From an uncultured virus (IMG/VR IMGVR_UViG_3300042298_003554) (taxonomy: Duplodnaviria; Heunggongvirae; Uroviricota; Caudoviricetes): a stretch of 64,000 nt of DNA. A model generated the notes under the pieces. It saw only the letters and a program-made list of their open reading frames with translations, was not told the DNA's origin and did not search any database. The stretch is taken from the IMG/VR virus record IMGVR_UViG_3300042298_003554. One strand, given 5' to 3'. The position numbers and the translations under genes are program-made. Shown here one piece after another: positions 1 to 64,000 of this stretch (within the stretch, counting starts at the first letter, position 1; each line of letters begins with the position of its first letter).

Positions 1-2
1 CT

Positions 3-101
3 AAAATAGAAGAATCGATTATACAAAAAACTCAATGCATTTCCGTAGACAGTCCAGACAATACTTATCTGTGTACAGAAAATTATATTCCAACACATAA
101 T
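3..101 (+). mobile_element. Intein C-terminal splicing region (blocks F and G)
   Basis: Translation KIEESIIQKTQCISVDSPDNTYLCTENYIPTHN|T gives a canonical block F and a terminal His-Asn (Asn codon 99-101). The +1 nucleophile Thr is at 102-104. Confidence 0.9.
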
Positions 102-593
102 ACTGGACGAAGACTAGATTGGGCAACCGGTCAAGAAAAAACCCAAGAAAAGTTAGAAAAAGATCCACAACTTAAAATTTATCACTATGCTATTAAAAAA
201 TTATATCCGCATATTGAAAATGTAATTTTTTCTATCTACTTTATTAATGATGGTGGTCCTTTTTCTATGGTATTTCATGATAGCGATCTCATAGACACAG
301 AAAATATGTTGAGAGAAAAATTTGATATTATTAAGAAAACAAAACGTCCTAAGCTTAATAAAACATGGATGTGTAATAAATTATGCCATTTCGGTAAAAC
401 CACTTTTGAAAATACTAGCATACAACCTTTGGAGGAATATAGAGATGGACAAATATGTCAAAAAGGATCTGTCATGACAAAGTGCGAACAAGTCAAGCAC
501 GACCTTGAACTTTATGGGATCGATGCTACAATGAGTATGTACAAACACCCGAATCATTCTTTTGGATCTTACAAAGCGCCAGGATCAGTATGA
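3..593 (+). CDS. 3' part of an intein-containing PD-(D/E)XK nuclease (Cas4/RecB/AddB-like); 5' end lies outside the window
   Basis: The frame of the 267..593 ORF is open back to base 3. After the intein end it reads TGRRLDWATGQEKTQEKLEKDPQLKIYHYA, with a QLxxY motif typical of RecB/Cas4-family nucleases. C-terminal cysteines (WMCNKLCHFG...C...C) resemble the Cas4/AddB Fe-S ligands. Confidence 0.7.
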   Translation, partial: KIEESIIQKTQCISVDSPDNTYLCTENYIPTHNTGRRLDWATGQEKTQEKLEKDPQLKIYHYAIKKLYPHIENVIFSIYFINDGGPFSMVFHDSDLIDTENMLREKFDIIKKTKRPKLNKTWMCNKLCHFGKTTFENTSIQPLEEYRDGQICQKGSVMTKCEQVKHDLELYGIDATMSMYKHPNHSFGSYKAPGSV

Positions 594-1888
594 CCTATTC
601 TGTTCTTCATTGTCATTCGCATTTTAGTCTTTTGGATGGTCTTAATCGTCCAGAACAAATAGCTAATAGATGTTCTAAATTAGGCATTAATTCTTGTGCC
701 TTAACCGATCATGGTAACATCGCCGGCTCTGTACAGTTCTATCAGAAAATGCGAAATAAAAATATAAAACCAATTCTTGGTTGTGAATTATATATATGTG
801 AAGATGATCCGAGTATACAAACAAAAGAAAATGCTTCATTATCACATTTTTTGGTATTGGCGAAAAATTTGCAAGGATGGAAAACCTTAATAAAGATTGT
901 TTCCGAATCTAACAGACCCGATTACTTTTATCATAAGCCGCGTTTAAGTTTGGCGAAATTAGCAGAAATACTGGATGGTAACATTATAGGTATTTGTGGA
1001 CATTTGGGATCAACATTAGCAGATAAGATATTATGCGACGAATCCAAAGCTATAGATAATGGATTATCTTTTGTGGACTATATGAAAACTATATTTGGCA
1101 CTGATAATTTTTTTCTAGAGACACAACTATTTGATCAAGCATATTTAAAACAACAAACATATTTGACAGATACAATAAGAAGAATTTCTGAATTAAGTAA
1201 AACAAAAGCGGTATGCACACCGGATGCTCATTATTGCGAACAAGACGATGCTATAGATCAAAGAATATTACTCTGTAATAATCTTAAAACAACATTATCA
1301 GATATAAATACTAAGATGCTTCATAATCAATCTGTACCTATGGAGTGTTTCTTTAAAAGTGACAAATACTATATTCTGTCTCCGGAAGAAATGAAAACTC
1401 TTCATAGCGATGAAGAGATAGAAAACACTTTATTTGTGGATAGTCTAATAGAAAATTTTGATATACTATCACCACCTAAATTACCTAAATTCGAATGTCC
1501 CGAAGGATTCTCTCCGGATGAATATTTAAGAGAATTATGTAGAAAAGGTTGGAAAAATAGAATTATACCGAATATTGACAAATCACAACACGATATTTAT
1601 GTTGATAGAATAAAATATGAACTACAGGTTTTGCAAAATGCTGGGCTTAGTAGTTATTTTCTAATTGTTCAAGACATACTAAGATATGTTAAAAATAATA
1701 ATTGGTTAGCAGGACCAGGACGAGGAAGCGCAGCCGGATGCTTGGTTTCTTATTTAATAGGTATTACAGATATAGACCCTATTAAACACGAATTACTATT
1801 TGAAAGATTTTATTCCGATGGCAGGAATGTAAAAGAACACATATCTTTTCCGGAATTTTCTATACAAACATTTAAAAATGGTGTATAA
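590..1888 (+). CDS. dnaE: DNA polymerase III alpha (DnaE), fragment 1: PHP domain plus start of palm
   Basis: HCHSHFSLLDG, LTDHGN, GCELY, HFLVLAKN, DAHY (PHP motifs), then GPGRGSAAGCLVSYLIGITDIDPIKHELLFERF. Stops before the catalytic PDIDxD motif. Confidence 0.95.
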   Translation: MTYSVLHCHSHFSLLDGLNRPEQIANRCSKLGINSCALTDHGNIAGSVQFYQKMRNKNIKPILGCELYICEDDPSIQTKENASLSHFLVLAKNLQGWKTLIKIVSESNRPDYFYHKPRLSLAKLAEILDGNIIGICGHLGSTLADKILCDESKAIDNGLSFVDYMKTIFGTDNFFLETQLFDQAYLKQQTYLTDTIRRISELSKTKAVCTPDAHYCEQDDAIDQRILLCNNLKTTLSDINTKMLHNQSVPMECFFKSDKYYILSPEEMKTLHSDEEIENTLFVDSLIENFDILSPPKLPKFECPEGFSPDEYLRELCRKGWKNRIIPNIDKSQHDIYVDRIKYELQVLQNAGLSSYFLIVQDILRYVKNNNWLAGPGRGSAAGCLVSYLIGITDIDPIKHELLFERFYSDGRNVKEHISFPEFSIQTFKNGV

Positions 1889-1906
1889 ACAGTATAATTC
1901 CGGAGG
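1847..1906 (+). promoter_or_regulatory. Predicted RNA hairpin sequestering the Shine-Dalgarno of the homing endonuclease gene
   Basis: TCCGGAATT (1849-1857) is the reverse complement of AATTCCGGA (1896-1904). Inner pairings: TATACA 1861-1866/TGTATA 1882-1887 and CATT 1869-1872/AATG 1877-1880. The 3' arm covers GGAGG (1902-1906), just upstream of ATG 1911. Confidence 0.6.
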
Positions 1907-1910
1907 CAAT

Positions 1911-2729
1911 ATGAAAGCTAAAATAAAAGACTATAAAAATAAGAGTTATAATTTACTTACTATAATAACTTTAGTTTCGGATAGTAAAGGAGAAACAATT
2001 GCTAAGTGTAAATGTAAATGCGGCAATGTCTGTTATAAGAAACTATCTATGATAAAGATTAACCATGTTAAAAGTTGTGGTTGTTTAGCAAAATCAACTA
2101 GATTTACTAAAAATAGTAAAAAAAAATTATTAAATGATTTCTCTAAATTAGATGCCGCATCAGCTTATTGGCTTGGTTTTATTTTTGGCGATGGAAATAT
2201 TAGTGATAGTAATAAGCTACAATTATGCTTGGGATCAGAATCAAAAAAACATTTGATTAAATTTTCTAAATTTTTAATAGGCTCTAATATAGTAAAAGAC
2301 TACGATAATAGGTGTACATTTCAATTTACTAGTGATATTTTAGCAAATAATATATCAAAATATGGTATTATACCAAGAAAAACATGGTATAGTACTTTAA
2401 AATTACCGTCGGATCAATTATTATGGCCAGATTTTATAAGAGGATATTGGGATGCTGATGGATGGGTTAGTATAAAAAAACAAACCAATAAAAATAAAGT
2501 CTACACTGGTTACAACATAGGTATATGTTCATATCTTCCAGAAAATTTGGAAACAGTATCCAAAGCCTTACCTGTAAAATATAAAAAACCAACAAAAATA
2601 AAAAATAGAGACTTGTATCAGTTAATATACCAAAACAAGAGTGAAATTAAAGTTATAGCAAAATATTTACTAAACAATCATTTATATATAGACTACAAAT
2701 GGAAAAAAATTCTATACTTACTAGACTAG
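1911..2729 (+). CDS. Free-standing LAGLIDADG homing endonuclease with an N-terminal Cys-rich DNA-binding-like module
   Basis: Two LAGLIDADG helices (AYWLGFIFGDGNI; FIRGYWDADGWV) and an N-terminal CKCKCGN...KSCGC module seen in phage homing endonucleases. Start moved from 1878 to ATG 1911 because GGAGG lies at 1902-1906. Confidence 0.88.
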   Translation: MKAKIKDYKNKSYNLLTIITLVSDSKGETIAKCKCKCGNVCYKKLSMIKINHVKSCGCLAKSTRFTKNSKKKLLNDFSKLDAASAYWLGFIFGDGNISDSNKLQLCLGSESKKHLIKFSKFLIGSNIVKDYDNRCTFQFTSDILANNISKYGIIPRKTWYSTLKLPSDQLLWPDFIRGYWDADGWVSIKKQTNKNKVYTGYNIGICSYLPENLETVSKALPVKYKKPTKIKNRDLYQLIYQNKSEIKVIAKYLLNNHLYIDYKWKKILYLLD

Positions 2730-3583
2730 TACATGAGATTAAAAGCCAGCCTATAATCGAAAGGTTAGAACAAGAAAAAAATAATAGATTTCTTGAACAT
2801 GAATGCTCTATAGTTCTTTCGGCTCCAGAAAATATATCATACTATAATCATATAATAGTAAATAAAAATATTTTATCCGAAAACACTATTAATAGTTATA
2901 TAATGTGGATATATGGTATTGTCGATCAGCTTGATAATACTCGTCCAATACAAAGCATTCCAGCCAGAATACAAATGCCAGATATCGATATAGATATCCC
3001 AATAGATAAACGAGAACAAGTATTAGAATATATAAAAAGTAAATATGGACATGGCAAAGTATCACAAATGATTACTTTTAATACTATGAAAGGTAGAGGA
3101 GCATTAAAAGATGTGCTAAGAGTATATGGTAATATATCTTTCGAAGAAATGAATTCTATTACCAAATTTATTCCTGACGAAGCAAAAATAGCCGACGAGC
3201 TTCAAGAGATGAAAGAAGATACCGGAGAAGCCTCAATTATTAGATGGGCCTTAGAGAATAATACAGACAAGCTTAAAGAATGGTGCTACATAGCAGAAGA
3301 TGGTTCGTTGGCTGGTCCATTGTCAAAAAGATTTGAACAGGCCATAAGGCTTGAAGGAACAAAATCCAACCAAAGCAAACACGCTGCTGGTGTAATAATA
3401 GGTACCGAAGATCTTGCATCTCTGTGTCCTATGGTCTATGATAATAGAAATGATCAGCTGATAGCGGGCATGGAGATGAATGATCTAGAGAGTTTGGGTT
3501 TAATTAAATTTGATATATTGGGTATAGCTTATTTGGACAAAATCATGTCTGTATCAGAATACCTAAAAAACGGAGAACTATAA
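2699..3583 (+). CDS. dnaE: DnaE fragment 2: catalytic palm/thumb with a ~90-aa N-terminal leader
   Basis: MPDIDID (2975-2995), KYG..KVSQMITF, RLEG...SKHAAGVII, GLIKFDILG. All three catalytic Asp positions of C-family polymerases fall in this ORF. Confidence 0.93.
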   Translation: MEKNSILTRLVHEIKSQPIIERLEQEKNNRFLEHECSIVLSAPENISYYNHIIVNKNILSENTINSYIMWIYGIVDQLDNTRPIQSIPARIQMPDIDIDIPIDKREQVLEYIKSKYGHGKVSQMITFNTMKGRGALKDVLRVYGNISFEEMNSITKFIPDEAKIADELQEMKEDTGEASIIRWALENNTDKLKEWCYIAEDGSLAGPLSKRFEQAIRLEGTKSNQSKHAAGVIIGTEDLASLCPMVYDNRNDQLIAGMEMNDLESLGLIKFDILGIAYLDKIMSVSEYLKNGEL

Positions 3584-3765
3584 TGTTAACAAAAACATTA
3601 GACCAAGTTGCTGTGGGCGAAAACTTTAAAGCTAATAATGTAGAATATACTAAGATCCAAGAAGTTAGAGTAAGTTGTTGCAGAAGCGTTAATTGTCATG
3701 TTGCAACAGATAGTAATCAAAGGACTTTTTTCCCAGGAAACACAGTAGTGGAGACAAATGGCTAA
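3583..3765 (+). CDS. Small hypothetical protein (60 aa, CC-x4-C)
   Basis: Start overlaps the stop of dnaE fragment 2 (TAATG), GGAG lies upstream, and its end overlaps the next start. Confidence 0.65.
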   Translation: MLTKTLDQVAVGENFKANNVEYTKIQEVRVSCCRSVNCHVATDSNQRTFFPGNTVVETNG

Positions 3766-4459
3766 TTTACAAAAAATTTGTGTATTTGATTTAGAAACGG
3801 ACGGGGCTAATCCTGACCTTTGTAGCCCCGTTCAAATTGCCTCTCTGATAATAGATCCATATAAATTAGAAATTATCAAAGACTCAGAATTTAATATTAA
3901 TCTAAAACCATCCATATTGGATGAAAAACCTGATTATATATATGATGATAGTGATGTTCTTGATTTCCATGCCAAGGTTAGAGGATGCGAGAAAACCAAA
4001 ATATTAGAGGACTGGAAATCTTATCAAAATCAGGATAATGGATGGAAAATGTTCGTATCTTATTTAGAGAAATATCATATAAGATCGGATAAAAAATCTT
4101 GTTTTACAGCACCAATAGCTGCTGGATACAATATAAATAGATTTGATCTTAGAATCATAGAAAGACTAAGTACGAAATATAATAATGTCAATAAGGAGGG
4201 AAGAACATCTCTTTTTTATCCACGAGACGTTATAGATCTAATGAATGTTATATTTTATTGGTTTGAAGGAAACAATGAACTAAAAAACTATACATTAGAT
4301 AATGTTAGAGAATACCTAGGTCTTGGCAATAGTGGATCTCATGATGCGCTAAATGATGTAAGAGCCACGGCTGATATTCTTATTAGATTTATGAAACTTC
4401 ATAGAAATCTTGGTAATAAGGTTAAATTCAAAAACGCGTTCGCCACAGCGTCCGCATAA
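3758..4459 (+). CDS. DEDDh 3'-5' exonuclease (DnaQ/epsilon-like)
   Basis: ExoI VFDLETDG, ExoII AGYNINRFDL, ExoIII SHDALNDV; sits between dnaE fragments. Confidence 0.9.
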   Translation: MANLQKICVFDLETDGANPDLCSPVQIASLIIDPYKLEIIKDSEFNINLKPSILDEKPDYIYDDSDVLDFHAKVRGCEKTKILEDWKSYQNQDNGWKMFVSYLEKYHIRSDKKSCFTAPIAAGYNINRFDLRIIERLSTKYNNVNKEGRTSLFYPRDVIDLMNVIFYWFEGNNELKNYTLDNVREYLGLGNSGSHDALNDVRATADILIRFMKLHRNLGNKVKFKNAFATASA

Positions 4460-4464
4460 TATTT

Positions 4465-6078
4465 ATGAATCATCACTATACGTTTGATTGTGGTTGTAAA
4501 TTTAAGGTATTGGACTATACCCAGGATGGTATTCCTAGAATAGATTTCGATGGCAAACTAGAAAATCTGAATCTAGAATGTTCCAAAACATGGGATATGA
4601 TAGCACAAGGAAACACAAAAGGCGTTTTCCAATTAGAGTCCAGACTAGGCTCTAGCATGTCCAAAAAACTTAAACCACAAAATATAGAGCAGCTTTCTGC
4701 ATTGATTAGTATTATGCGACCAGGATCATTAGAGGCATATAGGGAAGGCAAAAGCATCAGTGATCATTATATAGATAAAAAAAATGGTCTAGAAGAATTA
4801 GATTACTTCCATCCTTCTCTTGAGCCTTCATTAAAATCCACCTATGGCGAGATGATTTATCAAGAACAGGCCATGCAAATCGCTCAGGCGGTGGCCGGGT
4901 TCGATCTTCAAGAAGCCGATATGCTTCGTAAGGCCATAGGCAAAAAGAAACCAGAAGAAATGGCAAAAATCAAAGTTAAATTCAAAGATGGTGTTAAAAA
5001 ACTTAATATTGTCTCAGAAGATGAGAGCGAAGAAATTTTTGGTTGGATAGAAAAAAGTCAAAGATATAGCTTTAACAAGAGCCACGCTGTAAGTTATGCT
5101 ATGAATGCATATTCATCAGCATATGCAAAAGCACACTTTGCCAAAGTATTTTTTGCATCATATTTAAAGTTCGCAAAAGACAAGATGGATCCCCAAAAAG
5201 AGATCAAGGAATTAATTAGAAACGCGACAGAAATGGATGTTACTGTTTGCGTTCCAGATTTAAGAAAACTTAATAAACACTTTACTATAAACGATGATAA
5301 AATTTATTTTGGTTTAACAGATATAAAAGGTGTTGGTTATTCGGTATATGATAAGATTATGGAAATAGTCAAAAATATGGATCTTAATTCTATATCATGG
5401 TATGGATGCTTAGTAAAATTGCTCAATAAAATAAACTCTACAGCCGCTAAGGCACTAATATCGTGCGGAGCCCTTGATTATTATCATATGTCGCGCACAC
5501 AAATGTTGTTTGAATATGACATAATATCAGAATTAACATCTAGAGAATTAGATCTTTTAGATATAAACCAAAAACATCTAGGACAAGTTTTAGAGAATCT
5601 GCTGACTAATAGTAAGATTAATATCAAGCGAAAAACTAATATACAAAATTTGATTAAACTATATAAAAATCCACCATACTCACTAAACGATAAAATAGAA
5701 TGGTTATCTGACACAGAAAATGCGTTGCTTGGTGCGTCTATTACCTGTTTTAAAATAGACTCGTACGACATTAGTATGACCAACTGTGATTGCAAAATGT
5801 TTAAACATACCAATAATGTTAAAAATATTATTTTAGCTGGTGAAATTAGTAATATAAATTTTGTTAAGACAAAGAATGGGAAAAATGCTGGTGCAGAAAT
5901 GGCTTTTGTCACAATAGAGGATCAATACGCATCCTTGGATTCCGTTATCCTATTTCCTGATCAATTGTCTAAATATCGAAACTATCTATTCGAAGGAAAT
6001 GTACTAATATTTCTAGGCAATAAGAGTCCTAAAAAAGACTCTTTTATAGTAGAAAAATGTTTTATACCAAGATCTTGA
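4465..6078 (+). CDS. dnaE: DnaE fragment 3: fingers, HhH and OB-fold
   Basis: GNTKGVFQLES, ISIMRPG, TYGEMIYQEQAMQIA, ADMLRKAIGKKK, YSFNKSHAVSYA, FGLTDIKGVG, MAFVTIED. Confidence 0.95.
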   Translation: MNHHYTFDCGCKFKVLDYTQDGIPRIDFDGKLENLNLECSKTWDMIAQGNTKGVFQLESRLGSSMSKKLKPQNIEQLSALISIMRPGSLEAYREGKSISDHYIDKKNGLEELDYFHPSLEPSLKSTYGEMIYQEQAMQIAQAVAGFDLQEADMLRKAIGKKKPEEMAKIKVKFKDGVKKLNIVSEDESEEIFGWIEKSQRYSFNKSHAVSYAMNAYSSAYAKAHFAKVFFASYLKFAKDKMDPQKEIKELIRNATEMDVTVCVPDLRKLNKHFTINDDKIYFGLTDIKGVGYSVYDKIMEIVKNMDLNSISWYGCLVKLLNKINSTAAKALISCGALDYYHMSRTQMLFEYDIISELTSRELDLLDINQKHLGQVLENLLTNSKINIKRKTNIQNLIKLYKNPPYSLNDKIEWLSDTENALLGASITCFKIDSYDISMTNCDCKMFKHTNNVKNIILAGEISNINFVKTKNGKNAGAEMAFVTIEDQYASLDSVILFPDQLSKYRNYLFEGNVLIFLGNKSPKKDSFIVEKCFIPRS

Positions 6079-6102
6079 CAAAACGCTGCCGCTTGGTATA
6101 AT
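6075..6102 (+). promoter_or_regulatory. Sigma70-type promoter for ssb
   Basis: Perfect TTGACA (6075-6080), 16-bp spacer, extended -10 TGnTATAAT (TATAAT 6097-6102). AGGAG RBS at 6131-6135. Confidence 0.8.
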
Positions 6103-6143
6103 GTTATATAGTTGTAGCGTTTTTACTTTTAGGAGTTTTGAAA

Positions 6144-6512
6144 ATGAATATCACATTGTTGAAGGGTAATCTTGCACGAGATCCTGAGCTAAGAGTTGTT
6201 AATCCAAACGGAAAACAAACTAGCGTAGTAAACTTTACTATTGCTGTTAATAGAGACTATGTAAAGTCTAATGGAGAAAAAGACAGAATTACATCTTTCA
6301 TTAACTGCGAAGCATGGGACAGCGGAGCAGAAACTATTGCCGAATCCCTTAAAAAGGGAGATTTGGTTATGGTAGAAGGATCTCTTAGAAATGACACATG
6401 GGAAAAAGATGGAGTTAAGCATAGTAGTCTAAAAGTTAGAGTTAATAACTTTTCGAAGATCACTAAGCTTAGTAGATCAAAGGCAGAAGAATCAGAATCG
6501 GTTGCTTTCTGA
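6144..6512 (+). CDS. ssb: Single-stranded DNA-binding protein
   Basis: MNITLLKGNLARDPELR...FTIAVNR...FINCEAW...LKKGDLVMVEGSLR, with an acidic tail ending in F. ATG 6144 has the better RBS spacing. Confidence 0.95.
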   Translation: MNITLLKGNLARDPELRVVNPNGKQTSVVNFTIAVNRDYVKSNGEKDRITSFINCEAWDSGAETIAESLKKGDLVMVEGSLRNDTWEKDGVKHSSLKVRVNNFSKITKLSRSKAEESESVAF

Positions 6513-6535
6513 CAATACTCAAAGAGGAATGAATA

Positions 6536-6570
6536 TAGAATATTGGGGGTGAAACATCCCCCTTATTCTA
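6536..6570 (+). terminator. Intergenic stem-loop (terminator-like or processing site) after ssb
   Basis: TAGAATA-TT-GGGGGTG-AAA-CATCCCC-CT-TATTCTA inverted repeat; the U-tract is weak. Confidence 0.55.
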
Positions 6571-6577
6571 TTATATA

Positions 6578-8230
6578 ATGGCAAAATCTAAACTAAAAAT
6601 ATTGATGTGCTCCGAAGCCAGCTTCATAAATTCTGGTTTTGGTAAATATGCTTACGAGATTTTATCCAGATGGCATAAAACTAACAAATACGTTGTTGCA
6701 GAATTTGCTTCCTATGGTATGGTCAATGATCCGAGAGATAAAAATATAGACTGGATTTATTATGCAAATGCTGTGAGAGATAATGATCCTAGATATAAGG
6801 AATACATGTCTAGGACAGATAACCAATTTGGAAGGTGGAGATTTGAGAAAGTTCTATTAGACTTTAAGCCTGATGTTGTTGTTGACGTAAGAGATTTTTG
6901 GATGAGCGGCTACCAAACCTTATCTCCTTTAAGATCTTATTTTCATCATATCCTTATGCCCACAGTAGATTCTGCTCCACAACAAGAAGAGTGGGTAGAC
7001 GTATTTCTATCAACAGATGCCATTTTTACATATAGTGATTGGGGGGCAAAAGTTCTAAAAGAACAAACTAATAATAAAATTAAGTACATAGCAACAACCA
7101 GCCCAGGTGTAAATTTAAATATTTTTTCTATCAAAGATAAAAATCTACTACGTCAAAAATTTAATATACCACAAGAAGCTTTTGTGTTTGGTTCCGTGAT
7201 GAGAAATCAGAAACGCAAACTAATACCAGAACTCTTATATAGTCTTAAACAGATAATCTCCTTGCCCGAAATACAAAATACTAATCAAAAAATTTACCTA
7301 TATCTACATACCACATATCCGGACATGGGCTGGGATATACCGGAATTACTTAGCCAATACCAAGTATCCAACCATGTCCTATTTACATATCTATGCAAAA
7401 CTTGTCAGAATACTGAGGCTTGTGTTTTTAGTGGTCCATTAAAAGTGTGTTCAAAATGCCTAAATAAAACCTGTCAGTTTCCATCTGTATCAAATGGTGT
7501 TTCAGATACTCAATTAAGTGAAATATACAATCTGTTTGATCTTTATGTACAATATGCTATTTGTGAAGGTTTTGGTATGCCACAAGTTGAAGCAGGCGCG
7601 TGTGGGATACCTATTGCTACCGTAGATTATAGTGCAATGGTTGACATTATAGAAAAATTACAGGCGTTCAAAGTTAATCCTAGTTCTTATTTCAAAGAGT
7701 TAGAAACAAAAGCAATTCGTGTATATCCAAATAACAAAGATCTAATTGGTATTATACTCAAGCAAATAGCCAAACCAATACCGATTAGAAATACAGAAAG
7801 ATTAAAAATAAGACAACTAACAGAAAAATATTATAATTGGGATGATATATCCAAAGTATGGGAAAACTATTTTGATAATCTGGAATATAGAGCAGACTGG
7901 AACGTACCATTAACTATCTTAAATAAAGCCGATAAAACCCAGTCGGATGGTAATAAAAATAATTTTAGCGTATTAGCAAATCTTTGTAATAATTATGTAA
8001 GAAATGCAGATTTATTATCTTCATTTAAATTTTTGAATATGCTACAAAACGCTGATTATGGATTTAGCTATAATTCTCCAACCCAAATATCCGCATATGA
8101 TATTAATAATATATATGATTATATAAATGTTATGATAGATAACAATAATAGATCCGAAGATATAAGAAAAACAAATCATAAATTCGAAGAAGACTTTATT
8201 CAATACGCACATCTAAAAAATAACACATGA
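6578..8230 (+). CDS. Glycosyltransferase family 4 (GT-B) with inserted CxxC...CxxC Zn-ribbon
   Basis: KILMCSEA...SGFGKY N-terminal motif, RNQKRK, EGFGMPQVEAGACGIP (E-x7-E GT4 signature); CKTC...CSKC insert. Confidence 0.88.
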   Translation: MAKSKLKILMCSEASFINSGFGKYAYEILSRWHKTNKYVVAEFASYGMVNDPRDKNIDWIYYANAVRDNDPRYKEYMSRTDNQFGRWRFEKVLLDFKPDVVVDVRDFWMSGYQTLSPLRSYFHHILMPTVDSAPQQEEWVDVFLSTDAIFTYSDWGAKVLKEQTNNKIKYIATTSPGVNLNIFSIKDKNLLRQKFNIPQEAFVFGSVMRNQKRKLIPELLYSLKQIISLPEIQNTNQKIYLYLHTTYPDMGWDIPELLSQYQVSNHVLFTYLCKTCQNTEACVFSGPLKVCSKCLNKTCQFPSVSNGVSDTQLSEIYNLFDLYVQYAICEGFGMPQVEAGACGIPIATVDYSAMVDIIEKLQAFKVNPSSYFKELETKAIRVYPNNKDLIGIILKQIAKPIPIRNTERLKIRQLTEKYYNWDDISKVWENYFDNLEYRADWNVPLTILNKADKTQSDGNKNNFSVLANLCNNYVRNADLLSSFKFLNMLQNADYGFSYNSPTQISAYDINNIYDYINVMIDNNNRSEDIRKTNHKFEEDFIQYAHLKNNT

Positions 8231-9201
8231 AAATATTATATATTGCACCATATAGATTATCAAATAGTATAGGATACGAATCTATAAATTTACTATGTAA
8301 TTTATATGATATGGGATTAGATGTAGTTAGTAGACCAGTATTCGATGGAACAAAAACAATAAAAGATAAAAAATTTACAGATATATTAGAAATAACAGAA
8401 AATAAACAGATAAATTCATTTGATGTTATTATACAGAATGTCTCGATTTTGAATTACTGTTACACATCAAAAATACCATATCATATATTTTGGCCAATAA
8501 CACATAATATAATGCCATCTTATGAGCAAAAACAAAAATATGCTATATTAGATGAAAAAATAAATTATTTGTATAGTAATAATACTACTAAATTCATACT
8601 AGATAATATTGATATTAAAAATAAAAAAGAACTAACATATACAATAAATCATAGATTTTATTCACAAAATAATATAGGTAAATATAACTTAGGAATATAT
8701 TCAAAATATAAAAAATATTATACTATTATTGATAATTTACCAGAATATATTGTTAAAGATGTTATTATCAATTTCATAAAAACTTTCGAGGACAATAGTA
8801 ATACTTGTTTAATTTTGTATATATGTAATATATCTCAGCAAACGCTAGAGACATATAATAAATATATAAAAGATATGTATAATTTATTTGAAATTAATTA
8901 TAGTATTACTAATATAGTTATTGTTCCAATAGATAATACTATTTCTAATGTAATCACAGCACATAATACTGGAGATATTTTTCTTTCATTAAGCGATAAT
9001 ATTCAAACGCCATTTGCTAATAAGTTGAATAGACCCATCATTAATATATCTGTTAATAATCATATTTGGTGGAATCAACTTGATCTTAATAAGAACGGAA
9101 GTGTATCTAGCTTAAACGATTCTAATATAAAAGATATTGCATATACTAATATAATTCCCAAAGATAATATTCAAGAAATACTAGAAACTCATGCTCAATA
9201 A
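8227..9201 (+). CDS. Divergent glycosyltransferase-like protein (GT-B-like N-terminus, no E-x7-E motif)
   Basis: MKILYIAPYR..SIGY start and AHNTGDIFLSLS resemble phage GT4 paralogs; translationally coupled to its neighbours. Confidence 0.5.
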   Translation: MKILYIAPYRLSNSIGYESINLLCNLYDMGLDVVSRPVFDGTKTIKDKKFTDILEITENKQINSFDVIIQNVSILNYCYTSKIPYHIFWPITHNIMPSYEQKQKYAILDEKINYLYSNNTTKFILDNIDIKNKKELTYTINHRFYSQNNIGKYNLGIYSKYKKYYTIIDNLPEYIVKDVIINFIKTFEDNSNTCLILYICNISQQTLETYNKYIKDMYNLFEINYSITNIVIVPIDNTISNVITAHNTGDIFLSLSDNIQTPFANKLNRPIINISVNNHIWWNQLDLNKNGSVSSLNDSNIKDIAYTNIIPKDNIQEILETHAQ

Positions 9202-10045
9202 TTTAGATATCACAAATATTATTGTCAATACATTAAACAGAAAACACAGTACTGTTTACTATCTTGGAAATAAGAATTTATTTTCCAATATTCTGGAGCA
9301 GCATAGGGATGCCAACTTTATTTATGAAGCAAATCAACCATTTTCTTTTATTATCGCTGATAATCCTCTAAATTATTCTCAAATAATAAATAAGTTATCA
9401 TTGGCATACCATGTTAACACGCTCATATTGTTTATGGATAGTCCACCGACACATCTTAAAAAAGAAGATCGTATTATACTACATAAAAAACTAGATAATA
9501 CTTATAGGGTATTTTTTAACGATAAGATAAGATCTCTTTGGGCGCTACCAGACACAAACGAAACTCTCACTATGTCTTATGGTGTTCCAAAATCGGATAT
9601 AGTATCTAAAGAAAAAAACGTATGTATTTTAAATTTTGAAAATAATGATGGAATCAATAGATTATACCAACATATAAATAATTACATTAATTGTGATCTG
9701 ATTACGAATAGTAATAGTGATCCAATTAAAAACATATCTTTTTATAAGATTTGTATTAGCCCTCATAATATATATGATACAATTCTAAGCGCATCTTGCG
9801 GAACATGGGTGTTCTCATCATCTTTACTAATAGATAAAAATATATCTAATATATCCTATATAGATAATTATAATTCTATTATTAATGATATTAATAATAC
9901 TCTTAATAATTGGGATAATTTACAACACATAATAGAATCAAGTAAAAATTATATAACAGAACATTATTCATTAAACACATTTTATAGTAATATGACAGAT
10001 TTATATTCTAAAATTTCACAAAGAGTATTTAAATATGAAACGTAA
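9191..10045 (+). CDS. Hypothetical protein, possibly a degenerate GT-B
   Basis: Coupled ORF. YKICISP...TILSASCGT...YITEHYS resembles the C-terminal GT-B region. Confidence 0.4.
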   Translation: MLNNLDITNIIVNTLNRKHSTVYYLGNKNLFSNILEQHRDANFIYEANQPFSFIIADNPLNYSQIINKLSLAYHVNTLILFMDSPPTHLKKEDRIILHKKLDNTYRVFFNDKIRSLWALPDTNETLTMSYGVPKSDIVSKEKNVCILNFENNDGINRLYQHINNYINCDLITNSNSDPIKNISFYKICISPHNIYDTILSASCGTWVFSSSLLIDKNISNISYIDNYNSIINDINNTLNNWDNLQHIIESSKNYITEHYSLNTFYSNMTDLYSKISQRVFKYET

Positions 10046-10442
10046 TATAACCATAGTGATAGATCCATCAAAAGAAGACGGTTCTCATGTACATATAAAT
10101 AATCTAAATTCTATAGTTAATCATTCTTGTGATTCTATAACAATAGATATATTAGAATATCTTAAAGAAAGCGATCATCAGGTTATTATTAGGATTCTTT
10201 TGGAGAAACTTAGACAGAGTGGTAGGTTGAGTATCATTATAAGCAATGCCAAAAGCATAGCTCAACAATACATAAAGAGCGCTATATCCAATGATAGTTT
10301 TCTCAATTTCTTTGCAAATAAGCAGAGCCTTATTTCAGTCGAATCATTATATACTTTTATGGATTTTGCATTATTTGATATGATCGATTTAGATATTACC
10401 AACACTTTTATAACCATCGTTTTCGAGAGAAAAGAACTATGA
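10035..10442 (+). CDS. Hypothetical protein, truncated class I methyltransferase-like
   Basis: SCDSITIDILEYL...LLEKLRQSGRLSI resembles SAM-MTase motifs IV-VI; no glycine-rich SAM-binding motif I. Confidence 0.4.
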   Translation: MKRNITIVIDPSKEDGSHVHINNLNSIVNHSCDSITIDILEYLKESDHQVIIRILLEKLRQSGRLSIIISNAKSIAQQYIKSAISNDSFLNFFANKQSLISVESLYTFMDFALFDMIDLDITNTFITIVFERKEL

Positions 10443-11167
10443 TCAACACCATATGCAAGGACTGCTATTTTGCACAACCAACAACCTCAGATAAACCATG
10501 TGTATTTAATATACCAAATATTGTTCAAGAATATAAAAATATAGAAACCTATCAGGGATATAATATAATTAAAAACTATAATTGTAGATATGGTTTTAGT
10601 AAAAAAATATATAATGAGCATATTGATAAACTAAGTTCTTTGGATATGCAAGAATATGTTAAACAACAAAATATAGTAAAATATTCGATTGGACTAATAG
10701 TAGAAACGGAAGACAGTTTCGAATCATGTGTAGATTCTATAAATAGACTATCTATTAAACCGTCATATATAACTATTATTTGTTATGCCGATGGTAATAA
10801 ACTATATGACTTATTGAAATCTAATCTAAAATTTGATATAGATTATAAAGTACATAATTTTTTAGAGAACATTTCTGGGCCAAGATCTTTGCATATTGCT
10901 TTGGAGACCAATAAAAATAAAGTTGGTAATCTTATATGGTTATTAAATTATGATAGTTTAACTAAAGTTGTAGAAAATGATAGTATTCAAAATATTAACT
11001 ATATAATTAATGTAGAACAAAAACCAGCTCACTATTATAAGTGTTCATCTATAGACTCTCAGTTTTATGGTATATTTATTAATATGAATAACTATATAAA
11101 CTTATCATCTAAAAATGATTATTTAATAGAAAATAGTCCTAATGTATTAACTATAAATTATGATTGA
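10439..11167 (+). CDS. Hypothetical protein (N-terminal Cys motif, possible degenerate GT2-like domain)
   Basis: CKDCYFA...C...C N-terminus, then YSIGLIV...SCVDSINRLSIKP resembling a GT-A N-terminal strand-helix. Confidence 0.35.
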   Translation: MINTICKDCYFAQPTTSDKPCVFNIPNIVQEYKNIETYQGYNIIKNYNCRYGFSKKIYNEHIDKLSSLDMQEYVKQQNIVKYSIGLIVETEDSFESCVDSINRLSIKPSYITIICYADGNKLYDLLKSNLKFDIDYKVHNFLENISGPRSLHIALETNKNKVGNLIWLLNYDSLTKVVENDSIQNINYIINVEQKPAHYYKCSSIDSQFYGIFINMNNYINLSSKNDYLIENSPNVLTINYD

Positions 11168-11828
11168 TATTCTTATTATTACGCCAGAAATAACAAAAGG
11201 GATGAAATCTGTTGGTTCCAAATGTTTACTTCCATTAAGAAAAAATCTAAGTATTATAGAATACCAAGTTATGCAGGCTCAAAAAATATCTAGAAATGCA
11301 TCTATTACAATAAATATTGGATTTGATTCAGAAAATATTATGTCTAAATTATATAGGTATAGAAGTTTAAAGTATCTAATCAACGAAAAATATGAACTAA
11401 CTAATCAGGCCAATAATCTACTTCTATATATTAAGAAACACAGACCTAATAATTTATTAATATTTACGAGTGGACTTTTACTTAAAGACGGGACTATTCA
11501 CAAGTCATATTTGCAAGATAATTCTAAAATTTTTATGCTAAATAAACCTAAACATAATTTTTCTGTGGGTTCTTCTATATCCAATAACTTGGAGTATCTA
11601 TTTTTTGATATGGAACAACCCTGGGCCGAGATTGTTTATTTAAATAGTGAAGCAATTGATATTTTAGTAAATCAAGACACGGGAATGTTCGATCAAATGT
11701 ATCTGTTCGAAACCATAAATTTTCTACTACAGAATAATATCAAGTTTGAAAAAATATATCTTAATAAAAATAACGTTATGAAAATAAATAATTCTAAAGA
11801 TCTAAGCAAGGCTAAAGTATTTATATGA
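11160..11828 (+). CDS. Sugar/choline-phosphate nucleotidyltransferase-like protein
   Basis: IDILII...KGMKSVGSKCLLPL...SIIEYQ...INIGF...NEKYELTN matches the NTP_transferase/LicC-like N-terminal pattern; the GxGxR motif is degenerate. Confidence 0.6.
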   Translation: MIDILIITPEITKGMKSVGSKCLLPLRKNLSIIEYQVMQAQKISRNASITINIGFDSENIMSKLYRYRSLKYLINEKYELTNQANNLLLYIKKHRPNNLLIFTSGLLLKDGTIHKSYLQDNSKIFMLNKPKHNFSVGSSISNNLEYLFFDMEQPWAEIVYLNSEAIDILVNQDTGMFDQMYLFETINFLLQNNIKFEKIYLNKNNVMKINNSKDLSKAKVFI

Positions 11829-12541
11829 TAAAACTACTAGTACAACAAAAGAATGATAAGTTTATTAATAACATAGCTTTATCGTCACTAGATTTTTGTT
11901 CTAAATTAGTTACAAATATTGATAATCAACTATATAAAATATACTATAAATATCAATTTACAGATTGTATTTTTATTGCTTCGTTACTAAATAATGAAAT
12001 CAATCAATTTATTTTAGAATTTAGTAAAGATGTAAATATTTTTATATACAATGATACACATTCAAATATACCCTATAATAAAAATATCATAGCAGTAATA
12101 CAAAAAGAAAAAAGTGAATCCAAAAACAAAATTATATCTATACCAAAATTAGTGAATAATGAAATTTTTTATATAGATAGTTCTGTGCAAAAGAATTATC
12201 AGATCATAAGTTTCTTAGACTCTATGGAGTCTATACCAATGGAATTAAACCAATTCCTTTATCCCGTTTCGAATCTTCCAATTAAACTATTTAACAATAA
12301 AAATATTATTCATCCACAAAACCTTGGATTGCTTCTCGAAAAAGATAAAGCGTCTTTGTTGCAACAATCAGAATACTATTTAGCACTGGAAGAAGACTAT
12401 GTTCCGGAAGCTTGGGCATGTGGATCAAAAGTTTTGACAGTGGAAGATCTTGTGTCATTAGAACCCAAAAAATTTAAGAGCAGCAAAAATTTTCAATCGT
12501 ATTCTAATTTTTTAAAGGTGTTGTTAAGTGATAAAAAATAA
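11825..12541 (+). CDS. Hypothetical protein, possibly a degenerate GT-B
   Basis: QNLGLL..KDKASLLQQSEYYL...YVPEAWACGSKVL resembles the EAxACG donor-binding region. Confidence 0.45.
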   Translation: MIKLLVQQKNDKFINNIALSSLDFCSKLVTNIDNQLYKIYYKYQFTDCIFIASLLNNEINQFILEFSKDVNIFIYNDTHSNIPYNKNIIAVIQKEKSESKNKIISIPKLVNNEIFYIDSSVQKNYQIISFLDSMESIPMELNQFLYPVSNLPIKLFNNKNIIHPQNLGLLLEKDKASLLQQSEYYLALEEDYVPEAWACGSKVLTVEDLVSLEPKKFKSSKNFQSYSNFLKVLLSDKK

Positions 12542-12986
12542 CCTAGGTTTTCTTCTTACAACGATAGAGAATACAGACTATTATGATAGTATATTAAAGC
12601 AAATTTCTCTATTGATAAAAAATAATCCCTATAAAAATATAGTAATATTTAATAGTACTTGTGATAAAATCATAACATATAACATACCAATTCTTCATCT
12701 AAGTCATGCAAAATTTTTTAGTGGAGATTTATGGCTGTTCGATCTTATAGGAATTATAGTTAGCAAAAACTTTACAAATATTGATAAAAAGGTACTATAT
12801 TGTAATGATATGCCTTGGATTAAAAATAGAGAAAATTTTTATAGCGAATGGTCAAAAATTTATGATAATAAGTTGGATTTTGTAACAACAAACAAATACC
12901 TATATGATATATATGAAATATGTTGGAAAAAACCATTAGATATTATGGAGCATTTCGATTATGAAAAAATACAACACATCTTATGA
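12528..12986 (+). CDS. Hypothetical protein
   Basis: 152-aa ORF overlapping both neighbours in the operon. Confidence 0.6.
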   Translation: MIKNNLGFLLTTIENTDYYDSILKQISLLIKNNPYKNIVIFNSTCDKIITYNIPILHLSHAKFFSGDLWLFDLIGIIVSKNFTNIDKKVLYCNDMPWIKNRENFYSEWSKIYDNKLDFVTTNKYLYDIYEICWKKPLDIMEHFDYEKIQHIL

Positions 12987-13773
12987 TAATTTGTCTGACC
13001 AAGACAAAAAAGACTTAATTCTGTCCCTATATTCTGAACAGGGAAAAAGTTTTGCAGATATAGCTGTTATGTATGATACGTACGCTAATAGAATAAGGAG
13101 GGATGCTAAAAAATTAAATATTAAAATACGAGATAAAAGCGAAGCTCAAAAAAATGCTCTAAAAACTGGTAAACACTCACATCCGACAAAAGGTAAAGAA
13201 AGATCTCAAGACACAAAACAAAAGATAGGTATGGGCGTATTGAATGCATGGGAAAATCTAGAAGATGATGAAATACAAAAAAGAAAACTTCAAGCTAAAC
13301 AAAATTGGGAAAACTTAGACGATAATACAAAAGAGAACATCCTTAAATCTGCTAATACCGCGGTCAGAGCCACTAGTAAAGTGGGATCAAAACTAGAAAA
13401 ATATCTACATAAAAGACTATTAAACGACGGATATAAAGTAGAATTTCATAAAGAACAAACTCTGGTGAATACGAGGTTGCAGATTGATCTGTTCGTTCCT
13501 AGTATAAACCTAGCGATAGAGGTCGATGGTCCGTCTCACTTCACCCCTGTTTGGGGCCAAGAATCATTAAAAAGAAATAAAAATTACGATAATAAAAAAG
13601 AAGGACTAATAATTGGTAAAGGATGGAATTTATTGAGGATCATACAAACCAAAGATTATTCTGATGCTCGCGCCTTCTTAATTTATGATCAAATAGTCCA
13701 AATTATAAAAACAAATCATTCCAACCTTATTTCTGGGCAACAGAAATTTACTATAAAGGACACCAATGGCTAA
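12961..13773 (+). CDS. Vsr/DUF559 (EDxHD)-type endonuclease with NUMOD3-like DNA-binding region; probable free-standing homing endonuclease
   Basis: KGKERSQDTKQKIG (NUMOD3-like), SKLEKYL, QIDLFVPSINLAIEVDGPSHF, GWNLLRI. Confidence 0.7.
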   Translation: MKKYNTSYDNLSDQDKKDLILSLYSEQGKSFADIAVMYDTYANRIRRDAKKLNIKIRDKSEAQKNALKTGKHSHPTKGKERSQDTKQKIGMGVLNAWENLEDDEIQKRKLQAKQNWENLDDNTKENILKSANTAVRATSKVGSKLEKYLHKRLLNDGYKVEFHKEQTLVNTRLQIDLFVPSINLAIEVDGPSHFTPVWGQESLKRNKNYDNKKEGLIIGKGWNLLRIIQTKDYSDARAFLIYDQIVQIIKTNHSNLISGQQKFTIKDTNG

Positions 13774-14494
13774 AAAAGATAAGAACGAAACGATTGAGAC
13801 TACTGAAGATAATATCGTTGAAAAGAAAATTCCAACTATTGCTGACTTAGATTGGACAGATTATGTTCTTGGACTTTTATCGGATGACGAAAAGATTGCT
13901 GGTAATCCAACAACTGATGGTTTAAGACGTATTTTCGAAACTGTACTAAATTGTAGATTAATATCGTCAACAAGCTCGGTTGTTCAATCTCCTAGTCCAG
14001 AAAATGAAAAAAGAGCAACAGTTATACACTCTCTAGCGTACTGTTTAAATCCAACCGTTCAGGACTTAAACGGTTTAAATATTGTGTCTGTGGACGGCTC
14101 CGCAGACGTTTATTGGGGCAACTGCGACAAAATATACCGCAATCATCCAGTGGCAGTTGCGGAAACTAGAGCAGAAGGAAGAGCCTTAAGAAGAGCATTA
14201 AGATTACGCAAAGTAGTAGCAGCCGAAGAGCTATCAAAAGATATAGAAGATCATCCTGATCAAAACACAGTAAATAAGATTAGTAATCAACAAATTAATT
14301 TCATAGATGTTTTAGCTCAGAGATTAAATATTAATGTTGTCAAATTATTAGAACAAAATAATATGGAAACTAAGAATATTTATAGTTTGACACACGAGAG
14401 CGCTGTTGATATAATAAGATTATTATCAAAATACCAACAAAATATTGATAGTATACCACAAGATATTTTAGGCTACTCTAACGAATGGAAATAA
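13766..14494 (+). CDS. Putative Rad52/Sak-like single-strand annealing protein
   Basis: DGSADV...AVAETRAEGRALRRALRL..VAAEEL resembles the conserved helix of Rad52-like phage annealing proteins; replication context. Confidence 0.45.
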   Translation: MAKKDKNETIETTEDNIVEKKIPTIADLDWTDYVLGLLSDDEKIAGNPTTDGLRRIFETVLNCRLISSTSSVVQSPSPENEKRATVIHSLAYCLNPTVQDLNGLNIVSVDGSADVYWGNCDKIYRNHPVAVAETRAEGRALRRALRLRKVVAAEELSKDIEDHPDQNTVNKISNQQINFIDVLAQRLNINVVKLLEQNNMETKNIYSLTHESAVDIIRLLSKYQQNIDSIPQDILGYSNEWK

Positions 14495-14497
14495 TTT

Positions 14498-14821
14498 ATG
14501 AAAGTACTATATAAAGCTAATGATAAATTACAATTTGAATTAGAAGGCAGCGGACAAAAAGAAATATTCAAAGAGCTTGCTTTAATCCAAGAAATTTTTG
14601 GAGAAGCCAAGTGTGGAATGTGTGGTAGTACTAATATTAAATTTGTTGTTAGAAATGTTGATGGAAATGATTATTATGAATTAAGATGCTCTGATTGTGG
14701 AGCAGTTTTAGCCTTTGGTCAACACAAAAAGGGTGGTACTTTATTTCCCAAACGTAAAGACGATAACGGCAATTATTTGCCACACAGTGGATGGCATAAG
14801 TGGACTAAAGATAAAGAATAG
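14498..14821 (+). CDS. Zn-ribbon hypothetical protein
   Basis: CGMCGS...CSDCGA; last gene of the + strand block. Confidence 0.65.
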   Translation: MKVLYKANDKLQFELEGSGQKEIFKELALIQEIFGEAKCGMCGSTNIKFVVRNVDGNDYYELRCSDCGAVLAFGQHKKGGTLFPKRKDDNGNYLPHSGWHKWTKDKE

Positions 14822-14824
14822 TAC

Positions 14825-17800
14825 TTATTCGGAATTTTCTATCCTTTTGGTGAAGTATTCGAAAGGAATTGTTTCCCAGTCATATTGACTCTTCATAACC
14901 TTTCCTTTGACTTCAATATTATCTGCACTTCCATAAAATGATCTAAACCACATTTCGTTCATATGCTGAAAAATAGGTGGTATTTCTGCCGAAATAATAC
15001 GATATGTCTCTGGTTCTAACTGATAGCAATGCCAACAATACATATTATTTATTAATGATGGTTGATTCAAATTAGCCATACTGAATATATCATCTGGAGC
15101 TTCTGCCGGAACAATAGATTGTGGCCTGTAGCTTGTGTTGCTTCCATATCTCAGTACGGTACCAGCAAGATCTACACCTCTAATTAATCTAGGAGTTTTA
15201 CGAAATTGTACTTTAAGACTTGATAGATTATTCATATTAAATATGTTATACACTCTCGTCGGTCTTCTATTTTTTGTGTCGGTGGATAAGCCATTCAATA
15301 GGCCACCACCAACATCTGCTGAAAAATCATTTTGAACAATATTTTGTGAAACCAAATCCGAAATACTAAGATCGGAAAAAAATTCTAATCTAGTTATAGC
15401 AACATCATACACTTCTAAAACCCTAATTATAAATTCATTATCATCAAGAATACTATCGATGGCTTTATCGTTATGAATTCTAAATCTTCTTTCAACAAAT
15501 TTTTCTTTCCATCCATAAATTTTACCAGCAAATTGATTTTCTATTTCTGTTTTTTTTGTTGCTATTGGACCAGAGGTGTCTAATTCTATTGTGTTGCTTT
15601 TAACAGGAATACCAGCATAAGCATTAGCCTGACCGGCCAAGTTCAAATCAGCCCCCTTCTCCAAATAAGTAAAACTAAAAGGGCCGTTATAGACTTTGAC
15701 ATCGCCAAAAAATACGTTTCCACCCTTATATAAGAAATCTGGAGAAATATTATTGTTGGCATTTAAGTTTCTTCTCGTCTCCGATGGAGGATTGGTTAAG
15801 TCTACTCTATAATAGGTTGCTTTTAGAACCTTCGGTCTAAGTTCTTCTGCTATACTGCATGATTGTCTAGGATCGATATTAATCCAGTATTTATTTTTAG
15901 TTAAATTATTATATACTATATTAATCGATCCATCTATATTAGATGTAATAATAGCTTTTTGATTCGGTAAAATACCACCACTAGTTGTCGTATATATATT
16001 TTTTTCTGGATTAGGTATATAGAAATATTCTATCTTAAAAATAGAATTTTTATCAAATTCTTGACTATTATTGAGCTTAATTTTTTGACTACCAAAATCA
16101 TCATATAATATTTCGCCCTCTATGGGTCCATCATTTTCTCTAACATAAATTTTGGCTTTTTTAATTCCTTGATCTTCTAATAGTTTCAGTATCTCGCTAC
16201 GTTCTGTGTATAATTTTGTTAATTTATTAAGTGTTTGTTTTTTATAACATAAATTACCACAATTTGCTGGATCGTCTTCTATAGCAGAGTAATGATCTTG
16301 TATGTATTTAATAGAATCACTATTCAAAATAGATGCTGTGCTTCTTGTATTTCCAACTAGATTGTCCAAAGATTGTATCTTTTCCATATTTATCACCGCT
16401 AGTCTACTAGTTAATGTTGAGAATTCCGTATCTGTTAATTTTTCTATTGTTTCTTTATAAGTATAGCTATTTTCTATTTGTATATCTCCTACTATACCTA
16501 TTGGTAAACTAGATATAAAATTATTAGTATCAGAAATTTTAAGATATAGCATATTATATGATTTATCTTTTAAATAGGTTTTATTATCATTTAATGTATT
16601 ATGATTATTATCTAAAAGATTTTCAATGTTTTGCACACTATCTTGTTGAATATAATAAAAAGAATTCTTAACACTATTACTATTAATATTAGATGTATTG
16701 TAGTATGTAGGATACGCTTTTATAGAGGACGGATTAATCCCGGATCCATTTAAAAATAAGGAATTATAAAAGAATTTATCGTGCTTATGATTATTTAACA
16801 ATTCATATAGTGGCTCCAGGCTATATAAACTAATTGTGTCTGATAATATATTTTTTGCTTTAACAACAGAACCGTCGCCATAAGATCCGATACTGTTAGT
16901 GGAAAACGTATTCATTTGATCCGGTTTTGGAAATCTATCTACATGTAATCCTATATCAGAAATTGGACTAATTTTATTTAAACTATAATGTGTATTATTG
17001 CTTGCATAAACAATAATAATATTATTTGGTACTCTTATTTGACCACATGGTATCACAGCAGATCCTTTGTATAGAACTAAAATAGTTTTATAAGAATTGT
17101 CTTTATAAATTAAAGATTTTGCAACTACTCTAATAGGTATATCAGAGTTATCATTTTCTAGAGAACAATTTGTTAATCTTACTATATCGTTTCTATCGAA
17201 TAGATCATATGCTATAGAATTATCTATTGATATAATTTCATATGATGTATTATTTAAATATTGAAAAATATTATTAAAAGCTAATACTTTATTGTATGAT
17301 ATATATTCATTATTATTTAATAGATCTATGGTTGGAATATTATTCGGATTACATTCTACAGACGTGCTGTCTTGACACGATTGTTCATCAATAAAATTAT
17401 CTATAAAACTTTCATCTATCAAATCTTTTTTCTGATTTATAATTTCAAAATCAAACTTAAACAAATCGCCAGATCCCTTATGAAACTGGTATTTTTGAAG
17501 AGGAAGAGCCGGAGTATTGTCTAATTTAAAGATACTAGCCTCCAACTTATACCAAAAACAACCATCGTCACTAACATTCAACAATACTTTGTCCGATCCG
17601 CCATTTGTATAAGAATCATACTCTATATCATAGGCTTCTCTTTGTGCAAATTCTAAATTATAAATTGCAGAAGATGCATTAAAATAATCAACCAAAGCCT
17701 GATACGGACCACCTCTGCCCAAAACTAAGGCTCCAACTCTATTTGCTGTGATCGCTAAAATTGCCTCGCTTGGAAATCTTGGTCTTTCTATAAATGGTTG

Positions 17801-20800
17801 ATTACGAATAATAGGATCTACGGATAAATTATTACATAGATCACAATTTTGAAAAAATGTATTAGGAGCATTTTGATTAATATATGGTAATAAAAATAAA
17901 CTATCACTAAGATCAGCAATAAAACTATAGCCTGGATATTGAGGATGATCACCGTAGCTTATTAAGCTTAGAGCATCTGTTGAGCCGTATGTGTCTATAT
18001 TATTTACTGATTGAACATAAGGTTTTGGTGTTTTTCCTCCATGAATTATAATTTCCCAATTACATAAATTATTAAAAATATTATTTGGGCTTAATTTAGT
18101 AGAACCAACTAAATTAGTATATAAATCACTCGAAATAATAGTATCTATAGGAAACATCTCATCTTCTTCATCCAAAATAGCTACTTTAAGAACAAATTCT
18201 GTAGAAGAATTATGAATAGGAAATATTGGTTGACAACTATCAGATTGTAAAACTCCAATAAATAAGGATTTGGAACAAAACTTACTCAATGTATTATTTG
18301 TAATATTTAATTTATGGTATTGAATAAGATTACGATAATAGCTATTTTGTTTTGTTGAGTATCCAGGACTAGAATAAGAGGGTCTACATCTTCCATTATT
18401 TAATAAAATTTCTTGATTAGGCTTAATCTTAGAATTAGAATACGAGTTGATATCAAATAAACAACTAGAAGCATTGGCTCTATCAGAAAAAGTTAATGAA
18501 AAATTATATTGTTGATTTTGAACAGTTTCTTGATTCAATAAGAATAATTTCATAGTCTCATACGAACCACTAACAGAATTGTGGTTGGTTAGATCAATTA
18601 AAAATCGATTAAGATCCTGGTTTAATACATCTATAGAGTATGATGATGGAAAATTTGGATCAGCATAATTCAAATAATCACCCATATATGTTTTTGGATC
18701 AAAAATTTGATCAATAAAATTATTTGTAGTAACTATTGGAGATTGAGATTGTGGTCTTCTGTTATCTTGCGCCAAAGGTGGCAATAGAGATCCTGCCGAC
18801 GGTTTCATTTCGATCCATATGGCTAAATTTTTTGTGTTGATACTATTTAGAAAATTTAATTTAACCTCAATATCAGAAGCATTTAAAGATAATATTTTTG
18901 GATTCCTCAGACCCCATCTATTGGGAGAGTTCAACTCTTCGATAGCTTGGTTTCGTAACAATGGATCTTGTTGGCTAGGATCAAGAGAAAAGATATTTAT
19001 AAAACTTGGTGGCGGTGTTATTTTTTTGTTATATCCAACAGTATTAAAATAATACGAATGTTTATTTTTTATTTTATCTGTAAAAAGCTTAAATTCATCA
19101 TTGGATGGATCCTGTTGATCTTTATAATTAGTCTCCGCCGTTTTAGATAAACCACCTCCCAGTATTCTATATCCATGATGATATCCAGCACCGGCCTCGT
19201 CTGGTACTGTAGCTTGGAATTGATCAGAAATATCTAAGCCGATATCATTACCCCAATAATATTCGGCCTTAGCTCCTGGTACGCATGGAGCCCCACAACA
19301 TTTATTCGAATCGCCCATAATCTCTGGTCCTGGGCTCCACACTATTAATGGATTTATTTTAATACTAATTGAACTACTATAAATCGAAGGCTTTAGCATA
19401 TCTGTGCTGGTAAATGTAGATAATCTATCAATCGACGGTCCAACAAAACTAAAAGAATCTCTTGCTCCAGGATTAAATTTTAATACACTCGATAAATTAT
19501 CATTACTATTCATTATCCATCCACTATTGGGATTAAAAACACCTTTAGTAAATTCTATAGAATTATTTGTTTGATCAATATATTTTTGATAACAAAACTT
19601 ATAACCTATCTTTCCACCGCCCAATGGTCCTGGGGTCATTTGATTTTCATAATCATCTTCATAGTCTAATTTATGCCCAGTAACAGATGGTAATACATAC
19701 GGACTTTCTGCAATAATACCAACATTATTTCTGGTGGTTGTTGGCTTAGTATGATTTGGTATTCCTGTAATTCCTATTTTATTTAATACTTTGTATCCAT
19801 AACCGCCGTATGATTTAATAGGAGGAGCAATATCTGTGCTAATTATTGGATATTGGTAATATATAATATCAGAAGTTGTAACAGAATTTGTCTGAAGATT
19901 ATAATTATATTTTTGAACACCAAAATCGTCTGGGGCTTTTCTTGATCTTTCGAAAATTGTTCGTCCAGTATCAGCAGAATTTTTCTTAGTAATGTAAGCT
20001 CTAAATTTTGGATTGTACAGACTATAGCACTGAGAGCATTCCTCGTTGTCTTGCCTAATATTTTCTAAAATAATACTATCTAGTTTTACTACTGTATTAT
20101 TTAATATATAGTCTATGGTGAAACTTGAATCTTGTGTTCTAGGTTGTATAGGCTCTGATTCGGAAAACAGAAACTGAAAATTATTATTAGATAATTTCTC
20201 TATTGGTCTTTCATTCTGATAGACTGTTTCAATATAGTATTCACTATCTATACCTGTAAATAATCCATTACGATGAATAGCGTATGATCCTAAATTAGCT
20301 CCATGTATTTTAAGATTATCTTGATTAATTCGTATTCTACGATTTTGTAAAGAAAATTCATTAATTATATCTTGAGTTACCAAAGGAAATATATCGTTTG
20401 GAACAATTTCCTGTCCTGTATTATTATCTCTTTGATAAACAAAATTCATTCCAATAGCATAATAATCTAAAGCTAAAATAGGGTCATCACCTTCTTGTCT
20501 AGTATAAATAGGCATCATATCGTCAGTAACTTCATAATATCGATTATAGAATATGCCTGGCCTACCATCTACAACAAAAATGGTACGGTACAAAACATAG
20601 GATCCGTAAGGACTATTTACAGTGCATTTTATAGTATATTTACCTAAATTAGATGGTATCATTATTACTTCGGGTCCATTCGCTGTAAAACCTAAAGCAG
20701 TAGTATTACTATTGCCAATAGGTTCTCCGTATACGTCTGTGTCCGGACTAATACCCAAAGGCTGATTTAGATTAGGTTTTTTATTAAAATCCACAAATCT

Positions 20801-22627
20801 TAATTCTGGGCCTTCTACTTTTTCCCACTGACAAATAAATTGATTAGCAATAAGATTGTATGCATTATTTCCCCTGCCATATATGGCAGCATCAACAGGA
20901 CTTAATCTTAGATCAACAGCTAAGTCTAAAACCCTTAATCTTGGATATATTCTAATAGGAGGCTTTTGTATAGTGCTTGTTCTTTGACCATCTACTATAT
21001 TCTGTACTAATGGAGCAGTATAATTCCAGTATAATACTGAACCATTACCTTGCCACGATGAAGGACTATAATCAACAGGTCCTGTTGCGCCCTCAATAAT
21101 TCGAGGAGTATTAGAGATACCATCAATATAATTAGTATTTAAAACAATACCAAGACTAGATCCATATCTAGCAAGCCTTCCTCTAATATCGTAATAAGGA
21201 TCTATTGTATTAACAATATTTGGTTTTATATGATTATTAAGATATATTGTATTTTTAGTTACATTATTAACTTTTAATAGTATTGTTGCTGTTTCTTCAG
21301 AAAAATTAGTTTCATAACTTAATTGACCGACTCTAACAGTCTTATTATTTATAACCGTTGTGTTCGTTAATTCTTTCGGTACAAACATATCTCCAACTTC
21401 ATTATATAGAACACTATCTCCATATTTAAGTCCTTGATATGATACCGAAGCATTTCCCGTAAGTTTTAATTTAGCTCCATATTTATTAATAAATTTTTGA
21501 AATAATTCTGAATTATTATTAATAATATTATTAAAAGAAGATATTTCATAAGCATTAAACTCTATCGCTATAGCGTCCAAAACAGTTCTTAGGTTATTAA
21601 AATCGATAGATATAGAAGATGATGTTGAATTTAAATATGTATTAACGGCTGTTTTTAGCGTATTTGATGGATCCAATAAAGCATTAATAAAAAATTCAGA
21701 TATAAATGGACTAGTAGCTAATGAATGAGAAAGCTTTTTAAATAATCTTAGTTTTCTTAGCGATCTGCTTTGATTAACACTTATTAAAGGAGCATCTATC
21801 GTTAAAGCATTATATATATTAGTATAATACTGATACAAGGATGCTGATATGTATGATCGTGGTCCTATATCTTTTCTCAGATTTGCTTCTTTTTCCACAT
21901 TATTATAGAAGTAAAAAATCTGATCTCCATCAGGGATCCAAAGAACTTTTTTTCCTGAGCCATATAAAGAAAAGATTGTTCTTATTGTTAATCCTTCTGC
22001 GTTTGTGGCCGGTGGTTCTTTAAGAAGAATATCTCCATAATTATCATAATTGAATGTAATATTATTTGATAAAAAAGTGTAAGAAGATCCTCTGTCCGGA
22101 GTTATACGCCTAACAATATTAGAGTCTATTTTAATATAAGTATTATTATTGTATTCTAGTTTGCTATAAATAGGAAATTTATCTATACTACCTGTTTTAG
22201 GTGGTATAATTTTGCCCCAACAAGATAATCCTCCATACACAGTATATGGCGATCTTGCTCTGTTTGTTATCCAGTCTATAGTCATTGTTCCGTTGGAGGT
22301 CCAATTTCTAAATTTTGGCGCAAAAGTTATAAAATCATCTATTCCTAGTCTATTTGTAGTAAAGTCTTTATTATTCCATATTGATCCATAATGGCTAATA
22401 GTCTTATATAATACCTGAGTGTCCGAATCGATAATATAAGGTGTCCAATGCCCTGTTGTTGCAACAATATCAAATATTGATTGTCCATTAATTAATCGAA
22501 CAGAATATGGGGTTGTCGAATTATCTGACCAGACTATATTATCACCCGAAACAGAATAAGAAAATAAATCTTGTTGAAAAGTATTATTTGTGATATTACA
22601 ATTTTGAGATAAGTCTAATAGAGACAT
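14825..22627 (-). CDS. Very large virion/tail-associated protein (2600 aa)
   Basis: Long ORF at the end of the tail operon. Contains a PKD/Ig-like segment (CQWEKVEGP...GKYTIKCTVNSPYG) and a possible P-domain-like segment (SDIEVKLNF...LAIWIE...NWEIIIH). Confidence 0.55.
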   Translation of the reverse strand: MSLLDLSQNCNITNNTFQQDLFSYSVSGDNIVWSDNSTTPYSVRLINGQSIFDIVATTGHWTPYIIDSDTQVLYKTISHYGSIWNNKDFTTNRLGIDDFITFAPKFRNWTSNGTMTIDWITNRARSPYTVYGGLSCWGKIIPPKTGSIDKFPIYSKLEYNNNTYIKIDSNIVRRITPDRGSSYTFLSNNITFNYDNYGDILLKEPPATNAEGLTIRTIFSLYGSGKKVLWIPDGDQIFYFYNNVEKEANLRKDIGPRSYISASLYQYYTNIYNALTIDAPLISVNQSRSLRKLRLFKKLSHSLATSPFISEFFINALLDPSNTLKTAVNTYLNSTSSSISIDFNNLRTVLDAIAIEFNAYEISSFNNIINNNSELFQKFINKYGAKLKLTGNASVSYQGLKYGDSVLYNEVGDMFVPKELTNTTVINNKTVRVGQLSYETNFSEETATILLKVNNVTKNTIYLNNHIKPNIVNTIDPYYDIRGRLARYGSSLGIVLNTNYIDGISNTPRIIEGATGPVDYSPSSWQGNGSVLYWNYTAPLVQNIVDGQRTSTIQKPPIRIYPRLRVLDLAVDLRLSPVDAAIYGRGNNAYNLIANQFICQWEKVEGPELRFVDFNKKPNLNQPLGISPDTDVYGEPIGNSNTTALGFTANGPEVIMIPSNLGKYTIKCTVNSPYGSYVLYRTIFVVDGRPGIFYNRYYEVTDDMMPIYTRQEGDDPILALDYYAIGMNFVYQRDNNTGQEIVPNDIFPLVTQDIINEFSLQNRRIRINQDNLKIHGANLGSYAIHRNGLFTGIDSEYYIETVYQNERPIEKLSNNNFQFLFSESEPIQPRTQDSSFTIDYILNNTVVKLDSIILENIRQDNEECSQCYSLYNPKFRAYITKKNSADTGRTIFERSRKAPDDFGVQKYNYNLQTNSVTTSDIIYYQYPIISTDIAPPIKSYGGYGYKVLNKIGITGIPNHTKPTTTRNNVGIIAESPYVLPSVTGHKLDYEDDYENQMTPGPLGGGKIGYKFCYQKYIDQTNNSIEFTKGVFNPNSGWIMNSNDNLSSVLKFNPGARDSFSFVGPSIDRLSTFTSTDMLKPSIYSSSISIKINPLIVWSPGPEIMGDSNKCCGAPCVPGAKAEYYWGNDIGLDISDQFQATVPDEAGAGYHHGYRILGGGLSKTAETNYKDQQDPSNDEFKLFTDKIKNKHSYYFNTVGYNKKITPPPSFINIFSLDPSQQDPLLRNQAIEELNSPNRWGLRNPKILSLNASDIEVKLNFLNSINTKNLAIWIEMKPSAGSLLPPLAQDNRRPQSQSPIVTTNNFIDQIFDPKTYMGDYLNYADPNFPSSYSIDVLNQDLNRFLIDLTNHNSVSGSYETMKLFLLNQETVQNQQYNFSLTFSDRANASSCLFDINSYSNSKIKPNQEILLNNGRCRPSYSSPGYSTKQNSYYRNLIQYHKLNITNNTLSKFCSKSLFIGVLQSDSCQPIFPIHNSSTEFVLKVAILDEEDEMFPIDTIISSDLYTNLVGSTKLSPNNIFNNLCNWEIIIHGGKTPKPYVQSVNNIDTYGSTDALSLISYGDHPQYPGYSFIADLSDSLFLLPYINQNAPNTFFQNCDLCNNLSVDPIIRNQPFIERPRFPSEAILAITANRVGALVLGRGGPYQALVDYFNASSAIYNLEFAQREAYDIEYDSYTNGGSDKVLLNVSDDGCFWYKLEASIFKLDNTPALPLQKYQFHKGSGDLFKFDFEIINQKKDLIDESFIDNFIDEQSCQDSTSVECNPNNIPTIDLLNNNEYISYNKVLAFNNIFQYLNNTSYEIISIDNSIAYDLFDRNDIVRLTNCSLENDNSDIPIRVVAKSLIYKDNSYKTILVLYKGSAVIPCGQIRVPNNIIIVYASNNTHYSLNKISPISDIGLHVDRFPKPDQMNTFSTNSIGSYGDGSVVKAKNILSDTISLYSLEPLYELLNNHKHDKFFYNSLFLNGSGINPSSIKAYPTYYNTSNINSNSVKNSFYYIQQDSVQNIENLLDNNHNTLNDNKTYLKDKSYNMLYLKISDTNNFISSLPIGIVGDIQIENSYTYKETIEKLTDTEFSTLTSRLAVINMEKIQSLDNLVGNTRSTASILNSDSIKYIQDHYSAIEDDPANCGNLCYKKQTLNKLTKLYTERSEILKLLEDQGIKKAKIYVRENDGPIEGEILYDDFGSQKIKLNNSQEFDKNSIFKIEYFYIPNPEKNIYTTTSGGILPNQKAIITSNIDGSINIVYNNLTKNKYWINIDPRQSCSIAEELRPKVLKATYYRVDLTNPPSETRRNLNANNNISPDFLYKGGNVFFGDVKVYNGPFSFTYLEKGADLNLAGQANAYAGIPVKSNTIELDTSGPIATKKTEIENQFAGKIYGWKEKFVERRFRIHNDKAIDSILDDNEFIIRVLEVYDVAITRLEFFSDLSISDLVSQNIVQNDFSADVGGGLLNGLSTDTKNRRPTRVYNIFNMNNLSSLKVQFRKTPRLIRGVDLAGTVLRYGSNTSYRPQSIVPAEAPDDIFSMANLNQPSLINNMYCWHCYQLEPETYRIISAEIPPIFQHMNEMWFRSFYGSADNIEVKGKVMKSQYDWETIPFEYFTKRIENSE

Positions 22628-22630
22628 AAA

Positions 22631-25600
22631 CTATCCTGTGGATATAAGAGTCCATTTCCCATTAATATAATTAAATAATCCTCGTGTTCCTAATGATAAA
22701 TTTAATGGATTAACAAAAGATGAAACATATGTTGGTACAATGCTAGATCTACGACCTTGTACATAAGACATTTCTATACTAACTTGATTATTACTTATTG
22801 TTCCTATAGCTGTTAATATTGGTTTTGCTATCGGTTCATAAAACCCTGTAGTTTTGTTGTATCGACATAATAGTTTTGCTCCTCTTGGAGCTGTATATCC
22901 GGCAGTATCTATAACATATACTAATCTTCTATAATTATTTTGTAAAGGTTCTTTGCTATACTCTAAATCGTCTATAAAAGCTCTTGTAGGATATGTACTA
23001 TCAAAATTATCTTCTTTAACCATATCTTGTTCTAATACAACATTTATCATTCTATATGGACATCTATTTGTTGTTCTATTATCTAAAAATTCTTGTAATG
23101 TATTTATATCGCTTTTATTACTGACTATGAACGGTGGCAGTGCCTCTTCTTTACATCCGCCACTAGCGTCCCAAACTCTTCTTTCGCTATCCCATCTTAG
23201 ATCTATGGGTCCTACTGGCCAAAGATCCGGTCTTTCTCCCCATTTTGGATGAAAAAATTTAGATTTTTTATTTGATATTTTACTCCATCTATTATTAATA
23301 AATTGGTAATTAACTGGAATAATATCTCCTAGTCTCGTTCCAGCAGATGGTACATATTGTCCAGCTTTAGTTAGATCATTTTTCATAGTTCCTGTGTCTA
23401 ACACAAATCTTAAAGGTCTATTATAATTATCAAATTGTAAAGGTTGTCCTGTCGCATTAGGTACGGGATATCCATCAATATCAAAGCCCCAACCATGTAA
23501 CATGATTGGTCCCCTAAGAGAAAAAAATCTTTGATTCATCAATATTCCGCTATTGTTGACAGGAAAACTAGTATCGAATTGACCATAATCGAATTCGCCA
23601 CTATTAGCATATACTAAAAAGTTTTTATTTCCAGTTGGTAAAGAAGATCCCCTTGATATTGCTAAAACACTGTGTTTGCCAATATGTCCAGATGGACAAT
23701 AAGGATTTGCAAATTCTCCACTTGATACTATGATCGGATTCAAACTATATAGATTTATGTCTGGTAAACCAGTTTCTCTGGTGGGATTCTTGTCTGTTTT
23801 AACAATAGTTGTTTGAGACTTGGAACAAACTGGACAAGCAATTTGTAAATCGGTTTTTGTTCTTCGATTACTATTATAGTCAACATAACTCATAGTAATA
23901 AATCTAGTATTTCCACACCTTGGACATATTGGAGTAATAGGATAGCCAGATATTTTTATAGAATGATCACTAAGACTATATGTTGTATTTAATCTGGTTG
24001 GATAGAAAGAAACAGGAGATAATAATCCATCAAGACTCATGGCTGATTTACTATCGTAGTCATTCATTAATTCGGCACCGGTTTCAACTCCTGGAATTAT
24101 ACCGGCCCAATGATGGTTTCTTCTACTTTTATTAAATGACTGTAGTGTGCGAGCCCCAGAAGGCGGAGACGGAGCAAATTCTGTTGCTTGACCAACTATT
24201 AATTCTACAGGACTTGTTCCGAATAGTTGCGTAGCGTTTTTTCCTATACTATATGGCTCTCTAGATGTTTTTGCTGTTTCTTTAATATCCAAAATGTTTT
24301 TAAGTTGTTTATTTCCTATTTGGTTAGATTTACCAAAAAGTAATTTATTAAATTTTAATGCTTGAGAATTTTGTTTTTTAATATTGTCACTAAATTCTTT
24401 ATTAAATAATCCTGTTTTTGGACTATATGTCTGAAAGCTATAACTGGTTCTTATTCCATCAGATGATGTTTGTATACTAATATTACTTATTAATGCGCTT
24501 ACCCCATAACTTTGTTGTTGTAATTGTACGGTTTGATACGATATTGGACTTGGACTAGAGTTATTATTATCTATAAAAATAACAGAATAATCAGTTTTAC
24601 TATAGAAACTATTATCATAAACTATATAAGCAGCATTTCCTCTATAACTATTTACTGAAGATACTCTTTCATAAGAAAAAGCTCCGCCTATGCCAAAAAT
24701 AGGAGGTCCAACTATTGAAACTCTACCATTTTCTATTATGCTTTGATAATTAACATCCACATTCATACTATAAGAGATTACTTTATCTAATTGACTCATT
24801 CCACCATAATTCCACGGTACATAATCATTATTTTGTTCAACTTTAATATTTCCAATTAAATTGTCTGCTAAACTAGGATTCATAGCAAGGCCCGGATAAT
24901 TGGTCCAAGGGCCGTAAACAGCCCTGTTACTTTTTAGAGGAACAGCAGCAAAAAACGGAGTGGCCATTTTGGGATTTAGTGATTGATTACCAGGAGATGA
25001 ATTAGCGGTTGGTCCTTGAGGTACTAATCTTCTAATATCAATAGCTAGTGGTGAAATAAAACTTAATAAATATTCTAGATATTGTAGTTCTATCGGTTCT
25101 ATTGTGGCTTGTATTGTACGATCAGATCTTATAAGATTTTCTAGATTTATAAACATACAATAATCTTCTAAAGCAATATTGCTTATAACAGATAAATTAG
25201 GATCTGTAGAATAACTATAGCTAGCATTTGCCAAAGTAATTCCAGGTGCATCAACAATAATTCTAGGACCAGAAAGATTAATTGGATTGATAAAAACAAT
25301 CTTATCTGAATTAGTTTTTGTATACAGTTTATTTGATGGAACGGGTCTGTTAAAACTATCCGTATTTAGTATATTTTTTTGGATATTAACATATGATCCT
25401 GGTTCTATGCTAGATATATCCAATGAAGGAATATATATTTTAGTCGGATCAGAGCAAGCTATGTTGTCTCTGATCAGTCTCCTTAATTCTTCTGGCTTAT
25501 TAGCGTTATTCGTTATTGTAAAACCAGCTTGAGATATAAGATCTCTTTTTGCAGCAGCATCTAGAGAACACCAATATCTGGTAAGATCATCAATATTAGA

Positions 25601-28507
25601 GCTATTATTATAGCCTAGGATTGTTGGAATCAAACCGTCTTCGTTTCTCAACACATGCCAGTTGGGATCTCCACAAACAATACTGTCGTCTATATAGTTT
25701 CCATACTCCTCCCATGCTCCGTCAACAATTTCATAGTCATAAAAGATTTGATTGCTTCCTTGAAACACAGAAATATTTCCAACCGTAGACGGTAATTGGA
25801 TATTAGCATATTGAGTATCCTTATAGGAATACAAAGCAGGAGATTTAATAGCATATTTTTTACCATAATATGTATCACTGATATTCTTAATAAAAGCAAA
25901 TATTATTTGTAAATCTTTAATAAAATTATGATTTAGCCATATATCCCAATTCATATCCATTTTTGTTCTTAATCCCGGCACTGGACTTGACGGAACACCA
26001 TTTTGAGAAGTGCTACTATTTGAGGTTAGTTTTCCATCGATGCCACTAATGCCTCCTCCAGTATCAACAGAAGGCATAGGTGATGGAGCTGTTGTAAAAA
26101 GACCTTTAGCTTTATAGGCATTAACTAACATTACAAACAAATCAGGCTTACTATACTTTGATTTACCTAAACAATATGTCAAATAACTATCAAAATTTGG
26201 ACATCTAAATTCTGATTCTTTAATAGTAAAACCAGGAAAAGTATAATTTAAGGTTCTTGTTGGATTAATACCACTAGATGCTGGACCTCCAAAATTTGTT
26301 GCGGGAGGTACTGGTGGGGTACCACCAGCTGTGATCTCTGAAGATGCTCCTTGGACACCCCCTCCTGTTTGATTTGCTCCTGATTGTTGAGGAAAAAGAT
26401 TAGGGTTGTATATGCTTAGTGGTTCGCCAACTGATAAAATTGGTAATTCATCTAAACTAAATAATACAGTAATCTGGTGAGTCCATGTATCAAATAATAC
26501 TGGTCTTGGCGATCTAAATTCGTTAGTATTATCTCCTATAGGCGCTCTAGTTTCTGATTTTAAACCAAAATATGGACTAATTACATCATTTGATAAGGAC
26601 ACAAATCTGGTTTGTACAGTAACGGGAGCGGTTGGTTGTGGGTCGATAATTGTTGGTTTATAGTTACCTCGTACTATATTCTCTGCTCTTCCTAGCTCTA
26701 TGTCTGACCACTCAGGTATCGGAGAAGTAAATCTGGTACTTGCATCGTTATCATCTCTTAAAAAGATCGGGCTTTCTACCGGATGAACAAAGTCTGATAC
26801 TATTCTATTTCTAGTAGAAGATAAATCAGGATTACGAATTTTATTAATTCTATTTTTTGGATTATTAGAATTTAAATTCATAAATTGTTTAGTAATAGGA
26901 TTATATACTAAATTATTTTGATGATAAGATAATCTATAATTTTTGACTTGGTATAGTCTTTGTTGATTTCCTCCAAAAATTAATTTACGAGTAAAATTAT
27001 TATTTTTTTCTTGACCAAAACTACTATTTTCTATCTCGTAGTTATTTTGCTCCAAAGTTAAAATAACATTTGGTATTTGATAAAGAGGATTATAGTTTCT
27101 TCGATCAACGGTTAGAATTTTTATGATAAAGTCTGTATAAGTACCATTTTGTACAGGAACAACTATTGATAAAAAATCTACTCCAGTATCGTCTGTTATT
27201 TGTCTAATCAAAGATAGTATGCTTAAGCTGGGATTTCCCTGAATTCTATACAAATCCGGAGGTCTTGGCAAACTACTCAAATCTAGTCTAAAGCTATTAT
27301 AGCCTGTTGATGGGTCCGCTTGTGTTCTTTGTGGTATTGTTGGCCCAATAATACCAAAAGATCCAAGACTATTCACCACAGATCCGGTTCTTGCATTAGA
27401 TATTGTTTTTGTAATAATTCTACCAAATGGTGAAAATGCTTTATCAGATACTGTTGTTCTACTATTGAAATTAATACTTGATGTTAATGCTTGTAATGCG
27501 TCTATAATATCACTTGCTTTTAAACCCTCGCTATTTAATTTGGATCCTCCGAAACCACTATTACCCATACTTTCCAAAAATCCATATACATTAAATACAT
27601 TCGGTAAATTTCCTCTTTTTATTTTTTCATCAAATCTTGGAATAGTACCAGGCGCAGTGTTAGCTAATGGAAAATTAACTGGTCCTCCTATTTGGTTTGG
27701 TTGTAGATTGGTTGTAGATGCTATTCCAGCATCTCCAAGACCATCTAATATGCTTTGAAGAACAGAGGAGTTAACATTAAAAATAGCTCCATTAAAAGAT
27801 TGTAAAATAACATGACAATTATCTAATATCTCATCAAAACTTTCTATAGTAACAGTATACGATATGCCACCAGGCCTATTGTTTCTTTCCCAATTTTTTA
27901 CTAATCCTATAAATTCAAAATTATCGAACTTAAAATAAACTGGTGTGTTTATTATATCATAAATAAATAAATCGGAGCTTGATCCACCGCGACCCAAAGA
28001 AGGGACGTATATGCCATTATGATTAATTCGTGTTCCAGTAGCAAAAAAACCAGGATCTTCTGCATACCAATACTTAGAAACAAATTTACCATTGACCCAT
28101 TCATAAAATATTTTACCGGGAACATTCTTTTCTTTTTTTGTTGGACTACTACTATATGGTCTTCCTAGTTCGTCCACATAACAACTATCCGTTCCACCAC
28201 AAGTATAATAATGATCATTAGGATAGGAGCTTGGAATATAATGAGGAACGGTATAAGCATCGTCTCCTATTGATCGTCCGGGAGTGGCGGCATGGCCCCT
28301 CGGCAAAGTATTAGTTCCATCCACAATCAATTCACCATAATCAGCAGTTTTATTTTGATTAAATTTTCTAAAAGGAAATTTTCCAAAAGGTTGAAAATCT
28401 TCTACTAATTCTACGGTAATAGAACTACTAGTTCCACCCCATCCAATATTGCTACTAAAACTACTAACACTAGCTCCTAAAAATAATGTTTGTCCTACAA
28501 TTTTCAT
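22631..28507 (-). CDS. Large tail tip/baseplate-hub-like protein (1958 aa)
   Basis: N-terminal FLGASVSSFSSNIGWGGTSSSITVELVED and late ISNISIQTSSDGIRTSYSF fit hub-type beta architecture. Internal CPRC...CPVC; position in the tail operon. Confidence 0.5.
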   Translation of the reverse strand: MKIVGQTLFLGASVSSFSSNIGWGGTSSSITVELVEDFQPFGKFPFRKFNQNKTADYGELIVDGTNTLPRGHAATPGRSIGDDAYTVPHYIPSSYPNDHYYTCGGTDSCYVDELGRPYSSSPTKKEKNVPGKIFYEWVNGKFVSKYWYAEDPGFFATGTRINHNGIYVPSLGRGGSSSDLFIYDIINTPVYFKFDNFEFIGLVKNWERNNRPGGISYTVTIESFDEILDNCHVILQSFNGAIFNVNSSVLQSILDGLGDAGIASTTNLQPNQIGGPVNFPLANTAPGTIPRFDEKIKRGNLPNVFNVYGFLESMGNSGFGGSKLNSEGLKASDIIDALQALTSSINFNSRTTVSDKAFSPFGRIITKTISNARTGSVVNSLGSFGIIGPTIPQRTQADPSTGYNSFRLDLSSLPRPPDLYRIQGNPSLSILSLIRQITDDTGVDFLSIVVPVQNGTYTDFIIKILTVDRRNYNPLYQIPNVILTLEQNNYEIENSSFGQEKNNNFTRKLIFGGNQQRLYQVKNYRLSYHQNNLVYNPITKQFMNLNSNNPKNRINKIRNPDLSSTRNRIVSDFVHPVESPIFLRDDNDASTRFTSPIPEWSDIELGRAENIVRGNYKPTIIDPQPTAPVTVQTRFVSLSNDVISPYFGLKSETRAPIGDNTNEFRSPRPVLFDTWTHQITVLFSLDELPILSVGEPLSIYNPNLFPQQSGANQTGGGVQGASSEITAGGTPPVPPATNFGGPASSGINPTRTLNYTFPGFTIKESEFRCPNFDSYLTYCLGKSKYSKPDLFVMLVNAYKAKGLFTTAPSPMPSVDTGGGISGIDGKLTSNSSTSQNGVPSSPVPGLRTKMDMNWDIWLNHNFIKDLQIIFAFIKNISDTYYGKKYAIKSPALYSYKDTQYANIQLPSTVGNISVFQGSNQIFYDYEIVDGAWEEYGNYIDDSIVCGDPNWHVLRNEDGLIPTILGYNNSSNIDDLTRYWCSLDAAAKRDLISQAGFTITNNANKPEELRRLIRDNIACSDPTKIYIPSLDISSIEPGSYVNIQKNILNTDSFNRPVPSNKLYTKTNSDKIVFINPINLSGPRIIVDAPGITLANASYSYSTDPNLSVISNIALEDYCMFINLENLIRSDRTIQATIEPIELQYLEYLLSFISPLAIDIRRLVPQGPTANSSPGNQSLNPKMATPFFAAVPLKSNRAVYGPWTNYPGLAMNPSLADNLIGNIKVEQNNDYVPWNYGGMSQLDKVISYSMNVDVNYQSIIENGRVSIVGPPIFGIGGAFSYERVSSVNSYRGNAAYIVYDNSFYSKTDYSVIFIDNNNSSPSPISYQTVQLQQQSYGVSALISNISIQTSSDGIRTSYSFQTYSPKTGLFNKEFSDNIKKQNSQALKFNKLLFGKSNQIGNKQLKNILDIKETAKTSREPYSIGKNATQLFGTSPVELIVGQATEFAPSPPSGARTLQSFNKSRRNHHWAGIIPGVETGAELMNDYDSKSAMSLDGLLSPVSFYPTRLNTTYSLSDHSIKISGYPITPICPRCGNTRFITMSYVDYNSNRRTKTDLQIACPVCSKSQTTIVKTDKNPTRETGLPDINLYSLNPIIVSSGEFANPYCPSGHIGKHSVLAISRGSSLPTGNKNFLVYANSGEFDYGQFDTSFPVNNSGILMNQRFFSLRGPIMLHGWGFDIDGYPVPNATGQPLQFDNYNRPLRFVLDTGTMKNDLTKAGQYVPSAGTRLGDIIPVNYQFINNRWSKISNKKSKFFHPKWGERPDLWPVGPIDLRWDSERRVWDASGGCKEEALPPFIVSNKSDINTLQEFLDNRTTNRCPYRMINVVLEQDMVKEDNFDSTYPTRAFIDDLEYSKEPLQNNYRRLVYVIDTAGYTAPRGAKLLCRYNKTTGFYEPIAKPILTAIGTISNNQVSIEMSYVQGRRSSIVPTYVSSFVNPLNLSLGTRGLFNYINGKWTLISTG

Positions 28508-28509
28508 AA

Positions 28510-30471
28510 TTAATGATCCCTAAAATCAACACCTATATTAGCTTGCTGATATGTCCAACTAACATTACGAGAATATTTTCCTGTTGTGGGACTCCATTGT
28601 TCGCTATCACTAGATGTGTATACTACACCATTTATTGACATTGAGGGTTCGTTTAAAAAAGAACTAGGAGAATATGGTCTATGAGCCTCTATAAGCTGCT
28701 CAATTGTGCTAAATAAATATCCATTTTTATGCAATGGACATGATGGGTGATTTAATGACGATTGGAGTACTGATGTTACCGGCGGAATACCGATTTCAAC
28801 GCTTATGGTTTTTTTAGGTGTTGATCTGCCTGTTCTTTGTATTATGGGACCTAATGCTCGACCAATAATTTGTAGTTCACTAGTATTATCAACAGGATTG
28901 TCATAACTAATACTAATATTTTCACTAATAACACCGCTTATAATAGTTAATCTGGTTGTATATTCATAACTATAGTTGATGGTTCCTTTTCGTGGATCAT
29001 GACCTTCACTAGTACCAATTGGTATGGTACTCAACAATGTTTCCCTACTATATATAGGATTATTAGGAACTGTTGGTGGCGTAGTAGTATATGCAGGCGT
29101 ATAATTTAATGTTCTATCTTCGCTATTTACTGCTAAACAAGCTCTTCTATATAACATTGGTTTAATATGGTTTAGCCAGGCATTAAGAGCATTCTGATAT
29201 TTATTATTAGCAATAGATTGAGAGGGTGGAAATATTGTTGTGCTAGGTGTTGTCATATCTAAAGTATTATAAGTTTGAGAATTAGTCTGTCCATTTACCA
29301 TATATGTATTTAATTTTAGTTGTGAATCAATGTCTCCACCATTGCCTGTTCCACTCGGCAATACTCCGCTATCCGTCATTAATCCTTGATTAGATATTGA
29401 TAAACCAGCAATATTGCCAGCAACTCTTACTGTTCTGATATAATCTTCTCCTGTTGATGTTTCTAGCGTATACGTTTCTGTGTACGGTACCCCACTAGGC
29501 ATAGCTAGCCAAGTATCATTAACTTCGTATGTTCCATTAAAAATATCAATATTAACAGTTCTATTATGATTAAAAGCAAATAAATTTTGATCAAATGGTG
29601 ATTTAAAATACGGAGAGCTATTATTGGTCGTATCGGATGTTTGAAATCCTTTTTTGGACATATATTCAACCCATGCTTTAGCAAAAACATAAGGTTTTGT
29701 ATTTTCATTATATAATTCTGATCTGGATATTTTTCCGCTCGGATCGTTTGGTCTAACCGATCCTTTAGCTGATAATCTACGAGTTATTCTGAATTGTGGA
29801 ATATTTAAAATTTTTAGAACATTAGTTTCGGTAGGCGGAGTATTTGATGATGACGATCTATTGATTTTTGGATTACTATATTCATATTTACCAAGTACGT
29901 TTCTATTAAAATCTGTAAATACAGCATCGTCCAGCGGCTCTATGCTCCAACTGTCCTGTCTTTCTGTAACAAATGCTTCTACTGGATCTCCTGACCATAA
30001 TCTTTGAGATCCTTCTAAATTAATAGTATAATCTGCTGTTTGTACCCAATTATCTTCTGTGTTACTAATTTGTATATCTCGCACCCTTAGTCCACTTACT
30101 TCGTGCAATACCGTACCATCACACTTAAATTTAAGAACTCCGTAAGGTTCTTGTGTAAAAAGATTTCTTAATCCGCTAACGCCAGCTATTATTCCACTAA
30201 ATCCTGGCATAGCAGCATTTAAATTTACTCCTGGTAAATTACCATTGTCTGGACGTCTTAAAATTTTGCCCACAAGATTAATGCTTGTGGTTACGCTCTC
30301 AGGCAGATCATTACCATTATTATTAAAACTATATCCAATATCTACAACAGGAACTGGTCCGGTTATGGTATGAATATCTATTCCATTATATTCAATAATT
30401 ATTTTTGGATTACTACCAATACTTTGATTAGTAAAATTGTTATCCTGTAAATTTAATTGATTATAAATCAT
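28510..30471 (-). CDS. Putative tail/baseplate structural protein (653 aa)
   Basis: Beta-rich ORF with repeated tube-like strands (TADYTINLE, GTYEVNDTW, GTINYSYEY, GKYSRNVSWTY); operon context. Confidence 0.5.
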   Translation of the reverse strand: MIYNQLNLQDNNFTNQSIGSNPKIIIEYNGIDIHTITGPVPVVDIGYSFNNNGNDLPESVTTSINLVGKILRRPDNGNLPGVNLNAAMPGFSGIIAGVSGLRNLFTQEPYGVLKFKCDGTVLHEVSGLRVRDIQISNTEDNWVQTADYTINLEGSQRLWSGDPVEAFVTERQDSWSIEPLDDAVFTDFNRNVLGKYEYSNPKINRSSSSNTPPTETNVLKILNIPQFRITRRLSAKGSVRPNDPSGKISRSELYNENTKPYVFAKAWVEYMSKKGFQTSDTTNNSSPYFKSPFDQNLFAFNHNRTVNIDIFNGTYEVNDTWLAMPSGVPYTETYTLETSTGEDYIRTVRVAGNIAGLSISNQGLMTDSGVLPSGTGNGGDIDSQLKLNTYMVNGQTNSQTYNTLDMTTPSTTIFPPSQSIANNKYQNALNAWLNHIKPMLYRRACLAVNSEDRTLNYTPAYTTTPPTVPNNPIYSRETLLSTIPIGTSEGHDPRKGTINYSYEYTTRLTIISGVISENISISYDNPVDNTSELQIIGRALGPIIQRTGRSTPKKTISVEIGIPPVTSVLQSSLNHPSCPLHKNGYLFSTIEQLIEAHRPYSPSSFLNEPSMSINGVVYTSSDSEQWSPTTGKYSRNVSWTYQQANIGVDFRDH

Positions 30472-30499
30472 ATCTGTACTTTAAAATCCTAAATAGTAA

Positions 30500-30688
30500 C
30501 TATGGTACTATGTTCGCATCTTCAAATAGTAGTTTTAATTCATCTATATTTAAATTTATACTATTATCATCAAAAATTTTATATTTAGTACCACTTAATA
30601 AATTTTCTTTTGCATATTGTACTAGATCTATATTTTTATTTGGAATAAATTTAATTAAATTATTTTCATAGTTAAATATTAGTATCAT
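30500..30688 (-). CDS. Small hypothetical protein, possibly a fibre assembly factor
   Basis: 62-aa ORF filling the gap directly downstream of a fibre-like gene. Confidence 0.45.
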   Translation of the reverse strand: MILIFNYENNLIKFIPNKNIDLVQYAKENLLSGTKYKIFDDNSINLNIDELKLLFEDANIVP

Positions 30689-30697
30689 ATATTTTCC

Positions 30698-33226
30698 TTA
30701 TAAGACAAAAGTACCGTCTCCATCTGTTATTCTCCATCCGTAAGATACCAAAGCTATTTTTGCACTATTTCCATTTATACCGCCGCTATTAGTATCTGAT
30801 CTAGCATTACCAAAATTTATATTAATATTATTTAAGAAAGCATTCTTATTACTATTAAAGTAATTTAATAATTTATTATAATTAGTATTACTTAACTTTG
30901 TGCCTCTTAATATTTTATCCAGTGTGGCATTTGTTATAGAACTTATATTCCAACCGGTAAAATCTTTATTAAGAGAGATGCAACCATCGAATAAACCATT
31001 TATAGATCCTAAATTAGGTGGAATTGGAGAATCCGAAAGACCTCTGCATCCGACTGGTAGTGAATCCTCAGTAGAGACTAAATTAGCAAACATATGTGCT
31101 AAACCCGTAATAGCTCCCCAATTATTTACTTTTATAATTCCAGAATTTATTTCAGCATTTTTACTATCAGATATAACAGCAAGCTGATATGAATTGTTGG
31201 GCTGATTAATAGTTGTAAATCCGTTCTGAGTAGTTTTAAATCTTAAACTTAAATTGTTGTTTGCAAGTATGTTTATGGTCCTTAGTTTAATATCAAATAC
31301 AATATAATTTTTTGTATATATATTCATGAAGCTTTGATAATTATGATCAAATCCTTGTGGAATCTGTTGTATAAGTGGACTAGATTGTAGTAAAACTAAT
31401 AACTTATTTTTATTCTTAGATATCAAACTTTTAACAAACCCCGAGGATTGTTGATAACTGTTTTTTTGAATCCAGTTTGTTAGTGGTTTATTAGACCAAC
31501 TAATTCCACCATCATAGCTAACAAAAACACCATGCCCTGTAGAACAGGTTATGGTGCTACCATCACTAGAAATAGATACTGAGTTGTAGTTGTTATTATC
31601 CCTTAAATAGGGATTTGTCCAACTTACACCTCCATCATTACTTAAATATACTAGATTAGAATCACAAGCTACTATTCGTAATCCATCATCAGAGATAGCT
31701 ATACTCTTCCAATCCCTAATTGATTCTGTTGTGGTCCAAGTCGATCCTGAATCAGTCGATATATATATATTAGTATTATCTCCAACTGCAACTATTTTAT
31801 TTGTCTGCGAAGCTATGGCTATGTCTGTCCAGAATCTACTTGATTCTTTTGGTGTCCAACTACTATAATTTCCATTTTGACTAACGTATATATTTCCATT
31901 TTCGACTATTCCAACAGCAAAGGATCCATCGTTAGATAAGCGCACCTTTCTCCAATTTCTATTAGTAGCATCAACCAAACTAAAAGAAATACCATTATTA
32001 TTACTATAATAAATTCCTCCATTAAAAATGGAAACAAGGACTATTATACCATCATTAGAACAAGTTACTGAGGAAACATCTGGATTAGAAACCGGTAGAC
32101 TAGAAGCTAAAGATCCATTCTTAAAAAGTCCTCCATTGATGACGCCTATTCCTTCGTAAGTAACAAGATTGCTACGTTTTCTGCATGACACAAAAATATT
32201 AGATCCATCACTACTCATACATGCATCCGAATAATTTTCAGAATCCTTAATCACGAATGTACTAAAGCCACCAATTTGAGCATGAGCACTAGCTATTCTG
32301 GCTTCGTTATAAGAATAATTTTTAGTTACTACTGTATTTGAAGAAAATACCCGTTGATCATTATCTCCAAAATCTATAGTTCCAACACTATTGCTCAATA
32401 TTTCTATTTGAATTGGTGAAGTTGAATCATGCGTGATAGAAAATGTACCAGGAGCAATACTTGTGGGTGTCGGAGTGATTGTTGGGGTGGTTGTCGGTGT
32501 CGGAGTAGCCGCAGAAGTTCTTGTCGGTGTCGGAGTAGCCGCAGAAGTTCTTGTTTGTGTTGGAGTATTTGTGGGTGTGGTTGTTTGTGTCGGAGTATTT
32601 GTGGGTGTGGTTGTTTGTGTCGGAGTATTTGTGGGTGTGGTTGTTTGTGTCGGAGTATTTGTTGGTGTGGTTGTTTGTGTCGGAGTATTTGTTGGTGTAA
32701 CAGTAGTTGTTGGTGTTATGCTAGGAGTTACGCTAGGAGTAGCAGTATTACTAGGTGTTACACTAGGTGTAACAGTATTACTGGGGGTTATGCTAGGAGT
32801 AACAGTATTACTAGGAGTAACAGTCGGCGTTGTTGTAACAGTTGGAGTAAAGCTTGGAGTAACAGTAGGAGTAACAGTAGGAGTAGCTGTTACGGATGGT
32901 GTTGGAGTCGGACTAGGATATGCTGGTTCGCAACTATCAAAATTATCACAAACCACAAAACTACTATGAACAAGAGTAGATTCATTATCTAAATCCACAG
33001 CTTTAATTTCTAATAAAACTCCATTAATTCTAATATCTTTGGTTAGTACCACAAAAACATTCTGAATAGTATTATTTGCTCTAAACTCTAAAGTATTTTT
33101 ATCAAGATATGCTTCAAAATTTTTATTTGTATAATGCAAAGTATAAGACACTTTGTAGTTGTGACAAACTATTAAGTTTTGTAATTGCGCTTTAATAATA
33201 TCTGTTGTGTATACTGGATTGCTCAT
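30698..33226 (-). CDS. Adhesin-like virion protein: Cys-repeat-like N-domain, Pro/Thr linker, BNR/Asp-box beta-propeller, BspA/DUF285-like C-terminus
   Basis: ~155-aa TP-rich linker; Asp-boxes [45 protein letters not shown] and [11 protein letters not shown]. Confidence 0.7.
32491..32700. repeat. 30-bp coding tandem repeats (2 identical type-A units and 5 near-identical type-B units)
   Basis: TTGTCGGTGTCGGAGTAGCCGCAGAAGTTC x2 (32491-32550); TTGTTTGTGTYGGAGTATTTGTKGGTGTGG x5 (32551-32700, last unit ends AA). They encode [10 protein letters not shown] and [10 protein letters not shown]. Confidence 0.95.
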
Positions 33227-33259
33227 ATATTTATATTTTATCCTTTACCAAAAAATGTA

Positions 33260-36200
33260 TTAACATGATCCTGTGTTGCATACTAATCCTATACTATCAT
33301 AAACTTTAAAGTTGGTATTAGTGTGTGTCAATTCAAAATTAATTAATGTTTGAGTATAATCAATTAGGTCTATTGCACATATACTATTAATTGTTCCGGC
33401 TCCGCCGCTACCAAAATACATTTCGCCAGTTTGAGGATTAAACTGTAATAGATTAACACCAACTCCTGATGTTGAACTAAAGGAATATATATATCTCTCG
33501 GATGGTACAGCATTTGTAACATTAACACTAAGTAATTTTTGACCAATACAGCAACTATTATCAAGAGCTATAACCGGAGATCCACTAATTTGTACATCAG
33601 CATATCTTACACAAGGTAAACAGTCTTTGCAATTAATGGTACTAACATTACTAGAATATACTGTGCTATTGCAAGATGAAGATTTTACATTCAATTTTAA
33701 TTTACCAAATAAAACATTATTATTCAAGATTTTTTGAGCAGCAGAGCTGAGTGAGTATGGTAGAAGACCATTTTCATTAGAGCAATTGCCCGATGGATAG
33801 CAGAATAATACTTTAGATACTATGCTCTCTGTTGATGTTTTTGCAACAAAAGAACCAGAAATATTATCTAATAAGATTGGCCAATTATTATCTCCAGTAA
33901 AATAATAATCATAAGATTGAAGTGGCCTTAATCCTGAAACTGTGCCTGTGATGGATACTAGATTAGTTGATGTTAAATTAACAGTAGTTGATGGTAACGA
34001 AGCACCAAGTATTGGAATACAGTTGTTACAATCAACCTCCACAATATCGCTAATAACCGGACTAGATAAACAAGAGCTATTTAATTTAACTTGCAAACTT
34101 GTAGATAGTAAATTATTACAAGCATTACTATTAATCGATCCACTAGTATAATAGGTATTACAATAACCACTGCTTTCACAAAATACTAACGAATTACTAA
34201 TATTTGCGGTAGTATTAGTTTTAGTTTTAATAACGCCACTCAACTCTTTTAATCCCACAAGGTGATTACTCTTAATGTTTTCAAAAGAGTAAGAGTATTC
34301 CGAATATGGTTTTAGGTTTGTTAAAACTATATTCATAGGATAAATATTCGTAGAAGTTAATGTGGCTTTACTTGGTGTTTGTATATTGATTTGAGGAATA
34401 CAGTTATCACAATTAATTTTAATTAATCTACTTAATACTGGCGAATAAAGATTATCATTGTTTAATTCTATCTTAAAAGATGCGTTTAATTTATTATTAC
34501 ATGAATCACTATTCATTGATCCGGTTTTTACATAACTATTGCAGTAGCCGCTACTTTCGCAAAACACCACCTTGTTGGTAAGGTTAAAAGCCTCACTATT
34601 TTCTGTATTAAAAGATCCTGATAATGATTCAAAACCTATCATATGATTTGTTGTTATATTTTTAATAGAATATTCATAATCAGAATATGGTTTGAGTGGA
34701 CTAATTGGTATATTTAATGAGTATATATTACCACTAGCTTGTGTTAAAGTAACTTCTGATGGAATATCAATATCTATATATGGCAAACAATATTCGCAAT
34801 CGATAAGAACAGGATCACTATATACAGGAGCTGGTAAACATGTTGAGTTTAATTTTACTCTAAATGATGTATTAAGAATATTTGCAAATCTATCACTATT
34901 TATTGTGCCAGTAGTTTGATAATTATTGCAATAGCCACTACTTTCACAGAAAATAATCGAATTATTTAGAGTATGGGTTGTTTCGTTATTAGTAGTAAAA
35001 GAGCCAGATAATTGTTCGAATCCTATTAAGTGATTACTTTTGAAATCAACTATTTCAAAAGAATATGTGGAATATGGTTTTAAATTATTAATATTAATGC
35101 TAGAGTTATAAATATTTGGTTCATCTCCAACTCCGAGCAAAGAAATCTTGGATGTTGGAACAACCAAATTTGGTATGGGTAAACAATTATCACAATTTAC
35201 TGTTATTATACTACTATATATGCTATAGTCTAAACAATCAGAATCTAATTTAAGTCTTAGTTTTACATTTTTGTTTTTATCACAATCTCCATTTTGAATA
35301 GTTCCTAACACATTGGTTGATCCACACAGTCCTGAGCTTTCACACATAATCATAGGTGTAATAAGATCAATATCGGTTCCGGCAGAGTCTGTGTTAAAGT
35401 ATCCTGACACATTGTCCAGTATTACAGAATGATTGCCTCCCATGTGTTGAAAACTATAATCATAACGACTGTTTGGTTTTAAACCAGTAATATTTGTAAT
35501 CAAATTAAAGTTATTCAAAGTAACAGAGTCTAGATCTATGCTGTCTGGTAAAGTTATTACAGGTTTTGGTAAACAATTGTCGCATTCAACAGTTATCTTA
35601 GGTCCTATGATAGGTTCAATAAAATATGAACTATCTAAAGACATTTGAAGATTAGTGTAATATTTATCACATTGCTCTTGTCCAATTTTATTGGAATATC
35701 CGGATCCTATTACCACATTATCACAATCTTCATATCCGCAAAATGCGAAGTCTGTTCTTAGTGAGTATGATTTGTTGTTTGATGTGGTAAAAGTACCGGA
35801 TACTAATTGTAAATCTATAGGATAATTAGATCCAATATCTAAAAATCTATACGAATAAGTTGTATATGGTTTTAATCCAGAAATATCTACATTGATTGTT
35901 GATTCGTTGGTGCCTTTAAGTTCAAACCAGCTTAATTGTGGAGATATCGTTGGGATAGCTGCACATCCAGAACAGATTACTTTAGTAACATTTGTATATA
36001 TTGGGGCATTAAGAACATCAGATGTTATACGAAGCCTAATATCTGCAAATGGATCATAACCAACTTGATAAGTGCCAGAATTATAAACAATATAATTTGA
36101 ACAGTTAAGATCTTCGCAAAAATAAATATCCGTATTTATAATTGCTGTATTGGTTAAAGAAGAAATCGATCCACTTGCTGGAAAAGCTTTAACGGGCCAA

Positions 36201-36286
36201 TTACTATTGACTCCCTCTACAACAAAATTATATAATTGATTTGGTAATATGCCAGCAATATTAGTTTTTAAATTATGATGATACAT
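33260..36286 (-). CDS. Cys-rich repeat protein (~8 copies of a ~125-aa Ig/FN3-like unit)
   Basis: Recurring LKPY..YSY...N(W/H)....SGSF...FCESSGYC...C..CxP units. Confidence 0.75.
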   Translation of the reverse strand: MYHHNLKTNIAGILPNQLYNFVVEGVNSNWPVKAFPASGSISSLTNTAIINTDIYFCEDLNCSNYIVYNSGTYQVGYDPFADIRLRITSDVLNAPIYTNVTKVICSGCAAIPTISPQLSWFELKGTNESTINVDISGLKPYTTYSYRFLDIGSNYPIDLQLVSGTFTTSNNKSYSLRTDFAFCGYEDCDNVVIGSGYSNKIGQEQCDKYYTNLQMSLDSSYFIEPIIGPKITVECDNCLPKPVITLPDSIDLDSVTLNNFNLITNITGLKPNSRYDYSFQHMGGNHSVILDNVSGYFNTDSAGTDIDLITPMIMCESSGLCGSTNVLGTIQNGDCDKNKNVKLRLKLDSDCLDYSIYSSIITVNCDNCLPIPNLVVPTSKISLLGVGDEPNIYNSSININNLKPYSTYSFEIVDFKSNHLIGFEQLSGSFTTNNETTHTLNNSIIFCESSGYCNNYQTTGTINSDRFANILNTSFRVKLNSTCLPAPVYSDPVLIDCEYCLPYIDIDIPSEVTLTQASGNIYSLNIPISPLKPYSDYEYSIKNITTNHMIGFESLSGSFNTENSEAFNLTNKVVFCESSGYCNSYVKTGSMNSDSCNNKLNASFKIELNNDNLYSPVLSRLIKINCDNCIPQINIQTPSKATLTSTNIYPMNIVLTNLKPYSEYSYSFENIKSNHLVGLKELSGVIKTKTNTTANISNSLVFCESSGYCNTYYTSGSINSNACNNLLSTSLQVKLNSSCLSSPVISDIVEVDCNNCIPILGASLPSTTVNLTSTNLVSITGTVSGLRPLQSYDYYFTGDNNWPILLDNISGSFVAKTSTESIVSKVLFCYPSGNCSNENGLLPYSLSSAAQKILNNNVLFGKLKLNVKSSSCNSTVYSSNVSTINCKDCLPCVRYADVQISGSPVIALDNSCCIGQKLLSVNVTNAVPSERYIYSFSSTSGVGVNLLQFNPQTGEMYFGSGGAGTINSICAIDLIDYTQTLINFELTHTNTNFKVYDSIGLVCNTGSC

Positions 36287-36295
36287 TTTAATTCC

Positions 36296-38227
36296 TTATT
36301 TTTCAATATCTAACGTGATAGAAGGTAGAGGTATGCAATCTTCACAATACACCGTAATGGGCTCACTGAAAAATGCTTTCTGATTAGGATAGCAATTGCT
36401 AGTAACAGATAATTGCAAACTAATAAATTTACTATTATTACAGGTACTATTTAGTAAAGAATTATAACTTAATACACTAGGAGGCGTTAGAACATTGGAT
36501 TGATTATTGCACACGCCCGTTGAAGGACAGAATGTTAATTGTGTTTTAATATTATGAATTAACGGTTGATTTGTAAAAGAACCAGACACATTGCTCAAAA
36601 TAACTGGCCAATTTCCATCAATAGCATGATATTGATACGTATAAGAGTGTGTATTTATGCAGTTATTAACTTTCATTGAGAAATCATAGCATCCTTTTGT
36701 TTGGCTATCTAAGATAACATTATATGTATCATTTACTGGAGTAATTTCCAAATCAGCTAATTGAATAAAAATTGTTCTATCATCATATACTAAATGATTA
36801 GCACATGTGTCTGTTACTTTCAATCTTATATCTTGTGTTAAGTAATTGGTCTTATATCTTAAAGAATCATATGTTTTAGTAAACGGCGTTGATCCACAAG
36901 ATCCTGATGGACAACAAAACCATGCCTGAGATAAAATTTCTTTTGTTTGTGTTTTTGCAACAAAAGATCCCGAGACCGGATATATTTTAATAGGCCAATT
37001 GCCTCCCTTTGATTCGAACTGATACGAATAAGTATGCTCCGATAATAAGTTTGAAAGATTCCCTGTTAAATCAATAGCTGAATCAGCTTGGTATATATTC
37101 ACAGTATCTAAAACAACAGAATGTCTATTTGGTAAGCAGTCTTCGCAAACAATAGTAATCGACTGACTAGAAATCGGATTTTCTAAACAATCAGAGTTTA
37201 TTATCACATTAAATTTAACATATTTATTAATATCACAAATGTTATGATTATTTATTATAGTATAATTATTATAATATCCACTTATATCACAAAAGACTAA
37301 TTTAGGAATAATAGATGTATCAACAGTTTCGTTTGTTGTGAACGAACCAGAAATACTGTCAAAACCAATAATACTATTCGATTGTATATTTTCTATACTA
37401 TATTGATAAGTAGAATATGGTTTAAGATTTATTAAATTTATACCAATATCATATTCATTAGAATTAGTAAGAGTTACATTATTTTCTGTTTCAAAAATAA
37501 TCCTTGGCCAACAATAATCACAATTTATAGTAGTAGGATTACTATATATAGGATTATCTAAACAATCTGATTCTAGTTTTACTCTTAATTTAGCATAAGG
37601 ATTGGTATCGCATGAAAATATGGATCCTAATGTTGTTGTGTACGCTGCGCATTCTCCTGTTGTTTCACACAGAGCTATTCTAGATTGTATTGTATCTATA
37701 TAGTTGTTTGTTGTAATAATTGTTCCGGATAAATTATTTGATCCTAGTAATGTATTACCTTCTAATAATTCTATAGTATAATTATATGTTGAATTATTAT
37801 TTAAATTATTAAATGATATATCTAAGTTAACAACATTACCAGTATCATTATTTAGTTCTATATTATCTACTGTTTCTATTGAAGGCTCTATCAAACATTC
37901 TAGACATTCCACATGTTCAACATCTCCATATAATTTTATATTAGAGTATGGTAGATTTAAAACTATTCTAGCATCTACAAATGGAATAATTCCAGAGGAA
38001 CACGTAGTTGGACTATATGCTAATTTTGTTATTCCAGAACATGTTCCAGAAGATGCACAAAAACGTAATGTTGTTTCTATGTCGTAAGAATCTTTTAAAG
38101 TATAAAATGATCCGCTTGCAGGAGATGCTACTACTGGCCAATTTCCGTTAACAGATTCGATACTGTAAGAATAGGTGGTTAGTGGTAATAGATTTTTTAG
38201 TGATGTAATAAATTTATGATTTTTCAT
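36296..38227 (-). CDS. Cys-rich repeat protein (5 units)
   Basis: Same unit, e.g. NLLPLTTYSY...GNWPVVASPASGSF...FCASSGTC...CLECLIEP. Confidence 0.75.
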   Translation of the reverse strand: MKNHKFITSLKNLLPLTTYSYSIESVNGNWPVVASPASGSFYTLKDSYDIETTLRFCASSGTCSGITKLAYSPTTCSSGIIPFVDARIVLNLPYSNIKLYGDVEHVECLECLIEPSIETVDNIELNNDTGNVVNLDISFNNLNNNSTYNYTIELLEGNTLLGSNNLSGTIITTNNYIDTIQSRIALCETTGECAAYTTTLGSIFSCDTNPYAKLRVKLESDCLDNPIYSNPTTINCDYCWPRIIFETENNVTLTNSNEYDIGINLINLKPYSTYQYSIENIQSNSIIGFDSISGSFTTNETVDTSIIPKLVFCDISGYYNNYTIINNHNICDINKYVKFNVIINSDCLENPISSQSITIVCEDCLPNRHSVVLDTVNIYQADSAIDLTGNLSNLLSEHTYSYQFESKGGNWPIKIYPVSGSFVAKTQTKEILSQAWFCCPSGSCGSTPFTKTYDSLRYKTNYLTQDIRLKVTDTCANHLVYDDRTIFIQLADLEITPVNDTYNVILDSQTKGCYDFSMKVNNCINTHSYTYQYHAIDGNWPVILSNVSGSFTNQPLIHNIKTQLTFCPSTGVCNNQSNVLTPPSVLSYNSLLNSTCNNSKFISLQLSVTSNCYPNQKAFFSEPITVYCEDCIPLPSITLDIEK

Positions 38228-38241
38228 AATAAAATTCCAGG

Positions 38242-39519
38242 TTAATTCTTAGAGATTGTTGGTAAATTATTAGTGCTTGTATTAATACAATCATCACAGT
38301 GTATTTTGAGTAAATTATTGACTAGCAGATTTGTTCCGGGCTCGTTTTGGGTACTGAGATTGAATTTAATATAAGCAAATTTATCACATTCTGTATTAGT
38401 ATATAGTTTATTATAATCTATATTATAGCTCAATAAATTAGCATCTCCAGAACAAATAGCTTCTGAACCACAAAAAGATAGCTTAAACGGTAATGACGTA
38501 TCATGGTTATAAGAAGTAGCAAATGAACCAGATATTGGGCTAATCAATGTTGGCCAATTTGCTCGGTATGTGCTAAAATTATACAAGTATGTTTTGTATG
38601 ACTCTAGTCCAGAAAGCGACACACTAATGTCTGTGCAAGGTTTTGTTGTTAGAATATTTTCTGATCCGAATGAGACTTTTGGTGTTGGTATGCAATCATT
38701 ACAATATACTGATAATGTTTTAGTGTTGTTATTAAAATGACAACGATCATTATTATTTATTGTAACATTTAAGGTAATAAACTTATAGTCATTTGAAAAA
38801 TTGCTAGTATTATATGTCATATATCCATTAATACCAGAGCATGAAGAATCTCTACAAAAAGTTAAAACACTATCCGCAACATACTCGTGATTAGAAGCTG
38901 TAAAAGTTCCGGACGCCGGAGTCACCGTAACTGGCCAATTAGAAGTAACTCTACTAAAAGACCATGAGTATTGCTGTCCTGGCATAACATTTAAAAATTT
39001 TGTTTGTAACTTAATAACATTCTCAGTAGCTTCTGTTAACATTAAAGAATTATTATTTTCATTATTCTTTAGATTAACACCTAGCAAAGACATATCGATA
39101 GGTTTCAAACAATCTGTACATTCTATATGTCTGGTATTGCTATATATATATTCATTACTATTTTTTTCATTAACCTTAACTCTAAGATTAGTAAACAATA
39201 AATTATTTTGTAGTCCACAACTATAATCTAGATTAAATGGTAAAACATCCGGATTGCCAGAATCACAAACCCCAGTATTTGGACAAAAAATTACCAATGC
39301 ATCTATTTCTTTTGTTCTGGATGTTGCTATAAATTCTCCGCTTCTAGGAACAACAACCACAGGCCAGTTACCAGGATTGCCGTCTAATTCTATTTCGTAT
39401 TCGTATATTATTGTTTTTATAAGCTTATTAATAGTAAATTTTGTTGGAACATTATAAGAAGCTGGAGGAGCCGGTGTTTGTGCTGATGGCTCTGTTGAAT
39501 ATATTGAATGGTTTATCAT
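38242..39519 (-). CDS. Cys-rich repeat protein (3 units)
   Basis: GNWPVVVVPRSGEF...FCPNTGVC...CTDCL; SNWPVTVTPASGTF...CNDCIP; ANWPTLISPISGSF...CDDCI. Confidence 0.75.
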   Translation of the reverse strand: MINHSIYSTEPSAQTPAPPASYNVPTKFTINKLIKTIIYEYEIELDGNPGNWPVVVVPRSGEFIATSRTKEIDALVIFCPNTGVCDSGNPDVLPFNLDYSCGLQNNLLFTNLRVKVNEKNSNEYIYSNTRHIECTDCLKPIDMSLLGVNLKNNENNNSLMLTEATENVIKLQTKFLNVMPGQQYSWSFSRVTSNWPVTVTPASGTFTASNHEYVADSVLTFCRDSSCSGINGYMTYNTSNFSNDYKFITLNVTINNNDRCHFNNNTKTLSVYCNDCIPTPKVSFGSENILTTKPCTDISVSLSGLESYKTYLYNFSTYRANWPTLISPISGSFATSYNHDTSLPFKLSFCGSEAICSGDANLLSYNIDYNKLYTNTECDKFAYIKFNLSTQNEPGTNLLVNNLLKIHCDDCINTSTNNLPTISKN

Positions 39520-39548
39520 GTTAATATTTCTTATAAGTGTTTACGGAA

Positions 39549-40745
39549 TTATACTCTCTTGTATGAGATTTCGAACGGATCACTAACATAATCATAATTA
39601 ATTAATGAGGCTTGTAAAATTATATTATAAGTAGTAAATATTGGTTCATCTGATAAAAACTTTGGATATGTTGGAATATTGTAAGCTGGGATACTAGTAT
39701 TGTTTGGTGGACATAATCCTGTAGTCGGGCAAAAATACATAGTATTTTTAATTGTATTATCTTCAATTTTAGTAGATGTTACAGTAAAAGTTCCGGAGGT
39801 CGGAGTCGCAAAATAGAAAGGCCACTCATTTTTTATGGTATTAATAACATAACTATATGTTTGACCTAATTCTAAATTAGTAAATGAAAGATTAAAAGAA
39901 TACGAGGGTATTGGAGCATTGTCGCTGTCTTGCTCTTCTATATAAGGCTCTCCAATACCTTCAAGCACTAATCTTGGTTTTGGTAAACAATCATCACATC
40001 TTACGGTGAATTGATCACTCAAAGATTCTGCACCTTCGAAAGATTTGGATCTAACAGATAGTTGTAGTGTTGCATAAGGATCCTCTAATTTTTCTATTGT
40101 TCCTTCTTCTGGCAGCACGAAAGAAAGCGTATTATCTGAACATACTCCGGTAGTTGGGCAAAATGATATAGACGCATTGATAAATCCGGTAGATGTGGCT
40201 GGTTTAAGTTCTCCAGAAGATGGAGTTGCTACAACTGGCCAATTACTAGCAACAACTTTCCATTCGTAAGAATATGTTTCGTATGGTCTTAAATTAACAA
40301 TTTGTGGCCTAAAATTATATTGAAACGAATCTTTAAGAACCTTATCTGCTATAGGTGGATCAACACTAGGTAGATCTTCTGCGTCTCCAAAACCTAGAAC
40401 CAATGTACCATGAGAAGGTATTTTAAGAGGAGCTAAAGATGAATCTCTAAGAACTATATAATATGCTGATTTGGATTCGAGTTTTTTAAGTGTGCTGGCT
40501 GGATTTGGAGCATATCTATATAATATATTTCCAAATTTATCATTTAAAGGATATCTTGTTGTCCAAAAAATAGGAATAGATTCGTCGTTCTGTTGCGCCC
40601 CATGAATACTGTCTATAGCCTGCATAATCTGATCCCACTCGTTGGATTTAATCGGATTGTTAGCAATTTCGGTATCTTTTTCCATTAGATTCAATGGTTT
40701 AGAACCCGCATATATGACTATAGAAAATTTTTTATCAATAATCAT
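39549..40745 (-). CDS. Cys-rich repeat protein (unique N-domain plus 2 units)
   Basis: NLRPYETYSY...SNWPVVATPSSG...FCPTTGVC...CDDCLPKP; second unit EWPFYFATPTSGTF...FCPTTGLC. Confidence 0.75.
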   Translation of the reverse strand: MIIDKKFSIVIYAGSKPLNLMEKDTEIANNPIKSNEWDQIMQAIDSIHGAQQNDESIPIFWTTRYPLNDKFGNILYRYAPNPASTLKKLESKSAYYIVLRDSSLAPLKIPSHGTLVLGFGDAEDLPSVDPPIADKVLKDSFQYNFRPQIVNLRPYETYSYEWKVVASNWPVVATPSSGELKPATSTGFINASISFCPTTGVCSDNTLSFVLPEEGTIEKLEDPYATLQLSVRSKSFEGAESLSDQFTVRCDDCLPKPRLVLEGIGEPYIEEQDSDNAPIPSYSFNLSFTNLELGQTYSYVINTIKNEWPFYFATPTSGTFTVTSTKIEDNTIKNTMYFCPTTGLCPPNNTSIPAYNIPTYPKFLSDEPIFTTYNIILQASLINYDYVSDPFEISYKRV

Positions 40746-40797
40746 TATTTATTCTCTAAATTTAAGTGTTTCATATAAATATACACCAAATCATTAT

Positions 40798-41727
40798 TTA
40801 TATAGTTGACAAACATATAGAGTCATTTACAACTCTATTTGCTCCATAAATATCTACTAATCCAGGAATCGGAACAGGAGAGTTTTCGCCAACTAGTGCA
40901 TCAAAATTTTTAATATTGAGCAATATAGAAATATTGTCGTCATTTATACCACTATATTTAATAAATTGAGCAACAACTCTATCTCTAAAGGAGAAGGTCC
41001 AATTGTTGTCCTTATCGAGAACCAAAAACCTGTTATTGAATTCTATCTCGGCAAGATCAGCTGGTGTAGGACAACTTACTATTTGAGTAAACGTATACTG
41101 TCCTGCTGCGGAATCGTAGGAAAGATTAGAACTGAGAACAAAATCAAAAGGAAAAAGCTCCATTTCTGCTCTGTTGCCATCTATAAAACCATAGATACTA
41201 ACTTGTTGATCTGCTGGTATGCCTGGTCCAGTAACAGACATTCTGGTTAATAACAAACTTACGGCATCCACAGACTCATCGGTGCGAATTCTTAAAACTC
41301 TTCCATTATTTGGTCCTCTTTTTTCTAAGCTAGATAATATAGATCCATTTAATTTTACTACTTTATTTGGTGAACAAATAACTAAGATATAATCAGTATA
41401 TAATATATTGTTATATATATCTTTAACATTTAATCTAATCAAACTCTGAGTTTCTGCTTTATGGATAGATTTAATACTAATTCCTATTTGAATACTATCT
41501 TTAATAGATGATTTTAGATAAGATTCTTGAGCTGGATTATTATTCGAGTCTGGTGTGAATATTATTTCAGCCGGGGGATGAAGAGGCAATCGTGCGGCAA
41601 CATCAAAACTAACTATATATCTATCTAATATGGGTACGGATGTTTCTGGAGGTGGAGGAAATGTTAATAAAAATCCTTTATCTCCCTCTTCCAAACTAAC
41701 ATTGATTTTTTTAATATCATTACTCAT
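40798..41727 (-). CDS. Hypothetical virion-associated protein
   Basis: 309-aa ORF coupled to the upstream gene; MSVTGPGIP motif seen in phage structural beta-barrel inserts. Confidence 0.55.
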   Translation of the reverse strand: MSNDIKKINVSLEEGDKGFLLTFPPPPETSVPILDRYIVSFDVAARLPLHPPAEIIFTPDSNNNPAQESYLKSSIKDSIQIGISIKSIHKAETQSLIRLNVKDIYNNILYTDYILVICSPNKVVKLNGSILSSLEKRGPNNGRVLRIRTDESVDAVSLLLTRMSVTGPGIPADQQVSIYGFIDGNRAEMELFPFDFVLSSNLSYDSAAGQYTFTQIVSCPTPADLAEIEFNNRFLVLDKDNNWTFSFRDRVVAQFIKYSGINDDNISILLNIKNFDALVGENSPVPIPGLVDIYGANRVVNDSICLSTI

Positions 41728-42287
41728 ATATTACCTTCGAGGCACTTGATTGTTAATATCTTTTCGCCACCGCGTATAATTTTATTACTTAAATTATCAT
41801 ATACTGCGAATTGAAATAAACTTATGCTATTATAATTAGTATCAGTTATAGAAATAGTAGCTGGTATTGTAGCTCTTCTATATGTTCGTTCTTCTCCATT
41901 TTCGGTTTCTGTGTATGTTACAAAACTTGGAGATGATAAAGAGATATTTTGAGGTAATGTATTTTGAGTTAATTCTGTTAAGACAAAATTATAATCAAAT
42001 GGTGCTGGTTTAAGTTTGTCCACTGTTATTGTAAATAATCCACCCGCACAACAGAAGTTGTTTATAAGATAGTTGGGTGGAACCACTGCTGTATTTTCAT
42101 AAAAAAATAAAATTTCTGGTATTGGTTCAAAACAAATTTTTTGACTTATAAACTCCACAATACTACCATCTGTTAACTTTGTGTATAATCTACCAGTAGT
42201 GCTATTAATAACCAATTCTCCGACATCAACCTGATCTGCGGCCGGGAATCCTGATTCTTCTATATCTCTTTTCAGTAATAATTTCAT
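41724..42287 (-). CDS. Small fibre-like protein: fibre N-terminal attachment motif plus one divergent Cys-repeat unit
   Basis: LKR...P...VDVGELVINSTTGRLYTK is a common phage tail fibre N-terminal motif. NNFCCAGGLFTITVDKLKP resembles the last unit of the 1008-aa protein (DNSCCIGQKLLSVNVTNAVP). GAGGAG RBS upstream. Confidence 0.6.
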   Translation of the reverse strand: MKLLLKRDIEESGFPAADQVDVGELVINSTTGRLYTKLTDGSIVEFISQKICFEPIPEILFFYENTAVVPPNYLINNFCCAGGLFTITVDKLKPAPFDYNFVLTELTQNTLPQNISLSSPSFVTYTETENGEERTYRRATIPATISITDTNYNSISLFQFAVYDNLSNKIIRGGEKILTIKCLEGNI

Positions 42288-42299
42288 TTAAATTCTCCT

Positions 42300-44852
42300 C
42301 TAAACAGCACATATTCCAGTAAATAATATAACACCAAAATCAAAATTAGTCAATTCATCATTTTTCTTATTCTCTTCTTCTTCTAAGTCTGGATCTTCTA
42401 ATAAAACACCTGTAGTATATACATAATTATACGCACTTTTACCATTATTAGTGTTAATAGCGCTAATTCTATACAGATAATTTGTAATACCATCCAGGCC
42501 TGTTTCATTATGAGAGCTATCTTCATTGTACGGAATAAACGCTATATTAAACCAACTAGATCCACCATCTGTTGATTCTTCTATTAGATATCCACTAGCA
42601 CCATATGATCCCCATGAATTAGTCGGTGTCCAAGATAGATCAACATCAGATATTGTAAGAGTATCTATTTTTCTAGTAACAGTAAAATTTGTTGGACTCT
42701 GAGGAAGACCCGTGTTGCTCACAAAAGTGATATCGGTAGCCTCAGAATAAGGACCAATACCAACTCCATTTTGTGCAGCTACTCTAAAAATAGCTGGGGC
42801 AGCAACCTGTGTTATTGTAGCCGATGTTTGAGTATTAAAACCCCTAAGAACACCGATTGTTTCGTTAGGTACATCTATCCAGTTTTCTCCATTATTATGA
42901 GATAGTTGTATTAGATAATTAAGTATTGCTGATCTACCATCACTAACTGGCGCGTCCCAGCGAATAGAGTGCTCATTATTTCCAACTCCACCATAACCAT
43001 TAGCTATTCCGGCCACGCCGGACGGAGCGTCTGGTATAATAGGATTAACTCTTGGAGTTCTTGATACTATCTGACCTTCCGAATTTACTGTTAATAAAGC
43101 ATTTCTTATATATTTCCCTTTATTATCTACAGCTGGTTTTGGTCTAAGAAATATATCCTCTGTAATAATACTTTTACTATATGTATGACCACTAATCGTC
43201 ACATCGGCATAAGCTATCAATTCTCCATTACCACTTGGTATTGATCCCATTTTATACGGATCATTAGTTTTTATACAAACCTTACCGGCGCGATCAAAAC
43301 CCCAGCCTATCGGATGTGTTTTGGCTCTATCTATAAACTTACTATATATTACGCCACTCGGTGATCCACTAACGCTATTAGGAACACTAGCGTCCACACG
43401 GAAAACAGGTGTTAGTCCTTGTGGTAGAAAATTATCATTAAGATCAAAGATACTATTATAGTTATTAAAGTTTGTATTTTCTTTTCCATAAATAACAAAA
43501 TCTATATCCTCTCCTAGCATATTAAAAGCAGTATGGATACTTGGTCTTATACTAAGATTATTAATTGTAGAAGGTTTAAATCTTAATGGAATAGTAATAG
43601 GTGTTTCTAACAGAGTTCCATCGTCTTGTGTTTCTATTGTACCAATAGCATCTATTTCTTCATTTTGGTTGTTAGTATATGTTATATTATCTGTAGCATT
43701 TGGTTCCAATTGCATAGGAAAATAACCGCCTTTTGTAACAGAAAATAGTAGCACATTTGCTCCTATCGCCCCTGAGCCTATTCCTTCTGGTTCTTCGGGA
43801 GCTATCTCTATTTCATAGGCTGGTACCGCGCCTTCGTTAGCAGGACCATTTGGATCGATAATGCTTACGGTTTTTAAACTTTCCTCAAAATTAAATTCTG
43901 CTTCGATCTTTTCTTGGCTAGAAGCTTTCGCTACGAAAGCAAATTTGGTATATCCTACAATAATATCTCCTATAGCAGTTTCAACACATAAAGTGTCTGA
44001 ACCGGTACCCAATTCATTCGCAAGAATTTCTGTATCAGATCCTATCGCCGGATACGGCGACCATGATCTGTTTGTCTTATAAATATATAGCCGACCATTT
44101 CTTATTAAAGCCGGTCTTTTAGGATATCTAATCCAGTTTATACCTATTCTTTCTAATCCTTCTAGTGGTGCATCGACACTATAATTTTCTCTTAGATAAA
44201 CTGCCGGTTTCCATTCGGCTGGTTCTCCTGAGCCAGCATGTGTGAGTATGAATCCTCTATAAGAATCCAAATTATTATTTGGTCCAAGATTTATTCCAGA
44301 ATTAGCATAAATAATAGTATTTGCTGTTATGGTTGCTGGTGTTATGACTGGCGGTTCAGAAGCGTCTGTTTCTTCTGGTTTTAGTATAAGCCCATCAAAT
44401 GAAGAAAGATTTGCCAAATCAACTATTTCTCCGGCTTCATAATGTGGCGGAACAACATATAAAGGACCGCCAGGATTAGCGGATGGGAATTTTAAAATAT
44501 TATTTCCACTATCATATGTTATGATATCTGTTGCCAAAATATTATCATCGTCAATTTTTACAGCTATACCGCCAGTCACACCCGGATAGAAAGGCAAAGG
44601 ATTACCTAAATTATCTATTTTGGAATATTCTACAGAACTAAGATTTATACTTCTTAGTCCGCTAACATCAACAAAAGATGGACTTATTAATCTAATTCCA
44701 CTATTTGCTACTAAGTACATTGTTCCACTAGCAGCTAGACTAACATCTTTACTACTTAATAGATTATAATATACTCCATCTACTTTTTTATTTCCTGTTT
44801 GTAATCTTACTCCAGACCAGTTTCTGGGACTAAGAATATTATACCATAACAT
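42300..44852 (-). CDS. Tail fibre-like protein with two C-terminal fibronectin type III domains
   Basis: PDAPSGV...IRWDAPVSDGRSAILNY...FRVAAQNGVGIGPYS and PQSPTNF...LSWTP...YLYRISAIN. Confidence 0.75.
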   Translation of the reverse strand: MLWYNILSPRNWSGVRLQTGNKKVDGVYYNLLSSKDVSLAASGTMYLVANSGIRLISPSFVDVSGLRSINLSSVEYSKIDNLGNPLPFYPGVTGGIAVKIDDDNILATDIITYDSGNNILKFPSANPGGPLYVVPPHYEAGEIVDLANLSSFDGLILKPEETDASEPPVITPATITANTIIYANSGINLGPNNNLDSYRGFILTHAGSGEPAEWKPAVYLRENYSVDAPLEGLERIGINWIRYPKRPALIRNGRLYIYKTNRSWSPYPAIGSDTEILANELGTGSDTLCVETAIGDIIVGYTKFAFVAKASSQEKIEAEFNFEESLKTVSIIDPNGPANEGAVPAYEIEIAPEEPEGIGSGAIGANVLLFSVTKGGYFPMQLEPNATDNITYTNNQNEEIDAIGTIETQDDGTLLETPITIPLRFKPSTINNLSIRPSIHTAFNMLGEDIDFVIYGKENTNFNNYNSIFDLNDNFLPQGLTPVFRVDASVPNSVSGSPSGVIYSKFIDRAKTHPIGWGFDRAGKVCIKTNDPYKMGSIPSGNGELIAYADVTISGHTYSKSIITEDIFLRPKPAVDNKGKYIRNALLTVNSEGQIVSRTPRVNPIIPDAPSGVAGIANGYGGVGNNEHSIRWDAPVSDGRSAILNYLIQLSHNNGENWIDVPNETIGVLRGFNTQTSATITQVAAPAIFRVAAQNGVGIGPYSEATDITFVSNTGLPQSPTNFTVTRKIDTLTISDVDLSWTPTNSWGSYGASGYLIEESTDGGSSWFNIAFIPYNEDSSHNETGLDGITNYLYRISAINTNNGKSAYNYVYTTGVLLEDPDLEEEENKKNDELTNFDFGVILFTGICAV

Positions 44853-44865
44853 ATAAACTCCTCAC

Positions 44866-47800
44866 TTAGAATAAACCGGGTCTACCATCGTCTCGACACC
44901 AATGCGGAATATTATTTGTAGCAATTAAATTTTCATCTTCACAATCTGCTTCGTTTTCTGTTCCATCCGCATTAACAATGGGAGGCGGATTAGTTTCGCC
45001 ATATATACCACCTCCACCACCCCAACTCGATGAAGTATTATTATTCCAGAATGTATCGCTATTGATACCTCCGACATCTGTGCTTAACGGAGGTATTACG
45101 CCAGCCGCTTGTTGTTCTATAGTGTCGGCGGTAAGATCTGGTACGAATCCAATATCTTTCAATGAGGATCTAACGGTGCCGTCTCTTACAAAAATCTTAT
45201 CAACCACCAACCAACCACTAACAGTTAAATTAGCTAAAACTTGTTTTGGTGGATCGGTACTGTTTTCAGATAACAATTCTGTTGCTACAACATACGGCTC
45301 AAAAGTACCCATTGTAATAGCTGGTGAACCACTAACAAAGATTGATTCCTGGTATTCGAAATACGCAGCTTTATGCCATTGGTTAAAGCTGGGTAAGAAA
45401 TACTTTCTATTATTATTAGCTGTTATATAATAAGTACTACCAGCTAATAGTATTGTATATGCACCATCATTAATAATACTATTTGCATCATTTGAACTAA
45501 CTTCTTCCGGAGCGTCATTATGTAACCAATTAATAAATTGCAAGCTATTAATATAATTAACATAATTAACAGGTTTATCTTCCATATTTGGTTTTATTGA
45601 ATATTCAAATACTAAACCATTAGTAGATCTTAGTATACCCCCATTTTGAGCATTTGTCATATTTGGATTATATAATCCGGTAGTAACAGGATCTCCAACA
45701 GTGGTTGCTACACTATTTAAGAATTGAACATATTGCTTATTAGTAACCTCGTATCTGCCTATACGATAATTTTTATCCACAACACCAAGATTTGGAATAA
45801 TAATATTTTGATAAGTATTGTTAGAAAATTGTAAGTACAGATCCTTTGTATCTGCTATATTATTCTCATTAATAATATTTACAAAACTTAAATTTAAACT
45901 TGAACTATTTGATATATTGGCATTATCAACTAGATTACTAATGCTAGCTACTCTAAAACCAACGTAATCGTATCCGGAAATAATCGGAAATTGCTGTATT
46001 CCTCTTAAATAGATAGAATCAGCATCCGGAGATACGCTGCCAGTAACAGGTGTTCTGTAGGATCCGCCAGCAGCATATTCTAATGTTACTATACCATCCG
46101 TAATATCGGACTCTATCCACTCTGCAACATTACCATTTTGATCATATGTTCCATAATAACTACTCTTACCATTAGTACCAACAGAAGATAGTATACCACT
46201 AAATAAATTATTAGTTAAGCTATAGTTATAATTAGCTGTGCTAAAATTATTAGTTAAACCGCTACCAACAGTATTTATTACAATAGGTTTTATATTATCG
46301 TCTTTAGTGGCAAAATTATAATATGTTCCAGAAACCGTTGTGATAGATCCTACACTAGCATGTACTTTTAGTGCTGGTCTAATATCAGCACCATAAACTG
46401 TAAAATCAATATCTTTTTGAGCAGTATTAAAGACTGTCTCCGTTTTTGGTCTTACGCTAAGAATATTCGATGTGCTATCCGATGAAGATTCAGAAGAAAA
46501 TTTTTGAATTGTTAAATAGCCACCCTTTGTTACTGAAGCAATAGTAATATTATTAATTTCATTGGTAGAAACATTTTGATCTAAAATTATTTCTGTTATG
46601 AAAGCTTCGTTGGTTACTAAGGATGTTATATTCCTATATATAGAACTATTACTAGTAATAATTTCTACCTGATCTCCAACACTAAATTCTTCTATTGGAG
46701 TATCCTCAGATAAAATAACTTGTTTTAAACACACACTAGCTATTTTTGGAGTATATTTGTTCCAGGTTATATCTTTTTCTGTTAGAAAATAATCATCTAA
46801 ATCATATAATCCAACAAGATTGTTGGTACTGTCTGTGGTTAAAAATTTATTGCCAGATATATTATTGAAGATTAAGCCATTATTTCCACTATTAACTGTT
46901 ATACCATTAATCGGAACAATAGTCTTATTATTAGATATGGTCAACAAACTACTAGTTGCTATATTGGGTAGTGTTATGGTATTAGAACTAATATTATTAG
47001 CAGATAAAGTGCCGTTACTGGTGATGGATCCCGTACCCAAAAGTAGTGAATTATAGTCTAAAGATATGCTTCTATTGGTATTATTAAGCGTTATATATGT
47101 ATTAGATGTTCCAATAGTACTTAGAGTAGATGATCTAATATCAATATTATCACCAGAAATATTTATATTACCATTATTATTAATATTTATTCTTTTATTG
47201 TTACTATAACCAAGATTAATACTATCTAAGCTTCCGGACACTAGTGGCTGTTGACTCGAACCAGAACTAACAGTCAATACCAACCCACCATTACCGTTGG
47301 TAGTGTCAGATGCTATACTATATATGGTTGCATAATCTTTTTGATTATTATTAACATCTCTTCCAGCTAAGTTTAATATAGAACATACTCCACCATTACT
47401 AAGTGATGATGGTTTGTGATAAACTGTTAATTTTGCTGGTTGACAAGTTGTTCTATTTTCCAGTCTTAATATTTCACTGCAACTATAATTTACAACATGA
47501 AAAATAGTTTGTGGTCTGGATCCTGATGGAATATTTATACCAACCCTACCATCATAACTAAAGAAAAGATTTCGATACGGTTGTCCACTGCCATAAACTA
47601 TAAAATCACTCGGTTGCAAATCTTGATTAAATATTGTGTTTGCTGAACCGGATGTTGGTATAACAGTATGGGCCAAAGATTCTGAGCTTGATCCTAATAA
47701 TAATTTATTAGTATTTCCAGAACTCCAATACAATTCTGAGCCTAATAAGCCATTGGATCCATCATTATATTGAAAAGAATATGCTGCTCCACCAGGATTA

Positions 47801-48435
47801 CTTAACGACGAAAAAGAGTCATCTGATAACGAAGCAAAATTTAATTGATCATTTTGATTAAGAGAGTACCATGCTTGTCCATCGCAAACCAGCCTGGTTG
47901 ATGTGCTTGTTGACTCAAAAATTAAACCATCACAATCTCTAATTATTATGTTGTGAGCAGAAGACAGTGCTTTGATATCTATAACAATATTTCTAGCTTT
48001 TTTAGGGTCTGGTAATACACAATCAATATTTTTATCATTGTTATCTACCAAATAAATGCTTGTTACATTATCGATAGTAAAATGATCGTTCTTAACAATA
48101 ACATTATTAAAACTACTATTAAAATTATTATTATTTACAAAAAGATAAAACTCATTTTCATTACCAATAAAATTAACTGGTTTGTTATTATTTGATGAAT
48201 TTGTAACCTCTATTCTTTTAACTACTAATAAACCATCACTATACTGTATTTCGCCAACTCCGGTTTCCCATTTGTATCCATCTTTAATATTACGAATTAA
48301 GTATGGAATAAAATATCCAATAGTATCTTGTTCTAATGCTTTATAGCCATTAATAGCATTATGCTGAATAAAAGTGTTATTACTAACAGAACAAAGAAAT
48401 CCTATGTTATTAAATATTTTAGTAATTTTATTCAT
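44866..48435 (-). CDS. Tail fibre-like protein with a circularly permuted FGE-sulfatase (CLec-fold) domain
   Basis: Fibre N-terminal motif WETGVGE...R..V..SSNNNKPVNF. FGE motifs YGTYDQNGNVAEW, GGSY and VGFRVAS come before IGRYEVTNKQYVQFLN, PVNYVNY and LPSFNQWHKAAY. Confidence 0.75.
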   Translation of the reverse strand: MNKITKIFNNIGFLCSVSNNTFIQHNAINGYKALEQDTIGYFIPYLIRNIKDGYKWETGVGEIQYSDGLLVVKRIEVTNSSNNNKPVNFIGNENEFYLFVNNNNFNSSFNNVIVKNDHFTIDNVTSIYLVDNNDKNIDCVLPDPKKARNIVIDIKALSSAHNIIIRDCDGLIFESTSTSTRLVCDGQAWYSLNQNDQLNFASLSDDSFSSLSNPGGAAYSFQYNDGSNGLLGSELYWSSGNTNKLLLGSSSESLAHTVIPTSGSANTIFNQDLQPSDFIVYGSGQPYRNLFFSYDGRVGINIPSGSRPQTIFHVVNYSCSEILRLENRTTCQPAKLTVYHKPSSLSNGGVCSILNLAGRDVNNNQKDYATIYSIASDTTNGNGGLVLTVSSGSSQQPLVSGSLDSINLGYSNNKRININNNGNINISGDNIDIRSSTLSTIGTSNTYITLNNTNRSISLDYNSLLLGTGSITSNGTLSANNISSNTITLPNIATSSLLTISNNKTIVPINGITVNSGNNGLIFNNISGNKFLTTDSTNNLVGLYDLDDYFLTEKDITWNKYTPKIASVCLKQVILSEDTPIEEFSVGDQVEIITSNSSIYRNITSLVTNEAFITEIILDQNVSTNEINNITIASVTKGGYLTIQKFSSESSSDSTSNILSVRPKTETVFNTAQKDIDFTVYGADIRPALKVHASVGSITTVSGTYYNFATKDDNIKPIVINTVGSGLTNNFSTANYNYSLTNNLFSGILSSVGTNGKSSYYGTYDQNGNVAEWIESDITDGIVTLEYAAGGSYRTPVTGSVSPDADSIYLRGIQQFPIISGYDYVGFRVASISNLVDNANISNSSSLNLSFVNIINENNIADTKDLYLQFSNNTYQNIIIPNLGVVDKNYRIGRYEVTNKQYVQFLNSVATTVGDPVTTGLYNPNMTNAQNGGILRSTNGLVFEYSIKPNMEDKPVNYVNYINSLQFINWLHNDAPEEVSSNDANSIINDGAYTILLAGSTYYITANNNRKYFLPSFNQWHKAAYFEYQESIFVSGSPAITMGTFEPYVVATELLSENSTDPPKQVLANLTVSGWLVVDKIFVRDGTVRSSLKDIGFVPDLTADTIEQQAAGVIPPLSTDVGGINSDTFWNNNTSSSWGGGGGIYGETNPPPIVNADGTENEADCEDENLIATNNIPHWCRDDGRPGLF

Positions 48436-48441
48436 ATTAGC

Positions 48442-51400
48442 CTATGCAATATCATTAGGGTTAATATCTATATCAAAGTTGATAGTATTATTTTCTGGAT
48501 TTTTAGCTTTTAGATCTTGGAAAGCGGATCTTATAGCAGATATGGCTATTCCTGCCATGTCTGGTCGTAATTGATTCAAAACTGTGTCTCCGTTGATAGT
48601 AACAACAACATCGTGTTTTCCTGTGATAGTAATTTGTGGAGGTATATAAATATTACTAAGTATATTGGCGATATTATTTAATCTATTAACAAAATTATCA
48701 ATACTAGAAATATCACCGCCACTGTTAGATACACCACCAGAGCTATTGTTTGGTTGTTTTAGTGCCGAAACAGCTTTATTGAAAGCTTCTGTTATACTAC
48801 TAGAAACAGATACCATAATATTGTTCATAAAAGAGGTAAAATCGAAACCGGATCCGGCCGGTGTTCCTCCTCCGCCTTCTCTGTATAGTGGCAAATAGCC
48901 ACCACCGCTAAGATAGTTTACAATACCTCCTCTGCTATAATTCCCATTATTAATAGCTTCAAGGACTGGTCTGTATTTTTGAGTCGAAGCTCTGTTAATA
49001 ACAAATTCACCAGGAGTTAGCATGGCCGGAACAGTATCTGTTCCTTTTGGTCTAAAATTAATAAAGCTCCCATTGCTAGCGTATACTATACCTCCACGAG
49101 CAAGAGCTTGTTGGTTTTCTGGTTTTTGTTCTTCTGTTTTAGACTCTTGTATTCTAACTGTTATTAAATCTTTCATTCTGTTAGTGTCTGGTAATTCGCC
49201 ATATTTATCTGCGGTTAATAACTTATGATGCTGAATATAATTATCTTTATTCCCAATAGTTGTAACAGGATCTTCTAAATTCCTATCACCACCAGCTGTA
49301 GTATTTGGTTTGGGGGCATTACCATTGAGAGCATCTAAACTGCCTTGTAACATATCATTATTTAATCCAGCATTTAATAAAGTGTCTTGCGCCGTGTACC
49401 ATGGTTTAAGACCCTCTGCTGCTGCTGCAAATTCTGATAAATTATTTTTAGTAAAATAATCGGATAAAACCTTAAGATAGCTCTGTCGTTTTTCGCTATT
49501 TTCAAATAAATTTTCTGGAGCTAATCCTATACGTTCAACATCCTGAATAGTTTTAGGATTTTTTATATTATCAGATTTTATTTCTGTTTTATTACCATCT
49601 TTATCAACAGTATACAGCTTTGTTTTTGATGCTTCCAGATCTAAACTTTTTAATGAATCTTCTGGTATTTCTCCACTGGCATTTTTACTAATAGCTATAG
49701 CCTTTTCTCTTGCTATAATTTGTTTAATTCCATCTGCATCAACTGTTCCCTTTTCAACATCAACACCAAAAGTTTTCAAATATGCCACAGTAGCCGGTAT
49801 TCTGCTTTCTGCATCTTTACCTATACCTCCTGGTTGATATAATTCGCTAAATAGTGCTCTCCAAGCGTTAATTTCTGCCCATTGAGGAGATTTATTATCT
49901 ATTTTTTTGAGATAATTATTTAAATATCCAGCAACACCTCCAACGTCTTCTATCTTTGTTATACTAGGAACTCCGATTCCGTAGGCGCTCAATGTAGTAG
50001 ATGCAATTCTCTGTATTTCTTGTGCTAATTTTGTTCTTGTTGCTGTTGTAAATGCGCTTTCTGCTGTTGATAATTTTTTGAATCTATCTCCTGTGACTTT
50101 TGAGGCTCTTTCTTTAGTCAACTCCATTTCTTTAGCTTTTATTCTTTCGTCTCTTGCTTTTTGGTATTCTGTAGCATCAATAGTCATACTTTCTAAAATA
50201 GGATTCGTGCCATCACTAGACGGTATAATATATGGTTTAATATCTTCTGGTAAATCTTTAATTACTCTAAATTCGCTTGGATCAACACTGCTGATACCTC
50301 CTATATATTGTCCATTCAATTTTAAGCTTGATAAAGATCCAAATTCTTCATTAACTGGAGGCATCTCTCCTGTATCAGTATTCCATGATGGTAATCTAGC
50401 ACCTAAATATTCATTAAGACTTGTTCCAGCATACAGTATCGGCTTCTCTGTATTGTATAATGGATTTAATTTTGGATCTCCAGCTTTTGGTGGAATATAA
50501 GTATATTCATAAGGGCTACCATAGTTTCGCGATGTTGTATTTAATAGGTTACCTGTTATAGTTTTTGCTGGAATAAAAAATCGACCACCAGCAGATCCAA
50601 TGGGTGTTTCTGTTACCTTAAATAAAGCATCTCCAGCTTCTGTGTTAAATTCTTTTTGTGCTAATTTTAAATTACTCACATCTAATTTTGTATCATTTGT
50701 AATCCATGGAAATTGACGTTTGTTGTCAGTGTTTGGTTGATTATTGACTATAGGGATAATACTTATTGTATCATTCCAATTGGACATGGCTGTGTTATCT
50801 TCTACTGCTTTCTGATAATTCGGATCTGATTGAATGGTATTCCATTTTTCTTCTGCCATATTATATAATGTTATTGGCTTCTTAACAAAATCCGGATCGC
50901 CGATAGACGTATGAAATATTCTATTCTTATACAAAGCATCTAATGAGGCTAGTGTTTCTTTGTTATAAATAGAGGCATCGGACTCTACGGTAGAAGTATC
51001 AACTTTCTCACCGGCTCCTTCTCCAGGATCTAGTATCTTATCATCAAAAAGACTAAGAGCCTTAAGAGCCTGTCGAGTTTTTTGTATAACTTGTATCGTA
51101 TTATTGACTAAATCAACTTTATTATGAGAGTCTAAATTATCTTGTTGTAAATCTTTACCAGCTAATACTCGAGGAGGAGTATTTACATACGCTGCAAACT
51201 TTGCTGGTGAATCCGCTAATGTAAATGGCGACACTCCCTCAAAGCCAACACCTCCTTGTTTAAGGATACGTGGTATTTCATCAAATATACCCCAATAGGA
51301 TTTCTCATTGTCTTGTATAAGATCTTCAACTACCTTTAGATAGGAGTATCCCTTATAGTCTCCGTCGCGACGAGTACGTCTTTTTGGTTTTCTTGAAAAA

Positions 51401-54400
51401 TTAGGAGAAATATTTGGCAATGGCTCCGTATTGATCTCTTTAATAAATGTTTCTATTTTGGTATTTCCGGATGGTCCTTCCATAAGTTTAGTATATAATG
51501 ATTGATAGCCCAAGATCAGGTCTGTAAACTCACCATCTTTTCCATTTTTATATATGTCAGATTTGGTTAATTGTTTTTCTGATCCGATAATACTATCAAT
51601 ATCTTGTATTCCCCAAAATAAACTTTTTTGATATTTTGGTAATTCAGCTTTTTTAGTTCCAGTGATTGAACCATAATTATTATATAATGTACCAATTTTT
51701 TCTCCAAGATATATTCTTTCAAAAGATTCACCAATGCCGGACTTGCCTCTATTTCCAACAGCAATAAAATTATCTGTTTGAATTGTTCCTAATTTTTTAA
51801 AGTCTTTATCACCATATTGTTCTAAAATAGGTAGTTTTAATTTAGTAGCCTGTTCTGCATTTTTAGCTGTTTTTTGTTTTTCTGTTGATTGGCTAACGGC
51901 TTCTTGTAATTTAGGCGCATCGTCATCTTTTCCGGTTCCGGCGGTTGCTACTCCTCCAGCTAAAACATATCCTCCCTCATTGTAGTATCTTACTTTTCCA
52001 CCATTACTATATTTTTTACTATTAATATTTTGTAATAATGGAAGATTAGCTTTTGTTGCTGCTCGATTAACCACAAACTCTCCGGGAGTCAACATTGCAG
52101 GAACAGTATCAGTTCCTTTTGGAGCAAAATCAATAGCTCTGCCCATTGATGCGTATATTACGCCTCCTTTGCGTTTGTTTTGAGCAGGAATAGGGTCTTT
52201 TCCTTCTTCGTCTCTTTTACCTACGATCTCGACCAATTTTTGTATATTGTCTCTTATATCATTAAATACTTGTTGATCGAAAGTTAAAGGAACACTACTA
52301 ATTGCTGTTGCTAGTTTTGTTGCTGCTATTTCTGCGGTATTCTCGCTCATCATCCTTTGTAGTTCACCTAATATATCATTAGCTTGTGTTTGTTTAGCCA
52401 AACTTTCTCTATAAACACTAATAGCTTCTGCCATTTGAGGATCCCCTTCGGGATTTCTTAAACTATCCAAAACTGATTGAAAAGTACTATCTATACCAAC
52501 ACCGCTTTCTTTAAGCATACTTTCTAACACATTAGCTTTTAATTCATTTTGTTGCTGTCCATCTCCTAATAGTGGAGCAAGCATATTAAAAGCCTGTAAA
52601 CTTTCACCTCTTTGTTCTGCTGTGCTACCAACATTTAATCCGCCTCTCATATTATTATTTAATCGTCCTATTGAAGCATTTAATCTGGCTAATTCTTCCG
52701 GATTAGAAGTTACCATTTTTTCTATAAGATTAGCTCCGGCTTGTCTTCTAGCTTGTACCTCTTGAATTTTAGCTAAAGCTGCTTGTGCTAAATCGGTACT
52801 GTCCGCCATTTGTTTTAATGCATCAATATTTTCTCTAAGAGCCACGTTAGTGTTTCTTAGTCGATTTTGCATAACGGCGAATTCGTCTTTTGCGGCCGGA
52901 CCTCTATTGCCAGCATTATCAGCAGCTGTTTGTAATGTTCGTCTTTGAGCTTCTAAATTCACAACGTTTCTACCAATATCACCAGGATTTGTTAATCCTC
53001 CTGTCATAGATCTTATTGGCGCTTCTGTTACATTTCTTGTTTCTGTTAAAGATACTGTTTGCCCTAATGTTTTAGCTAGTTCCATAGCTCCTTTAGCTTG
53101 AACCTCGCTAGCTTTTCTCATCCTATTATTAGCTTCTATCTGAAAATCAACCATTTGATTCATAGCTTGAGCATACTCATTAAGATTCTTTTGATAAAAT
53201 TCCATAGCTTTAACAGCTAATTCTTGTGCTCTTTGTGCTGAGCTAATAGCTTTTGCAAAAGCGGGAACTTCTTCTGTTATCTGATCAAAGTTTAATCTTG
53301 TATCTTCTCCGCCTCTTTCGCTTCTTATCTTTTCAAAAGCTAATTTAGTTTGTCCTGCTAACTTATCTGCTATATTAGGAGGTAATCCTAAATCTTTTAA
53401 TTGAGCATCTAGAGCATTTCTAATATTTGACGCTATTCCTTCTGTGCTACCTGTTGGATTAGCCTGAACAGAACGATTGATAGTACTCATTACCGTACTT
53501 TCTAACTTATCTCCAAGTCCCAATAGTGGCCTAACAAGATCAGCTTGAGATCCAAAAAATCCTGCTGCTTGATCAAAAGCTGCTCCTTGCTCTTGTCCTG
53601 AATATGCTCTTGGATTTTGTAACACATTAATACTGTCGAGCATAACATCTCCAGCCTTAGCATTTCCGCTTAAAGCTGCTGCTGATAATTCTGCTGAACG
53701 AGAAAGTTTACTTAATTCAAAGTCTGTTTTATTTATGGCCTGTTCCATCCCATTAAACATTCTTTCCAAACTTGTTGCAAAATTATTGGTTTGTCTACCT
53801 AGTTTCTCAAACTCAATTTGTTTCATACTATTTTTCATATTAACACTAGCAACTCTGTTAGCTTCGGATGTTGTTATTTCTTTGATAATAGCGCTTTTGC
53901 GTTGTTCTGATATGTTTCTATCATTCTCTATCAACATAATTTGTTCATTGATTTTCGGATTCATTCTAGCAAGAACTTCAGCTGATTGATTACCAGCAGC
54001 ATTTAATTCAGCAAGAATAGTATCCATGTCCATACCGGACCGAAGTTTATTTTCGAACTGTTTTAATATATTTTGGCCTTGTGGCTGAACCTTTTGAGCT
54101 GTTTCAACGGCCTTTTCTGGTGCAATTCTGCCTATTGCCGCTTGTTGAGCATTATTAGAAAATACAGATGAGATATAGCTTCCAATACCTTCTTTTTCCA
54201 ATATCATACTTCTACCAGCAGCCTGCGAACCACCATCAAGATCTAATAGATTAGCCCACATTGCTTTTGGAACTTTTAAATCAGTTTCAAGATTTTTCAT
54301 CAACTGTTTGGATCCGTAACTTAATTCACTATCAATTTTACTAAGAAAATCTATATTAGTAGTATCTTTTTCAAATTGTGCAAATAGGTCGCTTACTCTA

Positions 54401-57400
54401 CTTAAACTTTCGTCTACTCTTTTTTGACTTGTTTGTAAATCAAACTCTCTAGCAGCATTATATGCTTCTTTAAAACCAGCTGCTATGGCAACTGCCCCAC
54501 CCGCTAACGATGCTCCGACTAAAGCCATAGGACTTGCTATAAAACCCATTATCTTAGGAGCTAAACTAGTGGCTACTTTACCTATACCGCCTCCCATTCC
54601 TTGCATAGTATCTAAAACAAATTTTATACCTCCTGGTAATTGACTTAGAGAAGCTCCTAATGTACTGACGGTACTAGCTACGCTACTTATACCAGTACTA
54701 AGAACAGCAGTATCTTTATTTTCCGACCCTCCTAATGATTTGATAGTAGACGATATGACAGATCCTATTCCACCAATAGCTAAACTAGTTTTAGCCAATG
54801 TAGACGCCATTTTTTGAGCAGCTGCTACGTTCTTGTCGTAAAGATTACTTGCTGCTAATTCGGCAGAACTTGCTAGTTTTTGCAAAGCTTCCTCAGGAAT
54901 ACCCAAACTAACGCTAAGTTTTTGGGTTGCTGATTGTAAAGCTGTTGCATCTGTTGATGATTGTTTGAATGCTTCTTGTAATTCTTGCGAATTATTAATA
55001 ATATCAACAAATGTTTTATCGGTATCCCCCATACTTGCTGCTAAATCATCAATTATAGTTGTTATTTGAGACGATTCAAGATTTGTTCCAAGATCAGCTA
55101 ATTGTTTAGCTAATTGTTCTTTAGCTTTAGTAATTTTATCTTCATCTCCACTGTTAATATCTCCTCGTAAACTAACAGCAGTTTCATTAAACTTACTAAT
55201 TTTACCAGGAGCTGATTTTTGTAGATCTTTAGCAAGATTCAAAATATTTTGTTTAAGATTACTTTGATACTGTGATAGTGTTTGTCCGTTTTGTTCTGCT
55301 TTGAGTCTCATGAGTTCTAATGCGTCAGCCGCTCTTGTAGCAGCTGCTGCTTTGGCTTTGTCTGCCTCGGCGGCAAGATCATTGTTTTTTGATACTTGTG
55401 CAATAATACTATTTAAATCAGTACCTTCTCCTAAGCCCGGAACATTAAATGCTTGTAGTCCTCTGGAACTAATTGTTTCATTAAGTGCTTGTTGTCTTGC
55501 TTCTGGTGCTGACGGAGCTTCTGGCCCTAAAGCATTGCTAAAATCTTGTTCCATAATATCAACTGATCTAGCATCAATTTCTTGTTGTAGTCCGGATATA
55601 TATTCTGCTGTAGACTGATTAGCTTCTTTAGCTTTTTGTGCTAATAATTCTTGTAATATTGCTTGTTGTTGAGCAGCTTTATTAGCCTGTATGGTAGCAT
55701 CAGCAGCCTGAAATTTTGATCTGGCGTCATCCTGAATAGCCTGTTTATCTTCTTTAGACGATGCTCCTCTATATACTGGATCGTATTCGGATTTAATATT
55801 TTGTTTAGTTTCTATTCTTTGAGCAATTGCTTCGTTTTCTGCTGCTGCTAGTTTTTGCTCGGCAGATTTTGGTACGGGAGGCGGCGTTCTTGGTAAAGAA
55901 GTTTTGGGGGTTGTTGAAGTGTCGTCGGGATCGGGCGGGATTTGAGGACTCGGTGGAGTAACCGCATATGTTGTGGCTGATTTTGGCGGCTCTATAGGAG
56001 CAGAATTTTGGTATGCGTCTATTCCTTTATTTAAAGCATCAATATAATTCGTCATAATAGCATCAATTTCTGCCGCGCTTTTTCCTTGTTTAGCCAAAGA
56101 CACGGCTACTGCACGATAGCTTTGCATCATCAAACTAGCATCTTCTACTGTTCCATTGATAGTACTAAAATATCTATCTAAAGCGTTTGCTAAAACCGGA
56201 GCCACTTTGTCTATCTCTTGCCAGGCCGAATAACCATTACTTATGATTTGTTCTGTGGTTCTAAAACTGTCTGCTAATAATATTGCGCTTGTCTTTAGAA
56301 ATCCAAGATCGGGCACTGGCGCCTGAATACCAGTTGCATGTTTTCTATAAGAAACCTTGTCACCATCTTTGAATTTTCTTACTCCAACAGCACCACCACT
56401 ATTTAAACCTAATGCTTTAGTTGCCTTTTCTCTTATAACAAAACTACCTACAGGCAGATTTGTTGGTATACTATCACTGGTTCCGTTTCCGGGGCCCTTA
56501 AATACGCTAATACCTCCTTCACTGAACTCTGTCATACCATTTTTATCAGCTTGATTCATACGTTCTAATTTTCCATAGCCAATTTGTTTAGCAAGTTTGG
56601 GTGGCACAAAAGCCTCTCCGTTACTGACTAGAGCAGGAACTGATCCTCCGCCTTTAAGTTTGCTAATTAATCCACCAACTGATAGTTTTTGTCTACTTAT
56701 TCCGGCGCCTCCCAATAAGTCATCCAGAGTACTATCCAAAATTCCACTTAAATTTTCATCCAACAATGGTAATTTTTGTACTAGTGTTGTTAAAAATTCT
56801 TCTTTACCATTATCTTCATATTTATCTATAACATCTTGACTTATTTTACCTCTTAATAAAATATCATTAACTCTAGGATTCAGTGGCTTGAAAGCTTTAG
56901 CATTTGTGGTGGACTGTGTTTCGGCCCAAGTTTTTCTTAATTCTGGAACATATTCCGGATCACTATTAACATATTTTTCAAATGACTCTTTTTTAGCGGA
57001 GCCTATCATTAAACTGCTTAGTCCACTAAGTTTATAACTTCTTCCATAAGCAACATCAGCACTATTATATCCAGTATTTCCCACCAAAGCATCAAAAGCA
57101 TCGGCCACATCATCATTATTTCCACTAAATAAACTAGCAACTTTGGCCTTGTATGCTTCAAATGATTGAGCATTTTTAGTTCTAAGACTATTAAAAAGTT
57201 GATGAGTTAATTCATGATATAAAATACTATAATCTTGACGTTGACTTGTATTAAACGGATTAGTCGCTATACCAACGCTACCACGACCACTCTGGTTTGC
57301 AGATTGTAATCTAGATTCTTTTGCAGCTTTAATAGCCACATTATTTTTATCAATAAGAGATCTTTGTTGTTTTTGTAAATCTTCTAATTCTGCTCTTAGT

Positions 57401-60400
57401 TTTTCTGTTAGAGCCACATCATAACCAAAACTACCATCTTCATATGTTGTAACAGAAGTTTTGATTGTTTTTAATATTTGTTTCTTTTTTTCTTCTATTA
57501 GTTTAGTATATCCAAATAAATCTTGTTTATCTTGTTCAGTATAACCATATGGTGTCAGGTCCACTCCTTGTAGTCCTCTGGTTCCTGGGCCAGAAGGATC
57601 CTTGTTAAATAGTGCTGTAGCAGGATAATTAACACCAAAATCTAACTGAGTTGGTATAGCAGACAAGAAGTCTGTGGGTGGTAATCCTATGACTCGTGCA
57701 AATTGTCCCATTCTTTCAAAAACTGTATTTCTACTTATTTTATCCTTAAACGAATTTATGAATAGTTCTCTACTAAAAGGAGATTCGTATCCTTTTTGTA
57801 CAGCCTCTTCGTCTACAATCATTCTTTCATTACCAGGATACGTTGAAAAAACCTTCTCCATTTGTTCTTGTTCTAATAATTTTTCCATTTCCCGAACATA
57901 AGCATTACTTATTCTTTTGGGAAATTTAAATGATCCAGAGCCAATTGTTGCTGCTCCTCCTTTAGCATAGGCTTGTGGATTTTCTGTAAAGTATCTACTA
58001 AATTCTTCTCTGGCTTTTGAAAAACTGTCTCCATCCAAAGTTCTTTTTACTTCTGTTTCAATATTCGGAGGTAATCCAAAAAGTTGAGCACCTCTACCTA
58101 GTCCTTGTGGAAAATCAATCGCCCTATTTCTTTGTAAAGCATCAACATTTATATTATAGCCCAATAATTGTGATAGTGCCGCTTCTAACATACCTCCTTC
58201 AATATTAGATTGTCCAAATTTTTCTTCTGCTGGTCCTTTAAGTTCTGGAACTTCACCATAACGAAAAGTGCTTTTACCAGCAGCCATTGTTGCTCTAATA
58301 TTTTCTTCACTATCATCGATTAATTTTTCGGCTGCTGCAACATTAGCAGCTTTAGCTTTTGCTATATTTGTTCCTAATCCTTGACTAACTCCAGTAACAT
58401 CTTGTTCTAAATAGGGTAATCCAAATCTATTAAGAGTAGATGCTATAATATCTGCTGTACTTTGAGGACGAGCCGTTAAGATGCGACTATACATCCTAAC
58501 ATATCCAGGATTTTTTTGTTCTATACTAGCCAATCTTTTAGCTAGTGAGGTTGGTCTAGCTTGGGCTAGACTTTCCATAACTTTTTTTCTATCCGAATAG
58601 GCTGGTAAATCTTCTTTACCATTTTCATCTAGCATTTTTGTTCCAAGAGCTAATGTTTCATCAAAATCTATTGCTAATGGTTGAATTGGCCCCTGAATAT
58701 TTCTATTACCTAATCCGCCTAATGCTGCCGTATCTTGAATATCTTCAGCAAATTTTTGACGAGTAGCTCTATTAGCCTCTTGCATAGCTTCTATTTGTGG
58801 TAAAAAGCTAGATTGAAATCCTCTAACATAACCATAAATTTCTCTACCATCTTCCAACTTCCAGTCTGAAAAATCTTTATTATAATCTAATGGAAATAAT
58901 CCGGCAATTGCAACTTTTCTCATGGCTGCTTCTTTTGCTTCTCTAGCAGCATCTGTTTTTCCTGTCTTAGCTAGCGCCCTATTTATAAATTTAATAGCTT
59001 TTTCTATGTTTTTACCGGCTCTAATATTACTAGCATTCAATATAGAGCTAATCTCTCTTTCTCCAGCTCCTAATCCTAGTATTTTTTTAACTCCGCTAGC
59101 ATCTCCAAAACTGGATAATTGTTCTAAAATTACAGTTTCAATAGATTTTTTTTCTTTAGCAGCTATGTTTTCTACTGTTCCGCCAACCGCAAACCTTCGT
59201 CTTGCTGCTTTTTGATCACCATAAACCATGCGTTTACCAACCGGACCACGCGAAGCTTGTGTTGCTAATTTTCCTCTTTTTATAAACTCTCTAATAGTTT
59301 CTTCATCTTTGAGTTCATCAAATCTCATACTCTGAAGACCGCCGATAGCATCATATCTAGCAACTGGAAATCCATTTAAAACACCAACAGAAGATGATTT
59401 TTCTGAAAATAGTTTTTTAAATAATGGCAACTGTGATCTAGATGATTCTAAATTAGCAATAATTTTATCAGCACGAGCCTCATCAATTATCATAGAATTA
59501 GAAATTGATTTTGATATAAGTTGTTCATCGCTCCCATAAAATTCGCCCAAAAGAGTTCTTATAGTTGATAATTTAGATTGTAGCGCTTCTCCTCCGCCAG
59601 CAAATTTTTTAATTAATCCACCAGAATTTAATAGTTCTTTATATGCTCCGGATCTAGACTGTGTTCTAGTCCTCTGTAGTCCTGTTGCACCGCTTACATA
59701 TGACGATCCAAATTTTGATGGTTTGAATAATAGATCGATATAACTAGATTCCTCTAAATTATCTTGAGTTATAATCCTCTTTAAGCTGTCTAGCTCACTA
59801 TCAATATCAAAACTAGAAATACTTGGAAATTCTGATGGCGGTGGATTATTTTTATTTGTATATTGTTTTGTTGGTAAAGATTTTATAGCAGTAACGAGTT
59901 GTTGTCTTGTATCTTTTTTATCATTTTTAGGCAATCTACCATATTGCCCAACAAACAAAGAATCTTCTGATGTTGCTATAAAATTAGCTAAATCATTTTG
60001 ACTAACTAAATTAGGATTATTGGCTCTAAGAGCTTGATTCCAATTTGATGGTAAATTTAATATAACTCTATCTTTAATTCTAAGTTGCATTTTTTTAATC
60101 AAATTATTAAAATCAAAATCTCCTGATTCTAATTGTTGTTTTGTTACTCCGGCATTGTCGTATGCAGAAGCGAAAAACTCTTTACTTCTATAATTTCTTG
60201 CATAATTTTGTAGATTTTTTTTACTTATTTGTATATCAGATCCTATATGAGATTTATTAAGAGTATTATTTTGCGGAACGATTTTTCTAACTTGATCTCC
60301 TTTAGCATATCTATTCATTCTTACCAAATTACCTCTTCCATACTTATTAACAGCACGATTGCTCATTACTACTTCGCCCGGCTCTAACAATGCTGGAACT

Positions 60401-62682
60401 TTGTCTCCTCTTCCGTTACCAGGAACACTTCCTCCTTTAGAGAAACCCAAAATACGACCACCGCCACTAGCAGTAGTTGGTCCACCGCCTCCGCCGAAAT
60501 CTTTTCTATCTAAAGTAGCATCTAAATTAACCAAAGCAGCATAAACATTTTCTAGAGAACTATTATTACTAGATAAAGTATTCGTATTATTTTGTAGTGT
60601 TGTATTATAGGTAGATAAACTATTACTAATAGCATTAAAATTAGTATTAAAAGTATTGATACCAGCAGACAATTCCTGTATAGCGGTAGTATCTATTCCG
60701 GAAGATTTGTTTTTTTCATTTTGTATTTGTTGAATTCTTATTTTTTTTTCTGTACTATTTAGTGTTTTATCAGTTCTAATATTTCTAATTTGTTGGGCTT
60801 GAATTTTTCTTTGTGTAGGATCCTGACCAGAATCTGTCGATGTTAACTTTTGATTATTAATAGTATCATTTAAAGTTGATATAGACGATATCAAATTAGT
60901 AACTAATGATGGATCTATAACTTGTTCTTTTTCTTTTGAACTTAGATCAATTAAGGATTGTATTGTTGTAGTAAGAGACGTAAGCTTATCAGAAATACCA
61001 TTCAAAGCTTCTGTATTCTTTTCAATATCTCTACTAGTTTGTTCTGTTTTAGCTCCAACTAAACTACTACCCAAATTACTGCCTATAGATCTTGCTATTC
61101 CGGGTTGTTCTTCTCCCTCTTGTCCTTTTGGTACTTTCTTTAATCCTCCTATAAAACCACCAGCAAATTGAGTAATACCTCGTAAGCTAGCCCCTGCTCC
61201 TAATATTGCTAATGCTGGTAGTACTCCTTTTAATGCGCTAGTAATTTTTATTAAACCACTTGCAAATCCTAAAGCGCCTCTAGCAAGAGTTTGGAATGTG
61301 TCGCTTTGACCTAAACTTCTAATTAAACTTAAAAATTCTTCTCTTACTTTAGCTATTTGATTAGCAAGACTTAATTGAGCTTTTAATGCGTCTGCTGCTA
61401 AACTACCCTGACCAGCTTGTGCGACTTTTAGGGCCTCCTGCGCTGTTGCAAACTGTTGAATTAATGGGATAACTTTGCCAATCTGTCTGAATCCACCAAG
61501 CTCTTCAACAATTTGACTAAATTTTATATCTCTAGGATCAATTCTATTTAATCCTTCGCTAAGTAATTGTACCGCTTTATATGCTCCAACAAATTTTCCT
61601 TCGGCATCTGTTAGTGTTACTCCAAAGTCTCTTAATGCATCTATTGTTCCTTGTCTTTGAATACGAGTAAAAATAGTTCTTAAACCGGTAGCAATAGTTT
61701 CTGCGCTTTCGCGTGTTGTAGCACGAACACTTGTAAAAACAGCAATAAACTCATTTAGAGCATCTGTTCCTTCGCTTACTCCTTTGCTGGCATTTGCAAA
61801 CACACCACCAGTACGTTGAATAGCAGCAATAATATCACTAGACTCAACAGCAAATGCTGCCGCAACACTATTAACACTACCCAATGCTTTTTCTAGTTCT
61901 TTGGCACTAATACCAAACTGTCTCATTAATGCAATAGAACCTTCTACTGTTTGATTAATATCGTCAAAACTTGGAGCAAGGCTACTACGGGCTAATGCCT
62001 CTAATGCTGCTCTAGTTTCTGTTGCACTTAAACCAGCCTGTGCTAAGGTGCTAGAAACCTGAACTAAACTATCAGAGCTAACACCAAGATTGATAGATAG
62101 TCTAGTAATTTCATTTTGTAGATCTTGTAATCCTTCGGCATTTTTGCCAGTTACTTGTTGTAATTTTACTAATTCTTTATCAAACTCTATAAAGCTTTTT
62201 AAACCATTATTAATTGCTCTATTAAGACTAAAAAAGACTCCTGTTACAGCACTAAATGCTGCGAAACGACGAACGGCCAAGGCGCTTTGACGACCAAACT
62301 CTTCCATCTCTGTTCTTGCTACGCTAACATTTTTAGCTGTTTTAGTAAGAGATGATCCAACATTATCTGCGCTTTTTGTTGTTTTGTCTAAATTAGATGA
62401 TAATTTATTAGAAGAACCACTAATAGATGTGACACTTTGACCAAAACTCTTTATGGCAGAAGAGGCTGCTCTGGCATTGGTTGACACATTAGCTAGATTG
62501 GCATTTAATTCTTGTAACGACTTACTTAACCTCGAAGTATTATTTATGCTTGCTGGATCAATATTAAATTTTATATCACCAGTAATAGTTCCTAGTTGTT
62601 TTTTAACATCCGAAACTATCTGTCTAACATTTGATGGTCCACGCAAATTTAATTGTGCGGTTAGATTAAAGGCTTGTGCCAT
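48442..62682 (-). CDS. Tail tape measure protein (TP901-family core), 4746 aa, with embedded enzyme-like domains
   Basis: N-terminal tape-measure core (FDKELVKLQQVTG...LAQAGLS...ESAETIATGLRTIFTRI), long Ala/Gln-rich helical tracts, GTDTVPAMLTPGEFV modules; lies directly downstream of a chaperone-like gene. Confidence 0.9.
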   Translation of the reverse strand: MAQAFNLTAQLNLRGPSNVRQIVSDVKKQLGTITGDIKFNIDPASINNTSRLSKSLQELNANLANVSTNARAASSAIKSFGQSVTSISGSSNKLSSNLDKTTKSADNVGSSLTKTAKNVSVARTEMEEFGRQSALAVRRFAAFSAVTGVFFSLNRAINNGLKSFIEFDKELVKLQQVTGKNAEGLQDLQNEITRLSINLGVSSDSLVQVSSTLAQAGLSATETRAALEALARSSLAPSFDDINQTVEGSIALMRQFGISAKELEKALGSVNSVAAAFAVESSDIIAAIQRTGGVFANASKGVSEGTDALNEFIAVFTSVRATTRESAETIATGLRTIFTRIQRQGTIDALRDFGVTLTDAEGKFVGAYKAVQLLSEGLNRIDPRDIKFSQIVEELGGFRQIGKVIPLIQQFATAQEALKVAQAGQGSLAADALKAQLSLANQIAKVREEFLSLIRSLGQSDTFQTLARGALGFASGLIKITSALKGVLPALAILGAGASLRGITQFAGGFIGGLKKVPKGQEGEEQPGIARSIGSNLGSSLVGAKTEQTSRDIEKNTEALNGISDKLTSLTTTIQSLIDLSSKEKEQVIDPSLVTNLISSISTLNDTINNQKLTSTDSGQDPTQRKIQAQQIRNIRTDKTLNSTEKKIRIQQIQNEKNKSSGIDTTAIQELSAGINTFNTNFNAISNSLSTYNTTLQNNTNTLSSNNSSLENVYAALVNLDATLDRKDFGGGGGPTTASGGGRILGFSKGGSVPGNGRGDKVPALLEPGEVVMSNRAVNKYGRGNLVRMNRYAKGDQVRKIVPQNNTLNKSHIGSDIQISKKNLQNYARNYRSKEFFASAYDNAGVTKQQLESGDFDFNNLIKKMQLRIKDRVILNLPSNWNQALRANNPNLVSQNDLANFIATSEDSLFVGQYGRLPKNDKKDTRQQLVTAIKSLPTKQYTNKNNPPPSEFPSISSFDIDSELDSLKRIITQDNLEESSYIDLLFKPSKFGSSYVSGATGLQRTRTQSRSGAYKELLNSGGLIKKFAGGGEALQSKLSTIRTLLGEFYGSDEQLISKSISNSMIIDEARADKIIANLESSRSQLPLFKKLFSEKSSSVGVLNGFPVARYDAIGGLQSMRFDELKDEETIREFIKRGKLATQASRGPVGKRMVYGDQKAARRRFAVGGTVENIAAKEKKSIETVILEQLSSFGDASGVKKILGLGAGEREISSILNASNIRAGKNIEKAIKFINRALAKTGKTDAAREAKEAAMRKVAIAGLFPLDYNKDFSDWKLEDGREIYGYVRGFQSSFLPQIEAMQEANRATRQKFAEDIQDTAALGGLGNRNIQGPIQPLAIDFDETLALGTKMLDENGKEDLPAYSDRKKVMESLAQARPTSLAKRLASIEQKNPGYVRMYSRILTARPQSTADIIASTLNRFGLPYLEQDVTGVSQGLGTNIAKAKAANVAAAEKLIDDSEENIRATMAAGKSTFRYGEVPELKGPAEEKFGQSNIEGGMLEAALSQLLGYNINVDALQRNRAIDFPQGLGRGAQLFGLPPNIETEVKRTLDGDSFSKAREEFSRYFTENPQAYAKGGAATIGSGSFKFPKRISNAYVREMEKLLEQEQMEKVFSTYPGNERMIVDEEAVQKGYESPFSRELFINSFKDKISRNTVFERMGQFARVIGLPPTDFLSAIPTQLDFGVNYPATALFNKDPSGPGTRGLQGVDLTPYGYTEQDKQDLFGYTKLIEEKKKQILKTIKTSVTTYEDGSFGYDVALTEKLRAELEDLQKQQRSLIDKNNVAIKAAKESRLQSANQSGRGSVGIATNPFNTSQRQDYSILYHELTHQLFNSLRTKNAQSFEAYKAKVASLFSGNNDDVADAFDALVGNTGYNSADVAYGRSYKLSGLSSLMIGSAKKESFEKYVNSDPEYVPELRKTWAETQSTTNAKAFKPLNPRVNDILLRGKISQDVIDKYEDNGKEEFLTTLVQKLPLLDENLSGILDSTLDDLLGGAGISRQKLSVGGLISKLKGGGSVPALVSNGEAFVPPKLAKQIGYGKLERMNQADKNGMTEFSEGGISVFKGPGNGTSDSIPTNLPVGSFVIREKATKALGLNSGGAVGVRKFKDGDKVSYRKHATGIQAPVPDLGFLKTSAILLADSFRTTEQIISNGYSAWQEIDKVAPVLANALDRYFSTINGTVEDASLMMQSYRAVAVSLAKQGKSAAEIDAIMTNYIDALNKGIDAYQNSAPIEPPKSATTYAVTPPSPQIPPDPDDTSTTPKTSLPRTPPPVPKSAEQKLAAAENEAIAQRIETKQNIKSEYDPVYRGASSKEDKQAIQDDARSKFQAADATIQANKAAQQQAILQELLAQKAKEANQSTAEYISGLQQEIDARSVDIMEQDFSNALGPEAPSAPEARQQALNETISSRGLQAFNVPGLGEGTDLNSIIAQVSKNNDLAAEADKAKAAAATRAADALELMRLKAEQNGQTLSQYQSNLKQNILNLAKDLQKSAPGKISKFNETAVSLRGDINSGDEDKITKAKEQLAKQLADLGTNLESSQITTIIDDLAASMGDTDKTFVDIINNSQELQEAFKQSSTDATALQSATQKLSVSLGIPEEALQKLASSAELAASNLYDKNVAAAQKMASTLAKTSLAIGGIGSVISSTIKSLGGSENKDTAVLSTGISSVASTVSTLGASLSQLPGGIKFVLDTMQGMGGGIGKVATSLAPKIMGFIASPMALVGASLAGGAVAIAAGFKEAYNAAREFDLQTSQKRVDESLSRVSDLFAQFEKDTTNIDFLSKIDSELSYGSKQLMKNLETDLKVPKAMWANLLDLDGGSQAAGRSMILEKEGIGSYISSVFSNNAQQAAIGRIAPEKAVETAQKVQPQGQNILKQFENKLRSGMDMDTILAELNAAGNQSAEVLARMNPKINEQIMLIENDRNISEQRKSAIIKEITTSEANRVASVNMKNSMKQIEFEKLGRQTNNFATSLERMFNGMEQAINKTDFELSKLSRSAELSAAALSGNAKAGDVMLDSINVLQNPRAYSGQEQGAAFDQAAGFFGSQADLVRPLLGLGDKLESTVMSTINRSVQANPTGSTEGIASNIRNALDAQLKDLGLPPNIADKLAGQTKLAFEKIRSERGGEDTRLNFDQITEEVPAFAKAISSAQRAQELAVKAMEFYQKNLNEYAQAMNQMVDFQIEANNRMRKASEVQAKGAMELAKTLGQTVSLTETRNVTEAPIRSMTGGLTNPGDIGRNVVNLEAQRRTLQTAADNAGNRGPAAKDEFAVMQNRLRNTNVALRENIDALKQMADSTDLAQAALAKIQEVQARRQAGANLIEKMVTSNPEELARLNASIGRLNNNMRGGLNVGSTAEQRGESLQAFNMLAPLLGDGQQQNELKANVLESMLKESGVGIDSTFQSVLDSLRNPEGDPQMAEAISVYRESLAKQTQANDILGELQRMMSENTAEIAATKLATAISSVPLTFDQQVFNDIRDNIQKLVEIVGKRDEEGKDPIPAQNKRKGGVIYASMGRAIDFAPKGTDTVPAMLTPGEFVVNRAATKANLPLLQNINSKKYSNGGKVRYYNEGGYVLAGGVATAGTGKDDDAPKLQEAVSQSTEKQKTAKNAEQATKLKLPILEQYGDKDFKKLGTIQTDNFIAVGNRGKSGIGESFERIYLGEKIGTLYNNYGSITGTKKAELPKYQKSLFWGIQDIDSIIGSEKQLTKSDIYKNGKDGEFTDLILGYQSLYTKLMEGPSGNTKIETFIKEINTEPLPNISPNFSRKPKRRTRRDGDYKGYSYLKVVEDLIQDNEKSYWGIFDEIPRILKQGGVGFEGVSPFTLADSPAKFAAYVNTPPRVLAGKDLQQDNLDSHNKVDLVNNTIQVIQKTRQALKALSLFDDKILDPGEGAGEKVDTSTVESDASIYNKETLASLDALYKNRIFHTSIGDPDFVKKPITLYNMAEEKWNTIQSDPNYQKAVEDNTAMSNWNDTISIIPIVNNQPNTDNKRQFPWITNDTKLDVSNLKLAQKEFNTEAGDALFKVTETPIGSAGGRFFIPAKTITGNLLNTTSRNYGSPYEYTYIPPKAGDPKLNPLYNTEKPILYAGTSLNEYLGARLPSWNTDTGEMPPVNEEFGSLSSLKLNGQYIGGISSVDPSEFRVIKDLPEDIKPYIIPSSDGTNPILESMTIDATEYQKARDERIKAKEMELTKERASKVTGDRFKKLSTAESAFTTATRTKLAQEIQRIASTTLSAYGIGVPSITKIEDVGGVAGYLNNYLKKIDNKSPQWAEINAWRALFSELYQPGGIGKDAESRIPATVAYLKTFGVDVEKGTVDADGIKQIIAREKAIAISKNASGEIPEDSLKSLDLEASKTKLYTVDKDGNKTEIKSDNIKNPKTIQDVERIGLAPENLFENSEKRQSYLKVLSDYFTKNNLSEFAAAAEGLKPWYTAQDTLLNAGLNNDMLQGSLDALNGNAPKPNTTAGGDRNLEDPVTTIGNKDNYIQHHKLLTADKYGELPDTNRMKDLITVRIQESKTEEQKPENQQALARGGIVYASNGSFINFRPKGTDTVPAMLTPGEFVINRASTQKYRPVLEAINNGNYSRGGIVNYLSGGGYLPLYREGGGGTPAGSGFDFTSFMNNIMVSVSSSITEAFNKAVSALKQPNNSSGGVSNSGGDISSIDNFVNRLNNIANILSNIYIPPQITITGKHDVVVTINGDTVLNQLRPDMAGIAISAIRSAFQDLKAKNPENNTINFDIDINPNDIA

Positions 62683-62713
62683 AATAGATCAAATTCCTAG
62701 GTAAAGATAAAAA

Positions 62714-62749
62714 TATTCCCCGATTAGAATTTCTTCTAGCCGGGGAATA
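62714..62749 (-). terminator. Intrinsic terminator-like hairpin between the chaperone-like gene and the tape measure gene
   Basis: Minus strand TATTCCCCG-GCTAGAA-GAAA-TTCTAAT-CGGGGAATA followed by TTTTTATCTTT. Confidence 0.65.
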
Positions 62750-62779
62750 ATATAACCCAGTATAATATACACTAATTTA

Positions 62780-63688
62780 TTAATTTGTTGAAACTGTTTG
62801 TTCTGTTGGTGCAGAAACTTGGGGTTGGGTATCAACCGCTTGGGAAACTGCTTCAACAGATGGTTCAACTTTATCATCTTTGGGTTGTTCCTCATCTAAA
62901 ATAATTGGATTTCCATTTTCATCAAGGAATGGTTGACTATCAACAAGATACTCTCCATCTTTGTCTACTTTGTTACCGAACTTATCAACAAAGTTACCCT
63001 CTTCATCAATAAATCTACCACTCTCATCTATTAGTCTGCCTTCTCTATCTATTAGCCTACCCTTTTTGTCTACCAAGCGTAATTTCTCATCAATAAATTT
63101 AAATTTCTTTAAAAATTTATTTTCTGGTAAATTAGTTTCATAGTCATTATCTAAGCCATATAACATGTTAGCCAAATTTTGAGCACCCATTATAGCAACC
63201 TTCTCGGTTGAGCTATTTAGATACTCTTCCATATTTTTATATACTGGTTGTTTAGTATCATTATACACCAAACAAACACTTACTAAATAATTAAATCTAC
63301 TATTATCAGCTTGACCTTCTGCGCTATGATTATCCAAGCTGGTACGAACACTAATAAGATCTCGTATTTCATCACGAATACTCTTCATTTTAATAGCTAG
63401 GTCTTTAGCTTCATTTAAACTAAAACCGCCTTTAGCCAAGCGTTTTTCGCCCTCTAGAAGCTCTCGTTGAAGCTCTGTAAATTTAGCTTGTTTTTCGTCA
63501 TTCCATAGTCCCTGATCTTCTAATAGATCATCGAGTTTAGCTCTTACAACACTTTTACTTTTAATAGCATCTGTAAAAGCCTGATTATAAATTTTTTGAG
63601 CTTCTCTCTGGTTATCTAATGTTGGGCTTCGAACCAAATATTCTTTTTCAACACCGTCTACTTCTAATTTAAATGTTTTTGTCTTCAT
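62780..63688 (-). CDS. Putative tail assembly chaperone with D-x-x-G 7-residue repeats
   Basis: Immediately upstream of the tape measure gene; coiled-coil N-half, then VDKKGRLIDREGRLIDESGRFIDEEGNFVDKFGNKVDKDG. Confidence 0.55.
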   Translation of the reverse strand: MKTKTFKLEVDGVEKEYLVRSPTLDNQREAQKIYNQAFTDAIKSKSVVRAKLDDLLEDQGLWNDEKQAKFTELQRELLEGEKRLAKGGFSLNEAKDLAIKMKSIRDEIRDLISVRTSLDNHSAEGQADNSRFNYLVSVCLVYNDTKQPVYKNMEEYLNSSTEKVAIMGAQNLANMLYGLDNDYETNLPENKFLKKFKFIDEKLRLVDKKGRLIDREGRLIDESGRFIDEEGNFVDKFGNKVDKDGEYLVDSQPFLDENGNPIILDEEQPKDDKVEPSVEAVSQAVDTQPQVSAPTEQTVSTN

Positions 63689-63972
63689 ACATCCTTCTCC
63701 TGTTTAAGATTAAATTTATAGGTATACTTACTATTTGTTTTATTTTGTGATAAAAATTTTTTTAAATCATCTAGTGCTGCTCGTGCTTGTTTATTGCCAT
63801 TATTTAGTATGCTATTTCTGGTAAATTCCCAAGCGTCCCATACCGGACTATTGTCTGGTTCATTTTCCCAAACATGACCGAAATTATCTTCGAATCTTGC
63901 TAATGCTCCAATCATAGTGGTTTGAAATCTTTTATATATATTATCTAGTAATTGTTGTTCATCATGAGTCAT
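63685..63972 (-). CDS. Hypothetical protein
   Basis: 95-aa ORF with AGGA upstream, overlapping the next start (ATGA). Confidence 0.7.
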   Translation of the reverse strand: MTHDEQQLLDNIYKRFQTTMIGALARFEDNFGHVWENEPDNSPVWDAWEFTRNSILNNGNKQARAALDDLKKFLSQNKTNSKYTYKFNLKQEKDV

Positions 63973-64000
63973 ATTTATTTCCTATTTTTATTTTGTTGAT

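Follow-up and report, generated by a model that had tools for sequence, protein, structure and literature searches.

Tape measure proteins (TMPs) are ejected into the host, often undergo proteolysis and in some cases carry enzymatic domains, and TMPs with one embedded enzyme are already known from the phages TM4, T5 and P23-45. In lambda, cleavage within the Gly-rich C-terminal region of the TMP, gpH, yields gpH* and a ~14-kDa piece, gpHC, and the portion of PMC12617516 consulted presents the cut site and its catalyst as an open question of about 50 years' standing. In T5, according to the accessible part of a preprint (bioRxiv 10.1101/2022.09.20.507954), the C-terminal piece pb2C stays in the tail after pb2 has been cut; the 92 residues given for pb2C in the same portion of PMC12617516 would place this cut after residue 1127. 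For the polyvalent proteins that phages and conjugative elements encode, delivery together with the DNA and separation by built-in zincin peptidases have been predicted (PMC5512222).

Here we describe a giant TMP of 4746 aa from an uncultured virus of the Caudoviricetes (IMG/VR record IMGVR_UViG_3300042298_003554), encoded in a window of 64,000 nucleotides, by which we mean the whole stretch of DNA analysed. Its architecture is, in all probability, that of a constant scaffold combined with exchangeable cassettes whose joints are defined by a short motif. No description of such a cassette system, with a constant scaffold and a conserved joint, was found in the literature searched.

Results

A giant tape measure protein with a conserved scaffold

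The gene is an open ORF on the minus strand (48442..62682), whose product matches both PF10145 (aa 190-384, E 6e-22, 78.9 bits against a cut-off of 33.2) and TIGR01760 (E 1e-23, 83.6 bits against a cut-off of 28.8). Around it, large ORFs of structural appearance, fn3 and BNR domains among them, form a long block on one strand, and no recognisable tail families were found in its neighbours. A near-identical copy (99%) is present on other contigs; the search for cultured close relatives returned none, with Bacillus phages matching the N-terminal domain only, at 24% identity. This is a genuine TMP from an uncultured phage whose tail is probably very long.

We compared the protein with 120 relatives for a coverage map and with up to 234 giant proteins for segments and modules, the latter being a biased sample picked by similarity to the giant TMP or by module score. 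The scaffold is made up of the N-terminal TP901-type domain, the hydrophobic segment with the helical core, and the last junction module together with the C-terminus. The N-terminal domain (aa 1-520; 61123..62682, minus strand, as are all features given below) is matched in 114-117 of the 120 relatives, belongs to a segment cluster found in 207/234 proteins and has hydrophobic segments at aa 133-153 and 470-504. A hydropathy scan located a Gly/Ala-rich, membrane-like segment at aa 2703-2738 (54469..54576), and this is followed by a conserved core (aa 2750-3500; 52183..54435) in which helix-forming residues are abundant and which is matched in 102-117 of the 120 relatives (segment cluster, 197/234 proteins). 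Although the first-pass annotation had treated what lies between motifs as cargo, this does not hold for aa 2113-3504, which are occupied by the conserved hydrophobic segment and helical core. The final ~140 aa (aa 4607-4746; 48445..48864; segment cluster, 107/234 proteins) form a C-terminal domain, presumably the tail-tip end, for which the structures of lambda, T5 and Douge suggest a role in tip-binding.

Frequency and position of the [FYL]xxGG motif

The first-pass annotation had drawn attention to a short [FYL]xxGG motif, said to cluster at domain boundaries and to mark cleavage, junction or recombination points. Every example that it listed exists where it was placed: FSKGG (60444), YAKGD (60309), LNSGG (59631), FAGGG (59604), FAVGG (59193), YAKGG (57969), LSVGG (56685), LKGGG (56658), FSEGG (56526), LNSGG (56406), FKDGD (56373), YSNGG (52011), YNEGG (51984), LARGG (49104), YSRGG (48939), LSGGG (48912) and YREGG (48885).

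With 7.9% Gly and several Gly runs in the giant TMP, Gly-rich linkers might be thought to mimic such a motif by chance or low complexity. We found 20 matches, however, against 4.4 +/- 2.0 expected from 2000 composition-preserving shuffles, none of which (0/2000) reached 20, so that the motif is enriched over chance. Among the 54 GG dipeptides of the protein, 20 have F, Y or L at position -3, where 8 would be expected. As a control we took the 57 other ORFs with a length of 150 aa or more in this 100-kb genome, which together have 25,457 aa and 19 motifs. Their density is 0.075 motifs per 100 aa, whereas that of the giant TMP is 0.421, or 5.6 times as much. Solo joints also show a 9-aa period and specific flanking positions, and the module to which the motif belongs is found in 13,184 clusters (see below). 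The shuffles, the genome control, the periodicity and this spread together refute a chance or low-complexity origin, to which we attach next to no probability.

The proposed location at domain boundaries holds for most matches, whereas four of the 20 (at aa 729, 2634, 3807 and 4282) lie away from cassette borders. When similarity borders to 118 relatives were mapped, 48.3% of 1030 fell within 15 aa of a motif, against 11.5 +/- 5.8% (maximum 33%; observed value reached in 0/5000) under circular shifts. Part of this agreement arises automatically, since the modules are themselves islands of conservation; motif-bounded cassettes are more strongly supported by the flank test and by the alignments of exact junctions.

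The junction module

The motif is the edge unit (aromatic/Leu-x-x-G-G-x-V, with a 9-residue period) of a module of ~63 residues, the near-invariant core of which reads D-[TS]-V-P-A-x-L-x-P-G-E-F-V. The giant TMP carries five copies of this module, plus solo or double edge units. Copy 1 (aa 741-799; 60286..60462; HMM 65.8 bits) is flanked by FSKGG and YAKGD, and homology borders pile up around it at aa 740 (76 borders) and at aa 780-800 (58). Copies 2 and 3 stand in tandem (aa 1999-2112; 56347..56688; 56.8 and 62.1 bits) and include the joints LSVGG/LKGGG, FSEGG and LNSGG/FKDGD. Copy 4 (aa 3505-3571; 51970..52170; 87.0 bits) ends in YSNGG/YNEGG and is the site of the largest pile-up, with 99 borders at aa 3560, while copy 5 (aa 4529-4606; 48865..49098; 85.3 bits) contains LARGG/YSRGG/LSGGG/YREGG.

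Across the 234 proteins there are 1270 module copies, and 62% of motifs lie in modules, which make up 9.4% of the residues. In the 1237 unique copies, conservation reaches 99% at G30, 93% at P24, 91% at L27, 89% at both E31 and N51, and 88% at D21. The last module lies a median of 153 aa from the C-terminus (IQR 137-171; 234 proteins), and 156 aa from it in the giant TMP. Copies 4 and 5 have 63% of their amino acids and 64% of their nucleotides in common; where residues are conserved, no more than 18 of 38 third codon positions agree, so that selection acts on the protein. The idea that the motif is a mere DNA recombination substrate is accordingly not borne out.

Neither Pfam nor NCBIfam has a model for the module, and we found no description of it in the published literature searched. 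Modelled alone with AF2 from a 91-row alignment, it gives a single confident helix (pLDDT 62, pTM 0.31). Its D-[ST]-V-P..G-E-F-V string resembles the GDSM..GD strand of S24/S26 peptidases. We rejected the module as a self-cleaving peptidase of this kind: an hhalign comparison with lambda CI covered 11 residues at P 0.062, off the catalytic Ser, and no module position has the conserved Lys of a Ser-Lys enzyme.

In a search of 1.84 billion cluster representatives, 13,184 matched the module at E<=1e-3, and single proteins had as many as 11 copies. The module also matches 163 cultured-phage records, the TMPs of TM4, Gordonia and Nodularia phages among them, and among the 40 matches listed the module lies under a TMP gene except in three labelled endolysin and one unannotated record. 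Searched against PDB sequences, the 91-row module profile retrieved Douge gp16 (E 2e-13), lambda gpH at residues 732-785 (E 1.3e-4) and another TMP (8rk3; E 0.007); gpH, in whose structures the module region is not resolved, reaches 20.9 bits with the family HMM. Ordinary TMPs such as gpH have a single copy near the C-terminus, the 3404-aa TMP of Nodularia phage 2AV2 has two, and Gordonia phage Herod has three. The HMM detected no module in T5 pb2 or in P23-45 gp96 (for gp96, none at domain E<=1).

Gain, loss and exchange of cassettes

In line with the proposal of a swappable set of domains, comparison of homologous TMPs showed conservation of the N-terminal domain, the helical core and the motifs but variation in the segments that the motifs enclose. 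Two cassettes are rare: S2 (aa 800-1017; 59632..60285) occurs in 10/231 relatives, with the motif near its start in 8/10 and near its end in 6/10, and S3 (aa 1030-1163; 59194..59595) in three, with the motif at both ends in 3/3. S4 (aa 1168-1571; 57970..59181), bounded by FAVGG (59179-59193) and YAKGG (57955-57969), has the motif near its end in 46/46 relatives and near its start in 30/46. For S5 (aa 1576-1999; 56686..57957), the motif is found near the start in 41/45 relatives and near the end in 41/45, and it also stands at the start of the C-terminal domain in 43/44. As the chance rate of a motif at a cassette end is 15%, these counts (46/46, 41/45, 41/45 and 43/44) uphold the reading of the motifs as junctions. 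Beyond the core lie the cassettes S8a-c (aa 3576-4525; 49108..51957), matched in 3, 22 and 20 relatives, respectively; S8b and S8c follow the core in all cases (20/20 and 16/16).

Cassettes are gained, lost, reordered and exchanged at the motif among these 120-234 relatives. The order of S4c and S5 is that of the giant TMP in 17 relatives and the opposite in 20 (20/37 reversed). A block spanning aa 1006/1018-1998 is 94-95% identical to the corresponding part of three relatives (P0004, P0005 and P0014), with flanks at 50-84%; it ends at motifs, and identity begins exactly at the double joint LNSGG-x4-FAGGG (aa 1018-1031; 59590..59631), which forms its left edge. P0004 also has an additional cassette of 204 aa placed exactly between the two joint units of the modules 2/3 region. 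Junctions between the giant TMP and its relatives are residue-exact at joints, and this comparison shows that it is precisely there that phages insert, delete, reorder and exchange cassettes.

Segmentation of the proteins yielded 2392 segments in 848 clusters, of which 4 occur in at least 100 proteins and 608 in a single protein, the last figure being inflated by the method (single-linkage, 70% coverage). The relatives include cassettes with ADP-ribosyltransferase domains above the Pfam threshold; in P0093, for example, such a domain (aa 1303-1513) has a motif on either side, at 1294 and at 1515.

Cassette contents

The first-pass annotation had described several of the segments as globular and enzyme-like. 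This is supported for aa 1168-1999, which gave an AF2 model with a pLDDT of 80.4, while the zincin and nuclease calls, which have motifs as their basis, are not supported. S4 consists of a helical/beta N-terminal part, a HAD phosphatase domain (aa ~1331-1477) and a PD-(D/E)xK-like end (aa ~1487-1567). The HAD domain superimposes on the 3' phosphatase of T4 Pnkp (5uj0_B; Z 10.8, rmsd 3.3 A, 126 aligned residues), with further fold matches to 4xrp_A (Z 9.7) and 1ltq_A (Z 9.5); Foldseek likewise returned 5uj0_A (TMt 0.61) and, in BFVD, phage PNKP phosphatases. HAD motifs I (DxDxT), II (S/T) and IV (DD) are present in order and conserved, and residues D1339, D1341, T1343, T/S1403, D1456 and D1457 each occur in 25/25 aligned rows. 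These results go part of the way to establishing at least one cassette as a HAD phosphatase of T4 Pnkp type with its catalytic site intact. At the end of S4, candidate nuclease residues are retained at D1523 (30/34 rows), E/D1544 (33/34) and K1546 (30/34), and S5 contains an HExxH motif (aa 1823-1827; 57202-57216) whose H1823, E1824 and H1827 are found in 10/10 rows. Both the PD-(D/E)xK-like and the HExxH assignments are putative and based on sequence motifs; fold-level support is confined to the HAD domain, and the segments S2, S3, S6a and S8 received no assignment.

Sequence searches added little to this. Pfam gave no match at E<=5 on any of 11 segments of the giant TMP or on one relative's insert and nothing significant on 35 aligned S4/HAD members, and an hhalign comparison of the HAD domain with T5 Dmp reached only P 0.037. 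Because of the missing Pfam match, we class the HAD cassette by its fold and by what it works like, and not in a named Pfam family. PHROGs returned nothing informative on the segments of the giant TMP, and PDB sequences gave no match to the whole protein at E<=1 or to an S4+S5 profile at E<=10. A search for stand-alone S4 homologues of 222-707 aa yielded only three partial TMP fragments. No named proteins were found among the language-model neighbours of S5; in a weak language-model neighbour cluster (score 0.89), 18% of members carry LPD23.

The absence of Pfam matches for the cargo segments would also suit an explanation in which the protein is a ruler and nothing else: its length would reflect no more than a very long tail, the module is a periodic contact for tube or chaperone, and the segments are filler in which enzyme motifs survive as relics. 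The 3404-aa TMP of 2AV2 does pair with a 795-nm tail, P23-45, in the accessible text of PMC10770324, combines a TMP of 5002 aa with a tail of extreme length, and the module alone gives no confident fold (AF2 pLDDT 62). Filler, however, would have no need of motif-exact cassette exchange. Nor would it be expected to keep catalytic residues invariant across cassette rows of 29-97% identity, to yield a globular structure that is predicted with confidence and has a HAD fold or, in relatives, to include ADP-ribosyltransferase domains that exceed the Pfam threshold. We therefore consider a ruler-only protein unlikely.

Possible cleavage at the joints

A different alternative is a true polyprotein, in which the joints are maturation cut sites, self-cleaved within the assembled tail or cut by a tail-assembly peptidase, and in which the lumen would contain separate effectors that are released singly. 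The recurrence of a short motif at domain borders would agree with this. Lambda gpH has a module at 732-785, and the 14-kDa mass of gpHC implies a cut near aa 710-725, just upstream of it. From what could be consulted on T5, the cut in pb2 falls between a hydrophobic stretch and the muralytic domain, and the 92-aa pb2C begins two residues before a GG-hydrophobic-hydrophobic-Y element. In addition, the S5 cassette has its invariant HExxH.

Set against this, the HExxH cassette occurs in only 48/231 relatives and so cannot be a general protease, and a Pfam scan of 50 other ORFs turned up no peptidase family. T5 pb2 is without the module by HMM, the module itself shows no S24-type homology, and a conserved stretch of 63 aa far exceeds the needs of a protease site. 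The consulted part of PMC1796659 reports that deletion of the TM4 insert shortens the tail predictably, which implies that inserts count as ruler during assembly. Natural gene splits at joints were found in none of 22 loci with a TMP ORF ending inside the locus, the only downstream ORF carrying a module being in one anomalous locus (L064). Taking both sides together, we regard the polyprotein as a credible but doubtful alternative and, by analogy with lambda and T5, cleavage of the joints in the giant TMP as possible without being probable. It is less likely still that the module is at once catalyst and site of TMP maturation, folding only in the assembled tail oligomer and cutting the adjacent Gly-Gly; this we consider improbable.

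Discussion

Returning to a scaffold with exchangeable cassettes, we propose that the whole giant TMP, like other TMPs, would line a tail lumen some 0.7-1.1 micrometre long and be expelled ahead of the DNA, so that the cassettes might reach the host as ready-made proteins. Module copies and solo or double edge units fence every cassette, and each phage carries its own set. The joint may serve as a docking or register element at which a folded insert can break the helical ruler; its own folding probably depends on the TMP oligomer or on a partner in the tail, and it may also be a maturation cut site.

The cassette repertoire is very large and fast-turning across thousands of uncultured phages. 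If the proposal is correct, the tail lumen would offer proteins for host takeover or counter-defence a second route of delivery, beside the internal proteins of the capsid. The module gives a concrete candidate for the location of the gpH cut in lambda, and the joint offers a natural rule for slotting foreign domains into a TMP. Should the module turn out to be catalyst and site in one, it would explain the cleavage of gpH to gpH*, and multi-module TMPs would be self-processing polyproteins that load the lumen with separate effectors, different for each phage and taken from among hundreds of cassette families.

Among known systems, polyvalent proteins resemble the giant TMP in being giant mosaic multi-effector polypeptides (Iyer et al. 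2017, PMC5512222), and the mosaic family studied here has several effector-like parts: a HAD fold, nuclease-like and HExxH motifs and, in relatives, ADP-ribosyltransferase domains. However, tape measure proteins are never mentioned in that paper, and the signature domains of polyvalent proteins (MPTase zincin, LPD) have no Pfam match in the giant TMP at E<=5, the one hint of them being the weak neighbour cluster with LPD23. Sle1, of actinobacterial contractile injection systems, is similarly a TMP-derived carrier with exchangeable domains, as far as its description in the accessible part of PMC13277306 goes, but it is cargo of tail-like particles and not a phage ruler.

Within phages, gp96 of P23-45 is a giant TMP of 5002 aa fused to a virion RNA polymerase that is injected and acts early (PMC10770324, in the part consulted); unlike the protein described here, it has no module, five motif-like strings and a single N-terminal enzyme in place of a cassette train. 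In T5, the portions of the sources available indicate that proteolysis of pb2 separates an enzymatic C-terminal piece, which the tail retains until infection sets it free, yet pb2 has no module and only a loose GG-hydrophobic-hydrophobic-Y resemblance after its cut. Lambda gpH shares with the giant TMP the order of a hydrophobic Gly-rich segment, a junction module and a C-terminal tip-bound piece; it has one module and no inserts, whereas the giant TMP has five modules and solo joints fencing cassettes. TM4 gp17, finally, has an enzyme insert in its TMP that is non-essential and removable according to Piuri and Hatfull 2006 (PMC1796659), who in the portion of the article consulted describe the insert and not the module. 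At 1229 aa, with a single module and a single insert, gp17 differs from the giant TMP in scale; its module (702-749) and an FAGGG joint stand directly before the proven peptidoglycan-hydrolase insert (mt3).

A repeated junction module carries the motifs

An ORF on the minus strand (48442-62682) runs uninterrupted for 4746 codons and is a real gene: a 4741-aa protein 99% identical to its product, along with stretches of identical DNA, recurs on independent contigs (70-131 kb) from metagenomes. The TP901-type tape measure domain is recognized in roughly the first 500 residues of the product (PF10145, 78.9 bits; TIGR01760, 83.6 bits), which also match several PHROG tape measure families. The [FYL]xxGG motifs that a first-pass annotation had picked out in this giant tape measure protein (TMP) are all present where it had placed them, and they exceed chance, with 20 observed against 4.4 ± 2.0 expected and none of 2000 shuffles reaching 20. 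F, Y or L occupies position -3 in 20 of the 54 GG dipeptides (8 expected), and motif density is 0.421 per 100 aa, compared with 0.075 across the genome's 57 other ORFs that reach 150 aa, in none of which the junction module described below was found.

Comparing the giant TMP with itself revealed a recurring module of ~63 residues whose edges are the motifs. A profile built from this module identified five copies, at aa 741-799, 1999-2052, 2047-2112, 3505-3566 and 4529-4590. Across 1237 distinct copies, the three best-conserved elements are a core, D-[TS]-V-P-A-[ML]-L-x-P-G-E-F-V (G 99%, P 93%, L 91%, E 89%, D 88%), an L-x-x-x-N element and a closing [YF]-x-x-G-G-x-V. Motifs outside modules are frequently paired nine residues apart (aa 1018/1027, 2000/2009 and 3558/3567), with the period GG-x-V-x-x-aromatic-x-x-GG; we refer to the motif edge unit, solo or double, as a joint. 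In 234 family proteins, modules make up 9.4% of residues yet hold 62% of the 4186 motifs, and the last module lies at a fixed spacing from the C-terminus (median 153 aa). Between modules 4 and 5, protein identity is 63%, yet third codon positions agree at only 18 of 38 conserved residues, which argues for selection on the protein, not the DNA. Pfam and NCBIfam hold no model of the module, its single PHROG match is of unknown function, and an AF2 monomer model was poor (pLDDT 62).

Genomic setting

The window is part of a 100,279-bp phage contig that encodes, among others, ribonucleotide reductase, PhoH, a RecA-like protein and a DNA polymerase whose gene is broken up by homing endonucleases. 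Because an identical TMP gene copy is carried by a 131-kb viral contig (IMGVR_UViG_3300044733_004704; loci L006, L019 and L101), the 100-kb contig may be an incomplete genome. Three plus-strand ORFs (590-1888, 2699-3583 and 4465-6078) match one polymerase PHROG in order and, within 590-6078 (+), are separated by an HNH/endonuclease ORF (1878-2729) and an exonuclease-subunit-like ORF (3758-4459); the polymerase is therefore split by homing endonuclease insertion. Directly upstream of the TMP gene, in the tail assembly chaperone position, are two overlapping ORFs of 95 and 302 aa (62780-63972, minus strand) with no family match. Two more giant ORFs (2600 and 1958 aa; 14825-28507, minus strand) lie downstream of the TMP gene in its strand block, with no Pfam or PHROG match and no junction module. 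An FGE-sulfatase (formylglycine-enzyme-like) domain, unusual in phage tail-region proteins, was detected in three large structural-region proteins (E 2e-15 to 3e-8), encoded at 44866-48435 in the window and at 6323-7900 and 9026-10441 on locus L003 (all minus strand). Glycosyltransferase, RgpF-like rhamnan-synthesis and sulfotransferase genes cluster in the phage genome, at 507-7900 (minus strand) on L003 and 6578-8230 (plus strand) in the window, pointing to modification of glycans on the virion or the host surface.

Joints mark the borders of exchangeable cassettes

We mapped coverage of the giant TMP by 120 giant relatives (2800-7900 aa, on contigs of up to 247 kb). The expectation that segments between motifs vary was borne out: aa 1-510, 2750-3560 and 4500-4600, which include the N-terminal domain and the helical core (aa 2750-3500), were matched in more than 100 of the 120 relatives and the module islands at aa 750-800 and 2000-2100 in 65-91, whereas the variable segments between them were matched in only 2 to 88. 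Similarity borders pile up at motifs (76 at aa 740, 55 at 2000, 63 at 2100 and 99 at 3560), and 48.3% of 1030 borders fall within 15 aa of a motif, against 11.5 ± 5.8% under circular shifts (a proportion as high as observed arose in 0 of 5000). Other borders lie apart from motifs, at aa 500-560, 1320, 1480, 2440, 2720, 3880 and 4340.

Since conserved modules create borders automatically, two sharper tests were applied. In the flank test, a motif was sought within a 41-aa window at cassette ends in relatives, where 15% is expected by chance. Cassette S4 (aa 1168-1571) has a motif near its end in 46/46 relatives and near its start in 30/46, S5 (aa 1576-1999) has one at each end in 41 of 45, and the C-terminal domain has one at its start in 43 of 44. 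The second test concerned exact junctions. The giant TMP and three relatives have in common a 94-95%-identical block (aa 1006/1018-1998) with flanks that are 50-84% identical or absent. In residue-level alignment, the left edge of identity coincides exactly with the double joint (aa 1021-1030); on the right, the two joint units that adjoin here (aa 2000-2013) are separated in one relative by an extra cassette of 204 aa, inserted exactly between them. The joint marks cassette borders with residue precision and is under selection at the protein level. The extra cassette (locus L023, 15782-16393, plus strand) contains a GNAT-like K-G-Y-G-x-x-L motif by eye and has no Pfam or PHROG match.

Cassettes that belong to one compartment have no set order: S4c, a part of S4, precedes S5 in 17 relatives and follows it in 20. 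The compartments themselves are kept, with no pre-core cassette found after the core (47/47 and 33/33) and no post-core cassette before it (20/20 and 16/16). Cutting the 234 proteins at modules and motifs gave 2392 segments of at least 80 aa in 848 clusters. Four clusters approach universality: the N-terminal domain is in 207 proteins, the core in 197, an S4-type cassette in 120 and the C-terminal domain in 107. Of the remainder, 20 span 10-49 proteins, 216 span 2-9 and 608 are confined to one protein, the last figure being an upper estimate given a sample chosen by similarity and strict clustering. The cassette repertoire is large.

Predicted cassette functions

Sequence libraries (PDB sequences, Pfam and PHROG) gave no identity for the cassettes, S2, S3, S6a and S8 included. 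An AF2 model of aa 1168-1999, built from an alignment with 34 references from IMG/VR loci, was confident (mean pLDDT 80.4; 278 residues at 90 or above), and these segments are therefore predicted to be globular, as they had appeared to be at first pass. Within it, aa 1331-1477 (model residues 164-310) form a predicted HAD phosphatase domain, whose top match among ~48,000 PDB representatives is the T4 Pnkp 3'-phosphatase domain (5uj0_B; Z 10.8, rmsd 3.3 Å, 126 aligned), followed by Pnkp1 (4xrp_A, Z 9.7), T4 polynucleotide kinase (1ltq_A, Z 9.5) and then AphA and class C acid phosphatases, nearly all top rows being HAD enzymes. Foldseek agrees on the fold, though with no match at E<=1e-3, and a BFVD search returned phage PNKP phosphatase domains from E 9.5e-4. 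The HAD motif residues D1339, D1341, T1343, T/S1403, D1456 and D1457 are kept in 25/25 rows. Language-model neighbours are phage HAD phosphatases with weak scores (0.80-0.81), and hhalign against T5 Dmp aligned motifs I and II (P 0.037).

Fold-level support, together with invariant residues, covers the HAD domain; two further signatures are seen at motif level. In the adjoining aa ~1487-1567, E1500, D1523, E/D1544 and K1546 are kept in 24/30 to 33/34 rows, a PD-(D/E)xK-like pattern by eye; in S5, H1823-E1824-x-x-H1827, a putative zincin-like motif, is kept in 10/10 rows. ADP-ribosyltransferase domains exceed the Pfam threshold in two relatives, in one of which motifs at 1294 and 1515 flank the domain (aa 1303-1513). 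A search for stand-alone S4 homologues of 222-707 aa found none.

Spread of the module and role of the joint

Of 1.84 billion protein cluster representatives, 13,184 match the five-copy profile at E<=1e-3, and 3305 still do so at E<=1e-10; the 150 best listed are 935-7872 aa long, with up to 11 copies in one protein. Matches occur in 163 cultured-phage records, foremost from Gordonia (82) and Mycobacterium (34), further carriers including phages of Brevundimonas, Nodularia, Ralstonia and Burkholderia. Among the 40 rows listed, the module lies under a tape measure gene except in three rows labelled endolysin and one from an unannotated record. Against sequences of solved structures, a 91-row module profile matched mycobacteriophage Douge gp16 (E 2e-13, two copies), lambda gpH at 732-785 (E 1.3e-4) and a third TMP (E 0.007); in these structures, according to the accessible portions of the reports, only the extreme C-terminal helices are visible and the module region is not resolved (PMC10721106, PMC13033339, PMC12617516).

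The lambda match bears on the proposal that joints are cleavage sites, which we regard as possible, though less likely than not. Cleavage within the Gly-rich C-terminal region of lambda gpH yields gpH* and a gpHC of ~14 kDa, at a site and by a catalyst given as unknown in the available text of PMC12617516; a gpHC of that mass would begin around aa 710-725, shortly ahead of the module (733). In T5, pb2 is cleaved between a hydrophobic stretch and its muralytic domain, the piece staying in the tail (bioRxiv 10.1101/2022.09.20.507954, available part), and the 92-residue pb2C starts two residues before a GG-hydrophobic-hydrophobic-Y element; however, pb2 lacks the module by HMM. Several further points speak against cleavage: a conserved module of 63 residues exceeds the needs of a cleavage site, a test for S24-type homology gave no support, a peptidase search of 50 other ORFs detected none, the HExxH cassette occurs in only 48 of 231 relatives, and natural gene splits at joints were not seen in relatives' loci. 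Moreover, removing the TM4 insert shortens the tail predictably (PMC1796659, accessible text), and inserts therefore act as a ruler during assembly. The best reading is that the joint is a docking or register joint, which may double as a maturation site.

Tail length follows a helical rule of 0.15 nm per residue. By this rule, or by the ratio in Nodularia phage vB_NpeS-2AV2 (3404-aa TMP with two modules, 795-nm tail), 4746 residues would give a tail of roughly 0.7-1.1 micrometres. The 5002-residue TMP of P23-45 accompanies an extremely long tail (PMC10770324, available part).

Comparison with known systems

We found no description of the module or of a motif-delimited cassette system in the published literature searched, which covered few subscription journals. 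Precedents include polyvalent proteins, in a paper that does not mention tape measure proteins (PMC5512222), TMP-derived modular effectors of injection systems (PMC13277306, available text), and the single enzymes embedded in TMPs, namely TM4 mt3, T5 pb2 and the P23-45 gp96 RNA polymerase. Unlike the giant TMP, P23-45 gp96 has no junction module. In TM4, where the accessible part of the paper (PMC1796659) describes neither module nor joint, both lie directly before the proven hydrolase insert.
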